Shown here: one piece after another, positions 1 to 64,000 of the stretch | Layout: each line of letters begins with the position of its first letter | How positions within the stretch are numbered: position 1 is the first letter of the stretch | Source of the DNA: an uncultured Oscillospiraceae bacterium | GTDB lineage: Bacteria > Bacillota > Clostridia > Oscillospirales > Ruminococcaceae | Assembly: GCA_934513685.1 (NCBI GenBank) | Contig: CAKSWY010000002.1 | Location: 57,946-121,945 of the forward strand | Reading direction: 5' to 3' | DNA length: 64,000 nt | Program-made: the position numbers and the translations under genes | The notes under the pieces: generated by a model | The model's input: the letters and a program-made list of their open reading frames with translations, nothing else | Database searches by the model: none | What the model was told of the DNA's origin: nothing

Positions 1-27
1 CCCAGGGCTTCGGCCGCCCCGATGTGA
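1..27 (+). CDS. 3' end of upstream gene (partial; possibly dnaX by synteny with ybaB-recR)
   Basis: In-frame reading ...PRASAAPM then TGA at 25-27; window edge. dnaX assignment is from synteny only. Confidence 0.25.
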   Translation, partial: PRASAAPM

Positions 28-323
28 ACGCACTGATGCGTCAGGCCCAGAAGATGCAGGAAGAAGTCAAGGCCAAGCAGGCCGAGCTGGAAGCCACGGA
101 GTACCAGGGCAGTTCCGGCAGCGGCATGGTGGAAGTGACCATGACCGGCAAGCATGAGATCACCGCGCTGCACATCAAGCCCGAGGCTGTGGACCCGGAC
201 GATGTGGAAATGCTGGAGGACCTGATCGCTGCCGCCATCAACGACGCCGTGCGCGCTGTGGACGAAGCCGCGGACGCCGAGATGGGCAAGCTGACCAACG
301 GCATGAACATTCCCGGCCTTTAA
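24..323 (+). CDS. ybaB: YbaB/EbfC family nucleoid-associated DNA-binding protein
   Basis: 99 aa; N-terminal MNALMRQAQKMQEEV motif typical of YbaB; GTG start overlapping the upstream stop; immediately upstream of recR. Confidence 0.85.
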   Translation: MNALMRQAQKMQEEVKAKQAELEATEYQGSSGSGMVEVTMTGKHEITALHIKPEAVDPDDVEMLEDLIAAAINDAVRAVDEAADAEMGKLTNGMNIPGL

Positions 324-338
324 TGGCGGTGACCGAAC

Positions 339-938
339 ATGAGCAACAACGCGGAACCCCTGGAACGGCTGATTGAACAGTTCAGCAAGTTTCCCGGCGT
401 GGGGCGAAAGGGTGCCACCCGCATGGCCTATCAGGTGCTGAGTATGCAGCCCGAACAGGCCATGGAGCTTTCCAAAGCCATTCAGGATGCGCACACCCGC
501 CTGCACCGCTGCCGTGTGTGCATGAATTACACCGAGCAGGATGTGTGCAAGATCTGTTCCTCCCCCAAGCGCGACCATTCCATGATCTGCGTCGTGGAAA
601 GCCCGCGGGACATCGTCTCGTTTGAGCGCACCCGGGAATACAACGGCCTGTACCACGTGCTGCACGGCCTCATCTCCCCCATGGACGGTGTAACGGCCGA
701 CCAGCTCTGCGTGAAGGAGCTTTTGGCCCGTTTGACCAACGGCACCGTAAAAGAGGTCATCATGGCCACCAATCCCACCGTGGAGGGTGAAGCCACCGCC
801 ATGTATCTGGCGAAGCTGATCAAGCCTTTGGGGGTGCGGGTCTCCCGCCTGGCCTACGGCCTGCCGGTCGGTTCCAGCCTGGAATACGCCGATGAAACCA
901 CCCTGTTCCGGGCGTTCACCGGCCGTGACGAACTGTAA
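339..938 (+). CDS. recR: Recombination protein RecR
   Basis: 199 aa; HhH (FPGVGRKGATRMAY), C4 zinc finger (CRVCMNY...CKIC) and Toprim region; ybaB-recR synteny. Confidence 0.9.
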   Translation: MSNNAEPLERLIEQFSKFPGVGRKGATRMAYQVLSMQPEQAMELSKAIQDAHTRLHRCRVCMNYTEQDVCKICSSPKRDHSMICVVESPRDIVSFERTREYNGLYHVLHGLISPMDGVTADQLCVKELLARLTNGTVKEVIMATNPTVEGEATAMYLAKLIKPLGVRVSRLAYGLPVGSSLEYADETTLFRAFTGRDEL

Positions 939-964
939 TCGCCGTTTTCTTTCAAGTAAACAAA

Positions 965-1003
965 CAGCCAGCCGATGAAATTTCTCATCGGCTGGCTGTT
1001 TTA
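965..1003 (+). terminator. Rho-independent terminator after recR
   Basis: Perfect 14-bp stem cagccagccgatga / catcggctggctg with a 7-nt loop, followed by TTTT. Confidence 0.7.
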
Positions 1004-1019
1004 TGTTGTATTCAAATGG

Positions 1020-1262
1020 TTACGCGTTCTGCTCGCAGCATTCCCGCACAAAATCGATCACGCACTGATTGCTGGTAATCACCGGCACCTTGAGAACCGC
1101 GGAAAGCTCCTGCCGGATCTCCGCCGAGCGCACGTTGGTGCAGGAGAAAAAGCACAGGTCGGTTTCTCTGGGCAGGTCCCAGGCAGTGTGCCGGGCAAAC
1201 GCCAGAATTTTCTCCGGGGTCAGCGCAGCAATGTCAAACAGATTCCGACATTGTCGTTTGCC
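1020..1262 (-). pseudogene. C-terminal remnant of an Asp/Glu/hydantoin racemase (maleate isomerase/arylmalonate decarboxylase family) gene
   Basis: Minus-strand translation ...LFDIAALTPEKILAFARHTAWDLPRETDLCFFSCTNVRSAEIRQELSAVLKVPVITSNQCVIDFVRECCEQNA* matches the conserved C-terminal SCTN...PV(I/V)(T/S)SNQ block of that family. Only ~80 codons, preceded by an in-frame stop and lacking an N-terminus. Confidence 0.45.
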
Positions 1263-1390
1263 GGCTTCATTTTACCACGCCGCCGGTGCACCTGCAAGAG
1301 TGCCGCTGCCGAACTCTGCACCGCTTTTTCTGCCGTTTTTTATAAGATACGCACATTTGAGCCCCGCGGCGGCGGAACCGGCCCTTAACA

Positions 1391-1419
1391 TTGACTTTTC
1401 TGCGCATTTATTGTATGAT
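1391..1419 (+). promoter_or_regulatory. Sigma-A type promoter for tRNA-Leu
   Basis: TTGACT (1391-1396), 17-nt spacer, TATGAT (1414-1419), ~36 nt upstream of the tRNA. Confidence 0.55.
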
Positions 1420-1455
1420 AACAACAGTTTCAGAACCTCGTTTGTTCTGATTTTG

Positions 1456-1542
1456 GCCGCTGTGGCGGAACTGGCAGACGCAAGGGACTTAAAATCCCTC
1501 GGTGGAAACATCGTACCGGTTCGATCCCGGTCAGCGGCACCA
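1456..1542 (+). tRNA. tRNA-Leu (anticodon TAA)
   Basis: 87-nt cloverleaf GCCGCTGTGGCGGAACTGGCAGACGC...CTTAAAATC... with a long variable arm, TTCGATCCC T-arm and encoded CCA. Anticodon loop CT-TAA-AA. Confidence 0.9.
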
Positions 1543-1632
1543 AAGGCACAAAGCGCCAGGGCGTGGCTTCACCCCTGGGCTTTTTCTTTTTGTACGGACG
1601 TTTTGCTTTCTTCCTTTGGGAGGGGATTGATC

Positions 1633-3591
1633 TTGAGCGCATTGTCAAACAAGCGCCGCGCTTCCTGGGTGCGGTTCGCTTTCGGGTGCCTTCTGGGGGC
1701 AACCGCCTTTCTTCTTTTATACGGAACCGCCCCGCTGGATGTAACCAACGACACCTGGCTGCGGGGCGGCTTTGTGGAAAAGGACTGCATCCAGCATTAC
1801 ACCGGCTGGCTGTTTTACCGAAAAAGCAAGCTGGGGCTGCCCCTGTGCATCGCCAACGGCATCAACTGGCCGCAGGGGTTAAGCGTTGCCTTTACCGATT
1901 CCATCCCCCTGTTCGCCGCGCTGTTCCGCCTGCTGTCGCCGCTTCTGCCCGGCACCTTCCAGTATTTCGGGCTGTTCTCCTTCCTCTGCTATGCGCTGCA
2001 GGGCGGGTTTGCCGCCTTGCTGCTGGGGTTGTTTGTACAGAAGCTCCCGCTGGTGCTTTGGGGTACGGTGCCCTTTGTGTTCAGCCCGATTCTGGTGGAG
2101 CGCACCTTTCGCCACCCCTCCCTCGCCGCGCATTTTCTCATTCTGGCGGCCCTGTACTATTACATTCGCGGCCGGCGGGAAGGGCGCTGTTTCTTCCCCG
2201 GGCTGCTCGCACTGAATTGCCTGACCATTGCCGTGCATCCTTATTTCGTCCCCATGACCTACGCCCTCACCGCTGCCCTCGCGCTGGAATGCGCGGCTGT
2301 CTCGCGTAAGCCGCTGCCCTGCCTGGGCAGTGTGGCGGGCAATCTGGTCGGCACCGTGGCGGTTGGCTGGCTGTTCGGCCTGTTTACCGGCTCGGCCAGC
2401 GGCGGCAGCGAAGTGGAATACGGTTACTTCGGCATGAATCTGAATGCCCTGTGGAACCCCACCAGCCGCTGGAACACCCTGTGGAGCCGGGTGCTGCCGG
2501 TGCAGAACCAGACCGGCGGCAACTACGATGCCTTCAACTATCTGGGGCTTGCCATGCTGCTTGTAGGCGCCGCGATGCTGATCTGGTTGGCCGTGCACTG
2601 GCGCCAGACGCTGGCGCTTCTGCGCCGCCACTGGGCGCTGGTGCTGGTTTGCCTGTGCCTGACAGTGTTCGCCGTCAGCAATGTGGTCACGGCCAATGGG
2701 GCCACCCTGTTTACCCTGCCGCTGCCCCACGCGCTGGTGCGCCTGGCCACCACCTTCCGCTCCAGCGGCCGGCTGTTCTGGCCGGGGTATTACCTGATTT
2801 TTCTCAGCTGCCTGGTCTTTTTGCTGCGGCGCCTTCCTTCGGTTCGCTGGGCTGCGCTGGGGCTGGCCGTGCTGGCGGCCGTTCAGCTGTGGGATATTTC
2901 TCCGGCGCTACTCACGCGCAGCCGGGAAATGCGCCAGTATCAGACGGAATACCAGACGCCGCTTACCAGCACCTTCTGGCAGCAGGCAGCCGGGCAGTAC
3001 CGACACATTCTATCGCTGGACGGCCTGCAGGAAGAGCCACTTTTCCTCGCGTTGTGGGCCGCCGACAACGGCCTGACCACCAACGACCCCTTTGCCGCCC
3101 GCTGGGATGAGGCCACCCTGGCCGCACAGCGCCAGCAGCAGATCGATTCCCTGCTGGCTGGGCAGCCGCAGAAGGGCTGCCTGTATCTGGTGCAGGACGA
3201 AGGCCTATTTTTACAGCTGGCTGAGGTCCTGCAGGATCAGGCGCTCTGCGCCAAACTGGATGACACCTGGTATGTCATTGCCCCCGGCATGAACTACAAC
3301 GGCAGCGATGTGCAGCGCTATGGCGACGCCTACCCCCTGCACATCTGCGATTACACCGACAGCCTGTGGGATCACGGGGTTCTGACCCGGGAAGCCCCCT
3401 ACCAGACCGTGCTGTTCTACGACTGCGCCTTTACACGCCGCCGCCTGGAAGGAATGCAGGCGCTGCGTGCCGACGGCGTAGATTATCCCATTTTGAACAT
3501 TGACGACAAGGATGCCGGCTGGCTGATGGTCACGCTGGACATCCCGGATGCCCACACGTTACAGGGCAAAGAATTGGAGAGTATCGCATGA
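1633..3591 (+). CDS. Large polytopic membrane protein with C-terminal soluble domain (function unknown; possibly glycosyltransferase-like)
   Basis: ~650 aa; many hydrophobic helices in the N-terminal 450 aa; hydrophilic C-terminal ~200 aa. The six-frame ORF is N-terminally over-extended across tRNA-Leu; a TTG at 1633 preceded by GGGAGGGG is the likely start. Confidence 0.5.
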   Translation: MSALSNKRRASWVRFAFGCLLGATAFLLLYGTAPLDVTNDTWLRGGFVEKDCIQHYTGWLFYRKSKLGLPLCIANGINWPQGLSVAFTDSIPLFAALFRLLSPLLPGTFQYFGLFSFLCYALQGGFAALLLGLFVQKLPLVLWGTVPFVFSPILVERTFRHPSLAAHFLILAALYYYIRGRREGRCFFPGLLALNCLTIAVHPYFVPMTYALTAALALECAAVSRKPLPCLGSVAGNLVGTVAVGWLFGLFTGSASGGSEVEYGYFGMNLNALWNPTSRWNTLWSRVLPVQNQTGGNYDAFNYLGLAMLLVGAAMLIWLAVHWRQTLALLRRHWALVLVCLCLTVFAVSNVVTANGATLFTLPLPHALVRLATTFRSSGRLFWPGYYLIFLSCLVFLLRRLPSVRWAALGLAVLAAVQLWDISPALLTRSREMRQYQTEYQTPLTSTFWQQAAGQYRHILSLDGLQEEPLFLALWAADNGLTTNDPFAARWDEATLAAQRQQQIDSLLAGQPQKGCLYLVQDEGLFLQLAEVLQDQALCAKLDDTWYVIAPGMNYNGSDVQRYGDAYPLHICDYTDSLWDHGVLTREAPYQTVLFYDCAFTRRRLEGMQALRADGVDYPILNIDDKDAGWLMVTLDIPDAHTLQGKELESIA

Positions 3592-4523
3592 GAGTGATTA
3601 AAGTACGCAGCCTGATTCCGGTTCGGCTGGACAAGTACCTGATGGACCAGTTTCCCACCCTGGGGCTGGGCCGCCTGAACAAGGCCCTGCGGGAAAACAA
3701 GATCAAGCTGAACGGAAAGAAGCAGCCCCTGGCTACCCGGGTGCAGAACGGCGATGAGATTCGGCTGTTCATTCTGGATGACGTGCTGGACGGGGCTGAC
3801 GGCAAAGGCACGGTGAGCGGTGCCCGCTGCCCGGCCCAGCCGGTGTATGAGGACGATCAGCTGCTGATCGTCAACAAGCCCGCCGGGCTGCCCAGCCAGG
3901 GCCCCAGCGACGAGGACAATCTGGAAAGCCGCGTTGCCCTGTACCACGCGCAGAACGGCGGCAAGGGGCCTGCCCCCCAGCTGTGCCATCGGCTGGATAC
4001 CGGCACCAGCGGCCTGGTGGTGCTGGCCAAAACGCCGGAGGCCGAAGCCCTGATGGGTCAGCTCATCCGGGACCACAAAATGCGCAAGAGCTATGTGTGC
4101 GTTACCTTTGGCCGCCCCCGCCCGGAGGCCGCCAGCCTGCAGGGCTATCTGGTCAAGGATGCCGCCAAGGGCATGGTCTACATCCAGCAGGACAATGTGC
4201 CCGGGGCACGGCAGGTGCGCACCGACTACAAAACCCTGGCCATCAGCGGGCGGCTGGCGCTGCTGCAGGTGGAGCTGATCACCGGGCGTACCCACCAGAT
4301 CCGCGCCCATCTGGCCAGCATCGGCTGCCCCATTCTGGGCGATAGCAAGTACGGCAACAATGCGGCCAACCGGGAGCTGAAGCTGAAGTATCAGGCCCTG
4401 TGCGCCTACGAACTGCGTTTCCCTGACCTGCACGGCACCCCGCTGGAAGCCGTGAGCGGCAAGGTGCTGCACTGCGAAAAGCCCTGGTATTACCGCCAGA
4501 TTCTGGACGGAACCCTGAAATAA
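3588..4523 (+). CDS. RluA-family 23S rRNA pseudouridine synthase (RluD/RluC-like) with N-terminal S4 domain
   Basis: 311 aa; HRLDTGTSGLVVLAKT catalytic Asp motif and HQIRAHLASIGCPILGDSKYG C-terminal motif; ATG overlaps the upstream stop (GCATGA), with GGAGAG RBS. Confidence 0.85.
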   Translation: MRVIKVRSLIPVRLDKYLMDQFPTLGLGRLNKALRENKIKLNGKKQPLATRVQNGDEIRLFILDDVLDGADGKGTVSGARCPAQPVYEDDQLLIVNKPAGLPSQGPSDEDNLESRVALYHAQNGGKGPAPQLCHRLDTGTSGLVVLAKTPEAEALMGQLIRDHKMRKSYVCVTFGRPRPEAASLQGYLVKDAAKGMVYIQQDNVPGARQVRTDYKTLAISGRLALLQVELITGRTHQIRAHLASIGCPILGDSKYGNNAANRELKLKYQALCAYELRFPDLHGTPLEAVSGKVLHCEKPWYYRQILDGTLK

Positions 4524-4671
4524 TCGTTTTTTGTCTTCCACTGCCCTTCGTTTTTGCAATGTGCAATGGAAGACATTTTTGTACTGCCGTCTATGTGCAG
4601 GTCTTTTTTACGCCGCACGCAGACGTCTCAAACCACCGCAGAGCTTTCGCAAGGAGGAAAGGAGCCGCACC

Positions 4672-5472
4672 ATGGAATTTCTCACCTTGAACACCGGCGC
4701 ACAGCTGCCTATGATCGGCTTCGGCACCTGGGACGTGCGCGGCGAAGAAGGCAAGCGCAGCATTCTGGGCGCGCTGGAGCTGGGCTACCGCCTGGTCGAT
4801 ACGGCCCTGATGTACAAAAACCACGCCATTGTCGGGGCTGCCCTGCAGGAAAGCGGCCTGCCCCGCAGCGAATTGTTCCTCACCACCAAACTGAACCGCC
4901 CCTGCAGCAGCTATCCGGCCGCAAAGGCGGGCATTGAACAGTGCCTGAACGAGCTGCAGACGGACTATCTGGATCTGCTTCTGATCCACGAACCATACGA
5001 AAATGCCCTTGCCATGTACCAGGCCATGACCGAGGCCGTCCGCTCCGGCAAGGTCCGTGCCATCGGCATTTCCAACTTCAGCCCGACGGAGTATGAGGAG
5101 TTTCTCACCCAGTGCGGCGTGGTGCCCGCGGTGAACCAGATCGAATCCCACGTGTACCATCCTCAGCTGCACTTCCGGCAGCTGCTGAACGAATACGGCA
5201 CGCAGATGCAGTCCTGGGCGCCCTTCACCGAGGGCCGCAAGCCCATCTTTTCCGAGCCGGTTCTGTGCGCCATCGGGGCCGCCCACGGCAAAAGCGCCGC
5301 ACAGGTGGCCCTGCGCTATCTGACGCAGAACGGCATTGCCGTCATTCCCAAATCCGTTCATCGGGAGCGGATGGCGCAAAATCTGGACCTCTTCGACTTT
5401 ACGCTCACGCCGGAGGAGCTGGCCCGCATTCGGCAGCTGGATCAGGGTACTTCCCTGTTCGGCTGGTATTGA
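4672..5472 (+). CDS. Aldo/keto reductase family oxidoreductase
   Basis: 266 aa from ATG 4672 (RBS AGGAGGAAAGGAG). GFGTW...DTA..Y.NH, IGISNF and LLIHEP motifs of the AKR superfamily. Confidence 0.85.
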   Translation: MEFLTLNTGAQLPMIGFGTWDVRGEEGKRSILGALELGYRLVDTALMYKNHAIVGAALQESGLPRSELFLTTKLNRPCSSYPAAKAGIEQCLNELQTDYLDLLLIHEPYENALAMYQAMTEAVRSGKVRAIGISNFSPTEYEEFLTQCGVVPAVNQIESHVYHPQLHFRQLLNEYGTQMQSWAPFTEGRKPIFSEPVLCAIGAAHGKSAAQVALRYLTQNGIAVIPKSVHRERMAQNLDLFDFTLTPEELARIRQLDQGTSLFGWY

Positions 5473-5538
5473 CCCATAGAATGGGCCTGCCCGTCCGATT
5501 TTGAGGGCTGATTTTGAGAAAAGGGGGTGTGAACCGCC

Positions 5539-6403
5539 GTGGAACTCCGCGTTCTGAATTATTTTCTGGCCATCGCCCGGGAAGAAAACTTCACCCGGGC
5601 CGCCCAGCAGCTGCACGTGACGCAGCCCACCCTCTCCCGCCAGATCGCCGATCTGGAGCAGGAGCTGGCGTGAAGCTGTTTCGCCGCAGCAATCACAACA
5701 TCGTTCTCACCGAGGATGGCATGATTCTCAAGCGCCGAGCAAGGCGCTTCTCGCCCTTGCGGATAAAACCAAACGGGACTTTCTGCACCGAGGCGAACAG
5801 CTGGAGGGCACCATCGCCATCGGCAGCGGAGAGTTTCTGGCCACCCGCTGCCTGACCGACTGCATTGCGGCCTTTCACCGGATGCACCCGCTGGTGCGCT
5901 ACGAACTGGTCAGCGGCAACGCGCTCAATCTGCTGGACCTTGCGCTGCTTGCCGAACCCATTGACATCCGCAAATACGACTTTGTGCCCACGCCGGTTTT
6001 GGAAGAATGAGGCGCGCTGGTGCAGGAGGACTCGGAACTGGCCCAAAAGGCCGGCCTTGCCCCGCAGGATCTGGTCGGCATTCCCCTGATCTCCTGCCTG
6101 AGCGACCCCGCCCAGGAGCGGCTGCAAGCCTGGTTCGGCCCTTACGCCGGGCAGCTTGACGTTCTTGCCCGTGGAAGCCTGATGTACAATGAAGCGCTTC
6201 TCGCGCAAAGCAACATTGGGGCGGTGATCGGTATTCGGCTGGCCTGCCAGTACACCGGCCTTCGGTTCGTCCCCTTTTCCCCGCCGCTGCAAAACTGCAC
6301 CGCGCTGATCTGGAAAAAGGAACAGGTGTTCTCCACCGCCACCTCGGCCTTTCTGGAGTTCGCCAAGGAATACCTTTTGGGCATTTCTCGCGATAATAGA
6401 TAA
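5539..6403 (+). pseudogene. LysR-family transcriptional regulator, disrupted by at least three frameshifts
   Basis: HTH ([44 protein letters not shown]) ends in TGA at ~5670. The reading continues in other frames ([24 protein letters not shown]..., then LADKTKRDFLHRGEQLEGTIAIGSGEFLATRC..., then 6020-6403 MQEDSELAQKAGLAPQDLVGIPLIS...) as LysR substrate-binding domain pieces. Confidence 0.75.
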
Positions 6404-6531
6404 GCATTGGGCATTGCTCGGCCCGAATTCTATAATAAAGGTGTTCAAAGCAGGGAGCCATTCCGCTTTGGGCACCTGATTTTTGTTTTGGGCACCGCGA
6501 ACGGTTCCGGTGCCTCGGAAAGGGCGTTGGT

Positions 6532-6888
6532 ATGACCATTCAGGAAGCAAGCGAGTGCTACCGCATTCCCCTGCACATTCTGCAGGAATATGAACGCTGG
6601 GGGCTTTGCCGCGCAGTAAAGGACGTGATGGGGACCTGGCAGTATGACCAGACCGACATTGAACGCCTGAGCCTGATTTTGACGCTGCACGACGTTGGGT
6701 TTAGCCCGGAAGAGGTGGAGCATTCTATGCGTCTGCTTCGGGTGGGGGATTCCACCAAAGAAGAGCGCGCCCGTATGCTGAATGAGCGCCGGGACGGCAC
6801 GCTGGATGAGATCCACCTGCGCCAGCAGCAGCTAGGCCGCCTGGACTATCTGCGCTACGAGCTTGCCCAGGGTCACCCGGGGCGCTGA
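6532..6888 (+). CDS. MerR-family transcriptional regulator (small, HTH only)
   Basis: 118 aa; N-terminal MerR-type HTH (TIQEASECYRIPLHILQEYERWGL...DQTDIERLSLILTLHDVGFSPEEVE). Confidence 0.55.
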   Translation: MTIQEASECYRIPLHILQEYERWGLCRAVKDVMGTWQYDQTDIERLSLILTLHDVGFSPEEVEHSMRLLRVGDSTKEERARMLNERRDGTLDEIHLRQQQLGRLDYLRYELAQGHPGR

Positions 6889-6948
6889 CTTTGCGAAACG
6901 TATCTCCGCCCGGTTCCGTTTTTCCCTGCAAAGAAAGTGAGGATGCTT

Positions 6949-7821
6949 ATGAAAAAGAAACTTGCACTTTCTTCTGGCCGCCTGTCTGGCCCTTGCGGTG
7001 GTCGGGTGCGGAAGCACTGCCGTCTCCAGCAGCGCCGCAACCCCTGCCTTCTCCGAAACGGCCGACTCTCAGACGCAGCCCACCCCCACCGCAGATCCGG
7101 AGGCCACCCCGGAAGCCACACCGGAGGCCGAAGCTTCCAGCCGGATTCTGGTGGCCTATTTCTCCTGCACCGGGCACACCCAGGCCGTTGCCGAGCAGAT
7201 CGCCCAGCAAACCGAAGCAGACCTGTATGAAATCACCCCGGCTGATCCTTACACCGTCGAGGATCTGAATTACAACGACAACAATTGCCGCGCCAATCAG
7301 GAAATGAACGACCTGGCGGCACGGTGCCATGGCTGGGCACAGTTTCAGGCCATGGAAAACCACTACAACCTGCTCTACCGGGAAGACGAGCGGGAGCTGA
7401 TTCCCATCTGCAAACAAATGGGTGTGTCACTCATGCCGTACAGCCCCCTGGCCGCCGGGCACCTCACCCGCCCGGAGTGGACCACCGACACCCTGCGCAG
7501 CCGGACCGACCGGGTCGCCATGGGCAAATACGACCGCACCAAAGAGCAGGATCTGGAGATCGTGCACCGGGTGCACACGCTGGCCGAGCGCTACGTCGTA
7601 AAGATGCAGCAAATCGCATTGGCCTGGCATTGGGCCAAGGGCGTTGCGCCCCCCATCATCGGGGCCACCAAGGCCGCCCATTTTGACGATGCTGCGGCCG
7701 CGCTCAATGTTCGGCGGAGGATGTGGCCTATCTGGAACAGCCGTATCTGCCCCACCCGATCGTGGGCGCCATCAACCAGAACCCGGCAGAGGGCGTTATT
7801 CTGCTGGACGAAAAGAAATGA
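6949..7821 (+). pseudogene. Chimeric pseudogene: frameshifted lipoprotein-flavodoxin N-terminus fused to the C-terminal half of an aldo/keto reductase (also frameshifted)
   Basis: MKKKLAL... at 6949 (RBS GTGAGGA) shifts frame into a lipobox LAAC LALAVVGCGS. A flavodoxin-like segment follows (ILVAYFSCTGHTQAVAEQIAQQ...DLNYNDNNCRANQEMND), then directly an AKR C-terminal region (YNLLYREDERELIPICKQMGVSLMPYSPLAAGHLTRP...IALAWHWAKGVAPPIIGATKAAHFDDAAAALNV). A final frameshift precedes the terminal ...ILLDEKK*. Confidence 0.65.
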
Positions 7822-7848
7822 GCCCCCTGCATTCCGCAATACAAAGCA

Positions 7849-7905
7849 AAAAAACACCGTGGTACATCGGCCGGTTGAACCGGCTTTTGTGCCACGGTGT
7901 TTTTC
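7849..7905. terminator. Bidirectional terminator hairpin (between pseudogene region and the cytidylate kinase-like gene)
   Basis: aaaaacaccgtgg ... ccacggtgttttt long stem containing an inner ccggttgaaccgg hairpin, with A-run and T-run flanks. Confidence 0.6.
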
Positions 7906-7914
7906 AGGTTCGGT

Positions 7915-8529
7915 TTACTTTTCCAGCGCTGCCAGATAGTCCAGCACGGCCTGGGTCACGACCTTGATGTTCTGCCCGGAGGTATTCACCATCAGGTCGT
8001 AATTTTCCCGCGCGCCCCACTTGCGGTCGCTGTAAAACTCATAGTACTTGGCGCGGCCCTTATCAATGCTGGCCATGCGCTTCTTCATCTCCTGCTCGGT
8101 CAGGTGTTCATCCTCGGCCTTACGCTTCATGCAGCGGTCCAGCTTGCTGGCCACATCCGCATACACGAAGATGCGGAACGGCTTTTCATCCCGCAGAATG
8201 TAATCGGCACAGCGGCCAACGATGATGCAGTCCGACTTTGCCGCCATCTCCTGAAGCAGTTTGTGCTGCTCGGCATACACATTCATGCTCTGCTGGAACA
8301 TGGGGTTCGTCACCGGATAAAAGCTGTGCCCGACATGAATGGGGAACGAAGTGATGGGCTTGCGCTCAATGATCTGCTGCACATACTCCTCCGAAAGGGC
8401 CGTGCGCTTGGCGATTTCGGTGATGATCTCCTGATCGTAATAGGCATAGCCCAGCTTTTCCGAAAGGCGGCGCCCTAGCTCACGCCCGCCGCTGCCAAAC
8501 TCTCGTCCAATGGTAATGATTTTGCTCAT
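7915..8529 (-). CDS. Cytidylate kinase-like family protein (P-loop)
   Basis: 204 aa; IITIGREFGSGGRELGRRLSEKLGYAYYD N-terminus typical of the cytidylate-kinase-like family; RBS GGAAAGGAG. Confidence 0.7.
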   Translation of the reverse strand: MSKIITIGREFGSGGRELGRRLSEKLGYAYYDQEIITEIAKRTALSEEYVQQIIERKPITSFPIHVGHSFYPVTNPMFQQSMNVYAEQHKLLQEMAAKSDCIIVGRCADYILRDEKPFRIFVYADVASKLDRCMKRKAEDEHLTEQEMKKRMASIDKGRAKYYEFYSDRKWGARENYDLMVNTSGQNIKVVTQAVLDYLAALEK

Positions 8530-8625
8530 ATCTGTCGCTCCTTTCCGACGTTTCCGGTGTGGTTCTTCCGGCAGGCCGTGTCTGCCTAAGGCTGACCGCC
8601 GCCTTTTTCAGGATGCAGCAATCGT

Positions 8626-9600
8626 TCATTCCAATCGCTGCTCAAATTTCTGATAGGCCGCAAAGCGCTCGCCGATCAAATCCATCAGATAGCGCTTGTA
8701 CGGTGCTAGGGCGCTTTCCTTGTGCCAGATCAGCGCCAGGGTGCTGTTCTGCAGCCGGCCTTCAAAATCAATGGGATAGATGTGCAGACGGTTTTCCTGC
8801 CGCTGCCGTTTGTTGTTGTTCAAGGTGGTTCCGCAGATCTGGTGCGGAATGATACACCCGGCCATATCCGTCCGGGCCAGCGCATCCAGAACCTCCGTTC
8901 GGTTCGAAGCAAACACAGTGTGGAATTCCCGCCCCGTCTGTGCCGTGTACTCATCCATTACGCTGCGCAGGCGGCTGCCGACCGGATACGTTACAATCGG
9001 GACCTGCGCCAGCTGCTCCAGCGTAATGCCGTTTTGCTTATAATGGAAATCTGCCTCCCGTGCCCGGCTGCCAAGGCAGGCCTGCAGCAATCGGTCCGAA
9101 AGGATAAACAGATAGGTATCCTGCAAAAGCACCGAGGCATTCAGCTGCGGCCGGGGGCTGTACTGGGTCACAATGGCCATATCCAGAATACCCCGCTCCA
9201 CCTGATTTTGCAAGAGATTGGAGTAATCATACGCAACCTCCAGCTCCACGTGGGGGTATTTCTTCTTAAACGGCGGCACAATGCGGGGAACGATCTCCGT
9301 ATAGCGGGCCGAGGGCACCCCAAGCGTCACGCGGCCTTTGGCATCCGGCCCGCTGCCGTCCAGTTCGGCGGCAATCCCGTTCTCCAACGCCCGGATCTTT
9401 TTCAGGGTCTCCAGCAGCGCCTGCCCCTCTGCCGTGAGGGCAAAGCGCGGGCGATGCTCCACCAGCTTTACACCGTATTCCTCTTCCAAGCTGCGCACAT
9501 GGGCGCTGACGCACTGGTAAGAAACAAACAACTGCTGTGCCGCCCCGGAAAGGCTTCCGGCCTCGGCAACAGCCAGAAAGGTGGTAAAGCGCTGGTTCAT
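8626..9600 (-). CDS. LysR-family transcriptional regulator (divergent from ilvD)
   Basis: ATG at 9600 preceded by GAGGGGGAGGG; HTH MNQRFTTFLAVAEAGSLSGAAQQLFVSYQCVSAHVRSLEEEYGVKLVEH, then a LysR substrate-binding domain. Confidence 0.85.
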   Translation of the reverse strand: MNQRFTTFLAVAEAGSLSGAAQQLFVSYQCVSAHVRSLEEEYGVKLVEHRPRFALTAEGQALLETLKKIRALENGIAAELDGSGPDAKGRVTLGVPSARYTEIVPRIVPPFKKKYPHVELEVAYDYSNLLQNQVERGILDMAIVTQYSPRPQLNASVLLQDTYLFILSDRLLQACLGSRAREADFHYKQNGITLEQLAQVPIVTYPVGSRLRSVMDEYTAQTGREFHTVFASNRTEVLDALARTDMAGCIIPHQICGTTLNNNKRQRQENRLHIYPIDFEGRLQNSTLALIWHKESALAPYKRYLMDLIGERFAAYQKFEQRLE

Positions 9601-9790
9601 TTCGCCCTCCCCCTCTCTTTTCTCTATCATGCCGCTTTTTGCACAAAATGTCAAGGGAATTTCCGGCCCGTTTTCAACAGTTCTAACAAGAACCTTCCGG
9701 CCGGTTCTCGATTTTCTTCTCTTTAAACCGTGCTTTTTGTCAAGGTATCGCCGCTGTTTTCCCGCCGGATTTAAGGGCGTGCAGCCCCTT

Positions 9791-9834
9791 CAAATTCAAA
9801 AAATTTTTTGAATTTGATCAAAAAACGTTTTGAT
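9791..9834. promoter_or_regulatory. Candidate LysR operator: perfect 26-bp palindrome plus an adjacent 18-bp palindrome in the lysR-ilvD intergenic region
   Basis: caaattcaaaaaattttttgaatttg (9791-9816) is a perfect inverted repeat fitting a T-N11-A LysR box. atcaaaaaacgttttgat (9817-9834) is a second palindrome. Confidence 0.4.
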
Positions 9835-9994
9835 TGTGTTTTTCGACTTCCTGCCTTACAATGACAGCAGATGAAGCGTTCCTCATCTGCCCGCACCGGG
9901 CAAATTTTCTTCGGTTTCAGGCGATTTCGGCGCGCGGCTTTCCCGTGTCGATGGAAGAAGCACCAGGCCCATAAAGCAAAAAGGAGTGTTCAAT

Positions 9995-11704
9995 ATGTCC
10001 GATCAGACTCATTCCAAGGATTCCATGCACTACAAAGATTGGCGCAGCGGAATGCTCACCAACGGCATTGAGCGTGCCGCCCACCGCGCCCTGCTGTACA
10101 GCACCGGCCTGGAGGAGCGAGACCTGCACAAGCCGCTCATCGCCATTGTAAACTCGTTTACGGAAATGGTGCCCGGGCACTTCCACCTGCGGGAGCTGGC
10201 CCAGTGTGTGGCGCAGGGCGTTTGGGAGGCCGGCGGCGTGCCGCGGGAGTTCTCCACCATCGCCATTTGCGACGGCATCTGCCAGGGGCACAAAGGCATG
10301 AGCTACCCCCTGCCCAGCCGGGAACTGATCGCCGACTCGGTGGAATATATGATCGAAGCCCATCGGTTTGACGCCATGGTGATGCTGCCCGGCTGTGACA
10401 AGATCGTTCCCGGTATGCTGATGGGGGCCATGCGGTGCAACATTCCTGCCATTGTGGTGCCCGGCGGTCCGATGCTGCCCGGCTCCTGCAAAGATCACCC
10501 GGTGATGACCCTGACGGATATGCGGGAGCTGATTGGCCAGACCCAGACCGGGAAAATGACCGTGGAGGACCTGATGGCCGCCGAGCAGACCGCCCTGCCC
10601 GGCGTGGGCACCTGTAGTATGCTGGGCACCGCCAACACCATGAGCTGCCTGGCGGAAGTTCTGGGCATGAGCCTTCCCGGTTGCGGCCTGGCCCACGCGG
10701 TCAGCGCCAAAAAGCGCCGCATCGCCAAGCAGAGCGGCTACCGGGTGGTGGAAATGCTGAAGGAGGGCCTGACCCCCCGCAAGATCATGACCCGCGACGC
10801 CCTGCGCAACGCCATTATCGTGAGCATGGCCATGGGCGCCTCCACCAACAGCACCCTGCACCTGCCCGCCATTGCCCACGAAGCCGGCATTGACCTTTCG
10901 CTGAAGGATTTTGACGAGCTGAGCCGTAAGGTGCCCTATCTGTGCAACATCAAGCCCAGCGGCAGTCATCCCCTCTCGGATCTGGAAGCCGTGGGCGGCG
11001 TGCCCGCCGTGATGAAAACGGTGGAGCCGCTGCTGGAGGGCAGCGCCCTGACCTGCACCGGCAAAACCGTGGCCGAAAACCTGAAGGATGTCACCGTTCA
11101 GGAAAACGATGTGATCTTCTCGCTGGCCCATCCCAAAAAGCCCGAGGGCGGTTTGGCCGTGCTGCACGGCAGCCTGGCGCCGGACGGTGCCGTGGTCAAG
11201 CAGGCCGGTGTGAAGCCCAGCATGCACCGCTTTGAGGGCAGGGCCAAGGTGTTCACCAGCATGGAGGACGCCTGCGAGGCGGTTTCCGGCGGGCAGATCA
11301 CCCCGGGCACGGTCATCGTCATCCGGTACGAAGGCCCCAAGGGCGGCCCCGGTATGCGGGAAATGCACATGGTTACCAGCCTGATCGTGGGCCGCGGTAT
11401 GGATGAAATGTGCGCGCTGGTCACGGATGGCCGCTTCTCCGGCTCCACCCGCGGCCCGGCCATTGGACATGTCAGCCCGGAAGCTGCCGCCGGCGGTCCC
11501 ATTGCCATTGTGCAGGACGGCGACCCCATCCTCATCGACATCCCCAACCGTCGGCTGGATCTTCTGATCCCGCAGGAAGAAATTGATTGTCGGCTCACCC
11601 AGTGGAAGCCGCTGCGCAAGCCCCGCACCCCCGCGCTGGATCGGTATGCCTCTCTGGTAAGCAGTGCCGACAAGGGTGCCATTCTCCGCGCACCGCAGGA
11701 ATAA
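9995..11704 (+). CDS. ilvD: Dihydroxy-acid dehydratase
   Basis: 569 aa from ATG 9995 (RBS AAAGGAG); conserved IlvD/EDD motifs (CDGICQGH, PGCDKIVPG, GGPIAIVQDGD). Confidence 0.92.
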   Translation: MSDQTHSKDSMHYKDWRSGMLTNGIERAAHRALLYSTGLEERDLHKPLIAIVNSFTEMVPGHFHLRELAQCVAQGVWEAGGVPREFSTIAICDGICQGHKGMSYPLPSRELIADSVEYMIEAHRFDAMVMLPGCDKIVPGMLMGAMRCNIPAIVVPGGPMLPGSCKDHPVMTLTDMRELIGQTQTGKMTVEDLMAAEQTALPGVGTCSMLGTANTMSCLAEVLGMSLPGCGLAHAVSAKKRRIAKQSGYRVVEMLKEGLTPRKIMTRDALRNAIIVSMAMGASTNSTLHLPAIAHEAGIDLSLKDFDELSRKVPYLCNIKPSGSHPLSDLEAVGGVPAVMKTVEPLLEGSALTCTGKTVAENLKDVTVQENDVIFSLAHPKKPEGGLAVLHGSLAPDGAVVKQAGVKPSMHRFEGRAKVFTSMEDACEAVSGGQITPGTVIVIRYEGPKGGPGMREMHMVTSLIVGRGMDEMCALVTDGRFSGSTRGPAIGHVSPEAAAGGPIAIVQDGDPILIDIPNRRLDLLIPQEEIDCRLTQWKPLRKPRTPALDRYASLVSSADKGAILRAPQE

Positions 11705-11754
11705 GCGGCCGCCACTCGCTCTGCCTTTCTCTTGCTTTTCCAGATAGAACAGCA

Positions 11755-11812
11755 CAAAAGTGCCCGGAATTCGGCCTATAAGCCGACATTCCGGGCACTT
11801 TTGCTTTTATTT
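11755..11812. terminator. Bidirectional terminator between convergent ilvD and the acyltransferase gene
   Basis: caaaagtgcccggaat ... ttccgggcacttttg perfect 15-bp inverted repeat followed by CTTTTATTTAT. Confidence 0.7.
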
Positions 11813-11830
11813 ATGCTTTGTTTTAAGGGT

Positions 11831-12865
11831 TCAGGCCGCACCGTCTCTGCGGCCGGGGTCCAGAATCCGGGCAAGCACTGCGCGCACCGGCCATGCCGCG
11901 GCGCGCAGCAGAACCGCCAGAACGCAGCACAGCGGTGCATACAGTACAAAGCCGAGCACCGGGCCGATGGCAAACCGTGCCATCACCCGCAGCCAGACCA
12001 GAATCAAAAACACATGATGCACCAGAAAAATCCCATAGCTTTCCCCCGCCAGCCGGTGCAGCCCCGCGCCGGCTTTGGCCGGCAGCCGCTGCCCCAGCCA
12101 GAGCAGCCCGCTGAACAGCAGCACCGAGGTCACCGGCCCCAGCCAGGGGGCCGCGCTGCCCTGCCACAACAGCAGCACCAAGGTCCAGATTCCCAGGTCG
12201 GCTCCCAGCCAGCCCCAGGTCTGCACCGTCCTGTTTTTCCACCCCCGGGCAAGGGCCATGCCCGCGCAGAACACCGGCAGACTGCCCAACATCGTGTGGC
12301 GGGCATTCCAGCCTGCCGGGCAGGCCAACGGCCAGAAGGCCCACAGGCAAACGCACACCGCCGCCAGCAGCTTGCGCCCCCTCGGGCGGCGCATCAGCCA
12401 GGCCAGCAGCGGGAACACTCCATACAGCAGGATCAGGCAGCCCAGAAACCACTCGCCGATTTTATAAAAGGTAAGGGTCCATTGAGAGAGGTAACCGTCC
12501 AGCCCCAAAACCGAAAAGAGCAGCCGCCACCGGGGAATTTCGCGGTTGTTCCCGTGCAGGATCTCCCCGTAGAAAAACAACGCAAAGAACCCCGTCCAGA
12601 ACATGGGGTAGATGGCCAGCGCCCGCTTTTTTGCATAGGCCGAAAGCCTTCCGCCCTCGCCCCACCCGAGCCACAGAGAAAACCCGGACGTGAGGAAGAA
12701 CAGATCGCAGGCAATTTCGATCCACCGGGCAAACTGCGGCGCAGCAGCAAAGGAAGGGGAAGAAAAGCCCGCTGTCAGCCGCTCCACCCCGAAGTGATAC
12801 AGCAAAATCAGCAGTGCCGAAAGGCATTTGCACAGATCCAGCCCCTTTATGATTTCTCGTTTCAT
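11831..12865 (-). CDS. Acyltransferase 3 family membrane protein (OafA/YrhL-like)
   Basis: ~344 aa from ATG 12865 (RBS AGGAG); multi-pass membrane protein with N-terminal MKREIIKGLDLCKCLSALLILLYHF typical of the acyltransferase-3 family. The six-frame ORF is extended upstream. Confidence 0.7.
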   Translation of the reverse strand: MKREIIKGLDLCKCLSALLILLYHFGVERLTAGFSSPSFAAAPQFARWIEIACDLFFLTSGFSLWLGWGEGGRLSAYAKKRALAIYPMFWTGFFALFFYGEILHGNNREIPRWRLLFSVLGLDGYLSQWTLTFYKIGEWFLGCLILLYGVFPLLAWLMRRPRGRKLLAAVCVCLWAFWPLACPAGWNARHTMLGSLPVFCAGMALARGWKNRTVQTWGWLGADLGIWTLVLLLWQGSAAPWLGPVTSVLLFSGLLWLGQRLPAKAGAGLHRLAGESYGIFLVHHVFLILVWLRVMARFAIGPVLGFVLYAPLCCVLAVLLRAAAWPVRAVLARILDPGRRDGAA

Positions 12866-13124
12866 CGCTGCTGCCAGCTCCTTTCCTACGCCTTCCCGGC
12901 AAAATCTGTTCTTTTCTATCCTACCAAATCTACCCGCAATTGTCACGGGGATTTGCGCGAACTGCCTGTAATTTTTTTGCCGGTCGTTTTCTACGGCGCT
13001 CCACCTGTTTATCATTTTCGCATTTTAAATGCAAAATCGCTGCAAAAAGGCGAAGATTTCGTTGACAAGTTCCCGTTATTTCATTAAAATAACCAGTGCG
13101 GGAATGGTAATTTTCATTCTTCCC

Positions 13125-13345
13125 GCAGGAAATGGAGGTGTGCTTTATGGACGATCACAGTCGAAGTCGCAGCGATGGGCAGGCAGACGCCCCGGACGGA
13201 TTATGCGGCGCGGCGGGTCCAAAAGCACCCGGCGTTTTCTGCATTGTTTTCTGAGTTTGCTGGTTCTGCTCATCGCACCGATGTATCTGTGGTCGGCAAT
13301 TTGCCGGTTGTGGAACAGGGGTGCTTTTTTTGCGCCCTTTTTCCG
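13125..13345 (+). ncRNA. Candidate Mg2+-sensing M-box (ykoK) riboswitch leader of mgtE, with intrinsic terminator at 13316-13345
   Basis: ~260-nt untranslated leader ahead of mgtE. It has an AGGTGTGCTTTATGGACGAT segment resembling the M-box AGGTGAGGCTCCTGTATGGAGAT core (compared from memory) and an AGACGC element. The terminator is GGGTGC-TTTTTTT-GCGCCC with a G-U pair, then TTTTTCC. Motif match was judged by eye. Confidence 0.45.
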
Positions 13346-13384
13346 AACATACCCTGATTTTTCAGGGAAAGCGAGGTGCGAATT

Positions 13385-14779
13385 ATGAACGAAGAAATGG
13401 TAAAATCCGCTTCTTTTACCGATGAAGTGGTGCGCCTTGCGCGCAGCGGTACGTCCGGCGCGCAGTTGGCTCAGCAGTTGGACGATTATCATGAAAAAGA
13501 CATTGCCGCCGCCCTGGAGCAACTGGATCAGCAGCATCGGCTGCTGGTTTATCACGCCCTGGGGGCCGAGCGCCTGTCGGAGGTATTTGCCTACCTGAAC
13601 GATGCGGGCAAGTACCTGCGGGAGCTGCCGGTGAAAAGCGCCGCTTCCATCCTGCAGGAAATGGATGCGGACGACGCGGTGGATGCACTGGAAACCGTTC
13701 CGCCGGAGACCCGGAAGGCCCTGCTGGAACAGATGGACAGCGAGGCCAAGGCGGATGTGCGCTTGATCTGCTCTTACGATGAGGACGAGATCGGCAGCCA
13801 AATGACGACGAACTTCATCCTCATCGACCGCCAGCTGACGGTGAAGCAGGCCATGCGTGCCCTGATTGCCCAGGCGGAGGAAAACGACAACATCTCCACC
13901 ATTTATGTAAGCGGCGAGAACGGGGTGTTCTGCGGCGCCATTGATCTGAAAGACCTGATCATTGCCCGGGAAGGCACCAGCCTGGAAACGCTTATCAGTA
14001 CCTCCTACCCCTACGTCGGCGCCCACGAGCGCATTGAGGACTGCATTGAGCGCCTGAAGGAATACGCCGAGGACTCCATCCCCGTGCTGAATGAGAAAAA
14101 GCGCCTCATCGGCATCATCACCGCACAGGACATTGTGGAGGTCGTGGACGATGAGATGGGCGACGATTACGCCAAGTTGGGCGGCTTGACGGCCGAAGAG
14201 GACCTGAACGAGAGCCTTCTGGTCAGCGTGAAAAAGCGCCTCCCCTGGCTGATCATTCTGCTGTTCCTGGGCATGGTGGTTTCCACCGTTGTGGGCCTGT
14301 TTGAGGGCGTTGTTGCTCAAATTGCCCTGCTGGTGTGCTTCCAGTCGCTGATTCTGGACATGGCTGGCAACGTGGGCACCCAGTCACTGGCGGTCACCAT
14401 TCGTGTTCTGATGGACGAAAGCCTCACCGCCCGCCAGAAGCTGGAGCTGGTCTGGAAAGAAATGCGTATTGGCCTGTGCAACGGCGGCCTGCTGGGTGTG
14501 CTGGCGCTGCTGTTCATCGGCCTGTATGTGTGGCTGTTCAAGGGCAAAACCATCCACTATGCGTTCTGCCTCTCCGGCTGCGTGGGCGTGTCGCTGCTGC
14601 TGTCCATGGTGATTTCCAGCTTTGTAGGCACCGCCATTCCCATGTTCTTCAAGAAGATCAAGGTGGACCCCGCCGTGGCTTCCGGCCCGCTCATCACCAC
14701 TGTGAACGACCTGGTGGCGGTGGTCACCTATTACAGCCTGTCCTGGCTGATGCTGGTGGAGATCTTTCACCTGGCCTGA
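13385..14779 (+). CDS. mgtE: Magnesium transporter MgtE
   Basis: 464 aa; N-terminal MgtE-N domain, tandem CBS domains and a C-terminal 5-TM MgtE channel domain (DMAGNVGTQS, VNDLVAVV). Confidence 0.9.
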   Translation: MNEEMVKSASFTDEVVRLARSGTSGAQLAQQLDDYHEKDIAAALEQLDQQHRLLVYHALGAERLSEVFAYLNDAGKYLRELPVKSAASILQEMDADDAVDALETVPPETRKALLEQMDSEAKADVRLICSYDEDEIGSQMTTNFILIDRQLTVKQAMRALIAQAEENDNISTIYVSGENGVFCGAIDLKDLIIAREGTSLETLISTSYPYVGAHERIEDCIERLKEYAEDSIPVLNEKKRLIGIITAQDIVEVVDDEMGDDYAKLGGLTAEEDLNESLLVSVKKRLPWLIILLFLGMVVSTVVGLFEGVVAQIALLVCFQSLILDMAGNVGTQSLAVTIRVLMDESLTARQKLELVWKEMRIGLCNGGLLGVLALLFIGLYVWLFKGKTIHYAFCLSGCVGVSLLLSMVISSFVGTAIPMFFKKIKVDPAVASGPLITTVNDLVAVVTYYSLSWLMLVEIFHLA

Positions 14780-14894
14780 GCTACCCGGGCCTGAATGCTT
14801 TTCTTTATAAACAAGCGATCAAAAAGCGAATTTCTGCAATACCTTACGTTTCCTATGTAAAACGCAAGGCATTGCTTTTTCGTTTCCGGGCTGT

Positions 14895-15659
14895 TCATTG
14901 CTCCATGCACACCGCCAGATGCCCAAGGCCCTCCTCGCTGGTCACCGCAAGCTGCTGCACAAAGCCATGCCGTTCCGGCGCAAGATAGCGGCACACCGCC
15001 TTCGAGTGGGGGCAGCGCCCGGCGGTCATCTGCTGCAAAAGCAGCGCCAGCTTCGCCTCCTGCTGTGCCGGGGTGGTGGTCGTTCTCCAAACCGCCAGGC
15101 ACGCCGCGCTTGGGGCAGTTCGGTCTCCCAGAATCTCCTGCCGCAGTGCCGTGACCATCACGCAGCGCAGCAGCACCCCGCTCAGATTGTAAAACTGCCG
15201 CCGGTAATCCGGGTCAAATCGAAGCAGGGTGCGCACTGCCAGAGACTCCGGGAACAACTGCAGAAACTCCTGCGCCAGTTCTTCCAGCCGTTCAAAATCG
15301 CCGCCGCATATCCCCTCAAAGCGGGTGCTCAAGGATTCCAGAATTTGCTCATCCGTCACCCGTTCACCGGCCTGAGCGCGGCAGTGATAAAACAGCGCAG
15401 CCAGCCGCTCCAGGCTTTCCGCGTAGGTCTGCCGGTCCAGATAGGCACTTTGCTCAAACCGCTTTGCCAGCTGCGGCAGAATTCCCTCGCCCCATTCCGC
15501 AAGGCCCTCCCGGTGCAGGGCCTCCCGCCGGGTTTCCAGCAGCTGAAGGGCCTGCGCCCCGGTCAGCGTCAGATCCGCTTCCTCTTCCGGCTGTGCCAGA
15601 AGCTCGTTCAGGCATTGCTGCTCATTCGCCTGCATCATCCATTCGTTTATCCCGTTCAT
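14895..15659 (-). CDS. Hypothetical protein (helical, acidic; no recognised domain)
   Basis: 254 aa; good RBS GGCGGAGGTG upstream of ATG 15659; no overlap with other genes. Confidence 0.5.
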   Translation of the reverse strand: MNGINEWMMQANEQQCLNELLAQPEEEADLTLTGAQALQLLETRREALHREGLAEWGEGILPQLAKRFEQSAYLDRQTYAESLERLAALFYHCRAQAGERVTDEQILESLSTRFEGICGGDFERLEELAQEFLQLFPESLAVRTLLRFDPDYRRQFYNLSGVLLRCVMVTALRQEILGDRTAPSAACLAVWRTTTTPAQQEAKLALLLQQMTAGRCPHSKAVCRYLAPERHGFVQQLAVTSEEGLGHLAVCMEQ

Positions 15660-15818
15660 TGCTGCACCTCCGCCTGTTTTTTGGTCTGCTCAGGATAGCA
15701 CAGAAGCGTCGGGAAGAACAGGCTTGAAATCCCGCCCAAAGTGTGATAATGCAGCCGGAAAACTTCACACATTCTTAAGGCATTCTGCCCGATGCAGGCC
15801 AAACTTTAAAAGATACGA

Positions 15819-15847
15819 TTGAACCCGCTTTACAATTCCGCTATAAT
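15819..15847 (+). promoter_or_regulatory. Sigma-A type promoter for the NSS transporter gene
   Basis: TTGAAC (15819-15824), 17-nt spacer, TATAAT (15842-15847), ~80 nt upstream of the ATG. Confidence 0.55.
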
Positions 15848-15927
15848 AAAAAAGCGGCCCCGATTGGAAATATTTTGCCGCACCACAGCCCGCCAAGCAT
15901 TCGCGGCTGTAAAAAATAGGAGAAAAC

Positions 15928-17310
15928 ATGAAATCAAACGAATCTAGAAGCACCTTTTCCGGCAAACTCGGCTTTGTGCTGTCCGCTGCCGGTGCCTCCG
16001 TCGGGTTGGGCAACATCTGGCGGTTCCCGTATCTGGCCGCCAAGTACGGCGGCGGTATTTTTCTGCTCATTTACATCCTGCTGGCGCTCACCTTCGGCTA
16101 TTCTATGATCGTGGCGGAAACCGCTCTGGGCCGCATGACCGGCAAAAGCCCCGTGGGCGCGTTCGCGTTTTTTGCAAAGCCCGGCAAGCGAACCGGGCCG
16201 CTGCGCTTCGGCGGCTGGATCAACGCCGTTATCCCCATCCTGATCGTCCCCTATTACTCGGTCATCGGCGGCTGGGTCGTCAAATACCTGTGCGAGTACC
16301 TGCTGGGCCACAGCCATGCGCTGGCCAGCGATGGCTACTTCTCCGGCTTCATTTCGGACGGTGCTTCCACCGAGCTGGCCTTTCTTGCGTTTGCACTGCT
16401 GACGCTGGGCATTATTTTTGCCGGTGTGGAGAACGGCGTGGAGCGTTTTTCCAAAGTGACCATGCCGGTGCTGGTGGTGCTCTCCGTCATCATCACCATT
16501 TATTCCGTGACCCGCCCGGGGGCCATGGCCGGTGTCAAATACTTTCTGGTTCCCAACCCGGAGAATTTCTCCTGGATGACGGTCGTTTCCGCCATGGGGC
16601 AGATGTTCTACTCCCTGTCCATCGCCATGGGTATTCTGATCACCTTTGGCTCCTACATGAAGCGGGACATTGCCATTGAAGATTCCACCCAGAACGTGGA
16701 GTTCTTTGACACCCTCATCGCCATGATGGCCGGCCTGATGATCATTCCCGCTGTGTTTGCGTTCTCCGGCGGCGACTCTGCCTCGCTGAATGCTGGGCCG
16801 TCTCTGATGTTCATCACCCTGCCCAAGGTGTTTGACAGCATGGGCTTCGGCTCTGCGGTGGGCGTGCTGTTCTTTTTGCTGGTGCTGTTTGCCGCGGTAA
16901 CCAGCTCCATCGCCTTGACGGAGAGCGCGGTTTCCACCTTCCAGGATGAATTGGGCTGGAGCCGCAAAACGTCCACCTGCCTGATGGCCGTCATTCTGGT
17001 TGCGCTGGGCACGCTCTCTTCGCTGGGGTATGGCCCGCTCTCCGGTGTAACGATTCTCGGAATGCAGTTTTTGGACTTTTTCGATTTCCTGACCAACTCG
17101 GTCATGATGCCCATCGCCGCCATTGCCATCTGCCTGCTGGTCTCCCGCGTTGTGGGGGTAAAGGCCATTGAGGCCGAGGTGCTGCACGGCGAGGGCACCT
17201 TCCGCCGCAAAACGGTGTTCACCTTCATGATCCGCTACCTGTGCCCCATTTTCGCCGCCATCATTCTGGCCAGCTCCGTCGCCAATGCGTTCGGCTGGAT
17301 CAGTATGTGA
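15928..17310 (+). CDS. Sodium-dependent transporter, neurotransmitter:sodium symporter (SNF/NSS) family
   Basis: 460 aa; SAAGASVGLGNIWRFPY signature and 11-12 TM helices. Confidence 0.9.
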   Translation: MKSNESRSTFSGKLGFVLSAAGASVGLGNIWRFPYLAAKYGGGIFLLIYILLALTFGYSMIVAETALGRMTGKSPVGAFAFFAKPGKRTGPLRFGGWINAVIPILIVPYYSVIGGWVVKYLCEYLLGHSHALASDGYFSGFISDGASTELAFLAFALLTLGIIFAGVENGVERFSKVTMPVLVVLSVIITIYSVTRPGAMAGVKYFLVPNPENFSWMTVVSAMGQMFYSLSIAMGILITFGSYMKRDIAIEDSTQNVEFFDTLIAMMAGLMIIPAVFAFSGGDSASLNAGPSLMFITLPKVFDSMGFGSAVGVLFFLLVLFAAVTSSIALTESAVSTFQDELGWSRKTSTCLMAVILVALGTLSSLGYGPLSGVTILGMQFLDFFDFLTNSVMMPIAAIAICLLVSRVVGVKAIEAEVLHGEGTFRRKTVFTFMIRYLCPIFAAIILASSVANAFGWISM

Positions 17311-17326
17311 TTTCACCTGACCAATA

Positions 17327-17375
17327 AAAAAAGGCGCTGCCCTGCGATGCAAATCGCGGGCAGCGCTTTTTCGTC
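17327..17375. terminator. Bidirectional terminator
   Basis: AAAAAAAGGCGCTGCCCTGCGA...TCGCGGGCAGCGCTTTTTCG hairpin with A-run and T-run flanks, between convergent genes. Confidence 0.6.
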
Positions 17376-17396
17376 TCTGCGGCCGGGGCCTTTCGT

Positions 17397-17693
17397 TCAG
17401 TTCTCTTCCTGGGCCGGATAATAGAGGTTGTTGGCCACAAACTCCAGTTTGTCTTTCAAAATCAGCTCCAGGTTGCTCACGGCGGAAACCATGTTCACCA
17501 CCGACTCATTCACTTCCACAATGCGGCAGAAATCCGCCGGTTCCTGGGCCAGCACCTTCTGGATTTTTTCGCCCTCCGCGTTGAGAATGTGGCTGAGGGC
17601 CGTCTCCTCCAGGGCAATGCTCTCCAGCAGGTCGGTCACCGCCTGGGCCATGGTAATCGGATTGCAGGGCATTGCAATAACAGGCATCGACAT
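17397..17693 (-). CDS. Small hypothetical protein (98 aa, helical)
   Basis: Strong RBS AAAGGAGGT 8 nt upstream of ATG 17693; no domain recognised. Confidence 0.5.
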   Translation of the reverse strand: MSMPVIAMPCNPITMAQAVTDLLESIALEETALSHILNAEGEKIQKVLAQEPADFCRIVEVNESVVNMVSAVSNLELILKDKLEFVANNLYYPAQEEN

Positions 17694-17864
17694 ATGAGGT
17701 ACCTCCTTTGTGTCCCGAATTCATTCGGTGCCCCATTTTATGGCATCCCGGTGGTTTTGGTTCCCCTATCCCGGTGCCGCAAAAAGCAAAAAGGGCGATA
17801 CCGCCCGGCAGCCTGCCTGGTTGGTATCGTCCTTTTGAATTGCATGATAAACCGTCTGCGCGGC

Positions 17865-18842
17865 TCAGATGGAAATGGTGTTGGCGACGTCGATCATCTT
17901 GGTGTCGATGGTCTTGTGCATGGCCAGTGCCACGTTGATGTCGTAATCCACGATCTGATCGGCCGACACAGCCACCACGCGGTTGAAGATGCCGCGCTCC
18001 AGAAGATACACAGCCTGATAGCCCATCTGAGAGGCCGTCACGCGGTCACGCAGGGTGGGGGCACCGCCGCGCTGCACATGGCCCAGAACGGTGGCACGGG
18101 AGTCAATGCCGGTGCGGGCCTGAATCTCGTTGGCCAGATCCTGCGCCGTGCCGGGCACGCCCTCGGCCTTCACGATGATGAAATGCTTCTTGCCGGTTTT
18201 CTGGGTGAAGCTCATCCGGTCCAGAATGTCCCGCTCCAGGTCGTAAGGCCGCTCGGGGATCAAGGTGGCAATGGCGCCGGTGGCGATGCCCACGTTCAAG
18301 GCAATGTAGCCGGCGTGGCGGCCCATTACCTCCACCACGCTGCAGCGGTCATGGCTCTGGGTGGTATCGCGCAGCTTATCCACCATCTCCACCGCAGTGT
18401 TCATGGCGGTGTCGTAGCCGATGGTGTACTCACTGCAGGCAATGTCGTTGTCAATGGTGCCGGGAATGCCGATGCAGGGAATGCCCAGGTTGGCCAGCGC
18501 GCGGGCGCCCTTGAACGAACCGTCGCCGCCGACGACCACCAGCGCGTCAATGCCGTTGTCGCGGCAGCACTGCGCGCCCTGCTCCTGGCCCTCTTTGGTG
18601 AGGAACTCCAGGCAGCGGGCGGTATACAGCACCGTACCGCCGCGATGAATGATCTCGGAAACGCTGCGCAGATCCATGTCCCGCATTTCGTTGTGAAGCA
18701 GGCCGTTGTAGCCGCGCTCAATGCCCTTGACCTTGATGCCCTTGCTCAGGGCGGTACGCACAACTGCACGCACAGCAGCGTTCATGCCGGGGGCGTCGCC
18801 GCCGCTGGTGAGAACGCCGATGGTCTTGATCTCTTTTGCCAT
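17865..18842 (-). CDS. pfkA: ATP-dependent 6-phosphofructokinase
   Basis: 325 aa; GVLTSGGDAPGMNAAVRAVV, GGDGS and MGR motifs; RBS TAGGAGGAG; dnaE-pfkA synteny. Confidence 0.92.
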   Translation of the reverse strand: MAKEIKTIGVLTSGGDAPGMNAAVRAVVRTALSKGIKVKGIERGYNGLLHNEMRDMDLRSVSEIIHRGGTVLYTARCLEFLTKEGQEQGAQCCRDNGIDALVVVGGDGSFKGARALANLGIPCIGIPGTIDNDIACSEYTIGYDTAMNTAVEMVDKLRDTTQSHDRCSVVEVMGRHAGYIALNVGIATGAIATLIPERPYDLERDILDRMSFTQKTGKKHFIIVKAEGVPGTAQDLANEIQARTGIDSRATVLGHVQRGGAPTLRDRVTASQMGYQAVYLLERGIFNRVVAVSADQIVDYDINVALAMHKTIDTKMIDVANTISI

Positions 18843-19177
18843 AAGACACTCCTCCTAAAAACGGGCCGCCCTGCTGGTCGGAACCGGTCGGCGGCTTACA
18901 GCCGCCCACCCCGTTCAACCGGCTGTTCCGGGGGCGTACTCTCTGGGCCACGGGTCGCAGCGCCGGAAGCCTGTCCTCCAGGGCTGCCGCTTTTCTCTGC
19001 CCATCGTTAAAAGTATATCACGCTCAGTTTTGATTTGTAAACGGTGGGAATGTTGCATGAAATCTCACTTTGTTGCACCTGTTTTCCCATCGTTCTGCCC
19101 ATTTCTCGCATTTTGCGTTATGGGGTTCTGTTTCCTGCCCTTCGGTTGCCGCGCAGCTGTTTTTGACGGGCGGGCAT

Positions 19178-22100
19178 TCAGCGAACCGCCACATTTCCCT
19201 CGCCCAGAATGCGGTTCAACTCGCTGTACAGAAGGGGGTGATCCAGCGCCCACAGGGTGCGCGGGGCCAGCACCATCTTTCCGGTGTCCACAAAGCGGAT
19301 GTAGACCGGCATGGTCCCGTCCAGAATGCCCAGCAGGCTGCGCACCTTGGCCATCTGGGGGCTGTCCTTTCCGGGCAGCTTCAGATACACGGCCTTCGGG
19401 CTTTCCTTCGCCACCGTACTGCGCTTGGCCAGGTTCTGCTGATCGGGCGTGTAGCGGTCAATGGGCACCACATGGTCGGCCAGCAGTTTGGCCGGTTCTT
19501 CCTCTTTGACCGAGACCCGGCCGCTCACCACCACAACAGCGTTGTCCTGCAGGGCATCCCGGCAGTCGGCAAGCGTCTTGGGGAAGATCAAAATCTCCAT
19601 GGTGCCGGTCAGGTCCTCCACTGTGGTAAAGGCCATCAGCGTGTTGGATTTGGTCGTCATAAACTTGGTTTTGACCACCGTGCACACCAGATTTACCTGC
19701 CTGCCGTCGTATTCTTTGGCGCTTTCACCGGAAAGCGCCAAAATCTGGCAAGTGGCGTACTGCTCAATCTTTTCGCGGTAACTGTCCAGCGGATGGCCGG
19801 ACAGATACAGCCCGCTCACATCCTTCTCCATGCGCAGCAGTTCCTGCGGCGAGTACTCGGGCACCTTGGGGATGTGGTAATCGTCCCACTCGTCTTCATC
19901 GTCCAGCTGACTGAACAGGTCCAGCTGCCCGGCGACGTTTTTTCGCGCATCGGTTTCCACGCTTTTCAGAATGCCTTCTACCGACTCCAGCATTCCCCGC
20001 CGGGTGTCCTCCAACTGGTCAAAAGCTCCGGCCTTGATGAGGCTTTCCACCGCCCGGCGGTTGATCTCCACGCCGTACAGCCGCTTGCAGTAATCGTACA
20101 GGCTGCGGAAGGGCGTTTCCTTGCGCTCCTGCACGGTGGTGGCGATCAGGTTGCGGCCCACGTTTTTCACCGCATTCAGGCCAAACCGGATGTTCTGTCC
20201 GTCCACGGTAAAGCCGCCGTCGCTCACATTGATGTCCGGCGGCAGCACCTGAATGCCCAGGCGCTGGCACTCACCGGAGTACTCGATGACCTTGTCGGTG
20301 TTGTCCAGCACGCTGGTGAGCAGCGCCGCCATAAACTGGCTGCGGTAATGGCACTTCAGGTACGCGGTCTGATACGCCACATAGGCATAGCAGGCGGCAT
20401 GAGATTTATTGAAGGCGTAGGACGCAAAGCTGGACATATCGTCAAAGATGGCATTGGCCGCCTCCTCCGAAATGCCGTTTTTAATGCAGCCGTTGCATTC
20501 CTGCCCGGGGGTCGTGTTGCCGTACACGAAGTGCTGGCGTTCTTTTTCCATCACATCGTGCTTTTTCTTGCTCATTGCACGGCGCACCAGGTCAGCCTGG
20601 CCATAGGAGAAGCCGGCCAGCTCCCGGCAGATCTGCATGACCTGCTCCTGATACACGATGCAGCCGTTGGTCACGTCCAGAATGTGCGCCAGTTCCGGCG
20701 TTTTATAGCGGATCTGGTCCGGCTGGCGGCGGTTGCGCAGGTAGGTGGGAATGGAATCCATGGGGCCGGGGCGGTACAGGCTGATCAGAGCGATGACGTC
20801 CTCAAGGCTCTGCGGGTGCAGCCCGGCCAGAACCTGCCGCATGCCTGTGGATTCCAGCTGGAACACACCCTCGGTTTCGCCCTGGGCCAGCATTTCGTAG
20901 GTGGCCTTGTCCTCATAGGAGATGGCATCCAGCGAAAAATCCGGCTGCACCCGGCGAATCATCTCCTCGGCGTCGTGCAGTACCGTCAGGGTACGCAGGC
21001 CCAAAAAGTCCATCTTCAGCAGGCCCAGCTCCTCAATGGTGGTCATGTTGAACTGGGTCACCGGCACACCGTCGTTGGTGGAAAGGGGCACATACTCATT
21101 GGCCGCCTCCCGGGTGATCACCACGCCTGCCGCGTGGGTAGAGGCATGGCGGGGCATTCCCTCGATCTTGATGGCGGTGTCGATCAGCTCCTGCACCTTG
21201 GGATCGGCGTCGTAGCGGGCTTTCAGCTCCGGCGAAACCTCCATGGCCCGGTGCAGGGTCATTTTCAGCTCCATCGGCACCAGTTTGGCGACTCCATCCA
21301 CCTCCTGATAGGGGATGTCCAGCACACGGCCCACGTCCCGAATGGCCGCACGGGCCGCCATGGTTCCGAAGGTAACGATCTGGGCCACATGGTCATGGCC
21401 GTACTTCCGGTTCACATAGTCAATGACCTCCTGCCGCCGTTCGTAGCAGAAGTCCACGTCAAAGTCGGGCATACTCACGCGCTCCGGATTCAGAAAGCGT
21501 TCGAACAGCAGGTTGTACCGAATGGGGTCGATGTTGGTAATGCCTACGCAGTAGGCGCACAGGCTGCCCGCGCCACTGCCGCGGCCGGGGCCTACCGGAA
21601 TTCCCTGGCTTTTTGCGTAATTGATAAAGTCGAACACAATGAGGTAATAGTTGGTGTACCCCATGCGCTTGATGACCCCAATTTCATATTCCAGGCGCTT
21701 GGTCAGCTCCGGGTCGGGATGTTCGCCGTAGCGGCGCACCAGACCTTCCCGGCAGAGCTTCTCAAAGTACTCCTGATTTTCCATTCCGTCCGGCGCTTCA
21801 AAGTAAGGCAGCTTGGTCACGCCAAACTCAAAATCGAAGTTACACTGCTCGGCAATTTTGTTGGTGTTCTCACACGCCTCCGGGCAGATGGAGAACAGAT
21901 CGTACATCTCATCGGTGCTTTTGAGGTAGAACTCGTCCGTCTCAAATTCCATCCGATCCTGGTCGTTCACGGTTTTGCCCGTCTGAATGCAGATCAGGAT
22001 GCTCTGCATCTTGCTGTCTTCCTTGCGCAGGTAGTGGGCATCGTTGGTGGCCACCAGCGGAATGCCCGTCTCTTTGGAAAGGCGGAGCAGCTGGGGCAGC

Positions 22101-22660
22101 ACCGTCTGCTGCTCCTCAATGCCGTGGTCCTGAACCTCCAGGTAGTAATTTCCCTGCCCAAACAGGTTGTTGTACCACAGCGCAATTTCCTTGGCGCGGT
22201 CGTAATCACCGGCCAGCAGCGCCTGCGGCACCTCGCCCGCCAGGCAGGCCGACAGGCAGATCAGCCCTTCGTGGTACTGTTCCAGCAGCTCATGGTCCAC
22301 ACGGGGCTTGGAGTAAAAGCCCTCAATGAACCCGGCACTGACCATTTTAATGAGGTTTTTATACCCGGTTTCATTTTTACACAGCAAAATCAGGTGGCGG
22401 TTGCCGTCAATGCGGGCTACCTTGTCAAACCGGGTGCGGGTGGCCACATACACCTCACAGCCGATGATCGGCTTGATGCCCGCCTTTTTAGCTGCCTTAT
22501 AAAAATCCACACAGCCGTACATCACGCCATGGTCGGTGATGGCAATGGCGGTCTGGCCCAGTTCCTTCACCCGGTCAAACAGCTGATCAATGCGGCACGC
22601 GCCGTCCAACAGGCTGTACTCCGTGTGTACGTGCAGATGGGTAAATTGCCGTTCAGCCAT
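19178..22660 (-). CDS. dnaE: DNA polymerase III alpha subunit
   Basis: 1160 aa; N-terminal PHP domain (HLHVHTEYSLLDGA), polymerase core and C-terminal OB fold. Confidence 0.95.
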   Translation of the reverse strand: MAERQFTHLHVHTEYSLLDGACRIDQLFDRVKELGQTAIAITDHGVMYGCVDFYKAAKKAGIKPIIGCEVYVATRTRFDKVARIDGNRHLILLCKNETGYKNLIKMVSAGFIEGFYSKPRVDHELLEQYHEGLICLSACLAGEVPQALLAGDYDRAKEIALWYNNLFGQGNYYLEVQDHGIEEQQTVLPQLLRLSKETGIPLVATNDAHYLRKEDSKMQSILICIQTGKTVNDQDRMEFETDEFYLKSTDEMYDLFSICPEACENTNKIAEQCNFDFEFGVTKLPYFEAPDGMENQEYFEKLCREGLVRRYGEHPDPELTKRLEYEIGVIKRMGYTNYYLIVFDFINYAKSQGIPVGPGRGSGAGSLCAYCVGITNIDPIRYNLLFERFLNPERVSMPDFDVDFCYERRQEVIDYVNRKYGHDHVAQIVTFGTMAARAAIRDVGRVLDIPYQEVDGVAKLVPMELKMTLHRAMEVSPELKARYDADPKVQELIDTAIKIEGMPRHASTHAAGVVITREAANEYVPLSTNDGVPVTQFNMTTIEELGLLKMDFLGLRTLTVLHDAEEMIRRVQPDFSLDAISYEDKATYEMLAQGETEGVFQLESTGMRQVLAGLHPQSLEDVIALISLYRPGPMDSIPTYLRNRRQPDQIRYKTPELAHILDVTNGCIVYQEQVMQICRELAGFSYGQADLVRRAMSKKKHDVMEKERQHFVYGNTTPGQECNGCIKNGISEEAANAIFDDMSSFASYAFNKSHAACYAYVAYQTAYLKCHYRSQFMAALLTSVLDNTDKVIEYSGECQRLGIQVLPPDINVSDGGFTVDGQNIRFGLNAVKNVGRNLIATTVQERKETPFRSLYDYCKRLYGVEINRRAVESLIKAGAFDQLEDTRRGMLESVEGILKSVETDARKNVAGQLDLFSQLDDEDEWDDYHIPKVPEYSPQELLRMEKDVSGLYLSGHPLDSYREKIEQYATCQILALSGESAKEYDGRQVNLVCTVVKTKFMTTKSNTLMAFTTVEDLTGTMEILIFPKTLADCRDALQDNAVVVVSGRVSVKEEEPAKLLADHVVPIDRYTPDQQNLAKRSTVAKESPKAVYLKLPGKDSPQMAKVRSLLGILDGTMPVYIRFVDTGKMVLAPRTLWALDHPLLYSELNRILGEGNVAVR

Positions 22661-23570
22661 GCTCTCTCCTCTCCCGCAGGGTTTCTGCGATCTCCTGCAA
22701 GCGCTTGAACCGGTGCGACAGTCCCGACCGGCTCACCGGCGGGTCCAGCAGCGGGGCCAGCTGCGCCAGCGAAGCGTCCGGCTGCTCCAGCCGCACCTGG
22801 GCCGCCTGGCGCAGCGGCTCCGGCAGGCCGGCCAGGTCGCCGTGCTCTTCCAAATAACGCACCGCCTTGTTCACCGGCGCGTTGGCCGCGGCCATTTTGC
22901 TCAGGTTGGCCGTTTCGCAGTTGATGATGCGATTGGTCTTGTTGCGCACGTCCTTCACCATCTTCAGCTCCATCAGCTGCATGGCCGCCTTGGGCGCGCC
23001 CATAAAGGTCAAAAGGTCCACCAGCGGTTCGCTGGCCTTGACATAAATCACGTTGGCCCCCTTGCGCACGGTGCGATGCGGGCAGAATTCATGCTCGGCG
23101 ATGAGGGCCTCAAAATCCCGCGCCAGATTGCGCCGGCCGGTCAGGAATTCCAGATTGTACTCCTTCTGCGGGTCGGTCATGGTGCCGCTGCACAAAAATG
23201 CCATGGACACAAAGGCGCTCACACAACCGCTGCACTGCAGAATGGCCGGGTTGATGCGTAGGCTGGCCTCGGTTCCGGTGTGCCCGAACAATTCCATCAT
23301 ACGGGCCACCTGCTCCGGGTCTTTCACGCTGAATTCGCTGATGGGGCCGCCCAGCCGCTCTTTCTGAACGATCTCGCCCTCAATGCCCACCCGATGGTAC
23401 AGCTTCTGCACCAGCCGGGCCGCTTCCGGAATTTCGGTGTGCAGCACCATTCCCTGGGCATCAAAATACTTGCCGAAGCAGGCCGCTCCGTAACAGGCCG
23501 CCAGCGCACAGCAGGGTTTGCCGATGCGCCGGGCAATGATCTCATATTTTACGTCCTGCGAAAAACTCAA
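22653..23570 (-). CDS. whiA: Sporulation/cell-division transcription regulator WhiA
   Basis: ~306 aa from a TTG start (LSFSQDVKYEI, RBS GGAGAG); LAGLADGxD-homing-endonuclease-like domain plus C-terminal HTH. The six-frame ORF is over-extended upstream. Confidence 0.8.
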   Translation of the reverse strand: MSFSQDVKYEIIARRIGKPCCALAACYGAACFGKYFDAQGMVLHTEIPEAARLVQKLYHRVGIEGEIVQKERLGGPISEFSVKDPEQVARMMELFGHTGTEASLRINPAILQCSGCVSAFVSMAFLCSGTMTDPQKEYNLEFLTGRRNLARDFEALIAEHEFCPHRTVRKGANVIYVKASEPLVDLLTFMGAPKAAMQLMELKMVKDVRNKTNRIINCETANLSKMAAANAPVNKAVRYLEEHGDLAGLPEPLRQAAQVRLEQPDASLAQLAPLLDPPVSRSGLSHRFKRLQEIAETLRERREHG

Positions 23571-23710
23571 GGGTACTCTCCGTTCTTTGAAACCACTGCC
23601 GTCAGCCATTCTTTTCCGCACTCTGCGGCCCAAAGCATGACTGACGGCATTGCTTGTTTGAATTGTCTGCCGGCCTGCGCATTCTGAAGCGGCTGTGCCG
23701 GAAATCGTGT

Positions 23711-24574
23711 TCAGTTTGTGCGGCGGGCATCCCGATGCTGCACGCTGGGCTCATAGCCAAGCCGGTCGCAGAATTCCGCCAGTTTGCGGGCAAATGTGAT
23801 GGAGCGGTGTTTGCCGCCGGTGCAGCCCACGGCCACCGTCAGCTGGCTCTTGCCCTCCTGCACATACAGGGGCAGAGAGTACTCCAGCAGCCCTTCCATG
23901 CGCTTGAGCAGTTCCTGCGACTGCGCCGAGTTCATCACATAGTCCACCACTTCCTGATCCAGGCCGGTCTTGTCCTTCAGCTCCGGCACATAGAAGGGGT
24001 TGGGCAGGCAGCGCACGTCAAACACAATGTCCGCCTCGGCGGGCAGGCCGAACTTGAACCCGAAGGACACAATGTTCAGGGCCATGGGCCGCTCATGTCC
24101 GGTCAAGAACAGCGCACAGATACGCTCTTTGTTCTGGGCCGTGGAGAGCAGCGAGGTATCCACCACAAAATCCGCCCGTTCAAACAGGGGGCGCAGGATC
24201 TGCCGCTCCCGCACAATGGCTTCGCTGGTGGAAATGCCCTCGCTGATGCTGATGGGGTGGCGGCGGCGGGTCTCTTTGTAGCGGCGGCGCAGCACATCGT
24301 CCGTGGCCTCCAGAAACAGTATCCGATAATCCACCTTCCGGTCGTCCAGCGTGGCCAGTGCGTCCCGAATCTCCTGCGGCGAGCGGGCACCGCGGATGTC
24401 CAGGCCCACCGCCACCTTTTTCAGCAGGTTGCCGCCCTGCTGGGCAAACTCCAGCAGGCGGGGCATCAGCCCGGCGGGAATGTTGTCAATGCAAAAATAG
24501 CCAATGTCCTCCAGCGCGTTCATCGCCAGAGATTTGCCCGCACCGGAAAGCCCGGTCACGATCACAAGTTCCAT
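23711..24574 (-). CDS. rapZ: RNase adapter / nucleotide-binding protein RapZ (YvcJ)
   Basis: 287 aa; MELVIVTGLSGAGKSLAMNALEDIGYFCIDNIP Walker A N-terminus typical of RapZ. Confidence 0.9.
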   Translation of the reverse strand: MELVIVTGLSGAGKSLAMNALEDIGYFCIDNIPAGLMPRLLEFAQQGGNLLKKVAVGLDIRGARSPQEIRDALATLDDRKVDYRILFLEATDDVLRRRYKETRRRHPISISEGISTSEAIVRERQILRPLFERADFVVDTSLLSTAQNKERICALFLTGHERPMALNIVSFGFKFGLPAEADIVFDVRCLPNPFYVPELKDKTGLDQEVVDYVMNSAQSQELLKRMEGLLEYSLPLYVQEGKSQLTVAVGCTGGKHRSITFARKLAEFCDRLGYEPSVQHRDARRTN

Positions 24575-24704
24575 TTTTCGCTCCTGTTCTGCCCGGCCCC
24601 GCCGATTTGTTCCGGCGCCGGGTACTTTCCCATCCTGTCTGGCAGCCGCTGTCTTGTTTCCCGCGTGCTGTCCCGTTCGCCCTCTCCGGGCGGTGAAACC
24701 CGCC

Positions 24705-25622
24705 TTACTTCACCACACGGATTTCCCGTTCCAGCGTGTAGCCGGTTTTCTCCTTCACCACACGGATCACCTGTTCCGTGAGGGCGATCACATCGGCGCA
24801 GGTCGCGCCGCCTAAGTTTACCACAAAGCCGCTGTGCTTCCGGCTCACGGCCGCGCCGCCCACCTGAAGGCCCTTCAGGCCGCACTGCTCAATGAGGGCG
24901 GCCGCAAAGGCCCCCTGGGGCCGCTTGAAGGTGCTGCCTGCGCTGGGCCATTCCAGCGGCTGCTTTTCCCGGCGCTTGGCAAGCAGCTCCGCCATGCGGG
25001 CGCGAATGGCTGCCTTGTCGCCATGGGCAAGGCGAAGCGTGGCCGAGAGTACACAGCTGCCGTCCTGCTCAAACACGCTGGTACGGTACCCGAACGCCAG
25101 TTCATCGGCCGTGCGGGTCTCCACCGTTCCCTCCGGGGTCAGGCAGGTCACCGTTTCCACCACGTCCTTCATCTCACCGCCGTAAGCACCGGCGTTCATA
25201 TACAGCGCGCCGCCCAGGCTTCCCGGAATGCCGCAGGCAAATTCCAGGCCGGTCAGCCCGGCGTCCCGCGCCATGGCGCACAGGGCCGTCAGCCCGGCCC
25301 CGGCCGGTGCCGTCATGCGTTCGCCCTCAATGCGCGGCACATCGCCCATCATGCGGGTGCAGATGACTGCTCCGTCAAACCCTTCGTCCGCGAACAGCGT
25401 ATTGGAGCCCTGCCCCAACAGATAATATCGCACATCGGATTTTTTGCAGGCTGCCAGCGCCGCTTCCAGCTGCCGGGCATCGGCAGGGCGGGCAAACAAA
25501 GCCGCCGGGCCGCCGATTTTAAAAGTGGTATACCGGGCAAGGGGCGTACCGCACTCATACGGCACGCCCTCCCGGTCCCACAAGCCTTTCAGCATTTCCA
25601 GCTGATCCTGTCTCATGGTCAT
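24705..25622 (-). CDS. murB: UDP-N-acetylenolpyruvoylglucosamine reductase
   Basis: 305 aa; FAD-binding TTFKIGGPA and LGQGSN motifs. Confidence 0.9.
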   Translation of the reverse strand: MTMRQDQLEMLKGLWDREGVPYECGTPLARYTTFKIGGPAALFARPADARQLEAALAACKKSDVRYYLLGQGSNTLFADEGFDGAVICTRMMGDVPRIEGERMTAPAGAGLTALCAMARDAGLTGLEFACGIPGSLGGALYMNAGAYGGEMKDVVETVTCLTPEGTVETRTADELAFGYRTSVFEQDGSCVLSATLRLAHGDKAAIRARMAELLAKRREKQPLEWPSAGSTFKRPQGAFAAALIEQCGLKGLQVGGAAVSRKHSGFVVNLGGATCADVIALTEQVIRVVKEKTGYTLEREIRVVK

Positions 25623-25645
25623 GTTCTCCTCGTTTCAGCGCAGGC

Positions 25646-26611
25646 TCAGGCCATCTGCTGCTCGCCCAGGCTGGCTGCACCCAACACGCCCGCATCGTTC
25701 TTCAGCTCGGCTGCTTTGATGACCGTGCGCTTTTTGCCGTTGCGCGCATACTCTTCTCGGTCCACATACTCCCGGATGGGTCCCAGCAGGGTCTCGCCCT
25801 GCGCCGAAACGCCGCCGCCGATGCAGATCACTTCCGGCTGGAAAATGTTCACCACGTCGGTAATGCCGCAGGCCACATACTCGATCCAGTTCGACACCAC
25901 AGTTTTGGCCAGCTCATCGCCTGCATGCAGGGCATCAAAGGCGGTTTTGGCGCCCACCTTGGTCAGGTCGCCGCCCACCAGTTTCCACATCATGTTGTCA
26001 GGGTTGGCCAGCATCGCGGCTCGGGTGTCCTCAGTCAGGGCGCGGGCGCTGGCGTACTTTTCCCAGCAGCCGCGGCGGCCGCACATGCAAGGCCGGCCGC
26101 CCTTCACCACAACGGTGTGGCCCAGCTCGGCACCGGCGTAGTTAAAGCCGGCAAAGATCTTGCCGTTGATGATGATGCCGCCGCCGATGCCGGTGCCCAG
26201 GGTGATGGCCACCGCATACTTTGCCCCCTTGGCTGCACCGGCGATGTATTCGCCGTAGGCCGCCGCATTGGCGTCGTTTTCAATATACACCTTGCAGCCC
26301 AGCAGCTTTTCCATGTTGGCCTGCAATGCCCAATCGTTGTAGCCGAAGTTCGCATTGAACTCCACCACGCCGCTCTCGCTGTTCACACTGCCGGGTGTGC
26401 CGATGCCCACCCACTTCAGGTCGCTCATCGCAAACTTGTGCTTTTCGGCCAGCTGGCGGCAAAGCCCGGCAATCTCCTGCTCCACTTCTTCCGAAGGCCG
26501 GGGCAGCCCGGTGAGGCAGCTTGCACGGTCCACAATGTTATGGTCTTTGTCCACAAGGCCGGCCGTGATGGTCGTGCCGCCCAGATCTACGCCAATGGTA
26601 TACTGTTCCAT
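25646..26611 (-). CDS. glcK: ROK-family glucokinase
   Basis: 321 aa; N-terminal IGVDLGGTTITAGLV ATPase motif and the ROK CxCGxxGCxE zinc motif (CMCGRRGCWE). Confidence 0.85.
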   Translation of the reverse strand: MEQYTIGVDLGGTTITAGLVDKDHNIVDRASCLTGLPRPSEEVEQEIAGLCRQLAEKHKFAMSDLKWVGIGTPGSVNSESGVVEFNANFGYNDWALQANMEKLLGCKVYIENDANAAAYGEYIAGAAKGAKYAVAITLGTGIGGGIIINGKIFAGFNYAGAELGHTVVVKGGRPCMCGRRGCWEKYASARALTEDTRAAMLANPDNMMWKLVGGDLTKVGAKTAFDALHAGDELAKTVVSNWIEYVACGITDVVNIFQPEVICIGGGVSAQGETLLGPIREYVDREEYARNGKKRTVIKAAELKNDAGVLGAASLGEQQMA

Positions 26612-26639
26612 AGTTTTTTTCTCCTCACTTTGCAGCGTT

Positions 26640-27578
26640 TCAGGTTTTGTTGCTCAGGTCGTCCTCTAGACCAAGGCGGGTCAGCAGCTCCTGTGCGGCG
26701 CTGTACCCCATCTTCTTCTGGCGGTTCGTGATGGCTGCTGTCTCCAGAATCACCGCCAGGTTTCGGCCGGGCATCACCGGAATGACCGTGCTGGGAATCT
26801 GCACGCCCAGAATCTCATAGTTTTCACCGGTCAGGCCGGTACGGTCGTAGGTTTTGCTCTTGTCCCAGGGTTCCAGCTCCACCACCAGGTCAATGTTGGC
26901 GCTGGTTTTCACGGCGCCAATGCCGAAGGTGCGGGCCACGTTTACAATGCCAATGCCCCGCAGCTCCAGAAAATGGCGGATGTTCTCCGGCGAGGTGCCG
27001 ATGACGGTGGTGCCGGAAGTGCGGCGCAGTTCCACCGCGTCATCCGCAATCAGCCGGTGGCCGCGCTTCACCAGCTCCACCGCCGTCTCGCTTTTGCCCA
27101 CGCCGCTGTCGCCCAGAATCAGGATGCCCTCGCCGTACACCTCCACGCACACGCCATGGCGGGTCACGCGGGGGGCCAGCTCCACATTCAGGTAGCTGAT
27201 CAGGTTGCTCATCAGCGTGGAGGAGGTTTCGGCCGAGCGCATCAGGGGCACATCGTACCAGCGGGCAAAGTCCAGCATTTCATCCAGCGGGTCCATCCCG
27301 CGGGAAATGATCACGGTGGGGGGCTTCATGCTGAACAGCTTTTCCAGATGGTTGCGCCGCTCATCGTCCGGCAGGTCTTTCAGATACGCCATCTCCACCA
27401 TGCCGATGATCTGAATTCGGGTGGCGTCAAAATACTGATAAAAGCCTGCCAACATAATGCCGGGGCGGTTGATGTCCGCCGTGGTGATGGGAATCTGCCA
27501 CAGGTCCTTGGGGGCGTACAGGCTCTCCAGGTTCAGCTGCTTTGCCAGTTTTCCGAGCGGGACTGAAAATTGGGGCAT
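26640..27578 (-). CDS. hprK: HPr kinase/phosphorylase
   Basis: ~313 aa from ATG 27578 (MPQFSV..., RBS GGAAAGGAA); Walker A GDSGVGKSE and the HprK C-terminal signature LELRGIGIVNV. Confidence 0.88.
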   Translation of the reverse strand: MPQFSVPLGKLAKQLNLESLYAPKDLWQIPITTADINRPGIMLAGFYQYFDATRIQIIGMVEMAYLKDLPDDERRNHLEKLFSMKPPTVIISRGMDPLDEMLDFARWYDVPLMRSAETSSTLMSNLISYLNVELAPRVTRHGVCVEVYGEGILILGDSGVGKSETAVELVKRGHRLIADDAVELRRTSGTTVIGTSPENIRHFLELRGIGIVNVARTFGIGAVKTSANIDLVVELEPWDKSKTYDRTGLTGENYEILGVQIPSTVIPVMPGRNLAVILETAAITNRQKKMGYSAAQELLTRLGLEDDLSNKT

Positions 27579-27863
27579 TGCTTCAACATTCCTTTCCTGA
27601 AACATTCGGGCCGCAGTGGCCCCGGGCCAAGGCAGCGTTTTCCGGCCTTCGTCCGTTTTGTGCGGGGGCCGCCGAACCAGCGCCCCCATCAAATCTTCTA
27701 TTTATTATATACGCAAACCGCCGGAATGGGAATAGCGTTCCCCCTCATTTTATCTCAAATCTCTTCCTCTCTTTTCATTTTCCGGGGCAGCGGTTCCGCT
27801 TTTTGCCCTTGTGGCGCGCGCAGGCCCTCCCGCATAGGATGTGCCCAAAGGAGGGAAACATTT

Positions 27864-28982
27864 ATGGAACACACCCATGCACCCATTCAGGCCAACTTTT
27901 TCCTGGGCTGCCTGTCCCCCACCGGCTTCCGGGGCTACTTTCACGAGCTGGCCCGGCAGCCCGGCCTTGCGCTCTGGCTCATCAAGGCCGGGCCGGGCTG
28001 CGGCAAGTCCACCCTGATGAAGCAGCTGACCGCCCGCGGCCGCGGCGTGGTGGAACACATCCACTGCTCTTCGGACCCGGACAGCCTGGACGGCGCCATC
28101 TTCTGGCAGGAGGGCTGCGGCATTGTGGACGCCACCGCGCCCCACACCCTGGACCCGGCCTATCCGGTGGCGCACGAACAGGTGGTGAGCCTGTATCACA
28201 CCCTGAACCGGGCCTATCTGCAGGAGAACCGCGAAGAGATCCAGCGCCTGTTTGACCTGTGCAGCCGGTTCCAGGGCCGGGCCGCCCGCTATGTCTCCGC
28301 CGCCGGGGGCATTCTGCTGGACAGCCGCCGCACCGCCGCCTGCACCACCGACTTTGACAAGGTCCGCAAAGAAGCCGCCCGGCTGGCCGCCCGCTATCTG
28401 CCCAGCCTGCCCGGCCCCGGCCTTGCCTGCGACCGGCTGCTCAGTGCCGTCACCCCGCAAGGGCGAATCGTCTACAGCGATACCATTGCTGCCCTCACCG
28501 ACCGGCAGGTGGTTCTGCAGGACGAAACCGGCGCGGCCAGCCGCCTGCTGCTGGAGCTTCTGCGGGACGCCGCCCTGCAAAAGGGCCACCGGGTCATCGT
28601 GTGCTGGTGCCCCATGGCGCCGGGCGACAAAATCGACCACCTGATCTTCCCCGACCTGCGCCTTGCCTTCCTCACCGCCAACAGCTGGCACCCGCTGCAC
28701 TTTGAGGGGCAGCGCACCATTCGCTGTGCCCGGTTCAGCACCCAGCCCACGCTGAGCTGCCGCCGTAAACGGCTGCGCTTCAACAAAAAGGCCGCGGAGG
28801 ACCTTCTGACACAGGCCAGTGCCATGCAGGCTTCCGCCAAGCAGAATCATGACCTGCTGGAGGAGTTTTATAAGGCTGCGGCAGATTTTTCTCAGGTGGA
28901 GGCCATCGGCCGGGAGACCGCTCGCGCCATGGGGCTGCAGGAACCGCCGCCGGATTGCACACCCGCGCAAAATACGCTATGA
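27864..28982 (+). CDS. Uncharacterised P-loop NTPase (Walker A GPGCGKST)
   Basis: 372 aa from ATG 27864 (RBS AAGGAGGG); Walker A WLIKAGPGCGKSTLMKQL. Sits directly upstream of, and co-oriented with, the nuclease-helicase gene. Confidence 0.55.
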   Translation: MEHTHAPIQANFFLGCLSPTGFRGYFHELARQPGLALWLIKAGPGCGKSTLMKQLTARGRGVVEHIHCSSDPDSLDGAIFWQEGCGIVDATAPHTLDPAYPVAHEQVVSLYHTLNRAYLQENREEIQRLFDLCSRFQGRAARYVSAAGGILLDSRRTAACTTDFDKVRKEAARLAARYLPSLPGPGLACDRLLSAVTPQGRIVYSDTIAALTDRQVVLQDETGAASRLLLELLRDAALQKGHRVIVCWCPMAPGDKIDHLIFPDLRLAFLTANSWHPLHFEGQRTIRCARFSTQPTLSCRRKRLRFNKKAAEDLLTQASAMQASAKQNHDLLEEFYKAAADFSQVEAIGRETARAMGLQEPPPDCTPAQNTL

Positions 28983-29034
28983 TAAAGTCAATCATTTCTC
29001 CAAATTCAATTTTGGAAAGGAGACCCGAACGAAT

Positions 29035-31425
29035 ATGGAACCGGAATCGACCGTTCAGGTCCGCCTTTCTGTTCGGCAGTTGGTGGAATTTCTGCGCAAC
29101 ACCGGCAGCATCGACAATCGCTTCACCGGGTTTGACCGGGCGCTGGAGGGGGCGCGCATCCATCGCCGCCTACAAAAAGCCGCCGGAGACGGATACGAAG
29201 CCGAAGTCTCCATCAAGGCCGATCTGAACGCCGCCGGCGTTGTCTACCGGCTGGAAGGCCGGGCCGACGGGATTTTCACCGGCGTTGACGGGCTGGTCAT
29301 GGTGGATGAAATCAAAACCGTCACCTGCCCCACCGAGCAGATCACCGAAGAGATGGCGCCAGTTCATTGGGCACAGGCGCAGGTATACGCCGCCATCTGG
29401 GCCGCCCAGCAGGGGCTGGACGAGATTGGCGTGCGCCTGACCTATTTTCAGGTGGAAGATCAGCAAATCGTCCGTTTCGAGCGCTGCTTTTCCGCCCAGG
29501 CCCTAACCGCATTTTTGCAGGAGCTGCTGGAAGAGTACGCCCCCTGGGCCAAACGGCAGGCCCAATGGCAGGCCGACCGCACACAGGATCTGGCGGCGCT
29601 GGCCTTTCCCTTCGCGCAGTTCCGCCCCGGGCAGCACGCCCTGGCCGGCGAGGTGTACCGTGCCTGCCGCCAGGGCCGCCGCCTGATGGTGCAGGCCCCC
29701 ACCGGCATCGGTAAAACCATCAGCACCCTGTACCCGGCCCTTCGGGCCATGGGCGAGGGGGACGGCGAACGGGTGTTTTATCTCACAGCCCGCACCACCA
29801 CCCGCCGGGCCGCCTGGCAGGCGCTGGACCTGCTGCCGCCGTCGCTGCATCTGCGCAGCATTGCCCTCACTGCAAAGGACAAAGCCTGCCTGCTGGAGCA
29901 CCGCGAATGCACCCCCGAGGCCTGCCCCTACGCCAACGGCTATTACGACCGGGTGAAGGCCGCCCTCTGGGAAGGGCTAGACAAGACCCGCCTGGACGGC
30001 CCCGCCCTGGAAGTGCTGGCACGCCGCCACACCGTCTGCCCCTTTGAGCTGGGACTGGATCTGGCCCTCTGGTGTGATGTGATCGTGGGCGACTACAACT
30101 ATCTGTTTGACCCGGTGGTGCGCCTGAGCCGCTTTTTCGAAACGCCCGGCGACCATCTGTTTCTGGTGGACGAGGCCCACAACCTGCCCGACCGGGCACG
30201 GGAAATGTACTCGGCCGAACTGGGCCGCGCACAGCTGGCGGAGGCCCGCAAGGCCCTCGGCAAGGGGCGCAGCCGCCTGAAAACCGCCCTGGGCAAGGTC
30301 AACACCCAGTTTCTCACCTGGCGGGATCAATGCCGCGAAGCCCCGGACCGCACCCTGTTCTTCACCCCGGCCCAGGAAGCCTTTTCCGAAGCGGTGCGCC
30401 GCTGCCTGAAGCCGCTGGAGGAATGGCTGGACGAACACCGGCAGGGGCCTGCCCACGATGTGCTGCTTCAGCTTTACTTCGATTTTCGGGCCTGGCTGCG
30501 GGTGGCCGACGGGTACGACGAGCATTACATCACCCAGGTCAGCCTTACCGGCGGGCAGGTGCTGGCCCGGCAGCTGTGCCTGGACCCCAGTGATTTTCTG
30601 AACGCCAGCTTCGCGCTGGGCCGGGCCGCTGTTCTGTTCAGCGCAACGCTTGCCCCGCCCTCTTATTATCGGGACATTCTGGGCTGCCCGGAAGCCCGGT
30701 GCGTTGCCCTGCCCAGCCCTTTTCCCCGGGAAAACCTGGGCCTGTTCTGCGCCTGCCGGGTCTCCACCACCTACCGCAGCCGGGCCGCCAGCCTGGATGA
30801 GGTCTGCCGCCTTCTGGCCGCAATGACCGAGGGCCGGGCCGGGAACTATCTGGCGTTTTTCCCCTCCTATGCCTATCTGAACCAGGCCGCCCAGCGCTTT
30901 GCGGAGCTGTTCCCGCAAATCCCCACCCTGCTTCAGCAGCCCGGCATGGGGGACAGCGAGCGGGAGACGTTTCTCGCCCAATTTTCCACGGCATCCGGCG
31001 AAACACTGCTGGGGTTTGCCGTGATGGGCGGCGTATTCGGCGAAGGCGTGGACCTGGTGGGCGACCGGCTCATCGGGGCCGCTGTGGTCGGCGTTGGGCT
31101 GCCTCAGGTCAACCCGGTGCGGGAAATGCTGCGCCGCTATTTTGAGGGCAGCCGCGGCAGCGGTTTTGCCTACGCCTACCAATACCCCGGCATGAACAAG
31201 GTTCTGCAGGCCGCCGGGCGGGTCATCCGCACCCCAAGCGATCAGGGGGTTGTGCTGCTGATCGATGAGCGCTTTACTTGGGAGGATTACCGCGCCCTGC
31301 TGCCCGCCCACTGGAACGGCTGCCGACCGGTGCTGAGCGCGGCCCAGCTGGCGGACGAGCTTCGGGCGTTCTGGGCGGAAAAGCCCTGCGGCACAGCGCC
31401 CGCGCGCCCTACCGAAGAGCAATGA
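29035..31425 (+). CDS. DinG/Rad3-family (XPD-like) SF2 helicase with N-terminal PD-(D/E)XK (Cas4/RecB-like) nuclease domain
   Basis: 796 aa from ATG 29035 (RBS GGAAAGGAG). N-terminal D...VMVDEIKT nuclease motif; helicase motif I QAPTGIGKT; DEAH box LFLVDEAHNL; C-terminal helicase-C2 region. Confidence 0.8.
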   Translation: MEPESTVQVRLSVRQLVEFLRNTGSIDNRFTGFDRALEGARIHRRLQKAAGDGYEAEVSIKADLNAAGVVYRLEGRADGIFTGVDGLVMVDEIKTVTCPTEQITEEMAPVHWAQAQVYAAIWAAQQGLDEIGVRLTYFQVEDQQIVRFERCFSAQALTAFLQELLEEYAPWAKRQAQWQADRTQDLAALAFPFAQFRPGQHALAGEVYRACRQGRRLMVQAPTGIGKTISTLYPALRAMGEGDGERVFYLTARTTTRRAAWQALDLLPPSLHLRSIALTAKDKACLLEHRECTPEACPYANGYYDRVKAALWEGLDKTRLDGPALEVLARRHTVCPFELGLDLALWCDVIVGDYNYLFDPVVRLSRFFETPGDHLFLVDEAHNLPDRAREMYSAELGRAQLAEARKALGKGRSRLKTALGKVNTQFLTWRDQCREAPDRTLFFTPAQEAFSEAVRRCLKPLEEWLDEHRQGPAHDVLLQLYFDFRAWLRVADGYDEHYITQVSLTGGQVLARQLCLDPSDFLNASFALGRAAVLFSATLAPPSYYRDILGCPEARCVALPSPFPRENLGLFCACRVSTTYRSRAASLDEVCRLLAAMTEGRAGNYLAFFPSYAYLNQAAQRFAELFPQIPTLLQQPGMGDSERETFLAQFSTASGETLLGFAVMGGVFGEGVDLVGDRLIGAAVVGVGLPQVNPVREMLRRYFEGSRGSGFAYAYQYPGMNKVLQAAGRVIRTPSDQGVVLLIDERFTWEDYRALLPAHWNGCRPVLSAAQLADELRAFWAEKPCGTAPARPTEEQ

Positions 31426-31492
31426 AGCACACTCAGTCCTGCCGCTCTCCATTTCTAATTCCTAATTTCTCATTTTTTCAAGGAGCACTGCC

Positions 31493-31651
31493 ATGAATTT
31501 CCCGTTCTTCAAAAAGTCTCGCCCCCGCACCGAGCGCCCTACTCTGGGGGCTGCTCTGCGCCAGAATCTGAACGTGCGCTATCTTGTTTTATGGCTGGTT
31601 TTCATTGCTGTTGTGTTCGGCATCGGCCTGTGGTATTGGCAAACGCTGTGA
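31493..31651 (+). CDS. Possible small membrane protein (52 aa)
   Basis: RBS AAGGAG 8 nt upstream of the ATG; single predicted TM helix (LVLWLVFIAVVFGIGLWYW). Confidence 0.35.
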   Translation: MNFPFFKKSRPRTERPTLGAALRQNLNVRYLVLWLVFIAVVFGIGLWYWQTL

Positions 31652-31707
31652 TTTTTCGCCTGTTTTCGTAAAATTCAAATCAATTTCGCTTTTTTAAGAA
31701 GTTTTTG

Positions 31708-31736
31708 TTGACATCTCTCCTTCTCTTTGCTATAAT
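31708..31736 (+). promoter_or_regulatory. Consensus sigma-A promoter for tRNA-Ala
   Basis: TTGACA (31708-31713), 17-nt spacer, TATAAT (31731-31736). Confidence 0.7.
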
Positions 31737-31787
31737 AACTCTCACAGCCGCAAGAGCGGCCGCAATTGAATCTGCTTCTTCTGCCAT

Positions 31788-31863
<76 letters not shown>

Positions 31864-31885
31864 AACTTCAGAAGAAGCACAAAAT

Positions 31886-31922
31886 GAGCATCCGAGTTTC
31901 GGATGCTCGTTTTTGGTTTTTA
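31886..31922 (+). terminator. Rho-independent terminator after tRNA-Ala
   Basis: gagcatccga gtt tcggatgctc perfect 10-bp stem followed by GTTTTTGGTTTTT. Confidence 0.8.
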
Positions 31923-32087
31923 TTCAGCCTTTTGTTGATTCGCCTTTCCTGTCTATTTAACTTGCCTACCTATAAAGATAAAGCCCGGCACAGCGTCGAA
32001 GGCAAACTCGTCTGCCCTCGCCCTGTGCCGGGCGTTTCTTTGAACGATAATTTGAGCAATAAAATCATGGTGCATCCCCTCCGGGTG

Positions 32088-33041
32088 TCACCCCTCCTGC
32101 TGAGCAAATTTCCAGGTCAGACCCTCATCCCGGGAGATGTACTGCAGAATATGCACCCACTGGCCGCCGCTGCGCTGTTGGTAAACCCGCACCGGGATTA
32201 CAATCGCGTCATCCTCCGCGCGCTGCGGGGTCAGGGCCTCCGCACGAAGCAGGCCGGTGAGCGTGGGCAGCTCCATGGGCATTTTCTCCCAGGTTGCCCC
32301 GCCGTCCCGCGTCTGATACAGGCGCGGCTCCAGCTGATGCTGATCCGTGGTGGCCAAAAAGCCCAGCTGTTCCGAAACAAATCCGCCGCCGCACATCCAG
32401 GCGTCCCCGTCCTCTCCGGTCAGGTCCTCCAGTTTGTTCCAGGTAAGGCCCCCATCGCTGGTCAGCAGCACACTGCGGCGGGCCTGATCCGTCTCCAGAA
32501 TCAGCGAACCGCACTGTTCTGACCAGAAATTCAAAAATGCATCCGCCAGCTGCTCCTCTTCCTGAAGCCCCAGGGCAGGCAGGTTCATCTTCTGTTCCTG
32601 CCAGTGCGCCCCCAAATCGTCGCTTCGATAAAGGGTCGCTTTGGCTACGTTGTTGGGGTGGTCGCTGTTCGGCTGAAGCAGCACAAGAATCAGGGTATCT
32701 TGATACACATTCAGGTCGGCTAGGGCCAGCGTATCGGCCGCCTGCTCCACTTCCGGCGGCAGCGGAAGCTGCCCCTGCCCGTCGAAGGGGTTTTCCAGCA
32801 CATACAGGCCGTTCTGGCTGCTTAGCCGCAGCGCCTGCGGGTCCCAGATCGCCACCGGGAGGGTCGGCTCCGGCTGTGCCTCGGTCGTTTGTGCCGCCGG
32901 AGGCAGGGGGGCCGGCTCCGTTGGCGTGTTTAGCTGCTGTGCGGTCTGCCGTACCAGCAGCAGCCCAGCCCCGGCACAGCCCGTTGCAAACAGGGCCGCC
33001 GCGGCAATCGCCCCGAGCATCATCCACCGGGTTCGTTTCAT
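32088..33041 (-). CDS. Lipoprotein with BNR/Asp-box repeats (sialidase/Ycf48-like beta-propeller)
   Basis: ~317 aa from ATG 33041 (RBS GGGAGGGAAG); signal peptide with lipobox FATGC; four S/T-x-D-x-G-x-T-W repeats (DDLGAHW, SDGGLTW, TRDGGATW, SRDEGLTW). Confidence 0.75.
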   Translation of the reverse strand: MKRTRWMMLGAIAAAALFATGCAGAGLLLVRQTAQQLNTPTEPAPLPPAAQTTEAQPEPTLPVAIWDPQALRLSSQNGLYVLENPFDGQGQLPLPPEVEQAADTLALADLNVYQDTLILVLLQPNSDHPNNVAKATLYRSDDLGAHWQEQKMNLPALGLQEEEQLADAFLNFWSEQCGSLILETDQARRSVLLTSDGGLTWNKLEDLTGEDGDAWMCGGGFVSEQLGFLATTDQHQLEPRLYQTRDGGATWEKMPMELPTLTGLLRAEALTPQRAEDDAIVIPVRVYQQRSGGQWVHILQYISRDEGLTWKFAQQEG

Positions 33042-33368
33042 CTGCTTCCCTCCCCTCACCAGAACCGGCACTGCCGCCGGTTTTCCTGCAATCGTTTTTT
33101 CGGCATCCTTTGTTATATTGTTATAAAGAATACGACAGCATCTTCATTTTTATTTCGTCTTCTTCAAAAAGATTCGCGCAATTGTCTCATTTTTCAAACT
33201 TTGTCCGTCAAGCCGTTCTGCCGTGCCCAGGTTTTCCTTCGCGTTTTTTCGCGCCGTCCCGGCGGCCCGCCCTTGTTCCCGCCGGGCGGCTGTGGTATGA
33301 TAGCAATAGAATTTTATTGCCGCGGAATTTTTCCGCCCTGGCAAACAAACAGCAAAGGACGGCGTATC

Positions 33369-35282
33369 ATGACACACGGTTTTATCAAAGCCTGCACAGT
33401 CTCCCCGGCCCTTCGGGTGGCCGATTGCCCCTACAACACCCAGATGACCATTGAGGCCATGCAGAAAGCAGCCTCCGAGGGCGTACAGCTGGCCGTTTTC
33501 CCGGAACTGGGCCTGACCGGTTACACCTGCGGCGACCTGTTTTTGCAGCAGCCCCTGCAAAAGGCGGCCGAAGCCGGCCTTACCGCCATTCTGAAGGCCA
33601 GCGAAGAACTGGACCTGGTGGCGCTGGTAGGCCTGCCGGTGCTGGTGGAGGGCAAGCTGTACAACTGCGCCGCGGTGGTCTGCCATGGCCGGCTGCTGGG
33701 TCTGGTACCCAAGACTCACCTGCCCAATTACAGCGAATTCTATGAAAAGCGCCACTACAACCCGGCCCCCGCCGGGCTGCGCACCATCCGGTTCGCCGGG
33801 CAGGAGGTGCCGTTCGGCACCGCGCTTCTGTTCCAGTGCGAGGAGATGCCGGAGTTCTGCCTGGGCGTTGAGGTCTGCGAGGATCTGTGGGCGCCGCTGC
33901 CGCCCAGCACCCGCCACGCGCTGGCCGGTGCCACGGTGATCGCCAACCTCTCTGCCAGCGACGAAACCGTCGGCAAGGCCGGTTATCGCCGCCAGCTGGT
34001 CAGCCAGCAGTCCGCCCGGCTGCTGTGCGCCTATCTGTATGCAGACGCAGGCCACGGGGAATCCACCACCGACATGGTGTTTGCCGCTCATGACCTGATC
34101 TGTGAAAACGGTGCGCTGCTGGCCGAGGCAAAGCCCTTCGGCAGCGGATACGCCTGCACCGAGCTGGATCTGGGCCGTATGGTCAGCGAGCGCTGCCGCA
34201 ACACCACCTTCCAGCCGGATTCCGCCGGGTATCAGGTGGCGCCCTTCTCCCTTCCGCTGCGTGAGGTTGCCCTGACCCGCTTTGTCTCCCCCACGCCGTT
34301 TGTTCCGGCCGGCAACGCCGCCCGGGCTGAGCGCTGCGAGCTGATTCTGGAGATGCAGGCGGACGGTCTGGCCAAGCGCATTGAGCACGCCCATGCCAAA
34401 ACGGCGGTCATCGGCATTTCCGGCGGGTTGGACAGCTGCCTGGCCCTGCTGGTGGCCGTGCGCGCCATGAAGCGCCTGGGGCGGAGCACCGGCGACATTC
34501 TCGCGGTAACCATGCCCTGCTTCGGCACCACCCAGCGCACCCGCTCCAACGCCGAGATCCTGTGCGACGAGCTGGGCGTTTCCTTCCAGGAGATTCGCAT
34601 TGCCAACACCGTGCACAGCCACTTTGCCGACATCGGCCAGGACGAGCAGGTGCTGGATGTAACCTACGAAAACGGTCAGGCCCGCGTGCGCACGCTGGAG
34701 CTGATGGACCTGGCCAACCGCACCGGCGGCATGGTCGTCGGCACCGGAGATCTGAGCGAGCTGGCCCTGGGCTGGGCCACCTACAACGGCGACCATATGA
34801 GCATGTACGGCGTCAATGCGGGCGTGCCCAAAACGCTGGTGCGCCACATTGTGCACTATGAGGCCGACACCGCCGCCAGCCCTGCCCTGAAGGAGGTTCT
34901 GCTGGACATCCTTGATACCCCCGTCAGCCCCGAGCTGCTGCCCGCCAAGGAAAACGGCGAGATCGCGCAGGAAACCGAGTCTCTGGTCGGGCCTTATGAG
35001 CTGCACGACTTCTATCTGTACTATGTGCTCCGCTTCGGTTTTGGCCCCGCAAAAATCTACCGGCTGGCCCAGGCTGCCCTGGGCGATCGGTACTCCAACG
35101 AGGTTCTGCTGCACTGGCTGAAGAACTTCTACCGCCGCTTCTTCGTGCAGCAGTTCAAGCGCAGCTGCTTGCCGGACGGCCCCAAGGTCGGTTCCGTCAC
35201 CCTGTCGCCCCGCGGCGACTGGCGTATGCCCAGCGATGCCTGCGCCGCTGTCTGGCAGGCGGAACTGGAAACGCTGGCCTAA
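33369..35282 (+). CDS. nadE: Glutamine-dependent NAD+ synthetase
   Basis: 637 aa from ATG 33369 (RBS AAAGGA); N-terminal carbon-nitrogen hydrolase domain (FPELGLTGYTCGDLF, catalytic Cys in VEVCEDLW) plus a C-terminal NAD synthetase domain with PP-loop GISGGLDS. Confidence 0.9.
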   Translation: MTHGFIKACTVSPALRVADCPYNTQMTIEAMQKAASEGVQLAVFPELGLTGYTCGDLFLQQPLQKAAEAGLTAILKASEELDLVALVGLPVLVEGKLYNCAAVVCHGRLLGLVPKTHLPNYSEFYEKRHYNPAPAGLRTIRFAGQEVPFGTALLFQCEEMPEFCLGVEVCEDLWAPLPPSTRHALAGATVIANLSASDETVGKAGYRRQLVSQQSARLLCAYLYADAGHGESTTDMVFAAHDLICENGALLAEAKPFGSGYACTELDLGRMVSERCRNTTFQPDSAGYQVAPFSLPLREVALTRFVSPTPFVPAGNAARAERCELILEMQADGLAKRIEHAHAKTAVIGISGGLDSCLALLVAVRAMKRLGRSTGDILAVTMPCFGTTQRTRSNAEILCDELGVSFQEIRIANTVHSHFADIGQDEQVLDVTYENGQARVRTLELMDLANRTGGMVVGTGDLSELALGWATYNGDHMSMYGVNAGVPKTLVRHIVHYEADTAASPALKEVLLDILDTPVSPELLPAKENGEIAQETESLVGPYELHDFYLYYVLRFGFGPAKIYRLAQAALGDRYSNEVLLHWLKNFYRRFFVQQFKRSCLPDGPKVGSVTLSPRGDWRMPSDACAAVWQAELETLA

Positions 35283-35446
35283 CCATCTGCTTCCCTTTGG
35301 GCATTCCTGAATTATAAAACAAACTGCGCCGGGCCGTGCACCAATCTGCACCGCCCGGTGCTTTTTTGTTTTTCTTTGGCTGCGGCCGCGCATGAACCCT
35401 CCCCCACTGGCCCATACTACCGGAAACAACTTTGGGAGGATGTGCT

Positions 35447-37024
35447 ATGTCAGAAATGTTCTGCTTTCAATGTCAGCAAACCGCGGGCGGCAGCGGCTGT
35501 GTGCGCACCGGCGTTTGCGGCAAGCAGCCCGAAACCGCCACCCTGCAGGATGCGCTGGTCTGCCGGCTGATCCAGCTGGCCGAGGCGTGCCTTCGGCAGG
35601 GGCAATTCCCGGAAACGGTCACCCGCCTTCTGGTGGACGGCCTGTTTACCACGCTCACCAACGTCAACTTTGACGATGAAGCCATCCGCGCCTTCACCAG
35701 CCGGGTGGAAGAGGCCCTGCTTCAGCAGAATGGTGCCTTGAAAGAGGGACCCATTGACTGGCTTTGGCAGGGGGAAACGGATGTGGTGTCTCTGCGCTCT
35801 ACCCTTCTGTTCGGCCTGAAGGGCATGGCAGCCTACGCGCACCACGCCATGAATCTTGGCTACCGGGACGAGCAGGTCAGCGCCTGGTTTTATAAGGGGC
35901 TGGCCGCCCTGCACCAGCCCCACAGCACCGAGGAATGGCTGAATCTTATTCTGGAGTTTGGCAAGGTAAACTACCAGTGCATGGCCCTTTTGGATAAGGC
36001 CAACACCGGCACCTTCGGCGACCCGGTGCCCACGCGGGTCCATGTGGACGTCAAGGAGGGGCCGTTCATCGTGGTTTCGGGGCACGACCTGGAGGATCTG
36101 CACCAGCTCTTGGAGCAGACCGCCGGAACGGGCATTCAGGTGTACACCCATTGCGAAATGCTGCCCGCCCACGGGTACCCCAAGTTAAAGCAGTACCCCC
36201 ATCTGGCCGGCAACTTCGGCACCGCCTGGCAGAACCAGCAGCAGGAGTTCGATGCACTGCCCGCCCCGATTCTGTTCACGACCAACTGCCTGATGCCGCC
36301 CCGGCCCAGCTACGCCGACCGGGTGTACACCACCTCGGTGGTGGGCTACAAGGGCCTGCGGCACATCACCGCGGACGAGCAGGGCCATAAGGACTTCACC
36401 CCGCTGATCGAGCAGGCCCTTGCTCTGGGCGGATACGACACCGACCAAAGCATGAGCGGCATCAACGGCGGGCATATGCTCACCACCGGATTTGCCCGGG
36501 CAGCCGTGCTTCGCCAGGCCCCGCAGCTGCTGGAGGCCATTCGCAGCGGTGCCGTAAAGCACATCTTTCTGGTGGGCGGCTGTGATGGCGCGCACCCCGG
36601 GCGCAACTACTACACGGAATTTGTAAAGCGTACCCCGATGGACTCGCTGGTTCTGACGCTGGCCTGCGGCAAATACCGTTTCAACGATCTGGATCTGGGC
36701 GAAATCGGCGGCATTCCCCGCATTCTGGATGTGGGCCAGTGCAACGACGCATACAGCGCCGTCCAGATCGCCCTGGCTCTGGCGGAGGCCTTCGGCTGCA
36801 CCATCAACGAGCTGCCTCTCACGCTGGTGCTTTCCTGGTACGAACAGAAGGCGGTCTGCATTCTGCTTACCCTGCTGGCGCTGGGTGTCAAAAACATTTA
36901 CCTCGGCCCCACCCTTCCGGCCTTTTTGTCCGAAACCGTGGTGAAAACGCTGGTGGAGGCTTACAACCTGCAGCCCATCACCGACCCGCAGCAGGATCTG
37001 GACGCCATTCTGCACCGGGGCTGA
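35447..37024 (+). CDS. hcp: Hydroxylamine reductase (hybrid-cluster protein)
   Basis: ~525 aa; N-terminal MFCFQCQQT...GVCGK cysteine motif for the cubane cluster. Start at ATG 35447 (RBS GGGAGGA) or 35456. Confidence 0.9.
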   Translation: MSEMFCFQCQQTAGGSGCVRTGVCGKQPETATLQDALVCRLIQLAEACLRQGQFPETVTRLLVDGLFTTLTNVNFDDEAIRAFTSRVEEALLQQNGALKEGPIDWLWQGETDVVSLRSTLLFGLKGMAAYAHHAMNLGYRDEQVSAWFYKGLAALHQPHSTEEWLNLILEFGKVNYQCMALLDKANTGTFGDPVPTRVHVDVKEGPFIVVSGHDLEDLHQLLEQTAGTGIQVYTHCEMLPAHGYPKLKQYPHLAGNFGTAWQNQQQEFDALPAPILFTTNCLMPPRPSYADRVYTTSVVGYKGLRHITADEQGHKDFTPLIEQALALGGYDTDQSMSGINGGHMLTTGFARAAVLRQAPQLLEAIRSGAVKHIFLVGGCDGAHPGRNYYTEFVKRTPMDSLVLTLACGKYRFNDLDLGEIGGIPRILDVGQCNDAYSAVQIALALAEAFGCTINELPLTLVLSWYEQKAVCILLTLLALGVKNIYLGPTLPAFLSETVVKTLVEAYNLQPITDPQQDLDAILHRG

Positions 37025-37048
37025 GGGCTATATCCCGTAAAAAATGCG

Positions 37049-37098
37049 CAAAAGCTCCGGAGAACCATCCGAACGGACCGTTCTCCGGAGCTTTTTTG
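37049..37098. terminator. Bidirectional terminator between hcp and the ABC permease
   Basis: Perfect 15-bp stem aaagctccggagaac / gttctccggagcttt with TTTT after it. Confidence 0.75.
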
Positions 37099-37126
37099 AT
37101 TGCTTTTCGTCTTGCCGTCCGGCCGC

Positions 37127-38569
37127 TTACTCGCGGCGAATGGCTTCCAGTGCGCTGATCTTCACCGCCCGGTTGGCCGGAACCACGCCGGACACCAGAC
37201 CCACCAGCGTCGAGAACGCCAGCGCAGCCAGCACCAGCCACAGCGGAATGATGGAGATCTGCCCGCCGGAGGCCCCCAGTGAACCGAAGGCATCCAGCAT
37301 CCCCGAGGACATTCCGTCGCCACTCATCATCATCGAACTGACGTTGTTCAGGATGAACGAGAGCAGGTAGCTGAAGGCCACACCCACGATGCCGCCCAGC
37401 AGGCCGATGGCCCCGGCCTCAAACAGGAACATCGTGCGGATGTTGTTCAGCTCACAGCCCAACACCTTCATTACACCGATTTCCTTCGTGCGCTCGTAAA
37501 TGGCCATGGTCATGGTGTTGGCAATGTTCAGCGCCGCCACCAGCAGGGCCACCGCCGCCGTGCCGCCCAGAATCATCTGGCTCTTTGCCACCTGTGCCTG
37601 CATATCCTCACGGATCTGCGTCATGGAATAGGTCTCGTAGCCCTGATCCTTGATCCAGCTTTCCACGTCGGACACATTATCCACCTCGTCCACTTTCACG
37701 TAGACTTCCTGGTAGCCGTTGTCCTTCTCCTGCATCATGACGCCGTTGGAGATCATATAGCTCTGGCTCTGGCGTTTTTTGGTGCCGGAAAGCTTCTGGT
37801 AGGCCTCTTCCAGCATCTTCATGTCGGACAGGCGCAGCACCATACCGCTGTCGGTAAAATAATGTTTGCTGTAATCGCTGACGAAGGTGCCCACCACCAC
37901 CAGGTCATAGTCCTGGGTCTTTTCCTTGCCGTTGTTGTCGGTGTAGGAAAGGCGCAGGGTCATCTTGTCCTTGTTCACATCCACAAAGGGCTGCACCAGA
38001 TTGCCGTTGGCATCCGTCTGCCCCTGATAGATCTGCCGCTTGCCGCTGTTGTAGCTTTTGCGGGTATCCTCAAAGTTGTAGGCAAAGTTTTCGCCCACCA
38101 TGACCGGAATTTTATTCTTGCCAAGACTCATGTCGCTGGTGAAAAAGGTACCATCGGCCAGATCAAAGCCCATCTTTTCCAGTGCATCCGGGTCGGCGCC
38201 GTAGCACTGCCACACGCCGGTTTCGTAGCGGCCGTTTTTGCCGGAAAGGATCTTGCCGTTCAGATCATTGGGCTGATAATAAGGCGTGACCGCCACCACA
38301 TGATCCAGCGAGCGGATCTGATTCAGCATCTCGTCGTTCAGGGCCGGAGTTTCGGTTGCGCCATAGGCATAGTTGTAGATCTGAATCTGGGTCAGGTCAC
38401 CCCAACTGGCCAGCATGGCCTCGTTGTTTACGTTGGTGGCAATTCCCAGGCTGATCATCACCACAATGGCGCAGGTGCCCACCACCACACCAATGATGGT
38501 CAGGGCCGTGCGGCCCTTGCGGCGGCGAAGGTTGTCTGTGCTGAGCCGCAGCAGATCAGATATCTTCAT
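37127..38569 (-). CDS. ABC transporter permease, FtsX/MacB family
   Basis: ~480 aa from ATG 38569 (MKISDLLRLSTDNLRRRKGRTALTIIGVVVG); FtsX-type 4-TM architecture with a large extracytoplasmic loop. The start lies 14 nt inside the upstream gene. Confidence 0.8.
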   Translation of the reverse strand: MKISDLLRLSTDNLRRRKGRTALTIIGVVVGTCAIVVMISLGIATNVNNEAMLASWGDLTQIQIYNYAYGATETPALNDEMLNQIRSLDHVVAVTPYYQPNDLNGKILSGKNGRYETGVWQCYGADPDALEKMGFDLADGTFFTSDMSLGKNKIPVMVGENFAYNFEDTRKSYNSGKRQIYQGQTDANGNLVQPFVDVNKDKMTLRLSYTDNNGKEKTQDYDLVVVGTFVSDYSKHYFTDSGMVLRLSDMKMLEEAYQKLSGTKKRQSQSYMISNGVMMQEKDNGYQEVYVKVDEVDNVSDVESWIKDQGYETYSMTQIREDMQAQVAKSQMILGGTAAVALLVAALNIANTMTMAIYERTKEIGVMKVLGCELNNIRTMFLFEAGAIGLLGGIVGVAFSYLLSFILNNVSSMMMSGDGMSSGMLDAFGSLGASGGQISIIPLWLVLAALAFSTLVGLVSGVVPANRAVKISALEAIRRE

Positions 38570-40046
38570 CCTCGTCCTCCAGTGTTCCCAGCGCCTTTTC
38601 CTTGCGCTTTTTGCGGACAAACACTACCACACCGGCAATCACAGCAACCACGGCCACGCCGATGAGCGCCTTTGCCCAGATGGGCAGGCCGGTCTTTTCC
38701 GGCTCCACCATGCCCGGGTCAAAATCGTCCATGCCGTCATCGTAGGAGGGCATTTCCTGCACGTCGCAGGAGAAGTCCTTGGTCATGGTCTTGACGTTGC
38801 CCTGATCGTCCTCGTAGCTCAGGGTGATGGTGCCCTTCAGCGTACCGGTATTGTTGGCCTGCACGTTGAAATCCACCGAGTTTTCGGTGCCGGCGGCAAT
38901 GTTGCCCAGATACTGGCTCTGGCCGGGGTTGGCGATGTTGTCGCCGCTGATCTCCGCCGAGAGGTTGTTGATGGAGCTTTTGCCCTTGTTGACAAACGTC
39001 AGGGACACATAGCCTTCCTCGCCCAGGTACATGGTCTCGGGGGCTTCCAGATTGGTCAGTTCAAAGCGCTCGGGCTGCACCACGGGAACGGTCACGTTGG
39101 TGGAGGAGGACACGGCCACGCCGGTGTCCTTGCCCACCGCCGAGAGGGAGACCCCCACGGTGGCCACGCCGCCGGTGAAGTTTGCGCCCGGCAGCAGCTG
39201 GAAGCTGACGCTGGTGCTGCTTCCGGCCGCCATGCTGCCCACATAGGCGGTGCTGTTGCCGCTGGCCAGGGTCACACCCTCCGGCAGCGCCAGGGTAACC
39301 AGCAGGTCGGTCAGGGCCTCATCACCGGAGGTGCTCAGAATGTCCAGCGTCATGGTGCACTCATTGCCCGCCAGAGCGGTGCCCGCGGCCGCGCCCTGGG
39401 CCGAAGTGGTGATCTTATTGCCGCGCACCAGAATGGAGGGGGTGCGGCTGTTGTCCTTGGTGGTGGTAACGCACTGCCCCATGGCGTGGCTCACGCTGCC
39501 TTGGGCCAGTATCGATCCCACATAAGAGATGTCCACATTAAAATTGTTGTCGCCGCCGTTGTAGATCACATCCCGGAACAACAGCACGTAGCAGCCTTCC
39601 ACTGTATCAACCTGGCTCACCTCAGCCAGACCGGTGTAAGTAAACGCGGCGGTGTTCACACGGGCCGCAATGTGTTTAGCCTGAAGGCTGGTGCCCACAA
39701 TGGACGGATCCACAACGCTGAGAACCACATTTACACGGTCGCCCTTTTCCACCTTGGTCACTTCACCGCCTGCCGAATTGGTCAGAGCATACGCTGTCAG
39801 ATACGGAGCCGCCGCCGTAGGCGGCGCCGGAGTAGGCTCCGGAGTGGGCGGCGGAGTGGGGTTGCCACCAGTACCGCTTCCGCTACCACCTGCTCCATCT
39901 CCCTGTTCCGTGCTCCCCGACGAGGCGGTTGAGGTAGAACTCGAGCTGCCTTTATTCCCTTCCGCAAAAGCCGTCATGCTCAGCAGCATGGCCAGGCTGG
40001 TCACCGCGGCAAGCAGCCGGCCCAGAGTTTTCATCCGTTTGTTCAT
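38556..40046 (-). CDS. Secreted, C-terminally membrane-anchored surface protein associated with the MacB/FtsX-type ABC exporter
   Basis: ~496 aa from ATG 40046 (RBS AAGGAGAA); signal peptide, Ser/Thr/Pro-rich linker (PTPPPTPEPTPAPPTAAAP), large beta-rich ectodomain, C-terminal TM helix and an RKKRKEK tail. Confidence 0.65.
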   Translation of the reverse strand: MNKRMKTLGRLLAAVTSLAMLLSMTAFAEGNKGSSSSTSTASSGSTEQGDGAGGSGSGTGGNPTPPPTPEPTPAPPTAAAPYLTAYALTNSAGGEVTKVEKGDRVNVVLSVVDPSIVGTSLQAKHIAARVNTAAFTYTGLAEVSQVDTVEGCYVLLFRDVIYNGGDNNFNVDISYVGSILAQGSVSHAMGQCVTTTKDNSRTPSILVRGNKITTSAQGAAAGTALAGNECTMTLDILSTSGDEALTDLLVTLALPEGVTLASGNSTAYVGSMAAGSSTSVSFQLLPGANFTGGVATVGVSLSAVGKDTGVAVSSSTNVTVPVVQPERFELTNLEAPETMYLGEEGYVSLTFVNKGKSSINNLSAEISGDNIANPGQSQYLGNIAAGTENSVDFNVQANNTGTLKGTITLSYEDDQGNVKTMTKDFSCDVQEMPSYDDGMDDFDPGMVEPEKTGLPIWAKALIGVAVVAVIAGVVVFVRKKRKEKALGTLEDEDEDI

Positions 40047-40059
40047 GCGTCCATTCTCC

Positions 40060-40914
40060 TTACTTTGCATTGCGTTTTATCTTGATCGGGTTCTTAAAAA
40101 GATGCTTGCTGTGTCGGGCCTGTTTGCTGCCGCTGTCCTCTTTTTCATGGGCCAGTGCATCGGCCACATTCAGATCGTCCAGCTGATCCACCCCAAGGGC
40201 GGCCCGGCCCGCGGCCTTTTCTTCTTCGGTCAGCACACGGTCGCTCTGCACGTTGCCGTCCGAAATGGTCACCACCCGATCGGCACAGCCCGCCAGCTCC
40301 CGCTCGTGGGTTACCATCACAAAGGTAATGCCGTTTTCCTTGGCCATTTTCAGGATACGCCCCAGCACCTTCCGGGTGGTCACCGTATCCAGGTTGCCGG
40401 TGGGCTCGTCGGCAAAAATCACCTTGGGCTTGCACACAAACGCCCGGGCAATGCCCACGCGCTGCTGCTGGCCGCCGCTCATCTCCGTGGGGCGGTGGTC
40501 TGCACGGGAGGCAAGCCCCATGCGGGCCAGCTCAGCCTTGGCCAGTTCCAGCCGCGTTTTTCGGTCCACTCCCTGAAACATCAGCGGCAGGGCCACATTT
40601 TCGGCCGCCGTCATGCTGCCCAGCAGGTTGTAGCTTTGAAAAATGAACCCCAGATGCGCCTGCCGGAATTTTGCCAGAGAGTTTTCGTCCATCTCGCTGA
40701 TGCAGTGCTTACCGATAAACACCTGGCCGCGGGTCGGCTTTTCCAGGCCCGCCAGCTGGTTCAGCAGCGTGGATTTGCCGCTGCCGGAAGCACCGACGAT
40801 GCAGCAGAACTCCCCCGGCTCAATGGCCAGCGAAACATCGTTCAGGGCCACCACTTTTTCTTTGCCCACGCGGTACACCTTGCGCAGGTGCTCCACCCGG
40901 ATAATGGGCGCCAT
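40060..40914 (-). CDS. ABC transporter ATP-binding protein (MacB/LolD-type)
   Basis: 284 aa; Walker A GASGSGKST, signature LSGGQQQRVGIARA, Walker B IFADEPTGNLD. Confidence 0.9.
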   Translation of the reverse strand: MAPIIRVEHLRKVYRVGKEKVVALNDVSLAIEPGEFCCIVGASGSGKSTLLNQLAGLEKPTRGQVFIGKHCISEMDENSLAKFRQAHLGFIFQSYNLLGSMTAAENVALPLMFQGVDRKTRLELAKAELARMGLASRADHRPTEMSGGQQQRVGIARAFVCKPKVIFADEPTGNLDTVTTRKVLGRILKMAKENGITFVMVTHERELAGCADRVVTISDGNVQSDRVLTEEEKAAGRAALGVDQLDDLNVADALAHEKEDSGSKQARHSKHLFKNPIKIKRNAK

Positions 40915-40927
40915 AGAACCACCTCAC

Positions 40928-41755
40928 TTACTTGATTTGCAAACGCCCCACCATTCCGTGCATCCAGCCGGCGGCCGAGGATTTGAACACCCAATAATAC
41001 AATACCGCAAACACTTCGCGGAAATAACAGGGCAGCACCGCCGAGGCATTGATGGATGCGGGCAGTTTGTCCACATCCGTAAAGCCTGCCATGGCTGCAT
41101 ATTTGCCCGCCCGGTAGCAATGGAATGCATTGGTCACCAGCACCACCGGGTCACTGGCAGAAATCCCTCGCTCCGCCAGAAGCGGCCGGGAAAAGGCGAA
41201 ATTCTCTTCGGTGGAGGTACTGGCGCATTCCGCCAGAACCTGTTCCTCCGGCACGCCCTTTTCCACCAGATACTGCTTCATAGCGCGGCCTTCCGGAATG
41301 GTTTCGCCGGGGCCTTGCCCGCCGGCGACCACCAGCAGCGTCTCCGGATGATCCTGCCAATACGCATACGCCGCATCCAGCCGGCATTTCAGCAGGCTGG
41401 TAATGCGCTCGCCCCGCAGGCCGGCCCCCAGTACGATCACCGCCTTTTTTTCGCCTTTCGGCTGGTCAGAATATCCGCTGACCGCCACAAAGGCAAGCAG
41501 GCACACAAACACGGCCATGCCGCAACCAAACAGAATGGCCAGCACCCGCCCCACCCCGTGGGAGCAGAACCGGTGAATGGGTTCATGCCAGATGGCATAC
41601 ACCAGCAGCCCGGCGGCCAGCCCATCGGTGAGCCATACGCCCAGGTTGCCGTTTGTGCCCCGCACATGGCGCACCACGCAGGAGGCACACAGCACCAGCG
41701 CCGCACACCAGACAAGCGCCAACAACAAGGAATGCTTCATCATGTACTTTTTCAT
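40928..41755 (-). CDS. YdcF/ElyC (DUF218) family membrane-anchored protein
   Basis: ~276 aa; N-terminal TM helices then the DUF218 core (VIVLGAGL...LLVVAGGQG...STSTEENFAFS). The ATG 41755 start is uncertain. Confidence 0.6.
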   Translation of the reverse strand: MKKYMMKHSLLLALVWCAALVLCASCVVRHVRGTNGNLGVWLTDGLAAGLLVYAIWHEPIHRFCSHGVGRVLAILFGCGMAVFVCLLAFVAVSGYSDQPKGEKKAVIVLGAGLRGERITSLLKCRLDAAYAYWQDHPETLLVVAGGQGPGETIPEGRAMKQYLVEKGVPEEQVLAECASTSTEENFAFSRPLLAERGISASDPVVLVTNAFHCYRAGKYAAMAGFTDVDKLPASINASAVLPCYFREVFAVLYYWVFKSSAAGWMHGMVGRLQIK

Positions 41756-41979
41756 CTCACATACGCTTGTGCAGGAGCCGCACCCCAACAAAAAAGGGGC
41801 GGGCGCCGAGGCCGGACCAACCGCCGGAATGTGTTTGCCCGGCATCCGCCTCAGCGCCCGCCCCTGGCTGCTTCGGAAAGCTCTCTCCGAGAGCTTCACT
41901 ATTATTAGAACGGGTCCTCTTGCACAATTATTTCAAAATTTTCAAATTTATTTCTTGTTTTTTATATATTTTCGTTTCT

Positions 41980-43119
41980 TCAACCTTTTTTCTTCTCACC
42001 GGTGCGCGGCTGATAATACATGTACACCTGGCAGGGAATCATGCCGTTGTACAGCTTGCGGCGGCGGGCCGCCTTTTTACCGAAGTGCCGCTCAAAGTCC
42101 GCGTCCGCCGTGATGACGTACAGGCCCTGTCCGGGGTTCTGCTCCCAGCGGCTTCCCAGAACACCGGCCAGCTTGGCCGCCGTTTCCAGGTCGCCCAGGC
42201 GCTCACCGTAGGGCGGGTTCGTCAGCACCGTGGCGGCTACATCCGGCACAAAGTCTGCTACGTCCGCCACCTCAAAATGGCAGCGTTCGCCCACGCCCGC
42301 CAGCTTGGCATTCTGCGTGGCCAGCTCGACGGCGGCGGGGTCAATGTCCCAGCCGCGGCCCTCAAAGGCGGCATCCATGCGCACCTCGCTCAGGGCTTTC
42401 TCCCGCTGCTCGGCCCAAACCTTCTGGGGAATAAAGCCGTAATGCTCCGCGCAGAACCGGCGGCGCAGGCCGGGGGCGATGTTCATGGCTTTTTGAGCTG
42501 CCTCGATCACCATCGTGCCGCTGCCGCAGAAGGGGTCCTGCACCAGCGTATCGCGGCGCACGCGGCCCAGGTCCGCAATGGCAGCCGCCAGCGTCTCCTT
42601 GATGGGGGCACCGGTGGCGTTGCGGCGGTAGCCCCGCTTGTGCAGGCCGTCGCCGGAGGTATCCAGCATGATCTCCACCCGGTTTTTGCGGATGGAGAAC
42701 CGCAGCTTGTACAGCGCACCGGTTTCGGGCAGGGTGAGCACCTTGTGGCCTTTTTTCAGCCGCTCGACCACAGCCTTTTTCACGATCTTTTGGCAGGCCG
42801 GAACGCTGGAAAGAATGCTGGACAGGCTGGAGCCTTTCACCGGGAACTGAGCATCGGCGGGCAGCAGCTCCTCCCACGGAATGGCATACACCCCGTCGAA
42901 CAGCTCGTCAAAGGTGGTGGCGGTGTAGCTCTTCAGCAGCAGCAGCACCCGCTCGGCACAGCGCAGGTTCAGGTTTGCTGCCGCAATGATCTCCGGCCCG
43001 CCGGTGAATGCAATGCGGCCGTCAGTAACCTGCACATCTTCCGCGCCGATGCGCCGCACCTCAAAGGCAGCGGTGGACTCGGTGCCGAAATAGCAGGGAG
43101 CAATCAGATGATACTTCAC
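41980..43119 (-). CDS. THUMP-domain class I SAM-dependent RNA methyltransferase (RlmL/YpsC-like, N6-adenine/N2-guanine type)
   Basis: 379 aa; THUMP domain then methyltransferase motifs DPFCGSGTMVIEAA and NPPYGERL. Confidence 0.8.
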   Translation of the reverse strand: MKYHLIAPCYFGTESTAAFEVRRIGAEDVQVTDGRIAFTGGPEIIAAANLNLRCAERVLLLLKSYTATTFDELFDGVYAIPWEELLPADAQFPVKGSSLSSILSSVPACQKIVKKAVVERLKKGHKVLTLPETGALYKLRFSIRKNRVEIMLDTSGDGLHKRGYRRNATGAPIKETLAAAIADLGRVRRDTLVQDPFCGSGTMVIEAAQKAMNIAPGLRRRFCAEHYGFIPQKVWAEQREKALSEVRMDAAFEGRGWDIDPAAVELATQNAKLAGVGERCHFEVADVADFVPDVAATVLTNPPYGERLGDLETAAKLAGVLGSRWEQNPGQGLYVITADADFERHFGKKAARRRKLYNGMIPCQVYMYYQPRTGEKKKG

Positions 43120-43296
43120 GTTTCTTTTCCTCTCTGGGTCTCAAATTCATGGCGCTGCGCCGGAAAACGCCCCGCCGCGGCTGCCGGTTTTCTTCATTTT
43201 ATCCGCGGTTCGTCCGCAAATGCAACATTTGCACACGCCGCCACAACACAAAAGCAGCCGCTGGGGTGGCCCCGGGCGGCTGTTGCATCGGTATGC

Positions 43297-43776
43297 TTAC
43301 CGCTTGCGGGAGTATCCCCCGCCGCGGCGGTTTTCCGTGACACGTTTCAGGTCAGAGATTTTCTCTTCGCTCTGGCTCTTAAAGCGGGCCATCATGTCCT
43401 CAAAGCTCATATCGCCCTGGGGCTGGCTGCGCTTGGGCTGCCACACCCGGCCTCCATCGGCCCGCTGGGGGCGGCTGCCGCCCGGTCGGCCCTGCCCGCC
43501 GGCCCGACCGCCCTGCTGGGGCCGGGGCGCACGGGGCTGCTGGGGCAGCGTGCGCTTGATGGAGAGGGCGATTTTGCCGTCCTCCGCAATGTTGATGACC
43601 TTCACCTTGACCGTCTGGCCTTCTTCCAGCACGGTGGAAAGATCCTGAATGAATTCGTTGGACACCTCAGAAATGTGCACCATTCCCGTTTTGCCCTCGG
43701 GCAGGGCCACAAATGCGCCAAACTTCTTAACGCCGGTGACCTTACCTTCTAAAATGCTACCTACCTCAAACTGCAA
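43297..43776 (-). CDS. yabR: S1 RNA-binding domain protein YabR
   Basis: ~159 aa from TTG 43776 (MQFEVGSILEGKVTGVKKFGAFV...MVHISEV S1 domain), with a basic Gly/Arg-rich tail; last gene of the yabP-yabQ-divIC-yabR cluster. Confidence 0.75.
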   Translation of the reverse strand: MQFEVGSILEGKVTGVKKFGAFVALPEGKTGMVHISEVSNEFIQDLSTVLEEGQTVKVKVINIAEDGKIALSIKRTLPQQPRAPRPQQGGRAGGQGRPGGSRPQRADGGRVWQPKRSQPQGDMSFEDMMARFKSQSEEKISDLKRVTENRRGGGYSRKR

Positions 43777-43851
43777 TGCACGAAACCCCTTTTTGTCGTG
43801 TGTGAACTCCTTCGGCCCGCAAACGGGCAATCGCCCGGCCGAAGGGTGCGG

Positions 43852-44160
43852 TCACTTCCCGCTGATGTCGTAAAAAATCCGCTCACTGGGGCGGGCATAG
43901 CCCAGATCATCCCGGGCCGCCCGTTCAATGATTGCGTCATCGTTTCCGCTGCCGTCGCCGATCAGCCGCTGCAGCTCTTCGTTTTCCTGCTGCTTCTGCG
44001 TAACCTGCTCCTGCACATCGCTCAGTTCCTGCCGCTTGGCCGTGATCTGCACCTGGTTGTAGATCAGTGTTCCCACCAGATACACCGCGAGCACCGCGAT
44101 CAGCCCTTTGCTCAGCGTGCCGGAAAGGCCGGCGCGCCGCTTTTTCTGTGCTTTTTTCAC
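43852..44160 (-). CDS. divIC: Septum formation initiator (DivIC/FtsB family)
   Basis: ~102 aa; N-terminal TM helix then a coiled coil (QELSDVQEQVTQKQQENEELQRLI) and the DivIC C-terminal motif. Start is GTG at 44160 or 44169. Confidence 0.75.
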   Translation of the reverse strand: MKKAQKKRRAGLSGTLSKGLIAVLAVYLVGTLIYNQVQITAKRQELSDVQEQVTQKQQENEELQRLIGDGSGNDDAIIERAARDDLGYARPSERIFYDISGK

Positions 44161-44210
44161 GCAGGCCACCTCCTTCGCCGCCGTGACGTTCAGCTTCTCC
44201 GCCTCATGAC

Positions 44211-44684
44211 TTATTTAGAATTATACAATACCTTGGCGTTTTTTTGCAACTGTTTTGTGCGCCTAGCCTGGGCTTTTTTCTGTTTTTTCTCATGATGGGC
44301 CCTGTGCACACATTCCGCCATGTGCCGCACCGGCCAGCCTACCGCCAGTGCCAGCAGGGCCGCCGGGCGGGTCAGTAGCCACCTGAGCCAATTCTCCAGC
44401 GTGCGGGTGGCCGGGGCCAGCACGCCGAAATAGCCTGCATCCCCCGCCAGCAACGCCGCCGCCATATACCAGCGCACCGTGCCCGCCCGGCTGCGGGAGG
44501 CCGAGAAACTGCACAGCAGCACAGCCGCCAGGCAGAACGCCCCCATGTCCGCCGCAAAGCAGGCCGACTTTCGGTCGCCCAGCAGGAACCGCGCCAGATC
44601 GTACAGCGCCCCCAGCAAAAAGCCCAGCCCCAGGCAGCAAAGAGCATCCGCCGCCAGCTCCGGGGCCGCCTGTGCCGCCGCCAT
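44211..44684 (-). CDS. yabQ: Spore cortex biosynthesis membrane protein YabQ
   Basis: 157 aa multi-TM protein located between yabP and divIC as in Bacillus. Confidence 0.6.
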   Translation of the reverse strand: MAAAQAAPELAADALCCLGLGFLLGALYDLARFLLGDRKSACFAADMGAFCLAAVLLCSFSASRSRAGTVRWYMAAALLAGDAGYFGVLAPATRTLENWLRWLLTRPAALLALAVGWPVRHMAECVHRAHHEKKQKKAQARRTKQLQKNAKVLYNSK

Positions 44685-44690
44685 GGCGGC

Positions 44691-44996
44691 TCACCGCACA
44701 AGCCGCTTGAAAAATCCGGCCGGGCTTTCTTTCAGGTCCGCATACTGGATGGACTCAATTTTTCCCGCGATTTTCACCTCGCCGGTCTGAATGGACAGTT
44801 CGCTCACCTGAAGCTCCCGGCCGCCCACCACAAGGCTGCCCTGCTGAGTCTCCAGCGTGGCGCTGTATTCGTCGTAGCTGACGATGCGGGTAATTCCGGT
44901 GGCCGTCATGGCGCGCCGGTCCTCCAGAATCAGATTGTGATGCCCCTGTGAGGCGCTTGCCTCCTGCACGGGGGCCGGGTACACCGCCTGAGCCAT
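44691..44996 (-). CDS. yabP: Sporulation protein YabP
   Basis: ~101 aa from ATG 44996 (RBS GAAAGGTG); YabP-like HNLILEDRRAMTATGITRIVSYDE region. The six-frame ORF extends 10 codons upstream from a GTG. Confidence 0.7.
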   Translation of the reverse strand: MAQAVYPAPVQEASASQGHHNLILEDRRAMTATGITRIVSYDEYSATLETQQGSLVVGGRELQVSELSIQTGEVKIAGKIESIQYADLKESPAGFFKRLVR

Positions 44997-45183
44997 ATCC
45001 TGCACCTTTCGTCCCACCGGGCGCACGCCATTCGTTCCGCTGCCGGAGCAACGGCGTGCGGTTCCGTGTTTTTACCTCCGGGCACACCTTCCATTTTGCC
45101 GGAAGGCCCCAGAGCCTTTGTTCCAGGATATGCCGGCCCGCCGCCGGGTAGACCGCCGCCGGGTAATTCGCCTGGTGCTGCCC

Positions 45184-45426
45184 TTATTCGATCACCTCAT
45201 ACATCTCCCGCGCCACGTCCTTCCGATCCGGGCCTTCGGCGGCCAGCACGCGCACCTTCACCGGCTTGTTGCCGAAGGTGATCTCGATCACATCGCCCAC
45301 CTTCACCGCATAGCTGGCCTTTACGGCCTTTCCGTTTACCAGAATGCGGCCGGCATCGGCCACATCGTTGGCCACGGTGCGCCGCTTGATCAGGCGGCTT
45401 ACCTTCAGATACTTATCAATTCTCAT
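45184..45426 (-). CDS. yabO: S4-domain RNA-binding protein (YabO/Hsp15-like)
   Basis: 80 aa from ATG 45426 (RBS GGAGGG); S4 motif MRIDKYLKVSRLIKRRTVANDVADAGRILVNGK. Confidence 0.8.
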   Translation of the reverse strand: MRIDKYLKVSRLIKRRTVANDVADAGRILVNGKAVKASYAVKVGDVIEITFGNKPVKVRVLAAEGPDRKDVAREMYEVIE

Positions 45427-45582
45427 GGGTATTTCCCTCCATATTCCGGGGTTCAAATCGGTAAGAAAAAGGGCGCTGCCCCATCAAAGGCAGCACCCCA
45501 TCCGGCGCGGCACAGGCAGCCAGCGAAGTTTCGCTGCGCCGCCCCTGCTCTCGCCCGGCTGACATTTCAGCGTAAGGCCGTC

Positions 45583-45858
45583 TTACTTGTTCACGGCGTC
45601 CTTCAGGGCCTTGTTTGCCTTGAAGGCGGGCACGGTGGCGGCGGCAATCTCGATGGGCTGCTTGGTGCGGGGGTCACGGCCGGTACGGGCAGCACGCTCG
45701 CGGGTCTCAAAGGTGCCAAAACCGGCCAGGGCGATCTTCTCACCATCCGCCAGCGCAGCGGTGATCACTTCCAGGGTGGTGTTGACGGCCTTCTCGGCGT
45801 CCTTCTTGCTCATATCAGCCTGAGCGGCCACTTTCGCAATCAAATCAGCTTTCGTCAT
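45583..45858 (-). CDS. hup: DNA-binding protein HU
   Basis: 91 aa; HU signature [20 protein letters not shown] and a DNA-binding arm; RBS GGAGGT. Confidence 0.92.
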
Positions 45859-46603
45859 TTTTTCTTACCTCCAAATTTCTATCAGCACAGAGCGTCTGCT
45901 CTGTTGACGGTGCGGTTTTCTCTGCCTGTTTCACAAAGCGCTGGGTGGCGCGGGTCAGCGCCAGCTCCGGGTCAACCCCGGCCAGGCGGCAATAGGCGGT
46001 CAGGGCAAGCAGTGCGTCGCCCACCTGGGCCTCCCGCTCTGCCGAAGTGCCTTTGTCCCCGGCCAGCAGCTGCTGCAGCTGCGCCCCGGCCTCGCGGCGG
46101 GCAGCGGCTTCATCCGCCGGGCCAAAACCGTAGCGGGCCGCCCGTTTCAGGGTTTTGCCCGCCCGCATCAGGGCCGGCAGCGTGGCCGGAACGCTCTCCA
46201 GTTCATCCGTCAGGCTCGCCCGCCCCTTTTCCTGATTTTTCAGTTCGTCCCAGGTGGAAGGCCCGGGCGCCGCCTTGCCCGCAAACACGTGGGGATGCCG
46301 GTAAATCAGCTTGCGGCACACCCCGGTGCACACATCTTCCAGCGTAAAGCGGCCCTGTTCCTCTTCCATTGCGGTATGCAGCGCCACCTGCATCAGGATG
46401 TCGCCCAGCTCCTCGCAGAGAAGGGTGCTGTCTGCCAGATCGATGGCTTCCAGCACCTCACAGGTCTCTTCCAGAAAATTCATGCGAATGGACTGGTGTG
46501 TCTGCACACTGTCCCAGGGGCAGCCGCCCACCGGGCGGCGCAGCAGGCGGATGATCTCCATCAGATCGTCCATTTCAAAGCGCTCTTTCCCGGCCAGCTC
46601 CAT
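45845..46603 (-). CDS. mazG: MazG-family nucleoside triphosphate pyrophosphohydrolase (YabN-like)
   Basis: ~253 aa from ATG 46603 (RBS GGAAAGGGAG). Two MazG EE(x)2E(x)nD modules ([26 protein letters not shown]; C-terminal copy). Start is ambiguous (46603, 46618 or 46681); the 3' end overlaps the hup start by 14 nt. Confidence 0.75.
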
Positions 46604-46696
46604 GTTGTGCTCCCTTTCCATGTGGCCCGCAGCCGCCTGCAGCTCGGCCACGGCCCCGCTTTCAAACGCCCGCATTTTCATGCGAAGCTGTGTCTC

Positions 46697-46725
46697 ATTC
46701 TATCTCAGATTTGACGGCTTTGCAA
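46697..46725 (-). promoter_or_regulatory. Candidate sigma-A promoter for mazG (minus strand)
   Basis: Minus-strand TTGCAA, 17-nt spacer, TAGAAT; it would place the TSS downstream of the 46681 ATG, favouring the 46603 start. Confidence 0.4.
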
Positions 46726-46795
46726 GTATTTTAGTCATTTTCGGCACAAAATCTTTGCTTTGCCCCCTGTTTTTTTGCCGCCTGCTGGTTTTGTA

Positions 46796-46846
46796 TACAA
46801 AAAACGGCCCTGCCTGGCCGGGAATTTCCCGCAGGCAGGGTCGTTT
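46796..46846. terminator. Terminator after the liv operon (bidirectional hairpin)
   Basis: aaaaaacggccctgcctg ... caggcagggtcgttttt stem-loop with A-run and T-run flanks. Confidence 0.6.
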
Positions 46847-46868
46847 TTCAATGCGTTGTTTTCTGCGC

Positions 46869-47585
<717 letters not shown>

Positions 47586-47587
47586 GG

Positions 47588-48349
47588 TCAGTCACCTCCC
47601 AGATAGGCCGCAATGACCTTGGGGTTATTGCGCACCGCATCGCCTGTGCCCTGTGCCAGCTCACGGCCGTAGTTCAGCACCGTGATGTACTCGCAGATGC
47701 CCATCACAAAGCTCATATCGTGCTCAATGAGCAGCACGGCGATGCCAAAGGTATCCCGCACAAACTTGATGGTGTTCATCAGCTCAGCCGTCTCATTGGG
47801 GTTCATGCCGGCGGCCGGCTCGTCCAGCAGCAGCAGCTTCGGATTGGTGGCCAGCGCCCGGGCGATCTCCAGCTTGCGCTGCTTGCCGTAGGGCAGGCTG
47901 GATGCCTTGAGCTTGGCTTCCTTGTCCAGATCGAAGATCTTCAGCAGCTTCATGGCCTGCTTGTTCATCTCACGCTCCTTCGTGTAGAAGGAGGGCAGAC
48001 GAAGCACGCCAGTCCACATGGGGTAGCGCACCTGATTGTGCAGGCCAACTTTTACGTTGTCCAGCACGGTCAGGTCGTTGAACAGACGGATGTTCTGGAA
48101 GGTACGGGCAATGCCGGCCTGGTTGATGGTGGCCGGCGGCAGGCCGGTGATGTTCTTGCCGTCCAGAATGATGTCCCCTTCCGTGGGCTTGTACACACCG
48201 GTGAGCATATTGAACACGGTGGTTTTGCCCGCGCCGTTGGGGCCGATCAGGCCATACAGCTGGCCCTTTTCAATTTTCAGGTCCAGCTGAGAGACCGCCT
48301 GCAGGCCGCCGAACGCAATGCCCAGGTTTGAAACTTCAAGCAGTGCCAT
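47588..48349 (-). CDS. livG: Branched-chain amino acid ABC transporter ATP-binding protein LivG
   Basis: 253 aa; Walker A GPNGAGKTT, the LivG-specific insertion, Walker B LLLLDEPAAG. Confidence 0.9.
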   Translation of the reverse strand: MALLEVSNLGIAFGGLQAVSQLDLKIEKGQLYGLIGPNGAGKTTVFNMLTGVYKPTEGDIILDGKNITGLPPATINQAGIARTFQNIRLFNDLTVLDNVKVGLHNQVRYPMWTGVLRLPSFYTKEREMNKQAMKLLKIFDLDKEAKLKASSLPYGKQRKLEIARALATNPKLLLLDEPAAGMNPNETAELMNTIKFVRDTFGIAVLLIEHDMSFVMGICEYITVLNYGRELAQGTGDAVRNNPKVIAAYLGGD

Positions 48350-48352
48350 GGC

Positions 48353-49417
48353 TTAGCCCTCCTTCTTTTCTTTGCCAAACTTTTTCCGCAGCTTTTCGGT
48401 CATCTGCTCGCGCCACTGAATCATGGCCGGGGCAGAGTTGAAGAGCATCATCAGGATCAGCACGATGGCGTAGATGAGCATCCGGTAATCGTTCAGGCTG
48501 CGCAGCAGCTCCGGCAGCACGGTAAGCAGCGCCGCCGCGAGGATGGAACCCAGCATATTGCCCATGCCGCCCAGCACCACGAACACCAGAATCAGAATGG
48601 AGGTGTTGAAGTCAAACTTGGTGGCAATGATGGCGTTCTGGGCCTGGCCGTATAGGGCACCGCCTGCACCGGCAATGGCCGCAGAAATGACAAAGGCCAT
48701 CAGCTTGTACTTGGTCACATTGATGCCCACGCTTTCCGCGGCGATGCGGTTGTCCCGCAGGGCCATAATGGCGCGGCCGGCCCGGCTGTTCACCAGATTG
48801 AAGATCACGAACAGCGCAATGAGAATGAGGATAAAGCCGGCGGCAAACGTGGCCGTCTTTTTAATGCCGGGCACGCCCATAGGGCCGCTGAGAATCATGC
48901 GGCCGCCCTCACCCAGCACAATGGTGTTGTTCAAAAAGCTGGCGTGCAGGCCGTTCACATCCATGCCGATGTACAGGTTGTTCACGATGGACTTGATGAT
49001 CTCGCCGAAGGCCAGCGTAACAATGGCCAGATAGTCGCCGTTCAGACGCAGAACGGGAATGCCGATGAGCACGCCCACAATGGCCGCCAGCGCGGCGCCC
49101 ACCAGAACGGCCACGGTAAGCCGCAGCGCGGAAGAAGGCACGGAATCCTGCATGGCCGAGGCCGTGACCGCGCCCGCAAAGGCGCCGACGCTCATAAAGC
49201 CCGCATGGCCCAGGCTCAATTCGCCCAGAATGCCCACGGTCAGGTTCAGGGAAAGGGCCATCAGCACATAGGCGCAGATGGGCACCAGCTGGCCCTTCAT
49301 GGTGGAGGACAGCACCCCGGCGCTGCCCAGAGCCTGGAACAGCACGAAGGCCGCCACCACCACGGCATAGGTGATCACATTGGTGCGCAATGTTTTATTG
49401 GTACGCAAACTTCTCAT
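48353..49417 (-). CDS. livM: Branched-chain amino acid ABC transporter permease LivM
   Basis: 354 aa polytopic permease; RBS GTAAGGTGG. Confidence 0.85.
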   Translation of the reverse strand: MRSLRTNKTLRTNVITYAVVVAAFVLFQALGSAGVLSSTMKGQLVPICAYVLMALSLNLTVGILGELSLGHAGFMSVGAFAGAVTASAMQDSVPSSALRLTVAVLVGAALAAIVGVLIGIPVLRLNGDYLAIVTLAFGEIIKSIVNNLYIGMDVNGLHASFLNNTIVLGEGGRMILSGPMGVPGIKKTATFAAGFILILIALFVIFNLVNSRAGRAIMALRDNRIAAESVGINVTKYKLMAFVISAAIAGAGGALYGQAQNAIIATKFDFNTSILILVFVVLGGMGNMLGSILAAALLTVLPELLRSLNDYRMLIYAIVLILMMLFNSAPAMIQWREQMTEKLRKKFGKEKKEG

Positions 49418-49426
49418 AGTTCCACC

Positions 49427-50347
49427 TTACACTTTCTCGCGGATCTGCTTACCCAGCAGACCGGTGGGCCGCACCAGCAGCACAACAATCAGCACGGCGA
49501 ACACAATGGCATCCGACAGCTGGGTGGAGATGTACGCCTTGGCGAAAATCTCGATCACACCCAGCAGAATGCCGCCCAGCAGTGCGCCGGGGATGGAGCC
49601 GATGCCGCCGAACACCGCCGCGGTGAATGCCTTGATGCCAGGCATGGAGCCGGTGGTGGGCACCAGGGTGGGATACGCCGAGCACAGCAGCACGCCCGCA
49701 ATGGCGGCCAGTGCCGAGCCGATGGCAAAGGTGAGGGAGATGGTGGTGTTCACGTTGATGCCCATCAGCTGGGCCGCACCCTTATCCTCCGAGCAGGCCT
49801 GAATGGCCTGGCCCATCTTGGTGTGCTCAGTAAACCAGGTGAGCACCAGCATGATGACCACGCACACCGCAATGGTGATCAGGGTGGCATACGAAACGCT
49901 CAGCTGGCCGCCCGCGAACTGAATGCCGCTTTTCACGGTCTGGGTGCCGTCGGCGTTCTGCTGGGTGACCACCAGGAAGGACGGGAAGATCTTGGGGTTG
50001 GAAGTCCACAGCAGCTGGGCCGCGTTCTGCAAAAAGTAGCTCACGCCGATGGCGGTGATCAGCACGGCCAGCGAAGGCGCAGAGCGCAGCGGCTTGTAAG
50101 CCAGCCGCTCAATCACCATGCCGAGCACGGTGCACACCACCATGGCCAGCAGCACGCCCACAATGGGAGGCAGCCCAAAAGTGGACACCGCAAAGAAGCA
50201 GATGTACGCGCCCACCATAATGATGTCGCCATGGGCAAAGTTCAGCATTTTTGCAATGCCGTATACCATGGTATAGCCCAGGGCGATGATGGCGTACACA
50301 CTGCCCAGGCTGATGCCGTTGATCAGGTGGTTCAGGAAGGTAAGCAC
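49427..50347 (-). CDS. livH: Branched-chain amino acid ABC transporter permease LivH
   Basis: ~307 aa from GTG 50347 (RBS GAGGTG); LINGISLGSVYAIIALGYTMVYG N-terminus typical of LivH. The six-frame ORF is over-extended upstream. Confidence 0.8.
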   Translation of the reverse strand: MLTFLNHLINGISLGSVYAIIALGYTMVYGIAKMLNFAHGDIIMVGAYICFFAVSTFGLPPIVGVLLAMVVCTVLGMVIERLAYKPLRSAPSLAVLITAIGVSYFLQNAAQLLWTSNPKIFPSFLVVTQQNADGTQTVKSGIQFAGGQLSVSYATLITIAVCVVIMLVLTWFTEHTKMGQAIQACSEDKGAAQLMGINVNTTISLTFAIGSALAAIAGVLLCSAYPTLVPTTGSMPGIKAFTAAVFGGIGSIPGALLGGILLGVIEIFAKAYISTQLSDAIVFAVLIVVLLVRPTGLLGKQIREKV

Positions 50348-50489
50348 AAATACACACCTCAATTTCTGTCTGGGGCCCGAAGGCTCATTCCGGGCGTTCC
50401 GCAACGGAACCCGCAAGGACCGGGATCAGCCCCTGTTTGTGATTTCCGCACAAAGCTACGTGCTTTGGCGGACCGATCGGCCGCAAGGC

Positions 50490-50531
50490 CGGAATGCAAA
50501 AGAAGGGCTGCCGGAACCCGGCAGCCCTTCG
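50490..50531 (-). terminator. Intra-operon attenuator/terminator hairpin between livJ and livH
   Basis: On the minus strand, the perfect stem gaagggctgccgg / ccggcagcccttc is followed by TTCTTTTGCATTCC; a ~245-nt gap separates livJ from livH. Confidence 0.45.
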
Positions 50532-50593
50532 GGGCCTTGAATTCAATTCGACAGCCCTTGCAAACGCAGGGTAATGATGCAGTCGGCCGTGCC

Positions 50594-51823
50594 TTAGTCC
50601 ATGCCGATGTAAGCGCCGTTCTCGATCACCATGCCCTTGGGGCTCTTGGTCACTTCGCCGCTGGTGCTCCAGGTCATGCCCTCGCCGGTCAGGCCGTCAA
50701 ACACGAAGTTGGGAGAGGTGAACTGAGCGATCAGGGCATCGCACATATCACTGGCAGAAGCATCCGCAGCCACACCGGACTCGGTCAGAGCCTGATAGAT
50801 AGCGTACACGCAGTCGTAAGCGTCCGCCGCAAACTGGTTGGGGGTCTCGCCGTACTTCTCGTTGTACTTGTTCACAAAGCTCTTGGTCTTTTCGTCCTGA
50901 GCATCGGCGTTGAAGGGAGTCAACAGAATGACGCCCTCAGCCAGGGACTTGTTGAAACCGTCCAGAGTCAGAATGCCGTCCATGCCGTCCACGCCGAAGA
51001 ACTTGGGTGCATAGCCGATGTTGTTGGCCTGGGTCAGAATCAGAGAAGCCGCATCGTAGTACATGGGCAGGAACAGCAGATCGGCGCCGCTGTTCTTGGC
51101 ATCGTTGATCTGCACGGAGAAGTCGGTCTGGCTGTCCGAGGTGAAGGTGGTGGTGGAAACCACGTCCAGACCCAGCTCCTGCGCCTTGTTCATGAAGCTG
51201 TTGTAAATGCCGGTGGAGTACACGTCATCGTTCTTATAGATGATGGCGATCTTGGTGCCCAGGTTCTTCTCGCTGATGTACTGCGCAGAAGCGGAGCCCT
51301 GGTTGGGGTCCATGAAGCACATCTGGAAGGCATTGTCCTTGCGGGGCACGTCGATGGTGCCGGTCAGGGGGTTGGCCACGCCGCCCAGAACGTCGGTGCT
51401 GGAAGCGGAGGGGGTCAGCAGGAAGATGTGGTCGCCGTTGCTCTCAGCAGAGGTGGCAACGCAGGGGGTGGAAGTAACGGAGCCCAGGAACACCTGCATA
51501 CCCCAGTCCTTCAGGGTGTTGTAGGCGTTGACGGCCTTCTCGGCGTCGTGGGTGTCGTCCTCGTACTTCAGGTCGAGCTGCAGGCCACCCAGAGCATTGA
51601 TCTCCTCAACGGCGATCTCCGCGCCGCGCTTGGCCGCGTTGCCGTAAATGGCTGCGCCGCCGGTCAGGGGGCCGGTGCCGCCGATTTTGACGGCGCCCTC
51701 AGCAGCGGTGCTGCTGGAAGCGTCGCCGGCTTCCGAAGAAGCCGCAGAACTGCTGCTGCCGCCGCAGGCCACCATGCTGAACGCCATGGCCAGGGCAAGA
51801 CCCATACAGATCACTTTTTTCAT
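50594..51823 (-). CDS. livJ: Branched-chain amino acid ABC transporter substrate-binding lipoprotein LivJ/LivK
   Basis: ~409 aa from ATG 51823 (RBS AAGGAGGG); lipoprotein signal MKKVICMGLALAMAFSMVACGG; type-I periplasmic binding fold. Confidence 0.85.
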   Translation of the reverse strand: MKKVICMGLALAMAFSMVACGGSSSSAASSEAGDASSSTAAEGAVKIGGTGPLTGGAAIYGNAAKRGAEIAVEEINALGGLQLDLKYEDDTHDAEKAVNAYNTLKDWGMQVFLGSVTSTPCVATSAESNGDHIFLLTPSASSTDVLGGVANPLTGTIDVPRKDNAFQMCFMDPNQGSASAQYISEKNLGTKIAIIYKNDDVYSTGIYNSFMNKAQELGLDVVSTTTFTSDSQTDFSVQINDAKNSGADLLFLPMYYDAASLILTQANNIGYAPKFFGVDGMDGILTLDGFNKSLAEGVILLTPFNADAQDEKTKSFVNKYNEKYGETPNQFAADAYDCVYAIYQALTESGVAADASASDMCDALIAQFTSPNFVFDGLTGEGMTWSTSGEVTKSPKGMVIENGAYIGMD

Positions 51824-51942
51824 TGTAGTTCCCTCCTTGATGGTTAACCCGCATCTCCAAAGCACTCCGGCCGTTGCAGCCGTACACTTGGCTCGGCCGC
51901 CCTCTTCTTCGTGCCTTTTCTTTGGGGATGTGATGACTTTTA

Positions 51943-51970
51943 TTATACTGGTTTCCATTTCCTCCTGCAA
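51943..51970 (-). promoter_or_regulatory. Candidate promoter for the liv operon (minus strand)
   Basis: Minus-strand TTGCAG, 16-nt spacer, TATAAT, ~120 nt upstream of the livJ ATG. Confidence 0.4.
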
Positions 51971-52245
51971 TAGAATATTTCACCATAGATTTCTCTCATT
52001 TTTACCTGTTTTCCGCCACTATTCACAGAAATTTTTATATTTTTTGGATAGTTGCGCCAAAATGTGTTTCTATGACGTACACACTCGTTTTTCGTTCGAT
52101 TTCACTCGCCCCGTTTTCAGGCGAAGGCCCTCCCCTTTAGCACTGCTCCGGGCAAAATATTCTCCCCCACCGCATTGCAAATACCGAAAGATTCTGACAT
52201 AATAGGTTTATATCGTTTTGTTCTGCCGCAGCCCGGCAGTGAGGA

Positions 52246-52277
52246 GACGCCGCGCGGGGCCTTCCCCGCGCGGCGGA
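52246..52277 (+). promoter_or_regulatory. GC-rich perfect hairpin in the xpt 5' leader (function unknown)
   Basis: cgccgcgcgggg-cctt-ccccgcgcggcg: 12-bp all-GC stem with a 4-nt loop, ~45 nt upstream of the xpt start, with no U-tract after it. Confidence 0.35.
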
Positions 52278-52320
52278 CCGGGCGTCGGCCATTCCAATCA
52301 AATAAATGGGGGCATTTGCT

Positions 52321-52908
52321 TTGAAACTTCTGGAAGATCGTATCCGCAAAGATGGCCAGGTGCGGGCCGGCAACGTATTAAAGGTAGACTGCTTTTTGAA
52401 CCACCAGCTGGATGTGCGCCTGCTGGACGCCATCGGCGCAGAGTTTTACCGTCAATTCAAGGATGCCGGCATCAACAAGATCCTGACCATCGAGGCTTCC
52501 GGCATTGCCATTGCCTGCATGACGGCCCGATACTTTGATGTGCCCGTAGTGTTTGCCAAGAAGGCCAAGAGCAAGAATCTGGACGGCGATGTGTACACCT
52601 CCGTGGTGCATTCCTACACCTACGGCCGCGATTACAACATCACTCTGGCCCAGAAATTCCTCGGCCCCGAGGATCGGGTGCTGATTGTGGACGATTTTCT
52701 GGCCGTGGGCAAGGCCATGAGCGGTCTGCTGGATGTGTGCCAGCAGGCTGGCGCCCAGGTGGGCGGCATCGGCATTGCCATTGAGAAGGGCTTCCAGTCC
52801 GGCGGCGCTGCCCTGCGGGCGGCGGGCTATCGGCTGTCCAGTCTGGCCATTGTGGACGCGATGAATGAGGAAACCGGCGAGATCACGTTCCGTCCCCAGG
52901 AGGATTGA
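52321..52908 (+). CDS. xpt: Xanthine phosphoribosyltransferase
   Basis: ~195 aa; [14 protein letters not shown]-terminus, PRPP-binding motif [13 protein letters not shown]. Start at TTG 52321 (RBS GGGGG) or ATG 52306. Confidence 0.85.
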
Positions 52909-52940
52909 GCGGCTTTCCCCCGGCTTTGAGCACCCTATAA

Positions 52941-52990
52941 GAAGCAGAAGCGGCAGGTCCCAACGGATCTGCCGCTTCTGCTTTTGTTGT
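52941..52990. terminator. Bidirectional terminator between xpt and the Ubl-operon terminal gene
   Basis: Perfect 14-bp stem agcagaagcggcag / ctgccgcttctgct with TTTTGTTGTTTCC after it. Confidence 0.75.
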
Positions 52991-53091
52991 TTCCGGCCGC
53001 GAACGTTTCCCTTACGTTTTACAACACCATTATAAAGCACTATTGCAGAAATCAAGTGATATGCGCCGCTGCATCATGGTGCGGCGGCGGC

Positions 53092-53718
53092 TCAGGCGAA
53101 CGGATTCTTCCCCTCGTCCACCGGCTCCCGCAGGGCGTGAAGCAGCGGCAGCGGGTTCTGCTTGTACAGCGCATAGCCCAGTCCAAGGGCCGCGCCGAAC
53201 GCACCCCCACCCAAAAAGTCGTGGCCGCCTTCAAACAGCAGCCCCGCCGCCAGCAGGCAGCCGCCCATCCACAGCAGGTAGCGCAGAAGGACCCGTCCTC
53301 TGGCCTCCAGCGCTTCCCGCTTGTGCCGGTTGACCGCCCGGGTGTATTGCAGGGCCTGGCCGTCCAGCCCGTGCAGGCGTTCCAGTGTTTCCCAGCTTTT
53401 TCGGGCGGGCGCGATCATCAGGGGAAATGGGGCCAGATTTTCAAAATTTTCCGTGGCCGCCTGCAGCGTCAGCCGATACAGGCGAACCTCGTCGGGCTGT
53501 TGATTCATTAAGGGGGTCAGCAGATCGACCGCCTCTTGCCAGTTTCCGGCCCGCAGATGGCGCACCGCCCGGTCAACGTCCTGGTCGAAGCGGCGAAGCT
53601 GCTCTTCCTGTGCAGGGTCCGCCACCGGCCAGCCGCAGCAGTCGCACTCCCGCCGCATCCGGTTCCGGTTGTAATGGCAGGCCGGGCAGCCGCATTGTGG
53701 GCACCGCCAATCGCTCAT
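53092..53718 (-). CDS. Zinc-ribbon plus transmembrane protein (last gene of the Ubl/E1/E2/JAB operon)
   Basis: 208 aa; N-terminal CPQCGCPACHY...CDCCGW zinc-ribbon-like cysteine cluster, helical middle, C-terminal hydrophobic segments (LLWMGGCLLAAGLLF...AFGAALGLGYALY). Confidence 0.5.
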   Translation of the reverse strand: MSDWRCPQCGCPACHYNRNRMRRECDCCGWPVADPAQEEQLRRFDQDVDRAVRHLRAGNWQEAVDLLTPLMNQQPDEVRLYRLTLQAATENFENLAPFPLMIAPARKSWETLERLHGLDGQALQYTRAVNRHKREALEARGRVLLRYLLWMGGCLLAAGLLFEGGHDFLGGGAFGAALGLGYALYKQNPLPLLHALREPVDEGKNPFA

Positions 53719-53754
53719 CCTGTCACCTTCTCTCTGTTCTCCGGTTTCGTTTTG

Positions 53755-54342
53755 TCAGTGCCGGGGCGGCTTTGCGGGCAGCGGCGGCACCACTTTGTTC
53801 CGGGGTGCCGGGTCAGCTGCCGGGGCAGGCTCCGGGCGGTACGGCGCACACAGCACCGGCGACGGCTCCGCCGCCTGCTGGGCATACCCGTCGTCCGCGC
53901 ATTCCGTCCGGTCATCCGCCGCCGGTTCCTCCGGCTCCAGCCAATCCAGAGGCTGCACGGCGGGCAGCTCACTGTGGGCAGTGGCTGCCGCCATCGGGAT
54001 CAGCACACCCAGAATGGCCAGCGTCATCGCCGCCATGGCAAAGCCCGCCGTGCGCAGGCTGGCGTTCACCGCCAAAAGCACCGCCCCCACCAGAATGGTA
54101 AAGGCCTGGGCCGCCCCGGCCAGCGCCGCTGCACCGGCGGCCCGTCGCAGGCCATACCGCCAGCACAACAGGCAGGCGTAAAGCGGCAACGCCAGAGTAA
54201 GCACGGTGCCCACCCCATGCACCAGCCAGCGGGCCGCCGCCATGGCAGGGGCCAGCCAGAAATAAAACAGCTGAGGCAGGGCCATCAAAGCCAGCAGCGC
54301 GGGCAGCACCATCCACCAAAACCGATTCGTGTTCCGCTCCAT
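53755..54342 (-). CDS. Small polytopic membrane protein with Pro/Ala-rich C-terminal tail
   Basis: 195 aa; RBS AGGAGGATG; 4-5 predicted TM helices. Confidence 0.5.
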   Translation of the reverse strand: MERNTNRFWWMVLPALLALMALPQLFYFWLAPAMAAARWLVHGVGTVLTLALPLYACLLCWRYGLRRAAGAAALAGAAQAFTILVGAVLLAVNASLRTAGFAMAAMTLAILGVLIPMAAATAHSELPAVQPLDWLEPEEPAADDRTECADDGYAQQAAEPSPVLCAPYRPEPAPAADPAPRNKVVPPLPAKPPRH

Positions 54343-54373
54343 GTTTCATCCTCCTGTTCGTTTGCCGTGTGAT

Positions 54374-55441
54374 TCATTCCAATCCGGTTCCGTTCGTCCC
54401 ATGGTTCGTGTGCAGCGGCTGGCCGCAGTGGGGGCAAACCGCCGCCTGCGGGCTGACGCTGCCGTGACAGCAGGGGCACTGCCGCAGCCGCCCCGGCAGC
54501 GGCGGCGTACCCGCCGGGCCGCCGGTTTGGGCCATCGTGCCCACCGTCTGCTGCAAAGTAGGCCAGAGCTGGCTCAGCAGCAGTGCCTGCGCCAAAGGTG
54601 CGGCCATCCCGCCGCCGCTTGCCTGCCCGGCGCTGCTGCCCCGGGCAGGCAGGCCCGTCATGGCTTCCGCCAGCGTGCGCCGGTCCAGGTTTCCGCCCCA
54701 GATCCGTTCCAGATGGTCCTTCTCCAGGTCGGTCTGCGTGCGGCCCGCGGCCTCTTTGCCTTCCAGCTCGTGCAGGCGCGCCCAGCCTTCCTCGGGAATG
54801 TTCACGGCCGTCACCGCAAACTGTTCCAGGCTCAGGCCAAACTCTGCCAGCGCCTGGGACAGCGGGCCGCGGGTCTCGGCCCCAATGGCCCCAAGACTTC
54901 GGTTAAACTCCACAATGGTGTGGCGGTTGAGCGCCCCGGCCAGAGTCTGCCGCAAGGGGGCCAGCACCAGCTGGCGCAGGCAGGGCTCCAGATCCTCGTC
55001 CGAGAACACGGCCTGATAGGTGCCCACCATCGTTTCCAGCGTCTGCAGCGGGTCCGCAATGCGGTAGGCCAAGCTGCACGAGGCCAGCGCCTCCATGGTC
55101 AGCCGGTAGCGCCGCTCCTCAAAGGGGATCGGCCCGGTGCCCAGCTGCATGAAGTTCGTTCTCTGGGTGGACACAAAGAACACGGTCACGCTCACCGGTG
55201 CTTCCCCACCGGTCATCAAATTGCGCAGCCGCACGAAGAAGGGGTCCACCCCGGTCATTAATTCGTAGCGCCCGGGCCAGTACGGCCCGACCACCTGCCC
55301 GTTAAGGGCGACAAAGGCCTGGGTTCCGGCCGGCACCAGCAGCACACTGCCGTTTACCACCGTCCGCCCCGGGCCGCAAAGCTCCGGCATCACGCGAATC
55401 AGGCTGCTTCCGCCCGGATCACGAATCACCCGCTGCAGCAT
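54374..55441 (-). CDS. SPFH/band-7 domain protein with C-terminal zinc ribbon
   Basis: 355 aa; RBS AGGAGGTG; SPFH-like core (PVSVTVFFVSTQRTNFMQLGTGPIPFEERRYRLTMEALASCSLAYRIADP); C-terminal CPCCHG...CPHCGQ zinc ribbon. Confidence 0.65.
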   Translation of the reverse strand: MLQRVIRDPGGSSLIRVMPELCGPGRTVVNGSVLLVPAGTQAFVALNGQVVGPYWPGRYELMTGVDPFFVRLRNLMTGGEAPVSVTVFFVSTQRTNFMQLGTGPIPFEERRYRLTMEALASCSLAYRIADPLQTLETMVGTYQAVFSDEDLEPCLRQLVLAPLRQTLAGALNRHTIVEFNRSLGAIGAETRGPLSQALAEFGLSLEQFAVTAVNIPEEGWARLHELEGKEAAGRTQTDLEKDHLERIWGGNLDRRTLAEAMTGLPARGSSAGQASGGGMAAPLAQALLLSQLWPTLQQTVGTMAQTGGPAGTPPLPGRLRQCPCCHGSVSPQAAVCPHCGQPLHTNHGTNGTGLE

Positions 55442-55460
55442 GGGTACACCTCCTGTTGAT

Positions 55461-56441
55461 TCAGCGGCTCGCCTGTTTCATAAGGGCAACGGCCCTCAGC
55501 GAAGCCACATGGTAAATGTTCCAGCATCCCGGCAGGCCGCGCAAGGCCTCGTGGATCGCCCGGCCCATCTGCGCATCGGTACACGGCGGCTGCATCTGCC
55601 CGTAGGCCATGCCGCCCTGCGCGGCACCGCTGCGCAGATGGCCGGTCAGCTCTGCCAGTGAGCAGACGCTGTGCCCGTGCAGCCGGTAATAGCTGTACGC
55701 CTCGGTGCGGCAGACGGGCAGGCCCTGCCCGGCAAACCCGCTGTGGTCCCGCGAGATCTGCTCGTCCGTCAGGTTGAAATACCGGTAGAGCATCGCGCCT
55801 TTCCCCGGCTTCTCCCAGGTCACATCGCAGTGCACCGGTTCGCCGTTCAGCCAGACCATCGCCCAGCAGTGGCCCTCCGTGCGCCCTCTCCCGAGGATTT
55901 GAACGCAGGCCACCCCGGCCCGGCGCAGGCAGTACAGCAGCAGGGCGTTCTGCCCCTCGCACACGCCCCGTGCGGTCAGCAGCGGCCCCACCAGATTGTG
56001 CTCCTGCTCGCTTCGGGTGTTCTGGTAGCGCAGCTGCCGGGCCAGCCGAATGTAAATGAGTTCTTCCCGCTGCACAAGGCTCAGGGCCGCCGTTCCGGCC
56101 ATCAACGGCAACATTTTCTGCCGGAAGGCCGCCTGCAATGTCTCGATTTCCGCAGGCGTATACAGCATTTGCAGCCGAAGCTTCCCTTCCTGCCCGCCGC
56201 GGTATAAGAAGGTCATCTGCCGCCCGAGGAAGAAGTACTCCGGCCGGTCATGCCGCAGGGCCTTGCAGGCAGCAAAGGCATCGTCGTATGCCCGTTCCCA
56301 CTTTTCCAGCGTCAGCGGAACCTCGGCGCGGTAATCTCCCCCGGCCAGGCGACGGTCCAGCTCATCGTAGAACCGCCTCGCCTGCCCGGGCGGCAGCCGG
56401 TCCCTGTAAAAACAGCGGCCCAGGGCGTGCGGCTCGCTCAT
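55461..56441 (-). CDS. Transglutaminase-like cysteine protease-fold protein
   Basis: 326 aa; RBS GGAAGAGGAGGG; the ATG overlaps the JAB stop (ATGA/TGA coupling). Cys-His-Asp triad context GVCEGQNALLLYCLRRAGV...GHCWAMVWLNG...HCDVTW. Confidence 0.7.
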   Translation of the reverse strand: MSEPHALGRCFYRDRLPPGQARRFYDELDRRLAGGDYRAEVPLTLEKWERAYDDAFAACKALRHDRPEYFFLGRQMTFLYRGGQEGKLRLQMLYTPAEIETLQAAFRQKMLPLMAGTAALSLVQREELIYIRLARQLRYQNTRSEQEHNLVGPLLTARGVCEGQNALLLYCLRRAGVACVQILGRGRTEGHCWAMVWLNGEPVHCDVTWEKPGKGAMLYRYFNLTDEQISRDHSGFAGQGLPVCRTEAYSYYRLHGHSVCSLAELTGHLRSGAAQGGMAYGQMQPPCTDAQMGRAIHEALRGLPGCWNIYHVASLRAVALMKQASR

Positions 56442-56442
56442 G

Positions 56443-57339
56443 TCAGCCCTCCTCTTCCTTCGGCCTGCCCGGAATCGTCAGTGTGACGCGCACTTTGGTG
56501 CAGCGGCGCAGCTTTCCGGTAACACAGCGGACGGTGCCTTTTGCCCCGTCCATGCGCAGGCAGCGGCTGGCCAGCTTCATCAATGCCTCCACCGGGAACT
56601 CCGGCATGGGGTGCTCCGTCTCCGCCGGGTGCGGCGCTTCTTTGGCCGCGGCCTTTGCGGTGCGGCGGCACACGATCACCTGGGCATTCTCAAAGTTTTT
56701 GCCGATGCTGGCCAGCATCTGGCGGCGAATGGGGTCGCACACAAAGATGCACACCGGCGCTTTGGCCGCCCGGGCTTCTCCGCTGCTGCGGTCCGTCCCG
56801 GACCAGAACACGCCCAGATCCGGGTGGGTGTGGCCCTCCAGGCAGTATTCACTGGGCCCGTACTCCAAAAACGGGTCCACCACGCACCCTTGGGCATCCC
56901 GGTTGAAGCGCTTTTCGTCCCGAAGGTACTCGTCCCGGTAATACTCCAGAAAGTCCAGCCCCGGGTTGTTCTCCCCGTTGGGGCCAAGGCCGGAGGCGGA
57001 GCTTCTCGTCCGGTTCATGGTGTGCACCTGCAGAAAGTGGCTGACCACCACGTTCACCCGGCCGTCCTTCTCCAGGAAGAAATGCCCCAGCCCGATGTAT
57101 TTCTGCTCCAAATGGTTCATGGGGGAACGGCGGCCGTAGCTCACCATCATGGTCAGTTCTTCGGCGGCTTCCGGCAGAAAGAACACGTAGTGTCGGCCCT
57201 TGCCGTGGCGCTCTGCCTGAAAGCTGCCGCAGTTCTTCTCAATCACCGCGGCGATCTCCACCGCGCTCAGCACCGGATACGTGCGGGACGGCGTAATGGG
57301 GCGCGGCGGCAACGGCGGGCAGTTCGTTTTCACTTCCAT
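56443..57339 (-). CDS. JAB/JAMM (MPN+) metallo-isopeptidase
   Basis: 298 aa; RBS AAAGGAGAA; JAMM zinc motif EGHTHPDLGVFWSGTD = H-x-H-x7-S-x2-D, with upstream Glu. Confidence 0.8.
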   Translation of the reverse strand: MEVKTNCPPLPPRPITPSRTYPVLSAVEIAAVIEKNCGSFQAERHGKGRHYVFFLPEAAEELTMMVSYGRRSPMNHLEQKYIGLGHFFLEKDGRVNVVVSHFLQVHTMNRTRSSASGLGPNGENNPGLDFLEYYRDEYLRDEKRFNRDAQGCVVDPFLEYGPSEYCLEGHTHPDLGVFWSGTDRSSGEARAAKAPVCIFVCDPIRRQMLASIGKNFENAQVIVCRRTAKAAAKEAPHPAETEHPMPEFPVEALMKLASRCLRMDGAKGTVRCVTGKLRRCTKVRVTLTIPGRPKEEEG

Positions 57340-57380
57340 CGCATGTTCTCCTTTGCTTGCGGGCCTTGCCCGGAGGTTCT

Positions 57381-58008
57381 TTAGCTGCGGCGCGGCAGCG
57401 GGGGCGGCGTGCCCGTGCCGGGGACCGCGCGGCGCACCGGAAGCGGCGGCCGCTGCGGGGCCTCCAGCAGCTTGGGCGAAATGGTGGGAAAGCGCCCGCT
57501 CGCCACACCGGCCCGGTGCCAGTCCGCCACATCGCCGTTGGCCATGGAGTCATAGCGGGTCACCGCCGGGTCGTGGATCATATCCTTCACCAGCTTTTCC
57601 GCCACCGTGAGCATCGAGCTGGTATAAATTTTCCATTCGTCAATGCAGGCGGCCCCGCTGCGGAATACGTTGGGGCTGGCCAGCCGCCGCTTTGCCGGGT
57701 AGGCAGCTTTCACGCTTTTCAGCGGATAGCCCAGAAACACCGCCACCTCCGCGCTCATAGAGGAACAGCTCTTGGGGGAAGCGTCGTCCCGGTCGGTGAG
57801 GTAATGGCTGGGGGCGTGCACCGTGATCCGGAAACGAAACTCCTCGCCCGGCTCACAGGCCACCTCCTCCACCGTCACATACCGGGGGTTGAACATACCC
57901 CGCAGAACGTTCCAGTCGTTGCGGATGGCCTCGCGGGATTCCCCGTCCGAAATGGAAACGGGCACGCTGCTGCCCCGCTCGTCCGTATAAGTCGTGCTGT
58001 ATGCCATG
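57381..58008 (-). CDS. Ubiquitin-conjugating enzyme (E2/UBC fold)-like protein
   Basis: ~209 aa from ATG 58008 (RBS AAGGAGGAG). UBC-like core EFRFRITVHAP..YPLKSVKAAYPAKRRLASPNVFRSGAACIDEW aligns to the eukaryotic E2 Y-P-F-K-P-P-K-V-x-F...HPN(V/I)...G-x-(I/V)-C-L-D block, including the catalytic Cys. Confidence 0.7.
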
Positions 58009-58020
58009 CTTCTCCTCCTT

Positions 58021-59279
58021 TTACTCCAAATGCTGCACCCGATGCATCTGCTCCGGGTCGCCCCGCAGGGCAAACACAAGCGTTTCCCGGCTGCCGTTGG
58101 CCTGCGTGCAGAGCACCTTCAGATGCGCGCCCAGCGGGTAGCCCAGCTGAAACAGGGTCCGTTCTTTCATCTCCGGGTCGCTCTCGGGCGAAAATGCATA
58201 AAGCACATCATCCATTGCGAAATCCACGTCGTACCGGGCCGGGCGGCCGACGGCGCGGCAGGCCTCACAGCGCAGATCCTGCAAAAAGGTGCGGCCCTCG
58301 TGCCGCATCACCTTGATAGGCGCGCCGCAGACGTGGCACAGGTCGCTGCGGATGAACCCGGTGTAGGTGCGCTGGTTGTAATTCAGCCAGTGAACCTGCA
58401 GCTCAAAGGCTGCCTGACCCAGCCGGGCGGCGATCTGCTCCAGCGCCTGTCCCAGCGTAAGTTCCAGCACCGTGCCCTCCAGCCAGAGGATCTCCTTCGG
58501 CGGCTGAACCGCACAGCCCGGGCAGCCCCGCTTCGCCTTGGGGTGGGTCACGGTCAGCTCCATATTCGGATAGGCGTAATAGGTCAGGCGCCGGTTCATG
58601 GCCTCTTTCACGCCGATCACCTGCGCGCGGAATTGCTCCGCCGTCAGGTTGGCCGCATGGCTGCTGGCCAGCCCGCTGGTGCGCACCGGCACCGTCTCAC
58701 CGTCCACCGCGCGCAGCTGCGGCCCGCTGCAGGAGGTGCGCACGGCTCCGTTTTCCAGCCAGCGCTCGTCCATCAGGCAGCGCAGGCAGAACTCTCGGCC
58801 GTCCATCATGACACTGCGCGCCATTTCGTCCTGCGTTCCGTCCATAATCACCACCGGGCGGCGCTCCGGCGGCAGCTGCATCCACAGCTCGTTGAACAGG
58901 GCCTTGGCCGCGTAATTGTCCAGGCACAGCACCACCACGTCGTAGTCCGCCAGTGCCTCCGGGCCGATCCTGCACAGGTCCGTGTCCACCCCGTTTGCGG
59001 TGCAGCCCTCTTCCAGAAACGGCTGCACCCGCCGGGCCACGCACCGGGCCTTGTTTTGGCCCACATCCTCCGGCGTGCGCACCAGGCAGCTGTGCTTGGC
59101 GGCATTTTCCAGCGTAAAGGTGTCAAAGTCGAGCAGGTCCAGGCTGCATCCCATTTTCACCAGCGCTTCCGCCACGTTAGACCCCACCGCGCCCGCGCCG
59201 CAAATGAGCACGCGTTTTCCGCCGAACAGCGGCCGATAGGCCGACAGCTTCAACGGATTGTACAGACGATCCTCCATCA
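58021..59279 (-). CDS. ThiF/MoeB-type ubiquitin-activating (E1)-like enzyme with C-terminal Cys-rich domain
   Basis: ~419 aa from ATG 59279 (RBS AGGAGG). Rossmann motif KRVLICGAGAVGSNVAEALVKMG, then LDLLDFDTFTLENAAKH; four C-x-x-C pairs in the C-terminal third. Confidence 0.8.
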
Positions 59280-59312
59280 TTTCCTCCTGTTTTGTTTCCG
59301 TCCTCGGCGACC

Positions 59313-59786
59313 TCAAAGAATGGGCCGCCCGTTGGGGGCAATTCGATGGCCGTTCGGGCAGCGATAACATCCGGCCGTTTCATTCCAGAAAATTTTCTGG
59401 GGCTGCCCGGGCAGGTTCCGCGCCCGGTCGATTGGGCAGCACGGGAACTGATCCGGCCGAATGCCCCGCGGCCCCGCGCCTGCCGCCGGGAGGGTGCGTC
59501 GCACCGCCGGTTCCGACCGCGAGGGCCGGGCGGTTCGCGGGTTCCGGTGGTTGATCGGCTCTTCCCGCCGCGCCGGGCGTACGTTTGCCGGGGCGGCCAG
59601 TCTCGGCCGATTTCCCACAGGCTGCCGAAGCGCCGCCGGGCGGCTCGCGCTGCCTCTCCCCTGCGGCAGAGGCGGCGGCTGTCTGCTTTTGTACGATGGT
59701 TTGCTGCGGCGGTTCAGGGCCATCCAGGCAGCCCCACCGCCCAGCAGCAGAATCGCCCCCGCTGCAATGCAAATCCAGTTCAGCAT
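59313..59786 (-). CDS. Small membrane-anchored protein with Arg/Pro-rich disordered tail
   Basis: 157 aa; good RBS GAGGAAGGA 7 nt upstream of the ATG; N-terminal TM helix MLNWICIAAGAILLLGGGAAWMAL; the rest is low-complexity R/P-rich. High GC makes a spurious ORF possible. Confidence 0.4.
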   Translation of the reverse strand: MLNWICIAAGAILLLGGGAAWMALNRRSKPSYKSRQPPPLPQGRGSASRPAALRQPVGNRPRLAAPANVRPARREEPINHRNPRTARPSRSEPAVRRTLPAAGAGPRGIRPDQFPCCPIDRARNLPGQPQKIFWNETAGCYRCPNGHRIAPNGRPIL

Positions 59787-59828
59787 GTACGATTCCTTCC
59801 TCGTTTTGCGGTGTTTGTCCGAAAATGA

Positions 59829-60146
59829 TTAAGCCACGCCGCCGTCGTCCGAAATGGTCAGCACATCGCCGTTCATCAGCCCCATGCCCTCCACCGTCTC
59901 GTTCTCATCGCAGCTTTCCACACCGGTGCGCTTATTCACAAACACCAGCTTGGCCGCGTCCCTCCGGATTCCCAGATCCTGCGCATACGCGTCCAACAGC
60001 TGGCCCATGGTGTTGCCTCCCACCACCGGGACCTTGGCGTAGGTCACGCCGCTGCCCTTGTTCACCAGATCGATCTCCATCATGGTCTGGGTGGTGCTGT
60101 CCTGCATGGTCGCTTCGCTCGCATCAAATTTGTTCCGTTCCGTCAT
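59829..60146 (-). CDS. Ubiquitin-like (beta-grasp) protein with C-terminal ...GG-VA
   Basis: ~105 aa from ATG 60146 (RBS GAAAGGGAG). ~80-aa beta-grasp-sized core ending LTISDDGGVA*; first gene of the operon that also encodes E1, E2 and JAB. Confidence 0.7.
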   Translation of the reverse strand: MTERNKFDASEATMQDSTTQTMMEIDLVNKGSGVTYAKVPVVGGNTMGQLLDAYAQDLGIRRDAAKLVFVNKRTGVESCDENETVEGMGLMNGDVLTISDDGGVA

Positions 60147-60169
60147 GGTTCGTCTCCCTTTCTGCACTC

Positions 60170-60563
60170 ATACTGTGTGTTGTATCCGGATTCCGCAGCT
60201 TCTTGTGAAAGCCTCGTGTCCGGATTTCTTTATGTCAAAACTCTCGCCGCCGGATGCATATTGTCGGATATACGATGCAACTTTTCAAAATTTGCTGCAA
60301 TTGGAGGAATTGACGCGAAACAGCAAAAGCCGCGGTGTCTGCACACCGCGGCTTTTCTGCTTTATTTTATAGGACATATGGTACGATAGGCACGCACAGG
60401 GAAGGCTTTGCTGCATTGGCATTCCCCTCGAGAGGATTTGATTGGTGTTATCGCATTAATTGTTTACGTAATTACTTGCGGAAGCTTGAACGGCGGCCGA
60501 AATGGCAGCATATTAGATTCACATACGATATACTTTCTTTCCTTTGGAGCGTTCAACCTCCAA
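60170..60563. promoter_or_regulatory. AT-rich intergenic region between the Ubl operon and the CRISPR array (Ubl-operon promoter region / CRISPR trailer)
   Basis: ~400 bp, distinctly AT-richer than its surroundings. Four direct CCGGAT/TCGGAT repeats (60185, 60220, 60250, 60275) and a perfect 14-bp hairpin aaaagccgcggtgt-ctgc-acaccgcggctttt at 60325-60356. Confidence 0.45.
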
Positions 60564-62056
60564 GAGTCACCCCTGCGTATACGGGGGAAAAGCCAGCGCC
60601 ATCTGCAACTTCGCAATGGCCGTAGGATCACCCCCGCGCATGCGGGGAAAAGTCTCCGATAAAAACGGTGTTTCCGCCGGACGGGGGATCACCCCCGCGC
60701 ATGCGGGGAAAAGCTTTGACCCAAAGTTGGCCCGGTTGTGTCCTACGGGATCACCCCCGCGCATGCGGGGAAAAGGCCTGAACGACCGAGAAAATGCCCG
60801 CGATGGTGGGATCACCCCCGCGCATGCGGGGAGAAGAGTTTTTAAACGATGCACCGTCAGTCCATGTGGGGATCACCCCCGCGCATGCGGGGAGAAGTGT
60901 GAAAATCGGCCCGGACACCTACCGCAAAAAGGATCACCCCCGCGCATGCGGGGAGAAGTTGGCTTTTTACAATCCGTGTTATAGGGCTTTAGGATCACCC
61001 CCGCGCATGCGGGGAAAAGGGTAAAAGGTGCCGTCGCCGGGCACCAGCCAGGGGATCACCCCTGCGTATGCGGGGAAAAGCAGGCAAGGCCGGGGCCGAC
61101 GGTCACGGTCATGGGATCACCCCCGCGCATGCGGGGAAAAGTACCGATTTCGGCGGCACACGCCAATGTACTCAGGATCACCCCCGCGCATGCGGGGAAA
61201 AGTTTGTCGGCAGCTGCGTAAAGAATTCAACCACGGGATCACCCCCGCGCATGCGGGGAAAAGTGCAGCGCCGACTAAAAAATATAGGCAATGCCAGGAT
61301 CACCCCCGCGCATGCGGGGAAAAGAACATTTTTGCACATAACAGCGTACTTAAATTGGGATCACCCCCGCGCATGCGGGGAAAAGTTGTGCATAATTGTC
61401 CATATGCAGCACATCACAGGATCACCCCCGCGCATGCGGGGAAAAGAAACAGTCCTCAAAACCGACGACCCATCGGTTAGGATCACCCCCGCGCATGCGG
61501 GGAAAAGCAGCGTCCACAGCCCTGCAACAATCATACATAAGGATCACCCCCGCGCATGCGGGGAAAAGGAAATTTGTGCTTGATGGGATGCAAGCGGCGG
61601 GGGATCACCCCCGCGCATGCGGGGAAAAGAACTCGCCCGTCTCCATGTTCTCGACGCCCACAGGATCACCCCCGCGCATGCGGGGAAAAGTGAGTTATAA
61701 TAAAGACGATGAAAGGAGTGATAGGATCACCCCCGCGCATGCGGGGAAAAGACATTGTGAGGTGCGTATGAATTTTTTGAAGTGGGATCACCCCCGCGCA
61801 TGCGGGGAAAAGCATTTTTTGAGAAGGGGGGTGAATTTGTGAGCGGGATCACCCCCGCGCATGCGGGGAAAAGACACTCCCTGACGCAATCAACAACGGC
61901 GTCGAGGGATCACCCCCGCGCATGCGGGGAAAAGCCGGCGCATCTTCCACCCCCGAGGCCCGGAGCGGGATCACCCCCGCGCATGCGGGGAAAAGAAGGC
62001 TGCGATCGTATGTTTGGCCCGTGAGACGGGATCACCCCCGCGCATGCGGGGAAAAG
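60564..62056 (-). CRISPR. CRISPR array, type I-E-like: 25 repeats of 28 nt (GGATCACCCCCGCGCATGCGGGGAAAAG on + strand), 24 spacers of 32-34 nt
   Basis: 61-62 nt periodicity; the repeat has an internal CCCCGC-GCAT-GCGGGG hairpin. The repeat at 60564 is degenerate (gagtcacccctgcgtatacgggggaaaag); variants occur at 61053 and at 60809/60870/60931 (GAGAAG). Orientation is assigned tentatively from the degenerate terminal repeat and the co-oriented cas genes. Confidence 0.9.
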
Positions 62057-62073
62057 ACTAAAAAGATCCCGTA

Positions 62074-62967
62074 TCACCGACTGTATCCGTTGCGTTCCGC
62101 TCCATTTTCGTTTAGTTTCGCATAAACTTTCTGCGTCAAACGGCAGTCGGGCACCGCCCGGTGCTCTACCTTGTCTGCCAGCGCAAAATGCTGCGCCAGT
62201 GCAAGCAGTTTATAACTGGACAGGCCCAGTATTTTTCGCCGTGCAAGAGGAAGGAGATCGATTTTCCGGTTGGCCAAAACCGGTTTCATGTTCCGAATGC
62301 AGGCCATACGCAGAAATTCCAAATCAAATTGCAGGTTGTGTCCCACCAAAGTATCTTTGCCTACAAAGCGCAGGAACGCCTCCAGCGCATCCGCGGCGTC
62401 CATACCGCCTTCCAGTTCTTCCTGTGTGATGCCCGTCAGGCGGGCAATTTCTGCGGGCAACGGCGTTTCCAGCCGCACCAGCGCCGAAAACTCCTCTCCT
62501 GGCTGCCCATCCCGGACCCGGACCGCGCCATACTCCACGATTGCATCCGTTGCCGCATGCAGTCCTGTTGTTTCAAGGTCGATCACGGTATAATCCTGCT
62601 TTCCGGGCGGTCGGGCAGCTCTTTGCGCCATTTTCTGTGCCATCTGATACTTTGCCGCCTTGCTGAATCCCGGTTTCAGCTCCAACGCCTCGACCTGGGG
62701 TTGCGCTTGCGGAAGCGGACGGCGCATCAGCTTAATGCCGTCGTAATCCACCACTTCCCAGTTAGTATTATGGGTGCGGAATTCCATCTTCTGCTCGCCG
62801 GCCGCTGTATAGACCATCGTCGCCTGTCCATTTTTCAGGTACTGGCAGACCCGATCCCAGACCGCATCCCGCACGCGGCTGCTCACGTTCCCCACGTAGA
62901 CGCCGGTGTTGATCTCACACAGCCATTTGGACAGATCTCCCCGCAGGCGCGGCGGGCAGCTGGTCAT
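62074..62967 (-). CDS. cas2: CRISPR-associated Cas2 fused to DnaQ-like 3'-5' exonuclease (type I-E Cas2-DnaQ)
   Basis: N-terminus PPRLRGDLSKWLCEINTGVYVGNVSSRVRD matches E. coli Cas2 [26 protein letters not shown]. C-terminal DEDDh exonuclease motifs (VIDLETTGL, GHNLQFDLEFL, YSR). The true start is probably upstream at a non-ATG codon (~62982), restoring the IVVLT beta-strand. Confidence 0.85.
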   Translation of the reverse strand: MTSCPPRLRGDLSKWLCEINTGVYVGNVSSRVRDAVWDRVCQYLKNGQATMVYTAAGEQKMEFRTHNTNWEVVDYDGIKLMRRPLPQAQPQVEALELKPGFSKAAKYQMAQKMAQRAARPPGKQDYTVIDLETTGLHAATDAIVEYGAVRVRDGQPGEEFSALVRLETPLPAEIARLTGITQEELEGGMDAADALEAFLRFVGKDTLVGHNLQFDLEFLRMACIRNMKPVLANRKIDLLPLARRKILGLSSYKLLALAQHFALADKVEHRAVPDCRLTQKVYAKLNENGAERNGYSR

Positions 62968-62975
62968 CGTCAGAA

Positions 62976-63929
62976 CTACAATGGCTCCTCACCCTCTTCC
63001 CAGGCAGCATAGTTGATGCCGTTGGACACCGTGCCGAGGTTGTTGTCCCAAAGATACACGGCATCCGGTTCTTCCATCTGTTCTCCGTCGCTCAGCAGCA
63101 GCCAGCGAATGTCATGCACCATCCGTTCCAGAATATGGTGCTCCACCATGGCATCCCGCACACGGCGGCGCACAACGGCAGGCAGGTCTTCCGGTGCCTG
63201 CGTTGCAACCTCAAATGCGATGGGAATGGTCACCTCGGCCTTATACAGGTCTGCAATGTCGTACACAAAAGAACACTCATGGCCGACATGCACAAACCCC
63301 AGCCCTGGTGCGCAGCCCAACGCGACAATGACCGCATGCGCCAGCCCATACAGGCACGCATGCCCGGCCGACAGCGCCTGATTGACCAGGTCTCCTAACG
63401 CAAAATCCTCCGGGCGGTACAGCCGTCCACTCCATGGCACGCCGGTTTCTTTGGACGCCTTGCGGTAGACGTTCCTCACACGGCTGCCCTCCCGGCCGCG
63501 TAGCTGCTGCATCGTAAGGTTGGAAACATCTTCTTCAGGGAAACGCAGCTGATACATCTTACGCACCACGTCCAAATGCTTCCGTTGGTTGCTGACAAGT
63601 TCTGCCTGCCGAATCAGCATCCTGGAATGGGTGGTCAGCGGGCGTCCGTGGGCGTAGTAGCGCACGCCGTGCTCTCCCACCCAGACAGCTCCCACGCCGG
63701 TATCGCCCATCAGCTCCATAGCGCGATGGGTCACGCGGGTGCCAGGCCCAAGCAGCAGCACCGAGATGCCCGCCGCCGGGATCTGGACGACGCCTTTTTC
63801 GTCCGTCACGGTAATGGCACCGTCCTGCCGCCCCAGCGTACAGTGTTCCAGATACAGAAACGTCATCCGGTCTTTTACCTGTGGCAGTGCCTGCAAATCA
63901 GGCCGGATCATGCCCGGAAGTTCATCCAT
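62976..63929 (-). CDS. cas1: CRISPR-associated endonuclease Cas1, type I-E
   Basis: 317 aa; closely alignable to E. coli Cas1/YgbT (GTRVTHRAM, VWVGEHGVRYYA, DVVRKMYQLRF, LRGREGSRVR, GFVHVGHECSFVYDIADLYK); RBS GGAGGAA. Confidence 0.92.
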   Translation of the reverse strand: MDELPGMIRPDLQALPQVKDRMTFLYLEHCTLGRQDGAITVTDEKGVVQIPAAGISVLLLGPGTRVTHRAMELMGDTGVGAVWVGEHGVRYYAHGRPLTTHSRMLIRQAELVSNQRKHLDVVRKMYQLRFPEEDVSNLTMQQLRGREGSRVRNVYRKASKETGVPWSGRLYRPEDFALGDLVNQALSAGHACLYGLAHAVIVALGCAPGLGFVHVGHECSFVYDIADLYKAEVTIPIAFEVATQAPEDLPAVVRRRVRDAMVEHHILERMVHDIRWLLLSDGEQMEEPDAVYLWDNNLGTVSNGINYAAWEEGEEPL

Positions 63930-63956
63930 GGCCAGTTCCTCCGCGCAGGATCGTCA

Positions 63957-64000
63957 TCAAGCCAAGGCCGTAGGCTTTGCCGCGGCCAATGCCCTGACAC
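63957..64000 (-). CDS. 3' end of upstream cas gene (partial; possibly cas6e by I-E gene order)
   Basis: Minus-strand reading ...VRALAAAKPTALA* ends 27 nt upstream of cas1. Only 14 codons are visible; identity is inferred from canonical I-E order. Confidence 0.3.
   Translation of the reverse strand, partial: VRALAAAKPTALA

Follow-up and report, generated by a model that had tools for sequence, protein, structure and literature searches.

Probable loss of a small, putatively redox- or stress-related gene cluster through a 2.1-kb deletion, with decay of the remaining genes and regulators, in an uncultured Oscillospiraceae bacterium

Are the broken reading frames at positions 5539 to 7821 the remains of decaying genes, or errors of sequencing or assembly in genes that are intact in the organism? 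The question concerns one part of the window, by which the whole 64,000-nucleotide stretch of DNA analyzed here is meant. The original prediction had read this part as a localized patch of gene decay, consisting of a multiply frameshifted LysR regulator, a small intact MerR-like ORF and a chimera of a lipoprotein flavodoxin and an aldo/keto reductase (AKR), with homopolymer indel errors as the alternative. Here, comparison with related loci indicates that a deletion of about 2.1 kb very probably cost the bacterium a small gene cluster with a putative redox or stress role, that the remaining genes and regulators are decaying, and that this decay is real rather than a sequencing error.

The undeleted locus was found in related metagenome contigs; all compared lineages are represented by such contigs, not by isolates. 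Its gene order is AKR266 - LysR296 - MerR118 - lipoprotein flavodoxin201 - flavodoxin156 - CMD231 - AKR334. With the same flanking genes (RecR...MgtE), it is present in L063-65, L073/74, and L075, which share 93-97.5% nucleotide identity and the same synteny with the window. The samples include, judging by contig names, a Hadza/Nepal study. As the original prediction had proposed, the indels were placed by alignment to intact orthologues, and their positions were mapped base by base against the intact loci (L063, L073, L075) and against L059, a sister species that is 91% identical (Table 1). CMD231 appears to be CMD/AhpD-like and the cluster may have served in redox or electrophile stress, all family matches being weak and below the NCBIfam cut-offs. 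When species-representative genomes were scanned with the MerR protein, the homologues found were at most 67% identical, apart from the sister species L059, and the window's own species gave no match. The LysR-MerR pair was found at over 40 loci of Oscillospiraceae and Lachnospiraceae. A literature search on this gene cluster found nothing relevant.

Damage is confined to a short stretch. The upstream AKR266 is 266 aa long in all related contigs and has no indels relative to L063. When about 17 kb was aligned to L063, frame-disrupting intragenic indels were restricted to LysR, flavodoxin201, and AKR334, with the one exception of a 44-bp difference in a DUF6323 gene, whose ORF is longer in the window. 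Alignment to the intact orthologous loci supports the view of a localized patch of decay. A GC3-based ORF survey of the rest of the window, which is heuristic only, found no further obvious broken genes. The dS values between the window and L063 form a mosaic, at 0.03-0.04 in the flanks and 0.13-0.22 in LysR-MerR-flavodoxin, which indicates recombination among strains.

Table 1. Coordinates of the genes, lesions, repeats, and candidate signals at the locus (positions in the window)
Feature	Position	Strand	Basis
Aldo/keto reductase, 266 aa, DkgA-like, undamaged upstream neighbor	4672..5472	+	Pfam Aldo_ket_red 1.3e-42
LysR-family regulator pseudogene; orthologue intact at 296 aa	5539..6403	+	HTH_1 and LysR_substrate matches on separate fragments
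14-nt direct repeat GACGCAGCCCACCC, first copy	5619..5632	+	two exact copies; 0.01 expected by chance
LysR lesion 1 (fs1): 1-bp deletion, GGG>GG, frameshift, stop at 5671-5673	5667..5668	+	alignments to L059, L063
LysR lesion 2 (fs2): 1-bp deletion, GCACAGG>GCAAGG, frameshift, outside homopolymer	5741..5742	+	alignments to L059, L063
LysR lesion 3 (d24): one CTGCTGGACC repeat copy left; 24-bp in-frame deletion	5930..5939	+	comparison with L070
LysR lesion 4: TGG>TGA nonsense codon, in frame	6008..6010	+	frame check; TGG in L001, L059, L063, all others
Promoter-like site, TGGGCA-17-TATAAT, upstream of MerR; putative function	6408..6436	+	consensus scan, 10/12 matches
MerR-family regulator ORF, 118 aa, open	6532..6888	+	MerR_1 1.2e-13
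Chimeric pseudogene, native flavodoxin ATG to native AKR stop	6949..7821	+	Pfam; alignment to L063 flavodoxin201, AKR334
+1 T, TT>TTT, in signal-peptide coding region	6968..6970	+	alignment to intact alleles
14-nt direct repeat GACGCAGCCCACCC, second copy, flavodoxin linker	7072..7085	+	two exact copies; 0.01 expected by chance
Junction of 2,115-bp in-frame (705-codon) deletion (d2115); imperfect 12-nt microhomology	7313..7324	+	BLAST against L063
7-bp deletion (d7) CGGCTGA between CGG repeats; frameshifts last ~38 AKR codons	7712..7714	+	alignment to L063
Inverted repeat between convergent AKR remnant and cytidylate-kinase-like gene	7850..7904	.	hairpin visible in sequence

The central lesion is the 2,115-bp deletion. 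BLAST HSPs to L063 stop at 7386 and resume at 9490, with a 12-nt overlap in the window. The microhomology is CTGGCGGCACGG against CCGGCGGCCCGG, which match at 10 of 12 positions in L063, the sole intact reference compared. The deletion joins flavodoxin201 at codon ~103 to AKR334 at codon 164. That the flavodoxin had been fused in frame by deletion to the C-terminal half of the AKR was predicted correctly, as alignment of the junction to intact orthologous loci confirms. The prediction counted only the lost gene halves, but two whole genes, the second flavodoxin (flavodoxin156) and the CMD-family gene, were removed as well. The identical junction is found in L069, L070, L071/72, L001, and the window.

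The resulting ORF at 6962-7939 matches Flavodoxin_4 over profile positions 1-78 of 155 (4.6e-20) and then Aldo_ket_red over positions 149-276 of 291 (128 of 291 positions; 1.2e-19). A complete Flavodoxin_4 (PF12682) domain was not found in the chimera, and it is full in both flavodoxin201 and flavodoxin156 of L063. A complete AKR (PF00248) (alpha/beta)8 barrel with its N-terminal catalytic Asp/Tyr/Lys/His region was likewise not found in the chimera: residues 1-163 of the AKR334 orthologue are deleted, and the catalytic residues are gone because they lie in this N-terminal part. At the C-terminal end, ~38 codons have been shifted out of frame, the native AKR end continuing in the frame of 7723-7821. 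The frameshift predicted near the AKR end is the 7-bp deletion; the undeleted reading ...LNVRLTAEDVAYLEQ... is kept in P0002-P0004 and P0010-P0017.

A frameshift in the signal peptide was also foreseen and corresponds to the extra T. It splits the ATG at 6949 (MKKKLAL...) from the remainder (LLAACLALAVVGCGS), which is in the frame of TTG 6962; the undisrupted form MKKKLALLLAACLALAVVGCGS occurs in P0005 and P0122. An extra A in the AAAAAG run was considered as the frameshift and rejected, since alignment to intact alleles places the insertion in the TT run. The same +T is present in L075, whose operon is otherwise intact, and so the +T alone may only shift the start to TTG 6962.

Upstream of the chimera, the LysR gene is damaged more heavily. 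In L059, L063-65, and L073-75, the orthologue is an undamaged protein of 296 aa with both domains (HTH_1 and LysR_substrate). A single LysR polypeptide of ~300 aa with both domains was not found at this locus of the window; its fragments of 44, ~25, ~88, and 127 aa lie in three frames with one in-frame stop, and one fragment matches HTH_1 at 4.4e-17 (Pfam). Breaks had been reported near 5670, 5760, and 6010. All three are present, but the second lies at 5741/2 and the third is a nonsense codon, not a frameshift, the ORFs 5882-6010 and 6020-6403 sharing one common frame. As a full account of the gene, the three breaks fall short, because the 24-bp in-frame deletion, a fourth lesion, had been missed.

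This deletion (~5922-5939) takes out eight codons, LLDQIERG. The undeleted sequence of L070 reads ...GCGCTCAAT[CTGCTGGACCAGATCGAGCGCGGG]CTGCTGGACC..., and the window is the exact L070 sequence less one repeat unit and spacer. Judged from this comparison, the 24-bp loss is a clean repeat-mediated deletion. Reading the gap and four adjacent substitutions as one complex event was rejected, since L070 shows the "GCTC" substitutions to be pre-existing polymorphism. The deletion was seen only in the window, L002, and L003. Lesion 2 was found only in L001, L002, and the window (L003 ends short of the position), and lesion 1 in L069, L071/72, L001, and the window; lesion 1 is missing from L070 and every intact-operon strain.

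Across strains, LysR is undamaged in three of three intact-operon lineages and damaged in five of five lineages with the fusion. Derived changes found only in fusion strains comprise 5 synonymous and 17 nonsynonymous changes, versus 28 and 13 in intact strains (Fisher p=0.0012). Together with multiple independent disabling lesions across strains, these counts point to relaxed selective constraint on LysR. LysR end-fragments of 73 aa occur on more than 60 contigs.

The MerR-like ORF had been described as the only intact one. Its 118-aa frame is indeed open, but its neutral-like substitutions and the replacement of near-invariant residues are signs of relaxed constraint. MerR_1 covers residues 1-67, consistent with the MerR type of protein (an N-terminal HTH and then a dimerization helix, ~110-140 aa), and the match to MerR-DNA-bind is weak (19.8 bits versus a cut-off of 25.4). 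The best NCBIfam match of the L063 orthologue, NmlR (NF041849), is weak as well and, at 53.6 bits against a cut-off of 175, does not place the protein in the NmlR subfamily. Derived changes restricted to fusion strains number 2 synonymous and 8 nonsynonymous, versus 14 and 9 in intact strains (p=0.057). The window carries R9C, Y65S, and L70R, at positions conserved in 53/54, 53/54, and 48/54 homologues, respectively, and MerR has been destroyed independently in L070, L075, and L059. MerR is therefore probably under relaxed constraint, and the protein is probably nonfunctional or dispensable.

Few candidate signals were found around these genes. The only plausible site from a promoter scan lies upstream of MerR; its spacer is 17-18 nt, not the 19-20 nt of the MerR type, and its -10 hexamer is kept in all strains and in L059. 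The inverted repeat at the downstream end is probably a bidirectional terminator. A simple terminator scan of the region found nothing, this hairpin included. Rfam searches, run over the whole window at the gathering threshold and over 5300-8100 at E<=1, gave no RNA family in the region; the matches were two tRNAs elsewhere in the window and chance-level miRNA matches on the hairpin.

The five lineages that share the fusion junction hold different subsets of secondary lesions. Besides the fusion, L069 carries fs1 only; L071/72 carry fs1, the LysR stop-loss, and +T; and L001 carries fs1, fs2, +T, and d7. The window has the L001 set plus d24 and the TGA codon. In L070, the LysR stop-loss is the only LysR lesion and is accompanied by MerR d22 and +1 and by AKR dC. 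This pattern is not strictly tree-like, as +T is present in the undeleted L075 and the LysR stop-loss in L070 and L071 but not in L069. Recombination or recurrent mutation is thus involved, and an order with the fusion first is the most parsimonious one, not a proven one.

Other strains have lost still more. In them, a further deletion, of 1,453 bp, took place between the two GACGCAGCCCACCC copies and erased most of LysR, the whole of MerR, and the flavodoxin signal peptide. In its product P0124 (315 aa, 4 contigs), LysR residues 1-31 run straight into the flavodoxin linker. Short repeats at both breakpoints, with one copy left at the junction, were found for d2115 (against L063), d24 (against L070), d7 (CGG...CGG), and the 14-nt pair (P0124).

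From these observations the following history can be proposed. The ancestral state is the complete AKR-LysR-MerR-flavodoxin-flavodoxin-CMD-AKR cluster, which persists in sister strains. A single deletion, presumably arising during replication or repair, then removed 2,115 bp between two short stretches of similar sequence, each coding for (P/L)-A-A-R. It took away the second flavodoxin and the CMD gene entirely, together with the C-terminal half of the first flavodoxin and AKR codons 1-163, the in-frame join having arisen by chance. With the enzymes lost, selection on the remnants would have relaxed and small lesions would have followed stepwise; both the fusion-first order and control of the lost genes by LysR and MerR are inferred here. 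LysR would have been eroded by the two 1-bp deletions and then by the repeat-mediated 24-bp deletion and the nonsense codon, and the chimera by the +1 T and the 7-bp deletion. The MerR frame is still open while nonsynonymous changes pile up at conserved positions, and the 1,453-bp deletion of other strains would represent a further stage.

Was the loss passive? Inactivation of the cluster might instead have been favored in the gut niche, with independent lineages knocking it out under selection, but this appears unlikely. Besides the 2,115-bp deletion in the window's lineage, the sister species L059 has its own in-frame MerR-flavodoxin deletion of 840 bp, L075 has a frameshifted MerR in an otherwise intact operon, and a LysR-AKR fusion occurs in the unrelated contig L076. 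The same pattern is expected, however, for any dispensable accessory cluster under deletion bias; undamaged alleles persist in several sampled lineages; and the L076 fusion lies in a mobile-element context, not at the same locus. That this locus marks a hotspot where loss is convergent and possibly selected, with at least three independent events (d2115, the L059 d840, and the L075 MerR frameshift) and with cognate regulators decaying only after enzyme loss, is offered as a tentative possibility. If it were true, the strain series would be a natural time course that functionally ties the uncharacterized LysR-MerR pair to the operon.

It is considerably harder to maintain that the products are functional despite their appearance, the chimera being a new lipoprotein, the split LysR working as separate pieces or by programmed frameshifting, or MerR regulating something else. 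The deletion is in frame, many strains keep a clean chimeric ORF of 288-292 aa, and most fusion strains keep MerR open. The synonymous and nonsynonymous counts of the chimera, 9/6 in fusion strains versus 34/13 in intact strains, are not distinguishable (p=0.52), and from sequence alone the fusion product is not proved useless. Against function, the chimera contains half of each fold and its AKR part lacks the N-terminal catalytic-residue region. The AKR remnant has been frameshifted at no fewer than five independent sites across strains (P0005-P0008 among them), besides the window's own d7. LysR combines the nonsense codon and the eight-codon loss with strain-varying lesions and an excess of nonsynonymous derived changes, MerR is altered at near-invariant positions, and most of LysR and all of MerR are deleted outright in P0124. 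Functional products are accordingly very improbable.

The possibility raised at the outset, that the organism has undamaged genes here and that the breaks stem from homopolymer indel errors or from collapse of the assembly, can be considered effectively refuted. Two of the seven lesions do lie in very short runs (fs1 and +T), the source is apparently metagenome-derived, and some supporting contigs have low coverage (NODE_642, ~5.7x). Yet the Logan assemblies L002 and L003 (ERR7738592 and ERR7738572) match the window at 100% identity across this region, and L001/L004 (ENA ERZ4567471, a SPAdes contig) carry five of the seven window lesions. The latter are 99.8% identical to the window over 12.3 kb, with the differences confined to LysR 5922-6010; this packing into 90 bp probably reflects a short recombination tract. 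Since the same lesions appear in at least three other short-read assemblies, the error alternative is ruled out. The lesions recur across different samples and, judging by contig names, different assemblers (the NODE naming of ERZ4567471 is SPAdes-style, that of other fusion contigs, k141, is MEGAHIT-style, and the two ERR accessions are from Logan). Nor do the lesion types fit such errors: the 2,115-bp deletion has one conserved junction, and the others include deletions of 24 and 7 bp, a substitution that creates a stop, and a 1-bp deletion outside any run. The rest of the ~17 kb compared is essentially free of frame-disrupting indels in genes, and random error would not give different, partly nested lesion subsets in different strains. 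The remnants thus combine family homology, frames disrupted relative to same-locus orthologues, and lesions reproduced in independent assemblies, as pseudogenes do.

Reversible phase variation, in which slipped-strand events in short runs would turn LysR and the flavodoxin lipoprotein on and off, is hardly credible: fs1 (G3>G2) and +T (T2>T3) are run-length changes, and +T in otherwise non-nested lineages (L075 and the fusion strains) could mean recurrent slippage, but known contingency tracts are much longer than these runs of 2-3 bases, and the run changes co-occur here with irreversible lesions (d2115, d24, d7, the nonsense codon, and the non-run 1-bp deletion).

Real decay of the remnants is ordinary gene decay, and nothing here should surprise a specialist. 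Pseudogene formation and deletional erosion are known from host-restricted pathogens, among them Mycobacterium leprae and Salmonella Typhi; deletional bias is a general model of bacterial genome evolution. As in these pathogens, small indels and nonsense codons lie in recognizable genes, deletions occur between short repeats, and removal is stepwise and varies among strains. In contrast to them, decay is limited here to one local patch in an otherwise intact and syntenic part of the chromosome in a free-living gut commensal, with no genome-wide reduction, and intact and decayed alleles coexist within ~93-97.5% identity. The junctions resemble those of microhomology or short-direct-repeat deletion (slippage, illegitimate recombination), with one repeat copy kept at each: the imperfect 12-nt repeat at 7313-7324, the 10-nt CTGCTGGACC at 5930-5939, CGG at 7712-7714, and the 14-nt pair at 5619/7072. 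Slippage or illegitimate recombination is the putative mechanism at this locus.

The regulators also have known counterparts. NmlR-AdhC and the Bacillus subtilis AdhR-AdhA system consist of MerR-family regulators of carbonyl or electrophile stress beside reductase genes. In a similar arrangement, oxidoreductase genes (flavodoxins, CMD/AhpD-like, AKR) directly follow the 118-aa MerR_1 regulator in the same orientation; unlike those systems, the locus has other target genes and no AdhC or AdhA, and its NmlR score is below the cut-off. The intact LysR orthologues have the HTH_1 and LysR_substrate domains and the ~296 aa of LysR-type regulators, whereas the window gene is broken four times and is co-directional with its neighbors, not divergent from a target. 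No NCBIfam equivalog family was reached at its cut-off for LysR (best match CidR, 134 bits versus 415).

Annotators should label the four gene fragments at 5539-7821 as pseudogenes rather than correct them as if they were sequencing errors. Among the best 120 homologues, the Flavodoxin_4 + AKR architecture occurred only in a cluster at >=94% identity, the remaining matches being AKR-only and mostly 334 aa. The exact 325-aa chimera is found on 6 contigs, and its 90% cluster in public protein data already has 201 distinct members; this ORF should not be spread as a new domain architecture. In biological terms, the locus provides a clean within-species case of how an uncultured lineage of gut Clostridia sheds an accessory cluster: a microhomology deletion, then probably neutral erosion of the orphaned regulators, and then further repeat-mediated deletions. 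The strains also provide circumstantial evidence for a functional link between a widely conserved LysR-MerR pair and the flavodoxin/CMD/AKR genes downstream.

The analyzed segment, window positions 5539 to 7821, is best read as a real, lineage-specific pseudogene patch, comprising a LysR pseudogene and a chimeric flavodoxin/aldo-keto reductase (AKR) pseudogene generated by a 2.1-kb microhomology deletion, with a MerR gene that is probably orphaned. The original prediction of gene decay was thus essentially right. Its gene pieces were inventoried by ORF listing and three-frame translation, and Pfam recognized every one.

Gene pieces and lesions in the patch (numbers after family names are lengths in aa)
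Feature	Window position	Observation
Upstream flank, AKR (266 aa)	4672-5472	Looks normal
HTH_1	5539-5670	Pfam, 4.4e-17
LysR_substrate, two halves	5693-6007 and 6020-6400	Pfam
MerR_1	6532-6885	Pfam, 1.2e-13
Chimeric ORF	6962-7936	Pfam, Flavodoxin_4 profile positions 1-78/155, then Aldo_ket_red positions 149-276/291
Downstream flank, cytidylate-kinase-like gene	7915-8529, minus strand	Looks normal
LysR lesion (i)	5667/8	GGG>GG, stop at 5671-5673
LysR lesion (ii)	Between 5741 and 5742	One C lost, outside any run
LysR lesion (iii)	5930-5939 (surviving copy)	24 bp lost in frame between two CTGCTGGACC copies
LysR lesion (iv)	6008-6010	TGG>TGA, in frame
Flavodoxin201 lesion	6968-6970	+1 T, separates MKKKLAL from LLAACLALAVVGCGS
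Large deletion		L063 7387-9501 absent; 2,115 bp = 705 codons
AKR334 remnant lesion	7712-7714	CGGCTGA lost (7 bp), flanked by CGG repeats

Searching for proteins similar to the 325-aa chimera gave two classes of match: a tight chimera cluster (at least 94% identity, both domains present) and many AKR-only proteins, mostly full-length at 334 aa, the closest being 95 to 99% identical to the AKR half. The contigs encoding the latter led to the related loci L063-65, L073/74, and L075, which are 93 to 97.5% identical to the window in nucleotides and match its synteny exactly (RecR, DUF6311, pseudouridine synthase, and AKR266 on one side; cytidylate-kinase-like, LysR324, IlvD, acyltransferase, and MgtE on the other). 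Between AKR266 and the kinase-like gene, these loci encode LysR of 296 aa, MerR of 118 aa, two flavodoxins (the first, 201 to 223 aa, bearing a lipoprotein signal peptide; the other, 156 aa), a 231-aa CMD-family protein, and a 334-aa AKR, with family assignments confirmed by Pfam and NCBIfam. No specific NCBIfam equivalog among these proteins reached its cut-off (MerR best matched NmlR, 53.6 bits versus 175; AKR334 best matched YdjG-like methylglyoxal reductase, 157 bits versus 550), and therefore we only infer a role of the cluster in carbonyl, electrophile, or redox stress.

Alignment with intact orthologues in L063 and the sister-species locus L059, a check suggested by the original prediction, gave exact indel positions. 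LysR was broken repeatedly, as claimed, by two frameshifts, but the predicted break near 6010 proved to be an in-frame TGA rather than a frameshift. The undeleted parental allele of the 24-bp LysR deletion was seen in the fusion-bearing contig L070, including an adjacent GCTC polymorphism. The predicted signal-peptide frameshift, in-frame fusion, and terminal AKR frameshift were all located; the native AKR334 end runs on in the frame of 7723-7821. At the fusion, the two BLAST segments against L063 have 12 nt of the window in common (7313-7324, CTGGCGGCACGG), the L063 counterparts being CCGGCGGCCCGG in the flavodoxin (encoding PAAR) and CTGGCGGCACGG in the AKR (encoding LAAR). Lost with the deletion were flavodoxin201 from about residue 104 on, flavodoxin156 and CMD231 in their entirety, and the first 163 residues of AKR334.

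The Pro/Thr/Glu/Ala-rich linker of flavodoxin201 also differed from L063/L059 by +42 and +24 bp in frame; these differences were rejected as lesions, being length variation found in many strains. This linker, after the lipobox (7015-7119), varies among strains by in-frame blocks of 12, 24, and 42 bp (ATPEATPEA-type repeats). In the leader between a promoter-like site and the MerR start (6467-6496), a direct repeat of two TTTGGGCACC copies 20 bp apart, followed by GGTGCC, is kept in L059 and all strains; it had no Rfam match and may form a leader structure or bind a regulator.

The alternative that sequencing or assembly errors produced these breaks was excluded. Two Logan assemblies from different runs, L002 and L003, showed 100% identity to the window across stretches of 2.6 and 1.9 kb (L002 stops before the AKR 7-bp site, and L003 starts downstream of both LysR frameshifts). 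L001/L004, a SPAdes contig deposited in ENA and derived from a different sample, matched over 12.3 kb. It has the two frameshifts in LysR, the +T, the junction of the 2,115-bp deletion, and the 7-bp AKR deletion in common with the window, and departs from it only at the TGA codon, at one synonymous site, and at the 24-bp deletion and adjoining polymorphic patch. The exact chimera product occurred on six contigs, one an NCBI record, and its 90% cluster held 201 distinct members. Only two of seven lesions touched runs, each 2 to 3 bases long. The decay was also localized, as predicted: over about 17 kb compared with L063, frame-disrupting intragenic indels were confined to LysR, flavodoxin201, and AKR334, except for a 44-bp difference in a DUF6323 gene. 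There (window 14,895-15,659, minus strand; L063 17,227-17,748), the indel is accompanied by an unaligned stretch of about 155 bp, and the window ORF is longer (254 aa versus a 173-aa call), so the damaged copy may be the one in L063. A GC3-based ORF survey, a heuristic, found no other obviously broken genes in the rest of the window.

At the window end lies a putative CRISPR array region (60,540-62,080, plus strand; 62,074-63,929, minus strand), where the peptides GSPPRMRGK, ITPAHAGK, and DHPRACGEK recur in translated ORFs, a single repeat in three frames. The repeat presumably resembles type I-E; we take the N-terminus of an adjoining 297-aa ORF to resemble a fusion of type I-E Cas2 with a DnaQ-like exonuclease half, and an adjoining 317-aa ORF is presumed to be Cas1.

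The junction was identical in all fusion-bearing contigs, so the 2,115-bp deletion was a single event; secondary lesions differed.

Secondary lesions among fusion-bearing contigs
Contig	LysR	MerR	Signal peptide	AKR remnant
L070	TAA>CAA stop-loss, nothing else	Destroyed by +1 T plus loss of 22 bp	No +T	1-bp deletion
L069	First frameshift alone	Open	No +T	No extra lesion
L071/72	First frameshift, stop-loss	Open	+T	No extra lesion
L001	First and second frameshifts	Open	+T	7-bp deletion
Window, L002, L003 (parts covered)	As L001, plus 24-bp deletion and TGA	Open	+T	7-bp deletion

Database members P0005-P0008 added at least four frameshift sites in the AKR remnant, and 73-aa LysR tail fragments occurred on more than 60 contigs. 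In P0124 (four contigs), LysR residues 1 to 31 run directly into the flavodoxin linker, the exact product expected of a deletion between two 14-nt GACGCAGCCCACCC repeats, both still present in the window (5619-5632 and 7072-7085; chance expectation, 0.01 copies); these strains have already lost MerR entirely, the flavodoxin signal peptide, and most of LysR. Nesting of the lesions was imperfect: the stop-loss was common to L070 and L071 only, and the +T also occurred in L075, which suggests that it is recurrent or recombined, or tolerated via a TTG start at 6962. The dS between window and L063 was mosaic, at 0.13 to 0.22 in LysR, MerR, the flavodoxin N-half, and LysR324 (stretches 5539-7324 and 8626-9654, set against flanks), 0.03 to 0.04 in neighboring genes, and 0.01 in the AKR remnant and kinase-like gene. 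Together, these patterns indicate homologous recombination tracts among strains.

Each of the three lineages with an intact operon (L073/74, L063-65, and L075) had an undamaged LysR, and each of the five fusion lineages had a damaged one. Derived changes confined to fusion strains were 5 synonymous/17 nonsynonymous for LysR, versus 28/13 in intact strains (P = 0.0012), and 2/8 versus 14/9 for MerR (P = 0.057). The window MerR also carries R9C, Y65S, and L70R at positions conserved in 53, 53, and 48 of 54 homologues. Thus, the ORF originally regarded as the only intact gene does have an open frame but is probably already drifting; by rough estimate, an open frame is expected for its small size (357 bp) at the lesion density of LysR and the chimera.

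The LysR-MerR module is widespread: of 58 loci with a MerR homologue in Oscillospiraceae and Lachnospiraceae genomes, at least 40 had LysR directly upstream with an unvarying spacing of about 980 bp, usually with Flavodoxin_4 lipoproteins and AKRs downstream. In L059 (SFJO01000018.1; 91% nucleotide identity), LysR is intact, and a separate 840-bp in-frame deletion at CGCCTG microhomology (8100-8273, near window 6670) fuses MerR at codon 47 with the final ~15 flavodoxin201 codons, 130 bp before the contig end. L075 (GCA_977036215.1, CDRQKV010000005.1; 97.4% identical) retains the full operon and has a +1 G frameshift in MerR (3592-3949). With the 2,115-bp deletion, the cluster has thus been hit repeatedly. 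These hits agree both with selection for loss and with dispensability under deletion bias, the reading we prefer.

In the Logan contig L076 (ERR13990710; 6001-7446), P0029 is a 481-aa LysR(1-166)-AKR(13-334) fusion with an 89% identical AKR part, seemingly a further case of a related cluster collapsed by deletion; its neighbors are integrase, relaxase, and excisionase-like genes, and it apparently sits on a mobilizable element. A LysR-MerR-flavodoxin-AKR module with 67 to 75% nucleotide identity to the window was also present in L056 (CAVGBV010000016.1), a MAG contig labeled Alloprevotella sp. (Bacteroidota), suggesting bin contamination or horizontal transfer.

The patch is a well-documented case of a well-known process. 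Its main practical value lies in correct annotation, and it also gives a hint as to which genes the conserved LysR-MerR pair serves.

Follow-up and report, generated by a model that had tools for sequence, protein, structure and literature searches.

Nine genes on the minus strand of the window (the whole 64,000-nucleotide stretch of DNA analysed here, from a gut Clostridia bacterium) form an operon at positions 53092-60146, a variant of the bacterial ubiquitination-like systems for which we found no earlier description. We favour, with moderate confidence, the reading that it encodes a self-contained, horizontally mobile and membrane-tethered system for conjugating a ubiquitin-like protein (Ubl), likely used in conflict with phages or mobile elements. 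This conflict most likely takes place at the cell membrane, and the system would be Bil-like in its working while standing outside the Bil family. All nine open reading frames (ORFs) lie where a sequence-only reading of the window had placed them:

59829-60146, minus strand: g1, Ubl, 105 aa (profile comparison with SUMO/ubiquitin)
59313-59786, minus strand: g2, TM/Zn-ribbon protein (TM prediction, conserved Cys)
58021-59280, minus strand: g3, E1, ~419 aa from M31 (Pfam ThiF)
57381-58007, minus strand: g4, E2, 208 aa (AlphaFold model, motif)
56443-57339, minus strand: g5, JAB, a JAMM/MPN metallopeptidase, 298 aa (JAMM fold and motif)
55461-56441, minus strand: g6, TGase, 326 aa (Transglut_core)
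54374-55441, minus strand: g7, SPFH protein (Band_7_1)
53755-54342, minus strand: g8, 4-TM protein (TM prediction)
53092-53718, minus strand: g9, zinc-ribbon/TM protein (TM prediction, Cys pattern)
60260-60288, minus strand: promoter-like site TTGAAA-17-GACAAT upstream of g1 (sigma-70-like match scan)
52941-52984, no strand assigned: GC-rich 20-bp hairpin between g9 and the converging xpt gene

Pfam detects only E1, TGase and SPFH among the nine proteins; E2, JAB and Ubl were recognised through structure models and profiles. The E1 start was set to M31 of the long ORF by the start positions in orthologues, and the E2 start to MAYSTTY (homologues are 204-213 aa long). From g1 to g9 the genes are separated by 42, 32, 13, 41, 1, 19, 31 and 36 nt, so that of the proposed range of 0-42 nt the upper figure is right, whereas the lower one is 1 nt. 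The site at 60260-60288 is the sole sigma-70-like match in 52800-60500, where 0.8 matches are expected by chance, and is a weak promoter candidate. The strong hairpin at 52941-52984 was called on the plus strand only and the same scan found several weak minus-strand sites within the operon, so that the earlier claim of a terminator only after g9 is not established. The hairpin likely is the terminator region for both xpt and g9; its use on the minus strand we infer.

The Ubl assignment draws on marginal E-values (0.01-0.05) and a single hhalign comparison. The PDB profile search is topped by SUMO-1, Ddi1-UBL, NPL4 and BilA (E 0.01-0.8), ThiS and MoaD chains are absent from its matches at E<=10, and hhalign pairs the Ubl with SUMO/Ub/NEDD8 at 85% probability (E 6e-6). 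In the source strain the protein ends in ...DDGGVA. The initial description of a Ubl ending in GG-VA is upheld for the fold, but Gly-Gly is strain-specific: the family consensus is A-G-V-A, and in the family alignment only V-A is invariant. Since the invariant V-A aligns with the G-G of SUMO, a Gly-Gly end followed by a two-residue propeptide is probably the wrong reading, although the V-A end may simply be a trimmed propeptide. To our knowledge, a C-terminal Ala as acceptor is unprecedented among Ubl conjugation systems. A Ubl copy is present in 29 loci, always immediately upstream of g2 and E1, and the number of copies per locus ranges from 1 to 4. The Ubl evolves fast, some genes are di-Ubl tandems with units joined as ...AGVA|A..., and some Ubls carry C-terminal extensions beyond GVA. 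We count the invariant Val-Ala terminus and the copy-number range as new findings.

E1 matches Pfam ThiF at E 1e-20. It has one ThiF adenylation domain with CxxC...CxxC zinc sites and a C-terminal domain of ~150 aa with a second CxxC...CxxC, in agreement with the ThiF/MoeB-type E1 with C-terminal Cys pairs read from the sequence. The crossover region holds an invariant T-S-C whose Cys (C214 in long-ORF numbering) is a candidate thioester Cys. The closest solved relatives in the PDB profile search are UBA3 (2e-11), Uba1, TcdA, Cap2 and ThiF, and E1 also scores on the Cap2-type models PADLOC E1-E2 (1.7e-13) and NCBIfam 6A-MBL cap2_3 (8.8e-10). E2 has zero matches in Pfam, PADLOC and NCBIfam; the structural matches of its AlphaFold model (pLDDT 88.5) are exclusively UBC E2s, the best being UBE2F, UbcH5, UBE2S and Ubc9, and distant family members tie it to Pfam UQ_con. 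The proposed UBC fold is thereby confirmed, whereas the motif taken to be HPN-like is SPN (S111-P-N-x4-G-x2-C121-I-D), part of an in-register S/H-P-N...C loop in the E2 family. The E2 C-terminal tail bears two PLPxR motifs (57387-57446).

The JAMM/JAB isopeptidase with HxHx7Sx2D was found as predicted, with a JAMM fold closest to Rpn11 and CSN5 and the catalytic pattern E57, H170-T-H172-x7-S180-x2-D183, around which the structure model has low confidence. A PLPPR motif occupies JAB residues 9-13 (57301-57315). The TGase matches Transglut_core (Pfam, E 1.4e-7) and, almost over its full length, the transglutaminase-like protein 9crn_A of the PDB (E 1.4e-15); C161, H191 and D206 are invariant and an N-terminal helical region is conserved. 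Of the claimed Cys-His-Asp TGase coupled to the JAB gene, the enzyme stands, but the junction (GGAGGGC-TGA-C-ATG) has a 1-nt spacer and no overlap. Catalysis by E1, E2, JAB and TGase is predicted from these sequences; no E3 or substrate was identified for the operon.

The small TM protein g2 has one predicted TM segment in all, an N-terminal helix, as described at the outset, but its conserved C-terminal zinc ribbon (FPCCPxD...CYxCxxGH) had been missed. The Pro/Arg-rich linker bears PPLPxxR. As g2 is kept where g6-g9 are missing (it is present in 30 loci, such loci among them), it is a core component. P-[LM]-P-x-R motifs occur at conserved positions in five of the nine proteins (g2, E2, JAB, SPFH and g8), 7-25 times as often as in shuffled sequences; the g8 motif is kept in 15/15 orthologues, and such motifs also occur in a 25-33% identical lineage. 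We count this motif set as a new finding and would guess that its receptor is the g2 Zn-ribbon or the E1 C-terminal domain.

The soluble, YdjI-type SPFH protein g7 (Band_7_1 in Pfam, E 1.7e-19) further comprises a low-complexity linker, a C-terminal zinc ribbon (CxxC...CxxC) and a PLPGR motif at 54488-54502. The most divergent gene within the block, g8, codes for a membrane protein with four TM segments whose cytoplasmic tail ends with PPLPAKPPR (53770-53784). An N-terminal zinc ribbon (C6, C9, C25, C28) in g9 is followed by a helical region (G-N-W) and 1-2 predicted C-terminal TM helices. These domains and TM counts agree with the original assignment, in which the three are a zinc-ribbon SPFH protein, a polytopic protein and a zinc-ribbon TM protein. 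In architecture g7-g9 mirror YdjIHG of B. subtilis, which we count as a new finding. PspA-YdjGHI (SamGHI) is a membrane-stress module (PMC8581546; 10.64898/2026.02.06.704340), in which YdjI is a soluble SPFH protein that has a low-complexity linker and ends in a Zn finger, and in which the YdjG N-terminus, taken from a primer sequence, reads MIISYKCPNC (PMC8581546). Adjacent genes for a Band_7_1 SPFH protein with linker and Zn finger, a polytopic membrane protein (YdjH/g8) and a membrane protein beginning with a Zn ribbon (YdjG/g9) are common to both. The profile link concerns g7 only (Band_7_1), while g8 and g9 resemble YdjH and YdjG by architecture. Unlike the YdjGHI module, the operon lacks a PspA gene, has the reverse, I-H-G-like order, and joins g7-g9, bearing PLPxR motifs, to Ubl conjugation.

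Building on these observed folds, motifs and synteny, we infer every catalytic step of the following mechanism. E1 would adenylate the Ubl C-terminus, the activated end most likely being the invariant terminal Val-Ala, and take the Ubl onto a cysteine, for which the T-S-C of the crossover region is the candidate. The Ubl would then pass to Cys121 of the canonical-type UBC E2 and on to target amines. The JAMM peptidase might free Ubl units from precursors, as suggested by the tandem di-Ubls and post-GVA extensions, and also reverse conjugates. Membrane association is proposed because of the TM predictions and the YdjIHG architecture of g7-g9: the single-pass g2 would anchor the machinery, SPFH, g8 and g9 would form a YdjI/H/G-like membrane platform, and the P-[LM]-P-x-R tails of g2, E2, JAB, SPFH and g8 might dock on a common core receptor. 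The TGase-fold Cys enzyme could work on tagged proteins as protease, isopeptidase or cross-linker. That the last four genes are an abortive-infection effector module, as first proposed, is one option only, a YdjIHG-like scaffold being another; it is weakened because g7-g9 are YdjI/YdjH/YdjG-like and dispensable in 8 loci, which keep g1-g5 without g6-g9.

The cassette is conserved in ~32 gut and rumen Clostridia species, with a patchy distribution (32 loci among 185,579 species genomes and 90 clusters among 1.84 billion proteins searched). The nine-gene order was found again in ~20 independent genomes from several Clostridia families, hence the block is not due to chance; its co-occurrence is further borne out by the 25-33% identical lineage, which keeps the order minus g8. 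The operon has a G+C content above that of its flanks and is more diverged than they are (90.7-90.9% vs 95.1%). The patchy distribution, higher G+C, greater divergence and variable Ubl copy number argue for a conflict role, as do the neighbours: CRISPR here, and elsewhere HerA-like ATPase with WHH nuclease, STAND NTPases and kinases. In the window a type I-E CRISPR array (61-bp period, at least 23 repeats) adjoins the operon, with a Cas1e match of 365 bits and Cas2e fused to a DnaQ exonuclease. While the location beside type I-E CRISPR-Cas is thus as reported, the defence-island argument built on it is weaker than claimed because the adjacency is seen in the source genome only; repeats of the window's type were not found at the other loci when searched for. 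A defence role is plausible and circumstantial, as many neighbours at other loci, where VirD4-like ATPases and ClpP also occur, are plain housekeeping genes.

The frequent VirD4-like neighbours could instead point to a mobile-element function. The cassette would then belong to a conjugative or otherwise mobile element, as cargo or as a functional component, and Ubl conjugation would serve the element (e.g., in entry exclusion, control of DNA/protein transfer or anti-defence) and not host immunity. VirD4/TraG-type coupling-protein ATPases (T4SS-DNA_transf, E 5e-35) bracket the cassette in at least 12 loci, accompanied by conserved unknown partners; a HerA/FtsK-family ATPase follows g9 in 12 loci (within 6-22 bp for exactly called genes), a transposase adjoins the L033/L034 copy, and the extended locus also occurs on one contig listed as 'viral' in IMG/VR. 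However, the window and loci L001, L017, L018 and L022 hold g1-g9 without any such neighbours. Relaxase, a VirB4 set and phage structural genes were not seen around the loci, where PHROGs matched a ClpP-type protease only, and 72,556 plasmids and 50,697 phage genomes gave zero matches. We consider this explanation unlikely.

Non-immune membrane homeostasis appears improbable. Here, an SPFH platform of the YdjIHG/SamIHG type would be the site at which Ubl tagging regulates membrane proteins or clears them, the TGase-fold enzyme being the processing peptidase; this would be the bacterial counterpart of membrane-protein quality control by ubiquitin. The YdjI, YdjH and YdjG architecture of g7-g9, the membrane proteins g2 and g8, and the housekeeping xpt and Liv ABC transporter genes on one side of the window copy are consistent with it. 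Against it speak the rarity and patchiness of the cassette, its G+C excess, the variable copy number and fast evolution of the Ubl, the missing PspA partner and the 8 loci in which the conjugation core stands without g7-g9.

PADLOC, NCBIfam and the literature search yielded no named system that has these genes, and PADLOC matched only a generic E1. Together with the profile searches, this agrees with the sequence-only reading of a Ubl, E1, E2 and JAB core in a layout unlike canonical Bil or Bub. Bil operons (BilABCD, types I and II) are antiphage ubiquitination-like systems with the order Ubl-E2-DUB-E1 and a multidomain BilD (IAD+AAD+CYS) (PMC10557695; 10.1101/2023.09.04.556158). As in Bil, Ubl, E1, E2 and JAMM DUB are separate genes of one operon, the distribution is sparse with horizontal transfer and some copies near CRISPR-Cas, and JAMM processing is implied in both by those Ubls that have tandem beta-grasp units or residues past the reactive end. 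BilA, BilC and BilB also turn up as weak structural/profile matches. Still, a divergent Bil family member with passenger genes is very unlikely: the order here is Ubl-TM-E1-E2-JAB, and E1 is a single-ThiF protein of ~420 aa, nearest UBA3, Cap2 and ThiF. E2 retains a loop of the canonical (H/S)PN-x7-C type and in structure stands nearer to eukaryotic E2s than to BilB; Bil E2s have no such His and rely on one located downstream of the Cys. Furthermore, the Ubl ends in invariant Val-Ala instead of a conserved Gly with variable tail, several proteins share the proline-arginine motif network, and five extra genes (TM/Zn-ribbon, TGase, SPFH and two membrane proteins) are conserved in ~20 genomes and the 25-33% identical lineage. 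PDB sequence/profile searches retrieved no BilB, BilC or BilD chain, and the operon is confined to Clostridia-type Bacillota, Bil occurring in Proteobacteria and Rhizobiaceae.

The reading of E1 and Ubl as a cofactor-biosynthesis pair of the MoeB/ThiF-MoaD/ThiS sulfur-carrier kind is effectively refuted, and the E1/E2/Ubl assignment survives: E1 does match ThiF/MoeB models of NCBIfam and Pfam, but far under curated cut-offs (e.g., 52 vs 275 bits), conservation extends to a catalytic UBC E2 and a JAMM peptidase, the Ubl profile retrieves SUMO, Ub and BilA but no ThiS/MoaD chain at E<=10, the Ubl family has no Gly-Gly end, and thiamine and molybdopterin genes are absent nearby.

Bub (6E/DUF6527), type II CBASS Cap2/Cap3 and 6A-MBL likewise employ E1, E2 and often JAMM proteins for conjugation in conflict. 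They use fused E2-E1, Ubl-E2 or JAB-E1 proteins and carry a DUF6527 protease, a CD-NTase or a metallo-beta-lactamase, whereas the operon has none of the latter and keeps the four activities separate. Compared with eukaryotic/archaeal (Caldiarchaeum/Asgard-type) cascades, it lacks a RING E3, a separate inactive E1 adenylation domain or subunit and a Gly-Gly Ubl end, and it has a bacterial host and membrane-protein partners. Nevertheless, the nearest matches of its parts fall within such cascades: UBE2F/UbcH5/UBE2S/Ubc9 for E2, Rpn11/CSN5 for JAB, UBA3 for E1 and SUMO-1 for the Ubl. E2 is strikingly eukaryote-like, and its SPN-x4-G-x2-C-I-D has the same spacing as HPN-x4-G-x2-C-L-D of UbcH5.

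The operon is a new form of bacterial ubiquitination-like conjugation operon. As the sequence-only reading described, the minus strand carries nine ORFs in head-to-tail arrangement (53092-60167), which encode in order a ubiquitin-like protein (Ubl, g1), a TM/zinc-ribbon protein (g2), an E1 (g3), an E2 (g4), a JAB protein of the JAMM type (g5), a transglutaminase-like protein (TGase, g6), an SPFH protein (g7), a membrane protein (g8) and a zinc-ribbon/TM protein (g9). Orthologue lengths and alignment starts corrected the start of the E1 to 59280 (M31 of the long ORF) and that of the E2 to 58007 (MAYSTTY). With these starts, the gaps from g1 to g9 measure 42, 32, 13, 41, 1, 19, 31 and 36 nt, and the JAB/TGase junction reads GGAGGGC-TGA-C-ATG. 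The G+C content is 64-67% at 54-60 kb compared with ~60% over the remaining window. The elements surrounding the operon are:

60288-60260, minus strand: promoter-like site 5' of the operon, the single such site in the scan
52941-52984, plus strand in the scan: 20-bp hairpin between g9 and the converging xpt gene
about 60.6-62.06 kb: type I-E CRISPR array 5' of g1, 61-bp period, at least 23 repeats
62074-62967, minus strand: Cas2e fused to a DEDDh (DnaQ-like) 3'-5' exonuclease domain, adjoining Cas1e, beyond the array

The array ends ~450 bp away from the Ubl gene, and the downstream flank consists of xpt and a Liv-type ABC transporter. A terminator present only after the last gene, as claimed earlier, is not established because the scan calls the hairpin on the plus strand only and also shows weak sites on the minus strand within the operon.

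The folds, motifs and synteny of the nine products can be stated directly. Scans of all nine proteins with Pfam, PADLOC and NCBIfam recognise the E1, TGase and SPFH proteins alone and thus neither confirm nor refute the Ubl, E2 and JAB, for which no PADLOC family is found at E≤0.1. The E1, a protein of about 420 aa, carries one ThiF stretch (Pfam, residues 53-280, E 1e-20), and its PADLOC matches are all Cap2-type 'E1-E2' models. In the PDB, its family profile is nearest to UBA3 (2e-11), followed by Uba1, TcdA, Cap2, ThiF and UBA2, and the alignment covers a single adenylation domain. The Cys pairs of the usual CxxC...CxxC site are invariant, as is T-S-C in the crossover region, and the C-terminal domain of ~150 aa has a second CxxC...CxxC.

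For the E2 and JAB, structure prediction was needed because PDB searches with single sequences and family profiles gave nothing significant, the top matches of the E2 profile being antibody light chains. The AlphaFold model of the E2 (pLDDT 88.5) retrieves only E2 enzymes among the top 50 Foldseek matches, with probability 1.0, and adopts the UBC fold, its catalytic Cys lying in an HPN-x7-C-type loop. The 140 E2 homologues, none of which is annotated, come from Lachnospirales and Oscillospiraceae MAGs and share the loop L-A-S-P-N-V-F-R-x-G-x-x-C-I-D-x-W, which matches the UbcH5 loop HPN-x4-G-x2-C-L-D with Ser replacing His. A true H-P-N is found in L036, a distant locus. The window E2 has no Pfam match at E≤0.1 and does not pass the UQ_con gathering score, whereas distant members reached with the family profile do (49.7, 43 and 37.7 bits vs a cut-off of 27). 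Over 1.84 billion representatives, this profile finds 90 clusters only. The 174 JAB homologues have an invariant E57 and H-T-H-P-x6-S-x2-D. The JAB protein has the MPN fold, the upstream Glu and the H-x-H-x7-S-x2-D of JAMM/MPN+ metallopeptidases; the model is moderate (pLDDT 69.5) and low around the metal site. The earlier assignment of the core holds for the E1, E2 and JAB, and probably for the Ubl.

The E2 family also holds two fusions, E1-E2 (640 aa, C-terminus PPPLPGG) and Ubl-E2 (320 aa, linker ...YDANVAG), and two giant proteins, one of 3954 aa containing 13 stretches similar to an E2 and one of 6218 aa containing 5 (P0256, P0323, P0271 and P0314 for the fusions and giants).

Protein conjugation by CBASS Cap2/3, Bil and Bub has been shown only recently, and these systems are cited as an argument that ubiquitination arose in antiviral conflict. 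Like them, the operon would transfer its Ubl from E1 to E2 to target and use the JAMM protein for maturation and reversal. The layout is different. Bil is a four-gene operon in the order Ubl-E2-DUB-E1 (PMC10557695), while here Ubl-TM/ZnR-E1-E2-JAB-TGase-SPFH-TM-ZnTM recurs in related loci. The Bil E1 is a multidomain protein with an inactive and an active adenylation domain and a helical CYS domain, in contrast to the single adenylation domain of the operon's E1. BilB, the Bil E2, combines the catalytic Cys with a conserved downstream His and does not have the classical HPN His; the operon's E2 is not of this type, and PDB searches with sequences and profiles of the operon proteins retrieved no BilB, BilC or BilD chain. 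Bil systems protect from phage by attaching the Ubl to a virion protein. Bub is characterised by Ubl-E2, E2-E1 or JAB-E1 fusions and the DUF6527 serine protease BubE, none of which occurs in the operon. Type II CBASS consists of a CD-NTase, the E2-E1 fusion Cap2 and the JAB protein Cap3; the operon has no CD-NTase and no fusion, and only its E1 domain scores on Cap2 models. Identity with Bil, Bub, type II CBASS or 6A-MBL is rejected since each tested defining feature failed, and the earlier view that the layout is neither that of Bil nor that of Bub holds. A sulfur-carrier reading (MoaD/ThiS with MoeB/ThiF) is rejected as well, because the E1 falls far under the NCBIfam cut-offs (ThiF, 52 bits vs 275; MoeB, 32 vs 266), an E2 and a JAMM protein are present, and no ThiS or MoaD chain is among the PDB matches of the Ubl profile. 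A literature search for an operon of such content returned nothing beyond Bil, Bub, CBASS and Aravind-group papers. The catalytic parts are closer to canonical eukaryotic enzymes than those of the characterised bacterial systems are, and in the E2 both the fold and the HPN-type active-site loop of eukaryotic enzymes are retained. The operon family would be a fourth layout beside CBASS Cap2/3, Bil and Bub, with three unusual features: the Val-Ala terminus of the Ubl, a network of proline-arginine docking motifs, and an SPFH membrane module that resembles YdjIHG and is accompanied by a transglutaminase-fold enzyme.

The direct search for Ubl homologues was poor (8 clusters only), and the family alignment was therefore rebuilt from the loci. 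Its profile matches SUMO-1, Ddi1-UBL, NPL4, USP4-Ubl, BilA and ubiquitin best in the PDB (E 0.011 upward; BilA 0.75), and the alignments with SUMO, Ub and BilA keep register as far as the C-terminus. With hhalign, the family matches SUMO/Ub/NEDD8 at 85% probability and E 6e-6. Beta-grasp modifiers of the ubiquitin type carry a flexible C-terminal tail that ends in Gly or Gly-Gly. Here, Val-Ala is the sole invariant part of the C-terminus. The preceding residue is usually Gly, but Arg, Glu, Val, Ser, Cys and Asn also occur, and the tail D-N-A-G-V-A equals Q-E-Q-T-G-G of SUMO in length. An ending GG-VA, as read earlier, is found in the window strain only, and this reading of the terminus is probably wrong. 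In the L036 clade, the Ubl ends in A-G-N-G (Asn-Gly).

Copy number varies from 1 to 4 per locus: L023 has four Ubl genes (4983-6521) and L002 has two (7324-8252), the second ending AHII. About four loci encode tandem di-Ubl ORFs joined as ...AGVA/A... (slash at the junction; L004, L010, L012, L028 and L040 are listed), and in four loci short extensions follow GVA. L008 (7499-8134) is also listed under Ubl copy-number variation. Some Ubl paralogues have no Val-Ala end (AHII, ...AITAY, ...VYSW) and could be decoys, pseudogenes or non-conjugatable forms. Most probably, ...V-A is the end that is activated in the mature Ubl, and the JAMM peptidase would release it from Ubl precursors. Alternatively, VA might represent a conserved propeptide. 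The Val-Ala ending of the Ubl puts the assumed need for a C-terminal glycine to the test.

A second unusual feature is the motif P-[LM]-P-x-R (LPPxR), which is positionally conserved in five of the nine operon proteins:

57387-57446: E2, C-terminal tail, motif present twice, 30/33 orthologues
59655-59678: g2, linker, usually two copies, 25/30 orthologues
57301-57315: JAB, N-terminus (residues 6-20), 24/32 orthologues
54488-54502: SPFH, immediately N-terminal of the Zn ribbon, 15/21 orthologues
53770-53784: g8, C-terminus, six residues before the end, 15/15 orthologues

The motif occurs in 0/29 Ubl and 0/27 TGase orthologues and, at no conserved position, in 1/21 orthologues of g9. Its density of 2.4-10.4 per 1000 aa compares with 0.3-1.0 in shuffled sequences (an enrichment of 7-25 times) and with 0.22 in 197 flanking proteins. 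The sites are positionally matched across loci L002-L036, and the L036 clade, 25-33% identical, has LPPPxR motifs at equivalent places. P-[LM]-P-x-R motifs resemble SH3/WW ligands. Since the motifs are kept in loci without g6-g9, their receptor must be a core protein, and the TGase and g9 are rejected for this function; we infer the aromatic-rich Zn ribbon of g2 or the C-terminal domain of the E1 as candidates. Short proline-arginine motifs appear to organise the enzymes at the membrane, a eukaryote-style assembly.

As the third feature, a transglutaminase-fold enzyme and an SPFH scaffold are coupled to the conjugation enzymes. In the core protein g2, a Pro/Arg-rich linker leads from a single N-terminal TM helix to a conserved Zn ribbon (FPCCPxD...CYxCxxGH). 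The TGase matches Pfam Transglut_core (E 1.4e-7) with invariant C161, H191 and D206; among solved structures, its one relative is the uncharacterised transglutaminase-like protein 9crn_A (E 1.4e-15), and a literature search on PDB entry 9CRN found nothing. The SPFH protein matches Band_7_1 (Pfam, E 1.7e-19) and has CxxC...CxxC with weak zinc-ribbon models, g8 has four TM segments, and g9 begins with a Zn ribbon, continues with a helical part and has TM helices at its C-terminus. The architecture of g7-g9 resembles that of YdjI/YdjH/YdjG of B. subtilis; only g7 is tied to it by profile. In that module, a Band_7_1 SPFH protein with a C-terminal Zn finger is encoded beside two membrane proteins, its anchors. 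The N-terminus of YdjG reads MIISYKCPNC (PMC8581546), and YdjGHI has been renamed SamGHI (10.64898/2026.02.06.704340). The earlier idea that the last four genes form an effector module is plausible but weakly based.

Scanning one genome per species, we found 32 loci in 185,579 species, all in Clostridia-type Bacillota; the samples are of human, chicken, rabbit and rumen origin. The hosts belong to the Oscillospiraceae, Lachnospiraceae, Butyricicoccaceae and Anaerovoracaceae, with one in the Erysipelotrichaceae. The gene order is kept in about 20 loci, g8 often being too divergent for detection, and four loci are interrupted by contig ends. Five loci have g1-g5 only (L011, L024-L027), and three have g1-g6 (L005, L006, L020). 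A Lachnospirales variant continues after g1-g6 with ClpP and a VirD4-like ATPase. In L036, Ubl, TM/ZnR, E1, E2, JAB, TGase, SPFH and ZnR-TM genes are followed by a STAND-like NTPase, and a remoter E2 relative is encoded in a minimal DnaJ-E1-Ubl-E2(UQ_con)-JAB cluster beside a type III R-M system, HipA and an integrase. Loci without g6-g9 and the distant copies thus define a conserved core of Ubl, TM/ZnR, E1, E2 and JAB, and both the TGase and the SPFH module are common but separable additions.

The closest relative, L001, is collinear with window positions 47440-60416 up to its contig edge; the operon is 90.7-90.9% identical and the adjacent housekeeping flank 95.1%. The G+C content of the operon lies 4-7 points above the window average. 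Lower identity and higher G+C suggest faster evolution or a separate origin. CRISPR adjacency was seen in the window genome only; no repeats of its CRISPR type, the one type searched, occur at the other loci. The defence island previously proposed from this adjacency is plausible, but weakly based.

Every catalytic step is inferred, and so are the protein that receives the motifs, the way in which the parts assemble at the membrane and the role that the operon plays in the cell. A role in conflict (defence) is favoured, though not proven, on account of the rarity of the operon, its spread across families, raised G+C, faster divergence, Ubl copy-number variation and neighbours. Phage and plasmid defence is little explored in gut Clostridia. 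A role in mobile-element biology is possible; tblastn with the E2 found no copy in plasmid and phage collections, and one IMG/VR contig carries the extended locus, with no phage structural genes recognisable there by PHROGs. Membrane homeostasis is possible too, given the YdjIHG-like architecture of g7-g9; the co-operonic PspA of YdjIHG has no counterpart here, with no PspA/IM30 match among the nine proteins. A further reading, possible rather than expected, is an unrecognised class of bacterial ubiquitination machine. It would be put together at the membrane as up to seven P-[LM]-P-x-R motifs, akin to SH3 ligands and spread over five proteins, meet at a single receptor domain. The Ubl would be activated via a C-terminal Ala instead of Gly, and no bacterial E2, E1, JAMM protein or Ubl seen so far would match the canonical eukaryotic enzymes as closely as those of the operon. 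Together with the SPFH platform and a transglutaminase-fold peptidase, the machine would tag membrane-associated host or invader proteins. In bacteria, this would amount, if true, to an analogue of the surveillance of membrane proteins by ubiquitin-dependent systems. With all parts being small soluble or single-pass proteins, the proposed steps lend themselves to direct tests in vitro.

Beyond the cassette, about 12 loci encode an 847-aa HerA/FtsK-family ATPase 3' of g9 on the same strand (L004, L008, L010, L012-L015, L021, L023, L028-L030 and L040; e.g., L012 14844-18084). The gap to g9 is 6-22 bp where the gene call is exact, and 736 bp in L015. This ATPase matches DUF87, TraG P-loop and HerA_C in Pfam and HerA, mad8 and DndH in PADLOC. 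Its gene is overlapped by that of a 234-aa WHH/colicin-DNase protein, often followed by ClpP, a 377-aa protein without assigned function and a VirD4-like ATPase. The HerA-like ATPase/WHH cluster and the cassette may be one larger system. Upstream of g1, many loci (L002, L007, L012, L014, L016, L019, L032 and L033-L035; e.g., L033 589-5781) carry a second VirD4-like ATPase with three conserved partners of no assigned function. The recurrent cluster there comprises a 282-aa protein (opposite strand), a 339-aa protein, the VirD4/TraG-type coupling-protein ATPase (~550 aa), a 338-aa and a 154-aa protein; no member but the ATPase is matched by Pfam or PADLOC. For 127 unclassified flanking proteins, a census with Pfam and PADLOC lists kinases, PP2C, STAND NTPases and nucleases along with aldo-keto reductases, esterases and transporters, with scattered PADLOC matches, and the flanks also contain housekeeping genes; the neighbours are too heterogeneous for a defence-island call from this census. 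Large STAND/AAA NTPases, TPR-repeat Ser/Thr kinases and PP2C phosphatases adjoin loci without g6-g9 or of the divergent clade (L036 8651-12157; L020 11625-14288, minus strand; L025 6366-10384; L026/L027 about 3150-6790), and may serve as alternative sensor or effector partners.

What the first reader, a model, noticed from the sequence alone, without database searches (positions are those of the whole stretch)
53092..56441. Putative effector module (TGase-like, SPFH-zinc ribbon and two membrane proteins) translationally coupled to the JAB gene
The transglutaminase-like gene's ATG overlaps the JAB stop (ATGA) and the following three genes are spaced 19-36 nt apart with individual strong RBSs, so they are co-expressed with the conjugation machinery. 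A transglutaminase-fold enzyme could be a second cysteine peptidase or cross-linker acting on Ubl conjugates. SPFH proteins scaffold membrane microdomains and recur in abortive-infection systems. The two small proteins combine zinc ribbons with TM helices. This combination attached to a Ubl system is not one I recognise as described.
Basis: inference. Interest (0 to 1): 0.7.

Follow-up and report, generated by a model that had tools for sequence, protein, structure and literature searches.

The report
Membrane module of a ubiquitin-like operon
The four genes are real and form the conserved back half of a nine-gene bacterial ubiquitin-like tagging operon that appears to be anchored to the cell membrane, a combination I could not find described anywhere.

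Summary
The four genes exist at the stated coordinates on the minus strand. They are a transglutaminase-like enzyme with an intact Cys-His-Asp triad, a soluble YdjI-type SPFH protein with a C-terminal zinc ribbon, a 4-TM protein, and a zinc-ribbon/TPR-like/TM protein. Two details of the observation are wrong. The JAB stop and the TGase start are 1 nt apart (TGAcATG), not an ATGA overlap. Only one of the two small proteins has a zinc ribbon.

With Ubl, a TM/zinc-ribbon protein, E1, E2 and JAB they form one tightly packed nine-gene unit. The same nine genes, in the same order, recur at 27-60% protein identity in at least 11 Clostridia lineages and at least six unrelated genomic settings. Every sampled relative of the SPFH gene (6 of 6) sits in the cassette.

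One variant keeps only the TGase. Another replaces all four genes with a phosphatase, a kinase/nuclease protein and another large protein.

A proline motif, P[LMI]PxR, occurs in exactly five cassette proteins (TM/ZnR protein, E2, JAB, SPFH, 4-TM protein). This argues for one physical complex.

The best reading is a membrane-tethering and enzymatic sub-module of a Bil-like, probably anti-phage, conjugation system. A killing "effector" role is not shown. Pfam, NCBIfam, PADLOC, PHROGs and literature searches gave no match to the cassette as a whole. I rate it a new variant of a known kind.

The parts
59829..60167 (-). Ubl (beta-grasp) gene. The probable true start is M8 (about 60146). The C-terminus is ...DDGGVA, and the terminal VA is invariant in orthologues.
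   Evidence: Alignment A8. The L043 orthologue weakly hits DUF2604 and UN_NPL4. The L044 orthologue has a faint Rad60-SLD hit. L043 and L059 carry tandem di-Ubl forms; the 187-aa L060 product is of the same size.
59313..59786 (-). Small membrane protein 'g2'. It has an N-terminal TM helix, a PPPLPxR motif and a C-terminal zinc ribbon (FPCCP...CYRCxxGH).
   Evidence: Alignment A6, hydropathy. It is present in every locus, including the variants L041 and L058.
58021..59370 (-). E1 (ThiF-type adenylating enzyme). The probable true start is M31/M32 (about 59280), judged from where orthologues begin.
   Evidence: Pfam ThiF E 1e-20. PADLOC E1-E2 models give partial hits. tblastn matches in orthologous loci begin at query residues 32-36.
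57381..58007 (-). E2 (UBC fold). It has an ASPNVFRSGxxC motif with an invariant Cys, an invariant His 24 residues downstream, and a C-terminal PPLPxR tail. The mechanical ORF extends to 58079, but orthologues start at MAYSTTY.
   Evidence: Alignments A1 and A10. AF2 model pLDDT 89.9. All 50 listed Foldseek PDB matches are UBC E2s, probability 1.00.
56443..57339 (-). JAB/JAMM metallopeptidase with an N-terminal PPLPPR motif.
   Evidence: Invariant E57, H170, H172, S180 and D183. The profile hits Rpn11/PSMD14 and CSN5 weakly over the motif region.
55461..56441 (-). Cytosolic transglutaminase-like thiol enzyme with catalytic triad C161-H191-D206.
   Evidence: Pfam PF01841. The triad is invariant in 20 sequences, including distant relatives. 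The profile matches PDB 9crn_A at E 2.5e-11 over residues 6-259. It has no signal peptide, unlike most distant homologues.
54374..55441 (-). Soluble SPFH (Band_7_1) protein with a low-complexity Gly/Met-rich linker, a PP[LM]PxR motif and a C-terminal zinc ribbon (C322, C325, C336, C339).
   Evidence: Pfam, alignment A7, no TM segment.
53755..54342 (-). Four-TM membrane protein with a cytosolic proline-rich tail ending in an invariant PLP(P)R motif.
   Evidence: Alignment A5, hydropathy.
53092..53718 (-). Protein with an N-terminal zinc ribbon, a TPR-like helical region (invariant GNW), a TM hairpin and an invariant C-terminal NPF.
   Evidence: Alignment A4. One segment (143-162) passes the hydropathy threshold; the second half of the hairpin is read from the sequence. 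Residues 42-94 match repeat units of TPR and DUF7104 repeat proteins.
60260..60356 (-). Upstream hairpin (60325-60356) and the only sigma-70-like promoter match (60288-60260) ahead of the Ubl gene.
   Evidence: These are consensus matches only.
52941..52984 (.). Strong bidirectional intrinsic terminator shared with the convergent phosphoribosyltransferase gene.

Best explanation
The four genes are the distal half of a single nine-gene operon. The gene order is Ubl, TM/ZnR protein, E1, E2, JAB, TGase-like enzyme, SPFH-ZnR protein, 4-TM protein, ZnR/TPR-like/TM protein. The operon forms a distinct, membrane-associated family of bacterial ubiquitin-like conjugation systems.

Shown:
- The operon is compact, and its order is conserved across divergent lineages and genomic contexts.
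- The TGase, E2 and JAB catalytic residues are intact.
- The SPFH protein is soluble.
- Three cassette proteins have hydrophobic segments that fit membrane anchoring.
- A P[LMI]PxR peptide motif is confined to five cassette proteins.

Inferred:
- The 4-TM and ZnR/TPR/TM proteins recruit the soluble SPFH protein to the membrane, as YdjG and YdjH recruit YdjI in Bacillus subtilis.
- The shared PxxPxR tails of SPFH, the 4-TM protein, the TM/ZnR protein, E2 and JAB dock on a common receptor inside the conjugation core. The motif persists in a variant that lacks the whole module, so the receptor must be in the core.
- Ubl activation, transfer and removal therefore take place on an SPFH-organised membrane patch.
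- The TGase-like enzyme is always immediately downstream of JAB and is kept even when the SPFH trio is lost. It is an enzymatic partner of the conjugation cycle, most likely a thiol (iso)peptidase or a transamidase acting on Ubl conjugates.
- The biological role is most likely defence against phages or other mobile elements that act at the membrane.
For: - Operon compactness and its single promoter and terminator.
- All nine genes, in order, in the window clade and in L035, L037, L039, L043, L044/L055, L052, L059, L060, L061 and L062, at 27-60% identity.
- These loci sit in different settings: next to a phosphoribosyltransferase gene and an ABC transporter, next to dnaA/dnaN, beside the integrase of a Tn916-like element, and next to two-component and glycosyltransferase genes.
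- Thirteen contig lengths are shared between the independent SPFH and E2 hit lists.
- The JAB-TGase junction is 6 nt or less, or overlapping, in all lineages.
- L041 keeps TGase but lacks the SPFH trio.
- The P[LMI]PxR motif is in exactly g2, E2, JAB, SPFH and the 4-TM protein. It is absent from Ubl, E1, TGase and ZnTM, and from the accessory proteins apart from one non-recurrent internal match in the L035 HerA-like ATPase.
- Six of the seven PP[LMI]P occurrences in all long six-frame ORFs of the 64-kb window lie in the cassette.
- The motif is retained in L058, which lacks the module.
- The YdjI analogy (soluble SPFH, low-complexity region, zinc finger, dependence on two co-encoded membrane proteins): PMC8581546, bioRxiv 10.64898/2026.02.06.704340, PMC11237479.
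- Defence context: a type I-E-like CRISPR array and cas1/cas2-dnaQ directly upstream; phage genes at the same spot in sister strains; cargo position in a mobile element; a HerA-like ATPase plus WHH nuclease appended in six lineages.
Against: - There is no experimental evidence of any kind.
- No protein-protein interaction has been tested, and the receptor for the motif is not identified.
- The two membrane proteins are not homologues of YdjG or YdjH. They lack the NTF2-like and TPM domains, and no pspA gene is present, so the recruitment analogy is architectural only.
- The TGase structure model failed (pLDDT 36), so peptidase and cross-linker cannot be distinguished.
- No cassette protein matches any PADLOC defence model except E1, and that match is partial.
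- Some loci sit among housekeeping genes (L061, L035).
- Context sampling covers about 17 lineages, mostly metagenome contigs from gut Clostridia.
Confidence: 0.55

Rival explanations
1. The four genes are the killing or output effector of the Ubl system. On infection, Ubl conjugation or deconjugation activates the TGase, SPFH and membrane proteins, which damage the membrane or proteome and abort the infection.
For: - The position downstream of JAB behaves like a swappable output slot. L058 has PP2C, a 1176-aa protein and a kinase/Card1-like nuclease there. L041 has only TGase followed by a ClpP-like protease.
- Three cassette proteins have predicted TM helices.
- The TGase has an intact thiol-enzyme triad.
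Against: - The SPFH protein is of the YdjI type, which is known as a scaffold and not a toxin.
- No pore-forming, nuclease or NADase domain is found in the four proteins.
- SPFH and the 4-TM protein carry the same docking motif as E2 and JAB, which fits constitutive assembly.
- Where clear toxins occur (the WHH nuclease), they are additional to the four genes and do not replace them.
Confidence: 0.25
2. The cassette is not an immune system. It is an accessory membrane-stress or membrane-protein quality-control system, a Psp/YdjGHI-like module that uses Ubl tagging and a thiol peptidase to mark or remove membrane proteins.
For: - The SPFH protein has the YdjI/SamI architecture, and two membrane partners are co-encoded.
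- In Bacillus, a Cap2-type E1/E2 conjugates its substrate to PspA, and YdjI co-purifies (PMC11153139).
- Some loci have housekeeping neighbours.
- The nine-gene core contains no toxin.
Against: - The cassette is found at a different locus in each lineage, including inside a mobile element and next to CRISPR or prophage genes.
- A nuclease and a HerA-like ATPase are frequently appended.
- No pspA gene is present.
Confidence: 0.15
3. The four genes are an independent operon that merely lies next to the Ubl genes in this genome.
For: - Each of the last three genes has its own Shine-Dalgarno sequence.
- The wider TGase family occurs in 28 other Clostridia genomes without any of the other eight genes.
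- Generic SPFH-ZnR proteins occur in other contexts.
Against: - Order and adjacency are conserved in at least 11 lineages and at least six genomic contexts.
- The JAB-TGase junction is 1 nt here and 6 nt or less everywhere.
- No intergenic terminator or promoter was found.
- The distant TGase relatives are mostly secreted proteins or lipoproteins, so they belong to a different sub-family.
- SPFH and the 4-TM protein share the motif with E2 and JAB.
Confidence: 0.03

Closest known systems
Bil (bacterial ISG15-like) BilABCD operons, types I and II (Iyer 2006 classes 6d and 6c; Chambers et al., Hor et al.)
   Same: - Both have separate genes for a single- or multi-beta-grasp Ubl, a Cys-dependent UBC-fold E2, a JAB/JAMM peptidase and a ThiF-type E1.
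- Like class 6d, the E2 lacks the HPN histidine (here SPN) and has an invariant His C-terminal to the Cys.
- Some orthologues have Ubl C-terminal extensions or tandem Ubls that would need JAB processing.
- Both are found near CRISPR and mobile elements.
   Different: - The gene order is Ubl-TM/ZnR-E1-E2-JAB, not Ubl-E2-DUB-E1.
- There are five extra conserved genes: the TM/ZnR protein, TGase, SPFH, the 4-TM protein and the ZnR/TPR/TM protein.
- The Ubl ends in an invariant Val-Ala rather than a conserved Gly.
- Profiles of the E2 and JAB do not retrieve any chain named as Bil, Cap2 or Cap3 at E up to 10. All listed fold matches of the E2 are eukaryotic E2s.
- The PxxPxR motif network and membrane anchoring are not described for Bil.
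Bacillus subtilis PspA-YdjGHI (SamGHI) membrane-stress module
   Same: [quoted passage not shown]
- In both, the SPFH gene sits beside two genes for membrane proteins, one of which has an N-terminal zinc ribbon and a C-terminal TM segment.
   Different: - There is no pspA gene.
- The membrane proteins lack the NTF2-like (YdjG) and TPM (YdjH) domains.
- The SPFH protein is only about 22-25% identical to generic SPFH-ZnR proteins.
- The gene order is reversed: here SPFH comes first.
- Here the module is embedded in a Ubl conjugation operon.
Type II CBASS Cap2/Cap3
   Same: - Both use E1/E2-type conjugation with a JAB peptidase.
- In a Bacillus system the conjugation target is the membrane-associated PspA, and the donor C-terminus is an Ala (PMC11153139).
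   Different: - There is no CD-NTase and no E2-E1 fusion.
- There is no cyclic-nucleotide effector.
- A dedicated Ubl is present.
Transglutaminase-like thiol peptidase superfamily (PF01841; PDB 9crn_A-like Firmicutes proteins)
   Same: - Both have the core fold signature and the Cys-His-Asp triad.
- The N-terminal helical domain is shared with 9crn_A.
   Different: - The cassette version is cytosolic and forms its own clade.
- Most relatives at 22-34% identity carry signal peptides or lipoboxes and have none of the other cassette genes nearby.

Membership tests
Bil (BilABCD) Ubl-conjugation defence operons | Presence of a Ubl, a Cys-E2, a JAB deubiquitinase-type peptidase and a ThiF-type E1 as separate genes | tested here: met
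   E1 matches Pfam ThiF at E 1e-20. The E2 AF2 model and Foldseek search give the UBC fold, with an invariant Cys. The JAMM motif is invariant. The Ubl family alignment is supported by weak UN_NPL4, DUF2604 and Rad60-SLD hits.
Bil (BilABCD) Ubl-conjugation defence operons | Four-gene operon in the order Ubl-E2-DUB-E1 | tested here: not met
   There are nine conserved genes in the order Ubl-TM/ZnR-E1-E2-JAB-TGase-SPFH-4TM-ZnR/TM. The Bil order is described in PMC10557695.
Bil (BilABCD) Ubl-conjugation defence operons | Sequence-level membership of E2 and JAB in the BilB and BilC families | tested here: inconclusive
   E2 and JAB get no hit in PADLOC, NCBIfam or Pfam. The PDB profile searches return only eukaryotic E2, Rpn11 and CSN5 chains, weakly, and none named as Bil. 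No dedicated Bil HMM library was available.
Bil (BilABCD) Ubl-conjugation defence operons | Ubl conjugation to a phage protein, and protection from phage | not testable with these tools
   This needs infection assays and mass spectrometry.
Bub (bacterial ubiquitination-like) operons | Oxyester (serine) E1/E2 chemistry, a DUF6527 serine protease, and Ubl-E2 or E2-E1 fusions | tested here: not met
   The E2 has an invariant Cys in the UBC active-site position. There are no gene fusions and no DUF6527 hit. The definition is taken from PMC11601603.
Type II CBASS | CD-NTase plus a Cap2 E2-E1 fusion, Cap3, and a nucleotide-activated effector | tested here: not met
   No nucleotidyltransferase is present. 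E1 hits the PADLOC 'E1-E2' models only over the adenylation domain. E2 is a separate gene.
YdjGHI/SamGHI SPFH membrane module | [quoted passage not shown] | tested here: met
   Pfam Band_7_1 at E 1.7e-19. No TM segment. A Gly/Met-rich linker and four invariant Cys residues. YdjI is described in PMC8581546.
YdjGHI/SamGHI SPFH membrane module | Partner YdjG (two ZnRs, an NTF2-like domain and a TM segment), partner YdjH (TPM domain), and pspA in the operon | tested here: not met
   The 208-aa protein has one ZnR, a TPR-like region and a TM hairpin. The 195-aa protein has four TM segments and nothing else. There are no TPM or PspA hits. The definitions are taken from PMC11237479.
Transglutaminase-like superfamily (PF01841) | Profile match above the gathering threshold, and a Cys-His-Asp triad | tested here: met
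   32.1 bits against a cut-off of 23. C161, H191 and D206 are invariant in 20 sequences.
Transglutaminase-like superfamily (PF01841) | Actual activity (peptidase, transamidase or deamidase) | not testable with these tools
   The structure model failed. This needs biochemistry.

The most novel reading that the evidence does not exclude
The cassette is a self-assembling, membrane-microdomain ubiquitination machine.
- An SH3-ligand-like PxxPxR code tethers E2, the JAB peptidase, an SPFH scaffold and two membrane anchors to the E1/Ubl core.
- A transglutaminase-fold enzyme serves as a second Ubl-directed catalyst, so proteins at the membrane (for example phage entry, assembly or lysis factors) are tagged in situ.
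- This would be a prokaryotic counterpart of eukaryotic membrane-associated ubiquitination. From my own knowledge, eukaryotic SPFH proteins (erlins) scaffold ubiquitin ligases, and transglutaminase-fold proteins (PNGase, Rad4/XPC) partner Ubl-domain proteins.
Probability: 0.2. Interest if true: 0.85.

Novelty: new variant of a known kind. Interest (0 to 1): 0.68.

Why it matters
- The bacterial ubiquitin-like conjugation systems described in the papers I read (type II CBASS, Bil, Bub) are presented as compact enzyme sets, and how they find their targets is still largely open.
- This family adds five conserved non-canonical components, three of them apparently membrane-anchored, and a shared peptide motif that predicts how the parts assemble.
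- It therefore gives directly testable hypotheses about spatial control of bacterial ubiquitination.
- It also raises the question of a second catalytic activity, because a TGase-fold enzyme is coupled to the JAB peptidase.
- The cassette is found mostly in contigs assigned to gut Clostridia (Oscillospiraceae, Lachnospirales), where few defence systems have been studied, so it may matter for phage-host dynamics in the gut microbiome.

Tried and rejected
- **TGase structure.** The permitted alignment of relatives at 84% identity or more gave a useless model (pLDDT 36). No fold search was run on it, so two fold searches went unused.
- **Family libraries.** PADLOC, NCBIfam and PHROGs gave no meaningful hit for any of the four module proteins, nor for E2, JAB, Ubl or g2.
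- **Comparative genomics from the TGase gene.** The homologue search returned only relatives at 84% identity or more. The genome scan returned two cassette loci plus 28 distant paralogues, mostly secreted, with none of the other cassette genes nearby. The informative searches were the ones started from the SPFH and E2 genes.
- **Viral contigs.** The scan gave one locus (L059). Its 20 kb show no recognisable phage gene, so a phage origin is not supported.
- **Literature.** Searches for the combination TGase, SPFH/Band-7, E1, E2 and JAB, and for PDB entry 9CRN, found nothing that describes this cassette. The Iyer 2006 classes 6a-6e do not include it.
- **Is the receptor of the PxxPxR motif in the module (for example the TPR-like ZnTM protein)?** Rejected as the sole receptor, because L058 lacks the module yet keeps the motif in g2, E2 and JAB.
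- **Do the accessory HerA-like, WHH, ClpP and T4CP-like genes belong to the core?** Left open. They are variably present, and only one, the L035 HerA-like ATPase, has a single internal match that is not seen in its L060 counterpart.

Full report
**Observation**

The region holds four minus-strand ORFs: 55461-56441 (326 aa), 54374-55441 (355 aa), 53755-54342 (195 aa) and 53092-53718 (208 aa).

Reading the sequence confirms gaps of 19, 31 and 36 nt, each with an AGGAGG or GAAGGTGA ribosome-binding site.

The claimed ATGA overlap with JAB is wrong. The JAB stop is TGA at 56445-56443, then C at 56442, then ATG at 56441. An AGGAGG lies within the JAB 3' end.

Pfam assigns Transglut_core to the first protein (E 1.4e-7, above the gathering score). 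It assigns Band_7_1 and Band_7 plus weak C-terminal zinc-ribbon hits to the second. It assigns nothing to the last two.

By hydropathy the 195-aa protein has four TM segments and no zinc ribbon. The 208-aa protein has an N-terminal four-Cys ribbon and one C-terminal segment above the hydropathy threshold (143-162); a second, Gly-rich hydrophobic stretch that follows makes a hairpin likely. TGase and SPFH have none.

**The operon**

Five more genes lie upstream on the same strand:
- a Ubl (59829-60167);
- a small protein with a TM helix, a proline-rich linker and a zinc ribbon (59313-59786);
- a ThiF-type E1 (Pfam E 1e-20);
- an E2-like protein;
- a JAB protein.

Alignments with orthologues correct two starts. 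The E2 starts at M25, about 58007. The E1 starts at M31/32, about 59280. With these starts, every intergenic gap in the nine-gene unit is 42 nt or less.

The E2 has the invariant motif ASxNxFRxGxxCIDxW. Its AlphaFold model is confident (pLDDT 89.9, pTM 0.81). All 50 listed Foldseek PDB matches are eukaryotic UBC E2 enzymes (probability 1.00).

The JAB protein has an invariant E...HTHPxxGVFxSxxD JAMM motif. Its profile weakly matches Rpn11 and CSN5 over that motif.

The only promoter-like match (60288-60260) and a strong hairpin (60325-60356) precede the Ubl gene. A 20-bp-stem terminator (52941-52984) follows the last gene. The terminator-like hits inside the unit have short stems, and by coordinates nearly all fall within coding sequence.

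**Is the module linked to the Ubl genes?**

Close relatives (85-98% identity; MAG contigs labelled Oscillospiraceae) carry all nine genes at the same site, next to a phosphoribosyltransferase gene and an ABC transporter. They have phage morphogenesis genes where this window has a CRISPR array.

Starting from the TGase was uninformative. Its more distant relatives (22-34% identity) in 28 Clostridia genomes have none of the other eight genes nearby. Most are secreted proteins or lipoproteins.

Starting from the SPFH protein was informative. It gave a clean clade at 38-54% identity, separated by a large gap (E 1e-66, then 1e-11) from generic SPFH-ZnR proteins. All six contexts sampled from that clade carry the full nine-gene cassette in the same order.

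Starting from the E2 gave 170 clusters. Thirteen of the listed contig lengths coincide with those in the SPFH list.

The E2-based contexts and the metagenome and viral scans gave these results:
- The full cassette is present in L043, L044/L055, L052 and L059.
- L056 and several other loci are cut short by contig ends.
- L041 (a contig labelled Lachnospirales) keeps Ubl-TM/ZnR-E1-E2-JAB-TGase. It has no SPFH, 4-TM or ZnR/TM gene, and a ClpP-like gene follows instead.
- L058 (many overlapping long ORFs, as in GC-rich DNA) keeps Ubl-ZnR-E1-E2-JAB. These are followed by a PP2C phosphatase, a 1176-aa protein and a 1386-aa kinase/Card1-like nuclease protein.

In total, at least 11 lineages carry the nine-gene block, in at least six different genomic settings:
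- the phosphoribosyltransferase/ABC-transporter site;
- next to dnaA/dnaN;
- a site flanked by an HD/TGS protein and an AAA ATPase;
- beside the sigma70-r4/HTH_16/HTH_17/integrase set of a Tn916-like element;
- next to two-component and glycosyltransferase genes;
- clusters with T4CP-like ATPases.

The nearest outgroup SPFH-ZnR protein (25% identity) lies in an unrelated context.

The linkage is strong, but the module is separable: TGase is tighter to the core than the SPFH trio.

**Features of the four proteins**

*TGase.* C161, H191 and D206 are invariant, including in distant relatives. The profile matches PDB 9crn_A, a 'transglutaminase-like domain-containing protein', over the N-terminal helical domain and the core (E 2.5e-11). 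No paper on that entry was found. The protein is cytosolic. In every lineage the JAB-TGase junction is 6 nt or less. It overlaps by 4 nt in L039, L041, L043 and L062, and by 1 nt in L060.

*SPFH.* It has a Band_7_1 domain, a Gly/Met-rich linker, a PP[LM]PxR motif, and then an invariant CxxC...CxxC. This is the architecture reported for B. subtilis YdjI/SamI. YdjI is soluble and is recruited to the membrane by the co-encoded membrane proteins YdjG and YdjH.

*4-TM protein.* It has a conserved N-terminal PQ...WWLAP segment, four TM helices, a variable linker and an invariant C-terminal PLP(P)R.

*ZnR/TM protein.*
- It has an invariant four-Cys ribbon, an invariant GNW in a helical region, a TM hairpin and an invariant C-terminal NPF.
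- An exhaustive search found 107 clusters at 50% identity. Nearly all are 200-220 aa long.
- Three hits are large repeat proteins in which residues 42-94 match 8-11 repeat units. Pfam calls these TPR or DUF7104. The helical region is therefore TPR-like.

**A shared motif**

A P[LMI]PxR peptide, usually PPPLPxR, resembles the class II SH3-ligand consensus (from my own knowledge). It occurs in exactly five of the nine proteins:
- after the TM helix of the small upstream protein;
- at the E2 C-terminus;
- at the JAB N-terminus;
- before the SPFH zinc ribbon;
- at the C-terminus of the 4-TM protein.

It is conserved there across lineages. It is absent from Ubl, E1, TGase and the ZnR/TM protein. 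Among the accessory neighbours the only match is one internal hit in the HerA-like ATPase of L035, which its L060 counterpart lacks.

Six of the seven PP[LMI]P occurrences in all long six-frame ORF segments of the 64-kb window fall in the cassette.

L058 lacks the whole module yet keeps the motif in its ZnR protein, E2 and JAB. The receptor must therefore lie in the conjugation core.

Two module proteins use the same motif as E2 and JAB. This is sequence-level evidence that they join the same complex.

**The Ubl**

The family ends in an invariant Val-Ala. That is the natural C-terminus in the window and in several orthologues. L035, L039 and L058 have short extensions after it. L043 and L059 carry head-to-tail di-Ubls, and the 187-aa L060 product is of the same size. 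This implies processing after VA, presumably by JAB.

**Context and accessory genes**

Directly upstream in the window are:
- a 24-repeat CRISPR array (60625-62056, period 61);
- a Cas2-DnaQ fusion gene;
- cas1.

Six lineages append an ATPase of about 850 aa (HerA/DUF87/TraG-like) and a WHH/colicin-DNase nuclease right after the last module gene.

Four lineages have a ClpP-like protease, a protein of about 260 aa and a TraG/VirD4-like ATPase downstream. Another such ATPase, a TPR protein and a YbjN-like protein are often found upstream.

The window cassette, L039 and L061 have none of these.

**Interpretation**

The evidence favours a single system: a Bil-like Ubl conjugation machine organised at the membrane. 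The SPFH protein and its two membrane partners would act as a scaffold, by analogy with YdjGHI. The TGase-like enzyme would be an obligate catalytic partner of JAB, either an isopeptidase or a transamidase.

A defence role is inferred from context only.

The slot downstream of JAB is swappable in L058 and L041. But no toxic domain is present in the four proteins, and the motif sharing points to assembly.

**Comparison with known systems**

The component set matches Bil (Iyer class 6d/6c). The gene order, the five extra conserved genes, the VA terminus and the lack of sequence-level matches do not.

Bub and type II CBASS are excluded. The E2 uses Cys, there are no fusions, and there is no DUF6527 protein or CD-NTase.

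Literature searches found no description of a Ubl operon with TGase and SPFH components.

I classify it as a new variant, a new operon family, of a known kind.

**Limits**

- All function is inferred.
- The TGase model failed.
- Contexts come from about 17 lineages of mostly metagenomic contigs.
- Taxonomy rests on MAG labels.
- The promoter and terminator calls are consensus matches only.

Noticed in passing
window 59668-59685 (g2), 57387-57404 (E2 C-terminus), 57301-57318 (JAB N-terminus), 54484-54501 (SPFH), 53770-53784 (4-TM tail); also L035-L062: A P[LMI]PxR motif, usually PPPLPxR and resembling a class II SH3 ligand, recurs in exactly five of the nine cassette proteins. It is conserved across lineages. 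Six of the seven PP[LMI]P occurrences in the window's long six-frame ORFs are in the cassette. The receptor is not identified.
   Followed up: partly
window 53095-53103 (C-terminus of the 208-aa protein): The C-terminal Asn-Pro-Phe is invariant in all eight aligned orthologues of the ZnR/TPR-like/TM protein. It is probably a second docking peptide. No partner is known.
   Followed up: no
window 59832-59837; L043 7677-8237, L059 7714-8277, L060 5165-5728: The Ubl family ends in an invariant Val-Ala, not Gly-Gly. L043 and L059 encode head-to-tail di-Ubls, each unit ending in GVA, and the 187-aa L060 Ubl is of the same size. Others have short C-terminal extensions. Both imply proteolytic maturation after VA.
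   Followed up: partly
window 60625-62056, 62074-62967, 62976-63929: There is a CRISPR array of 24 repeats of 28 nt (GGATCACCCCCGCGCATGCGGGGAAAAG, period 61). It lies next to a Cas2-DnaQ (RNase_T) fusion gene and cas1, which looks like type I-E. In sister strains (L001-L004) phage scaffold and minor-capsid genes occupy this flank instead.
   Followed up: partly
L035 12296-15485; L037 12300-15513; L052 7779-11067; L059 14826-18114; L060 12323-15563; L062 12296-15505: In six lineages, an ATPase of about 850 aa (HerA/DUF87/TraG-like) and a WHH/colicin-DNase nuclease of about 220-240 aa follow the last module gene directly. Apart from one internal match in the L035 ATPase, they lack the PxxPxR motif. 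This may be an optional effector pair or an adjacent system.
   Followed up: partly
L041, L043, L044, L060 (for example L060 751-4554 and 15981-20190): The cassette is embedded between two TraG/VirD4-like ATPases. A ClpP-like protease, a conserved protein of about 260 aa, a TPR protein, a YbjN-like chaperone and sometimes a Peptidase_M50 are also present. No other type IV secretion genes are seen. The meaning is unknown.
   Followed up: no
L058 4560-12996: This is a divergent relative in a contig with many overlapping long ORFs, as in GC-rich DNA. It has Ubl, a ZnR protein, E1, E2 and JAB. After JAB come a PP2C phosphatase, a 1176-aa protein with a weak Baseplate_J hit, and a 1386-aa protein kinase/Card1-like endonuclease. 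These take the place of the TGase/SPFH module.
   Followed up: partly
window 58008-58079 and 59281-59370: The mechanical ORF starts of E2 (TTG at 58079) and E1 (ATG at 59370) are probably too far upstream. Orthologues begin at the positions matching M25 of E2 and M31/32 of E1. This removes the apparent gene overlaps.
   Followed up: yes
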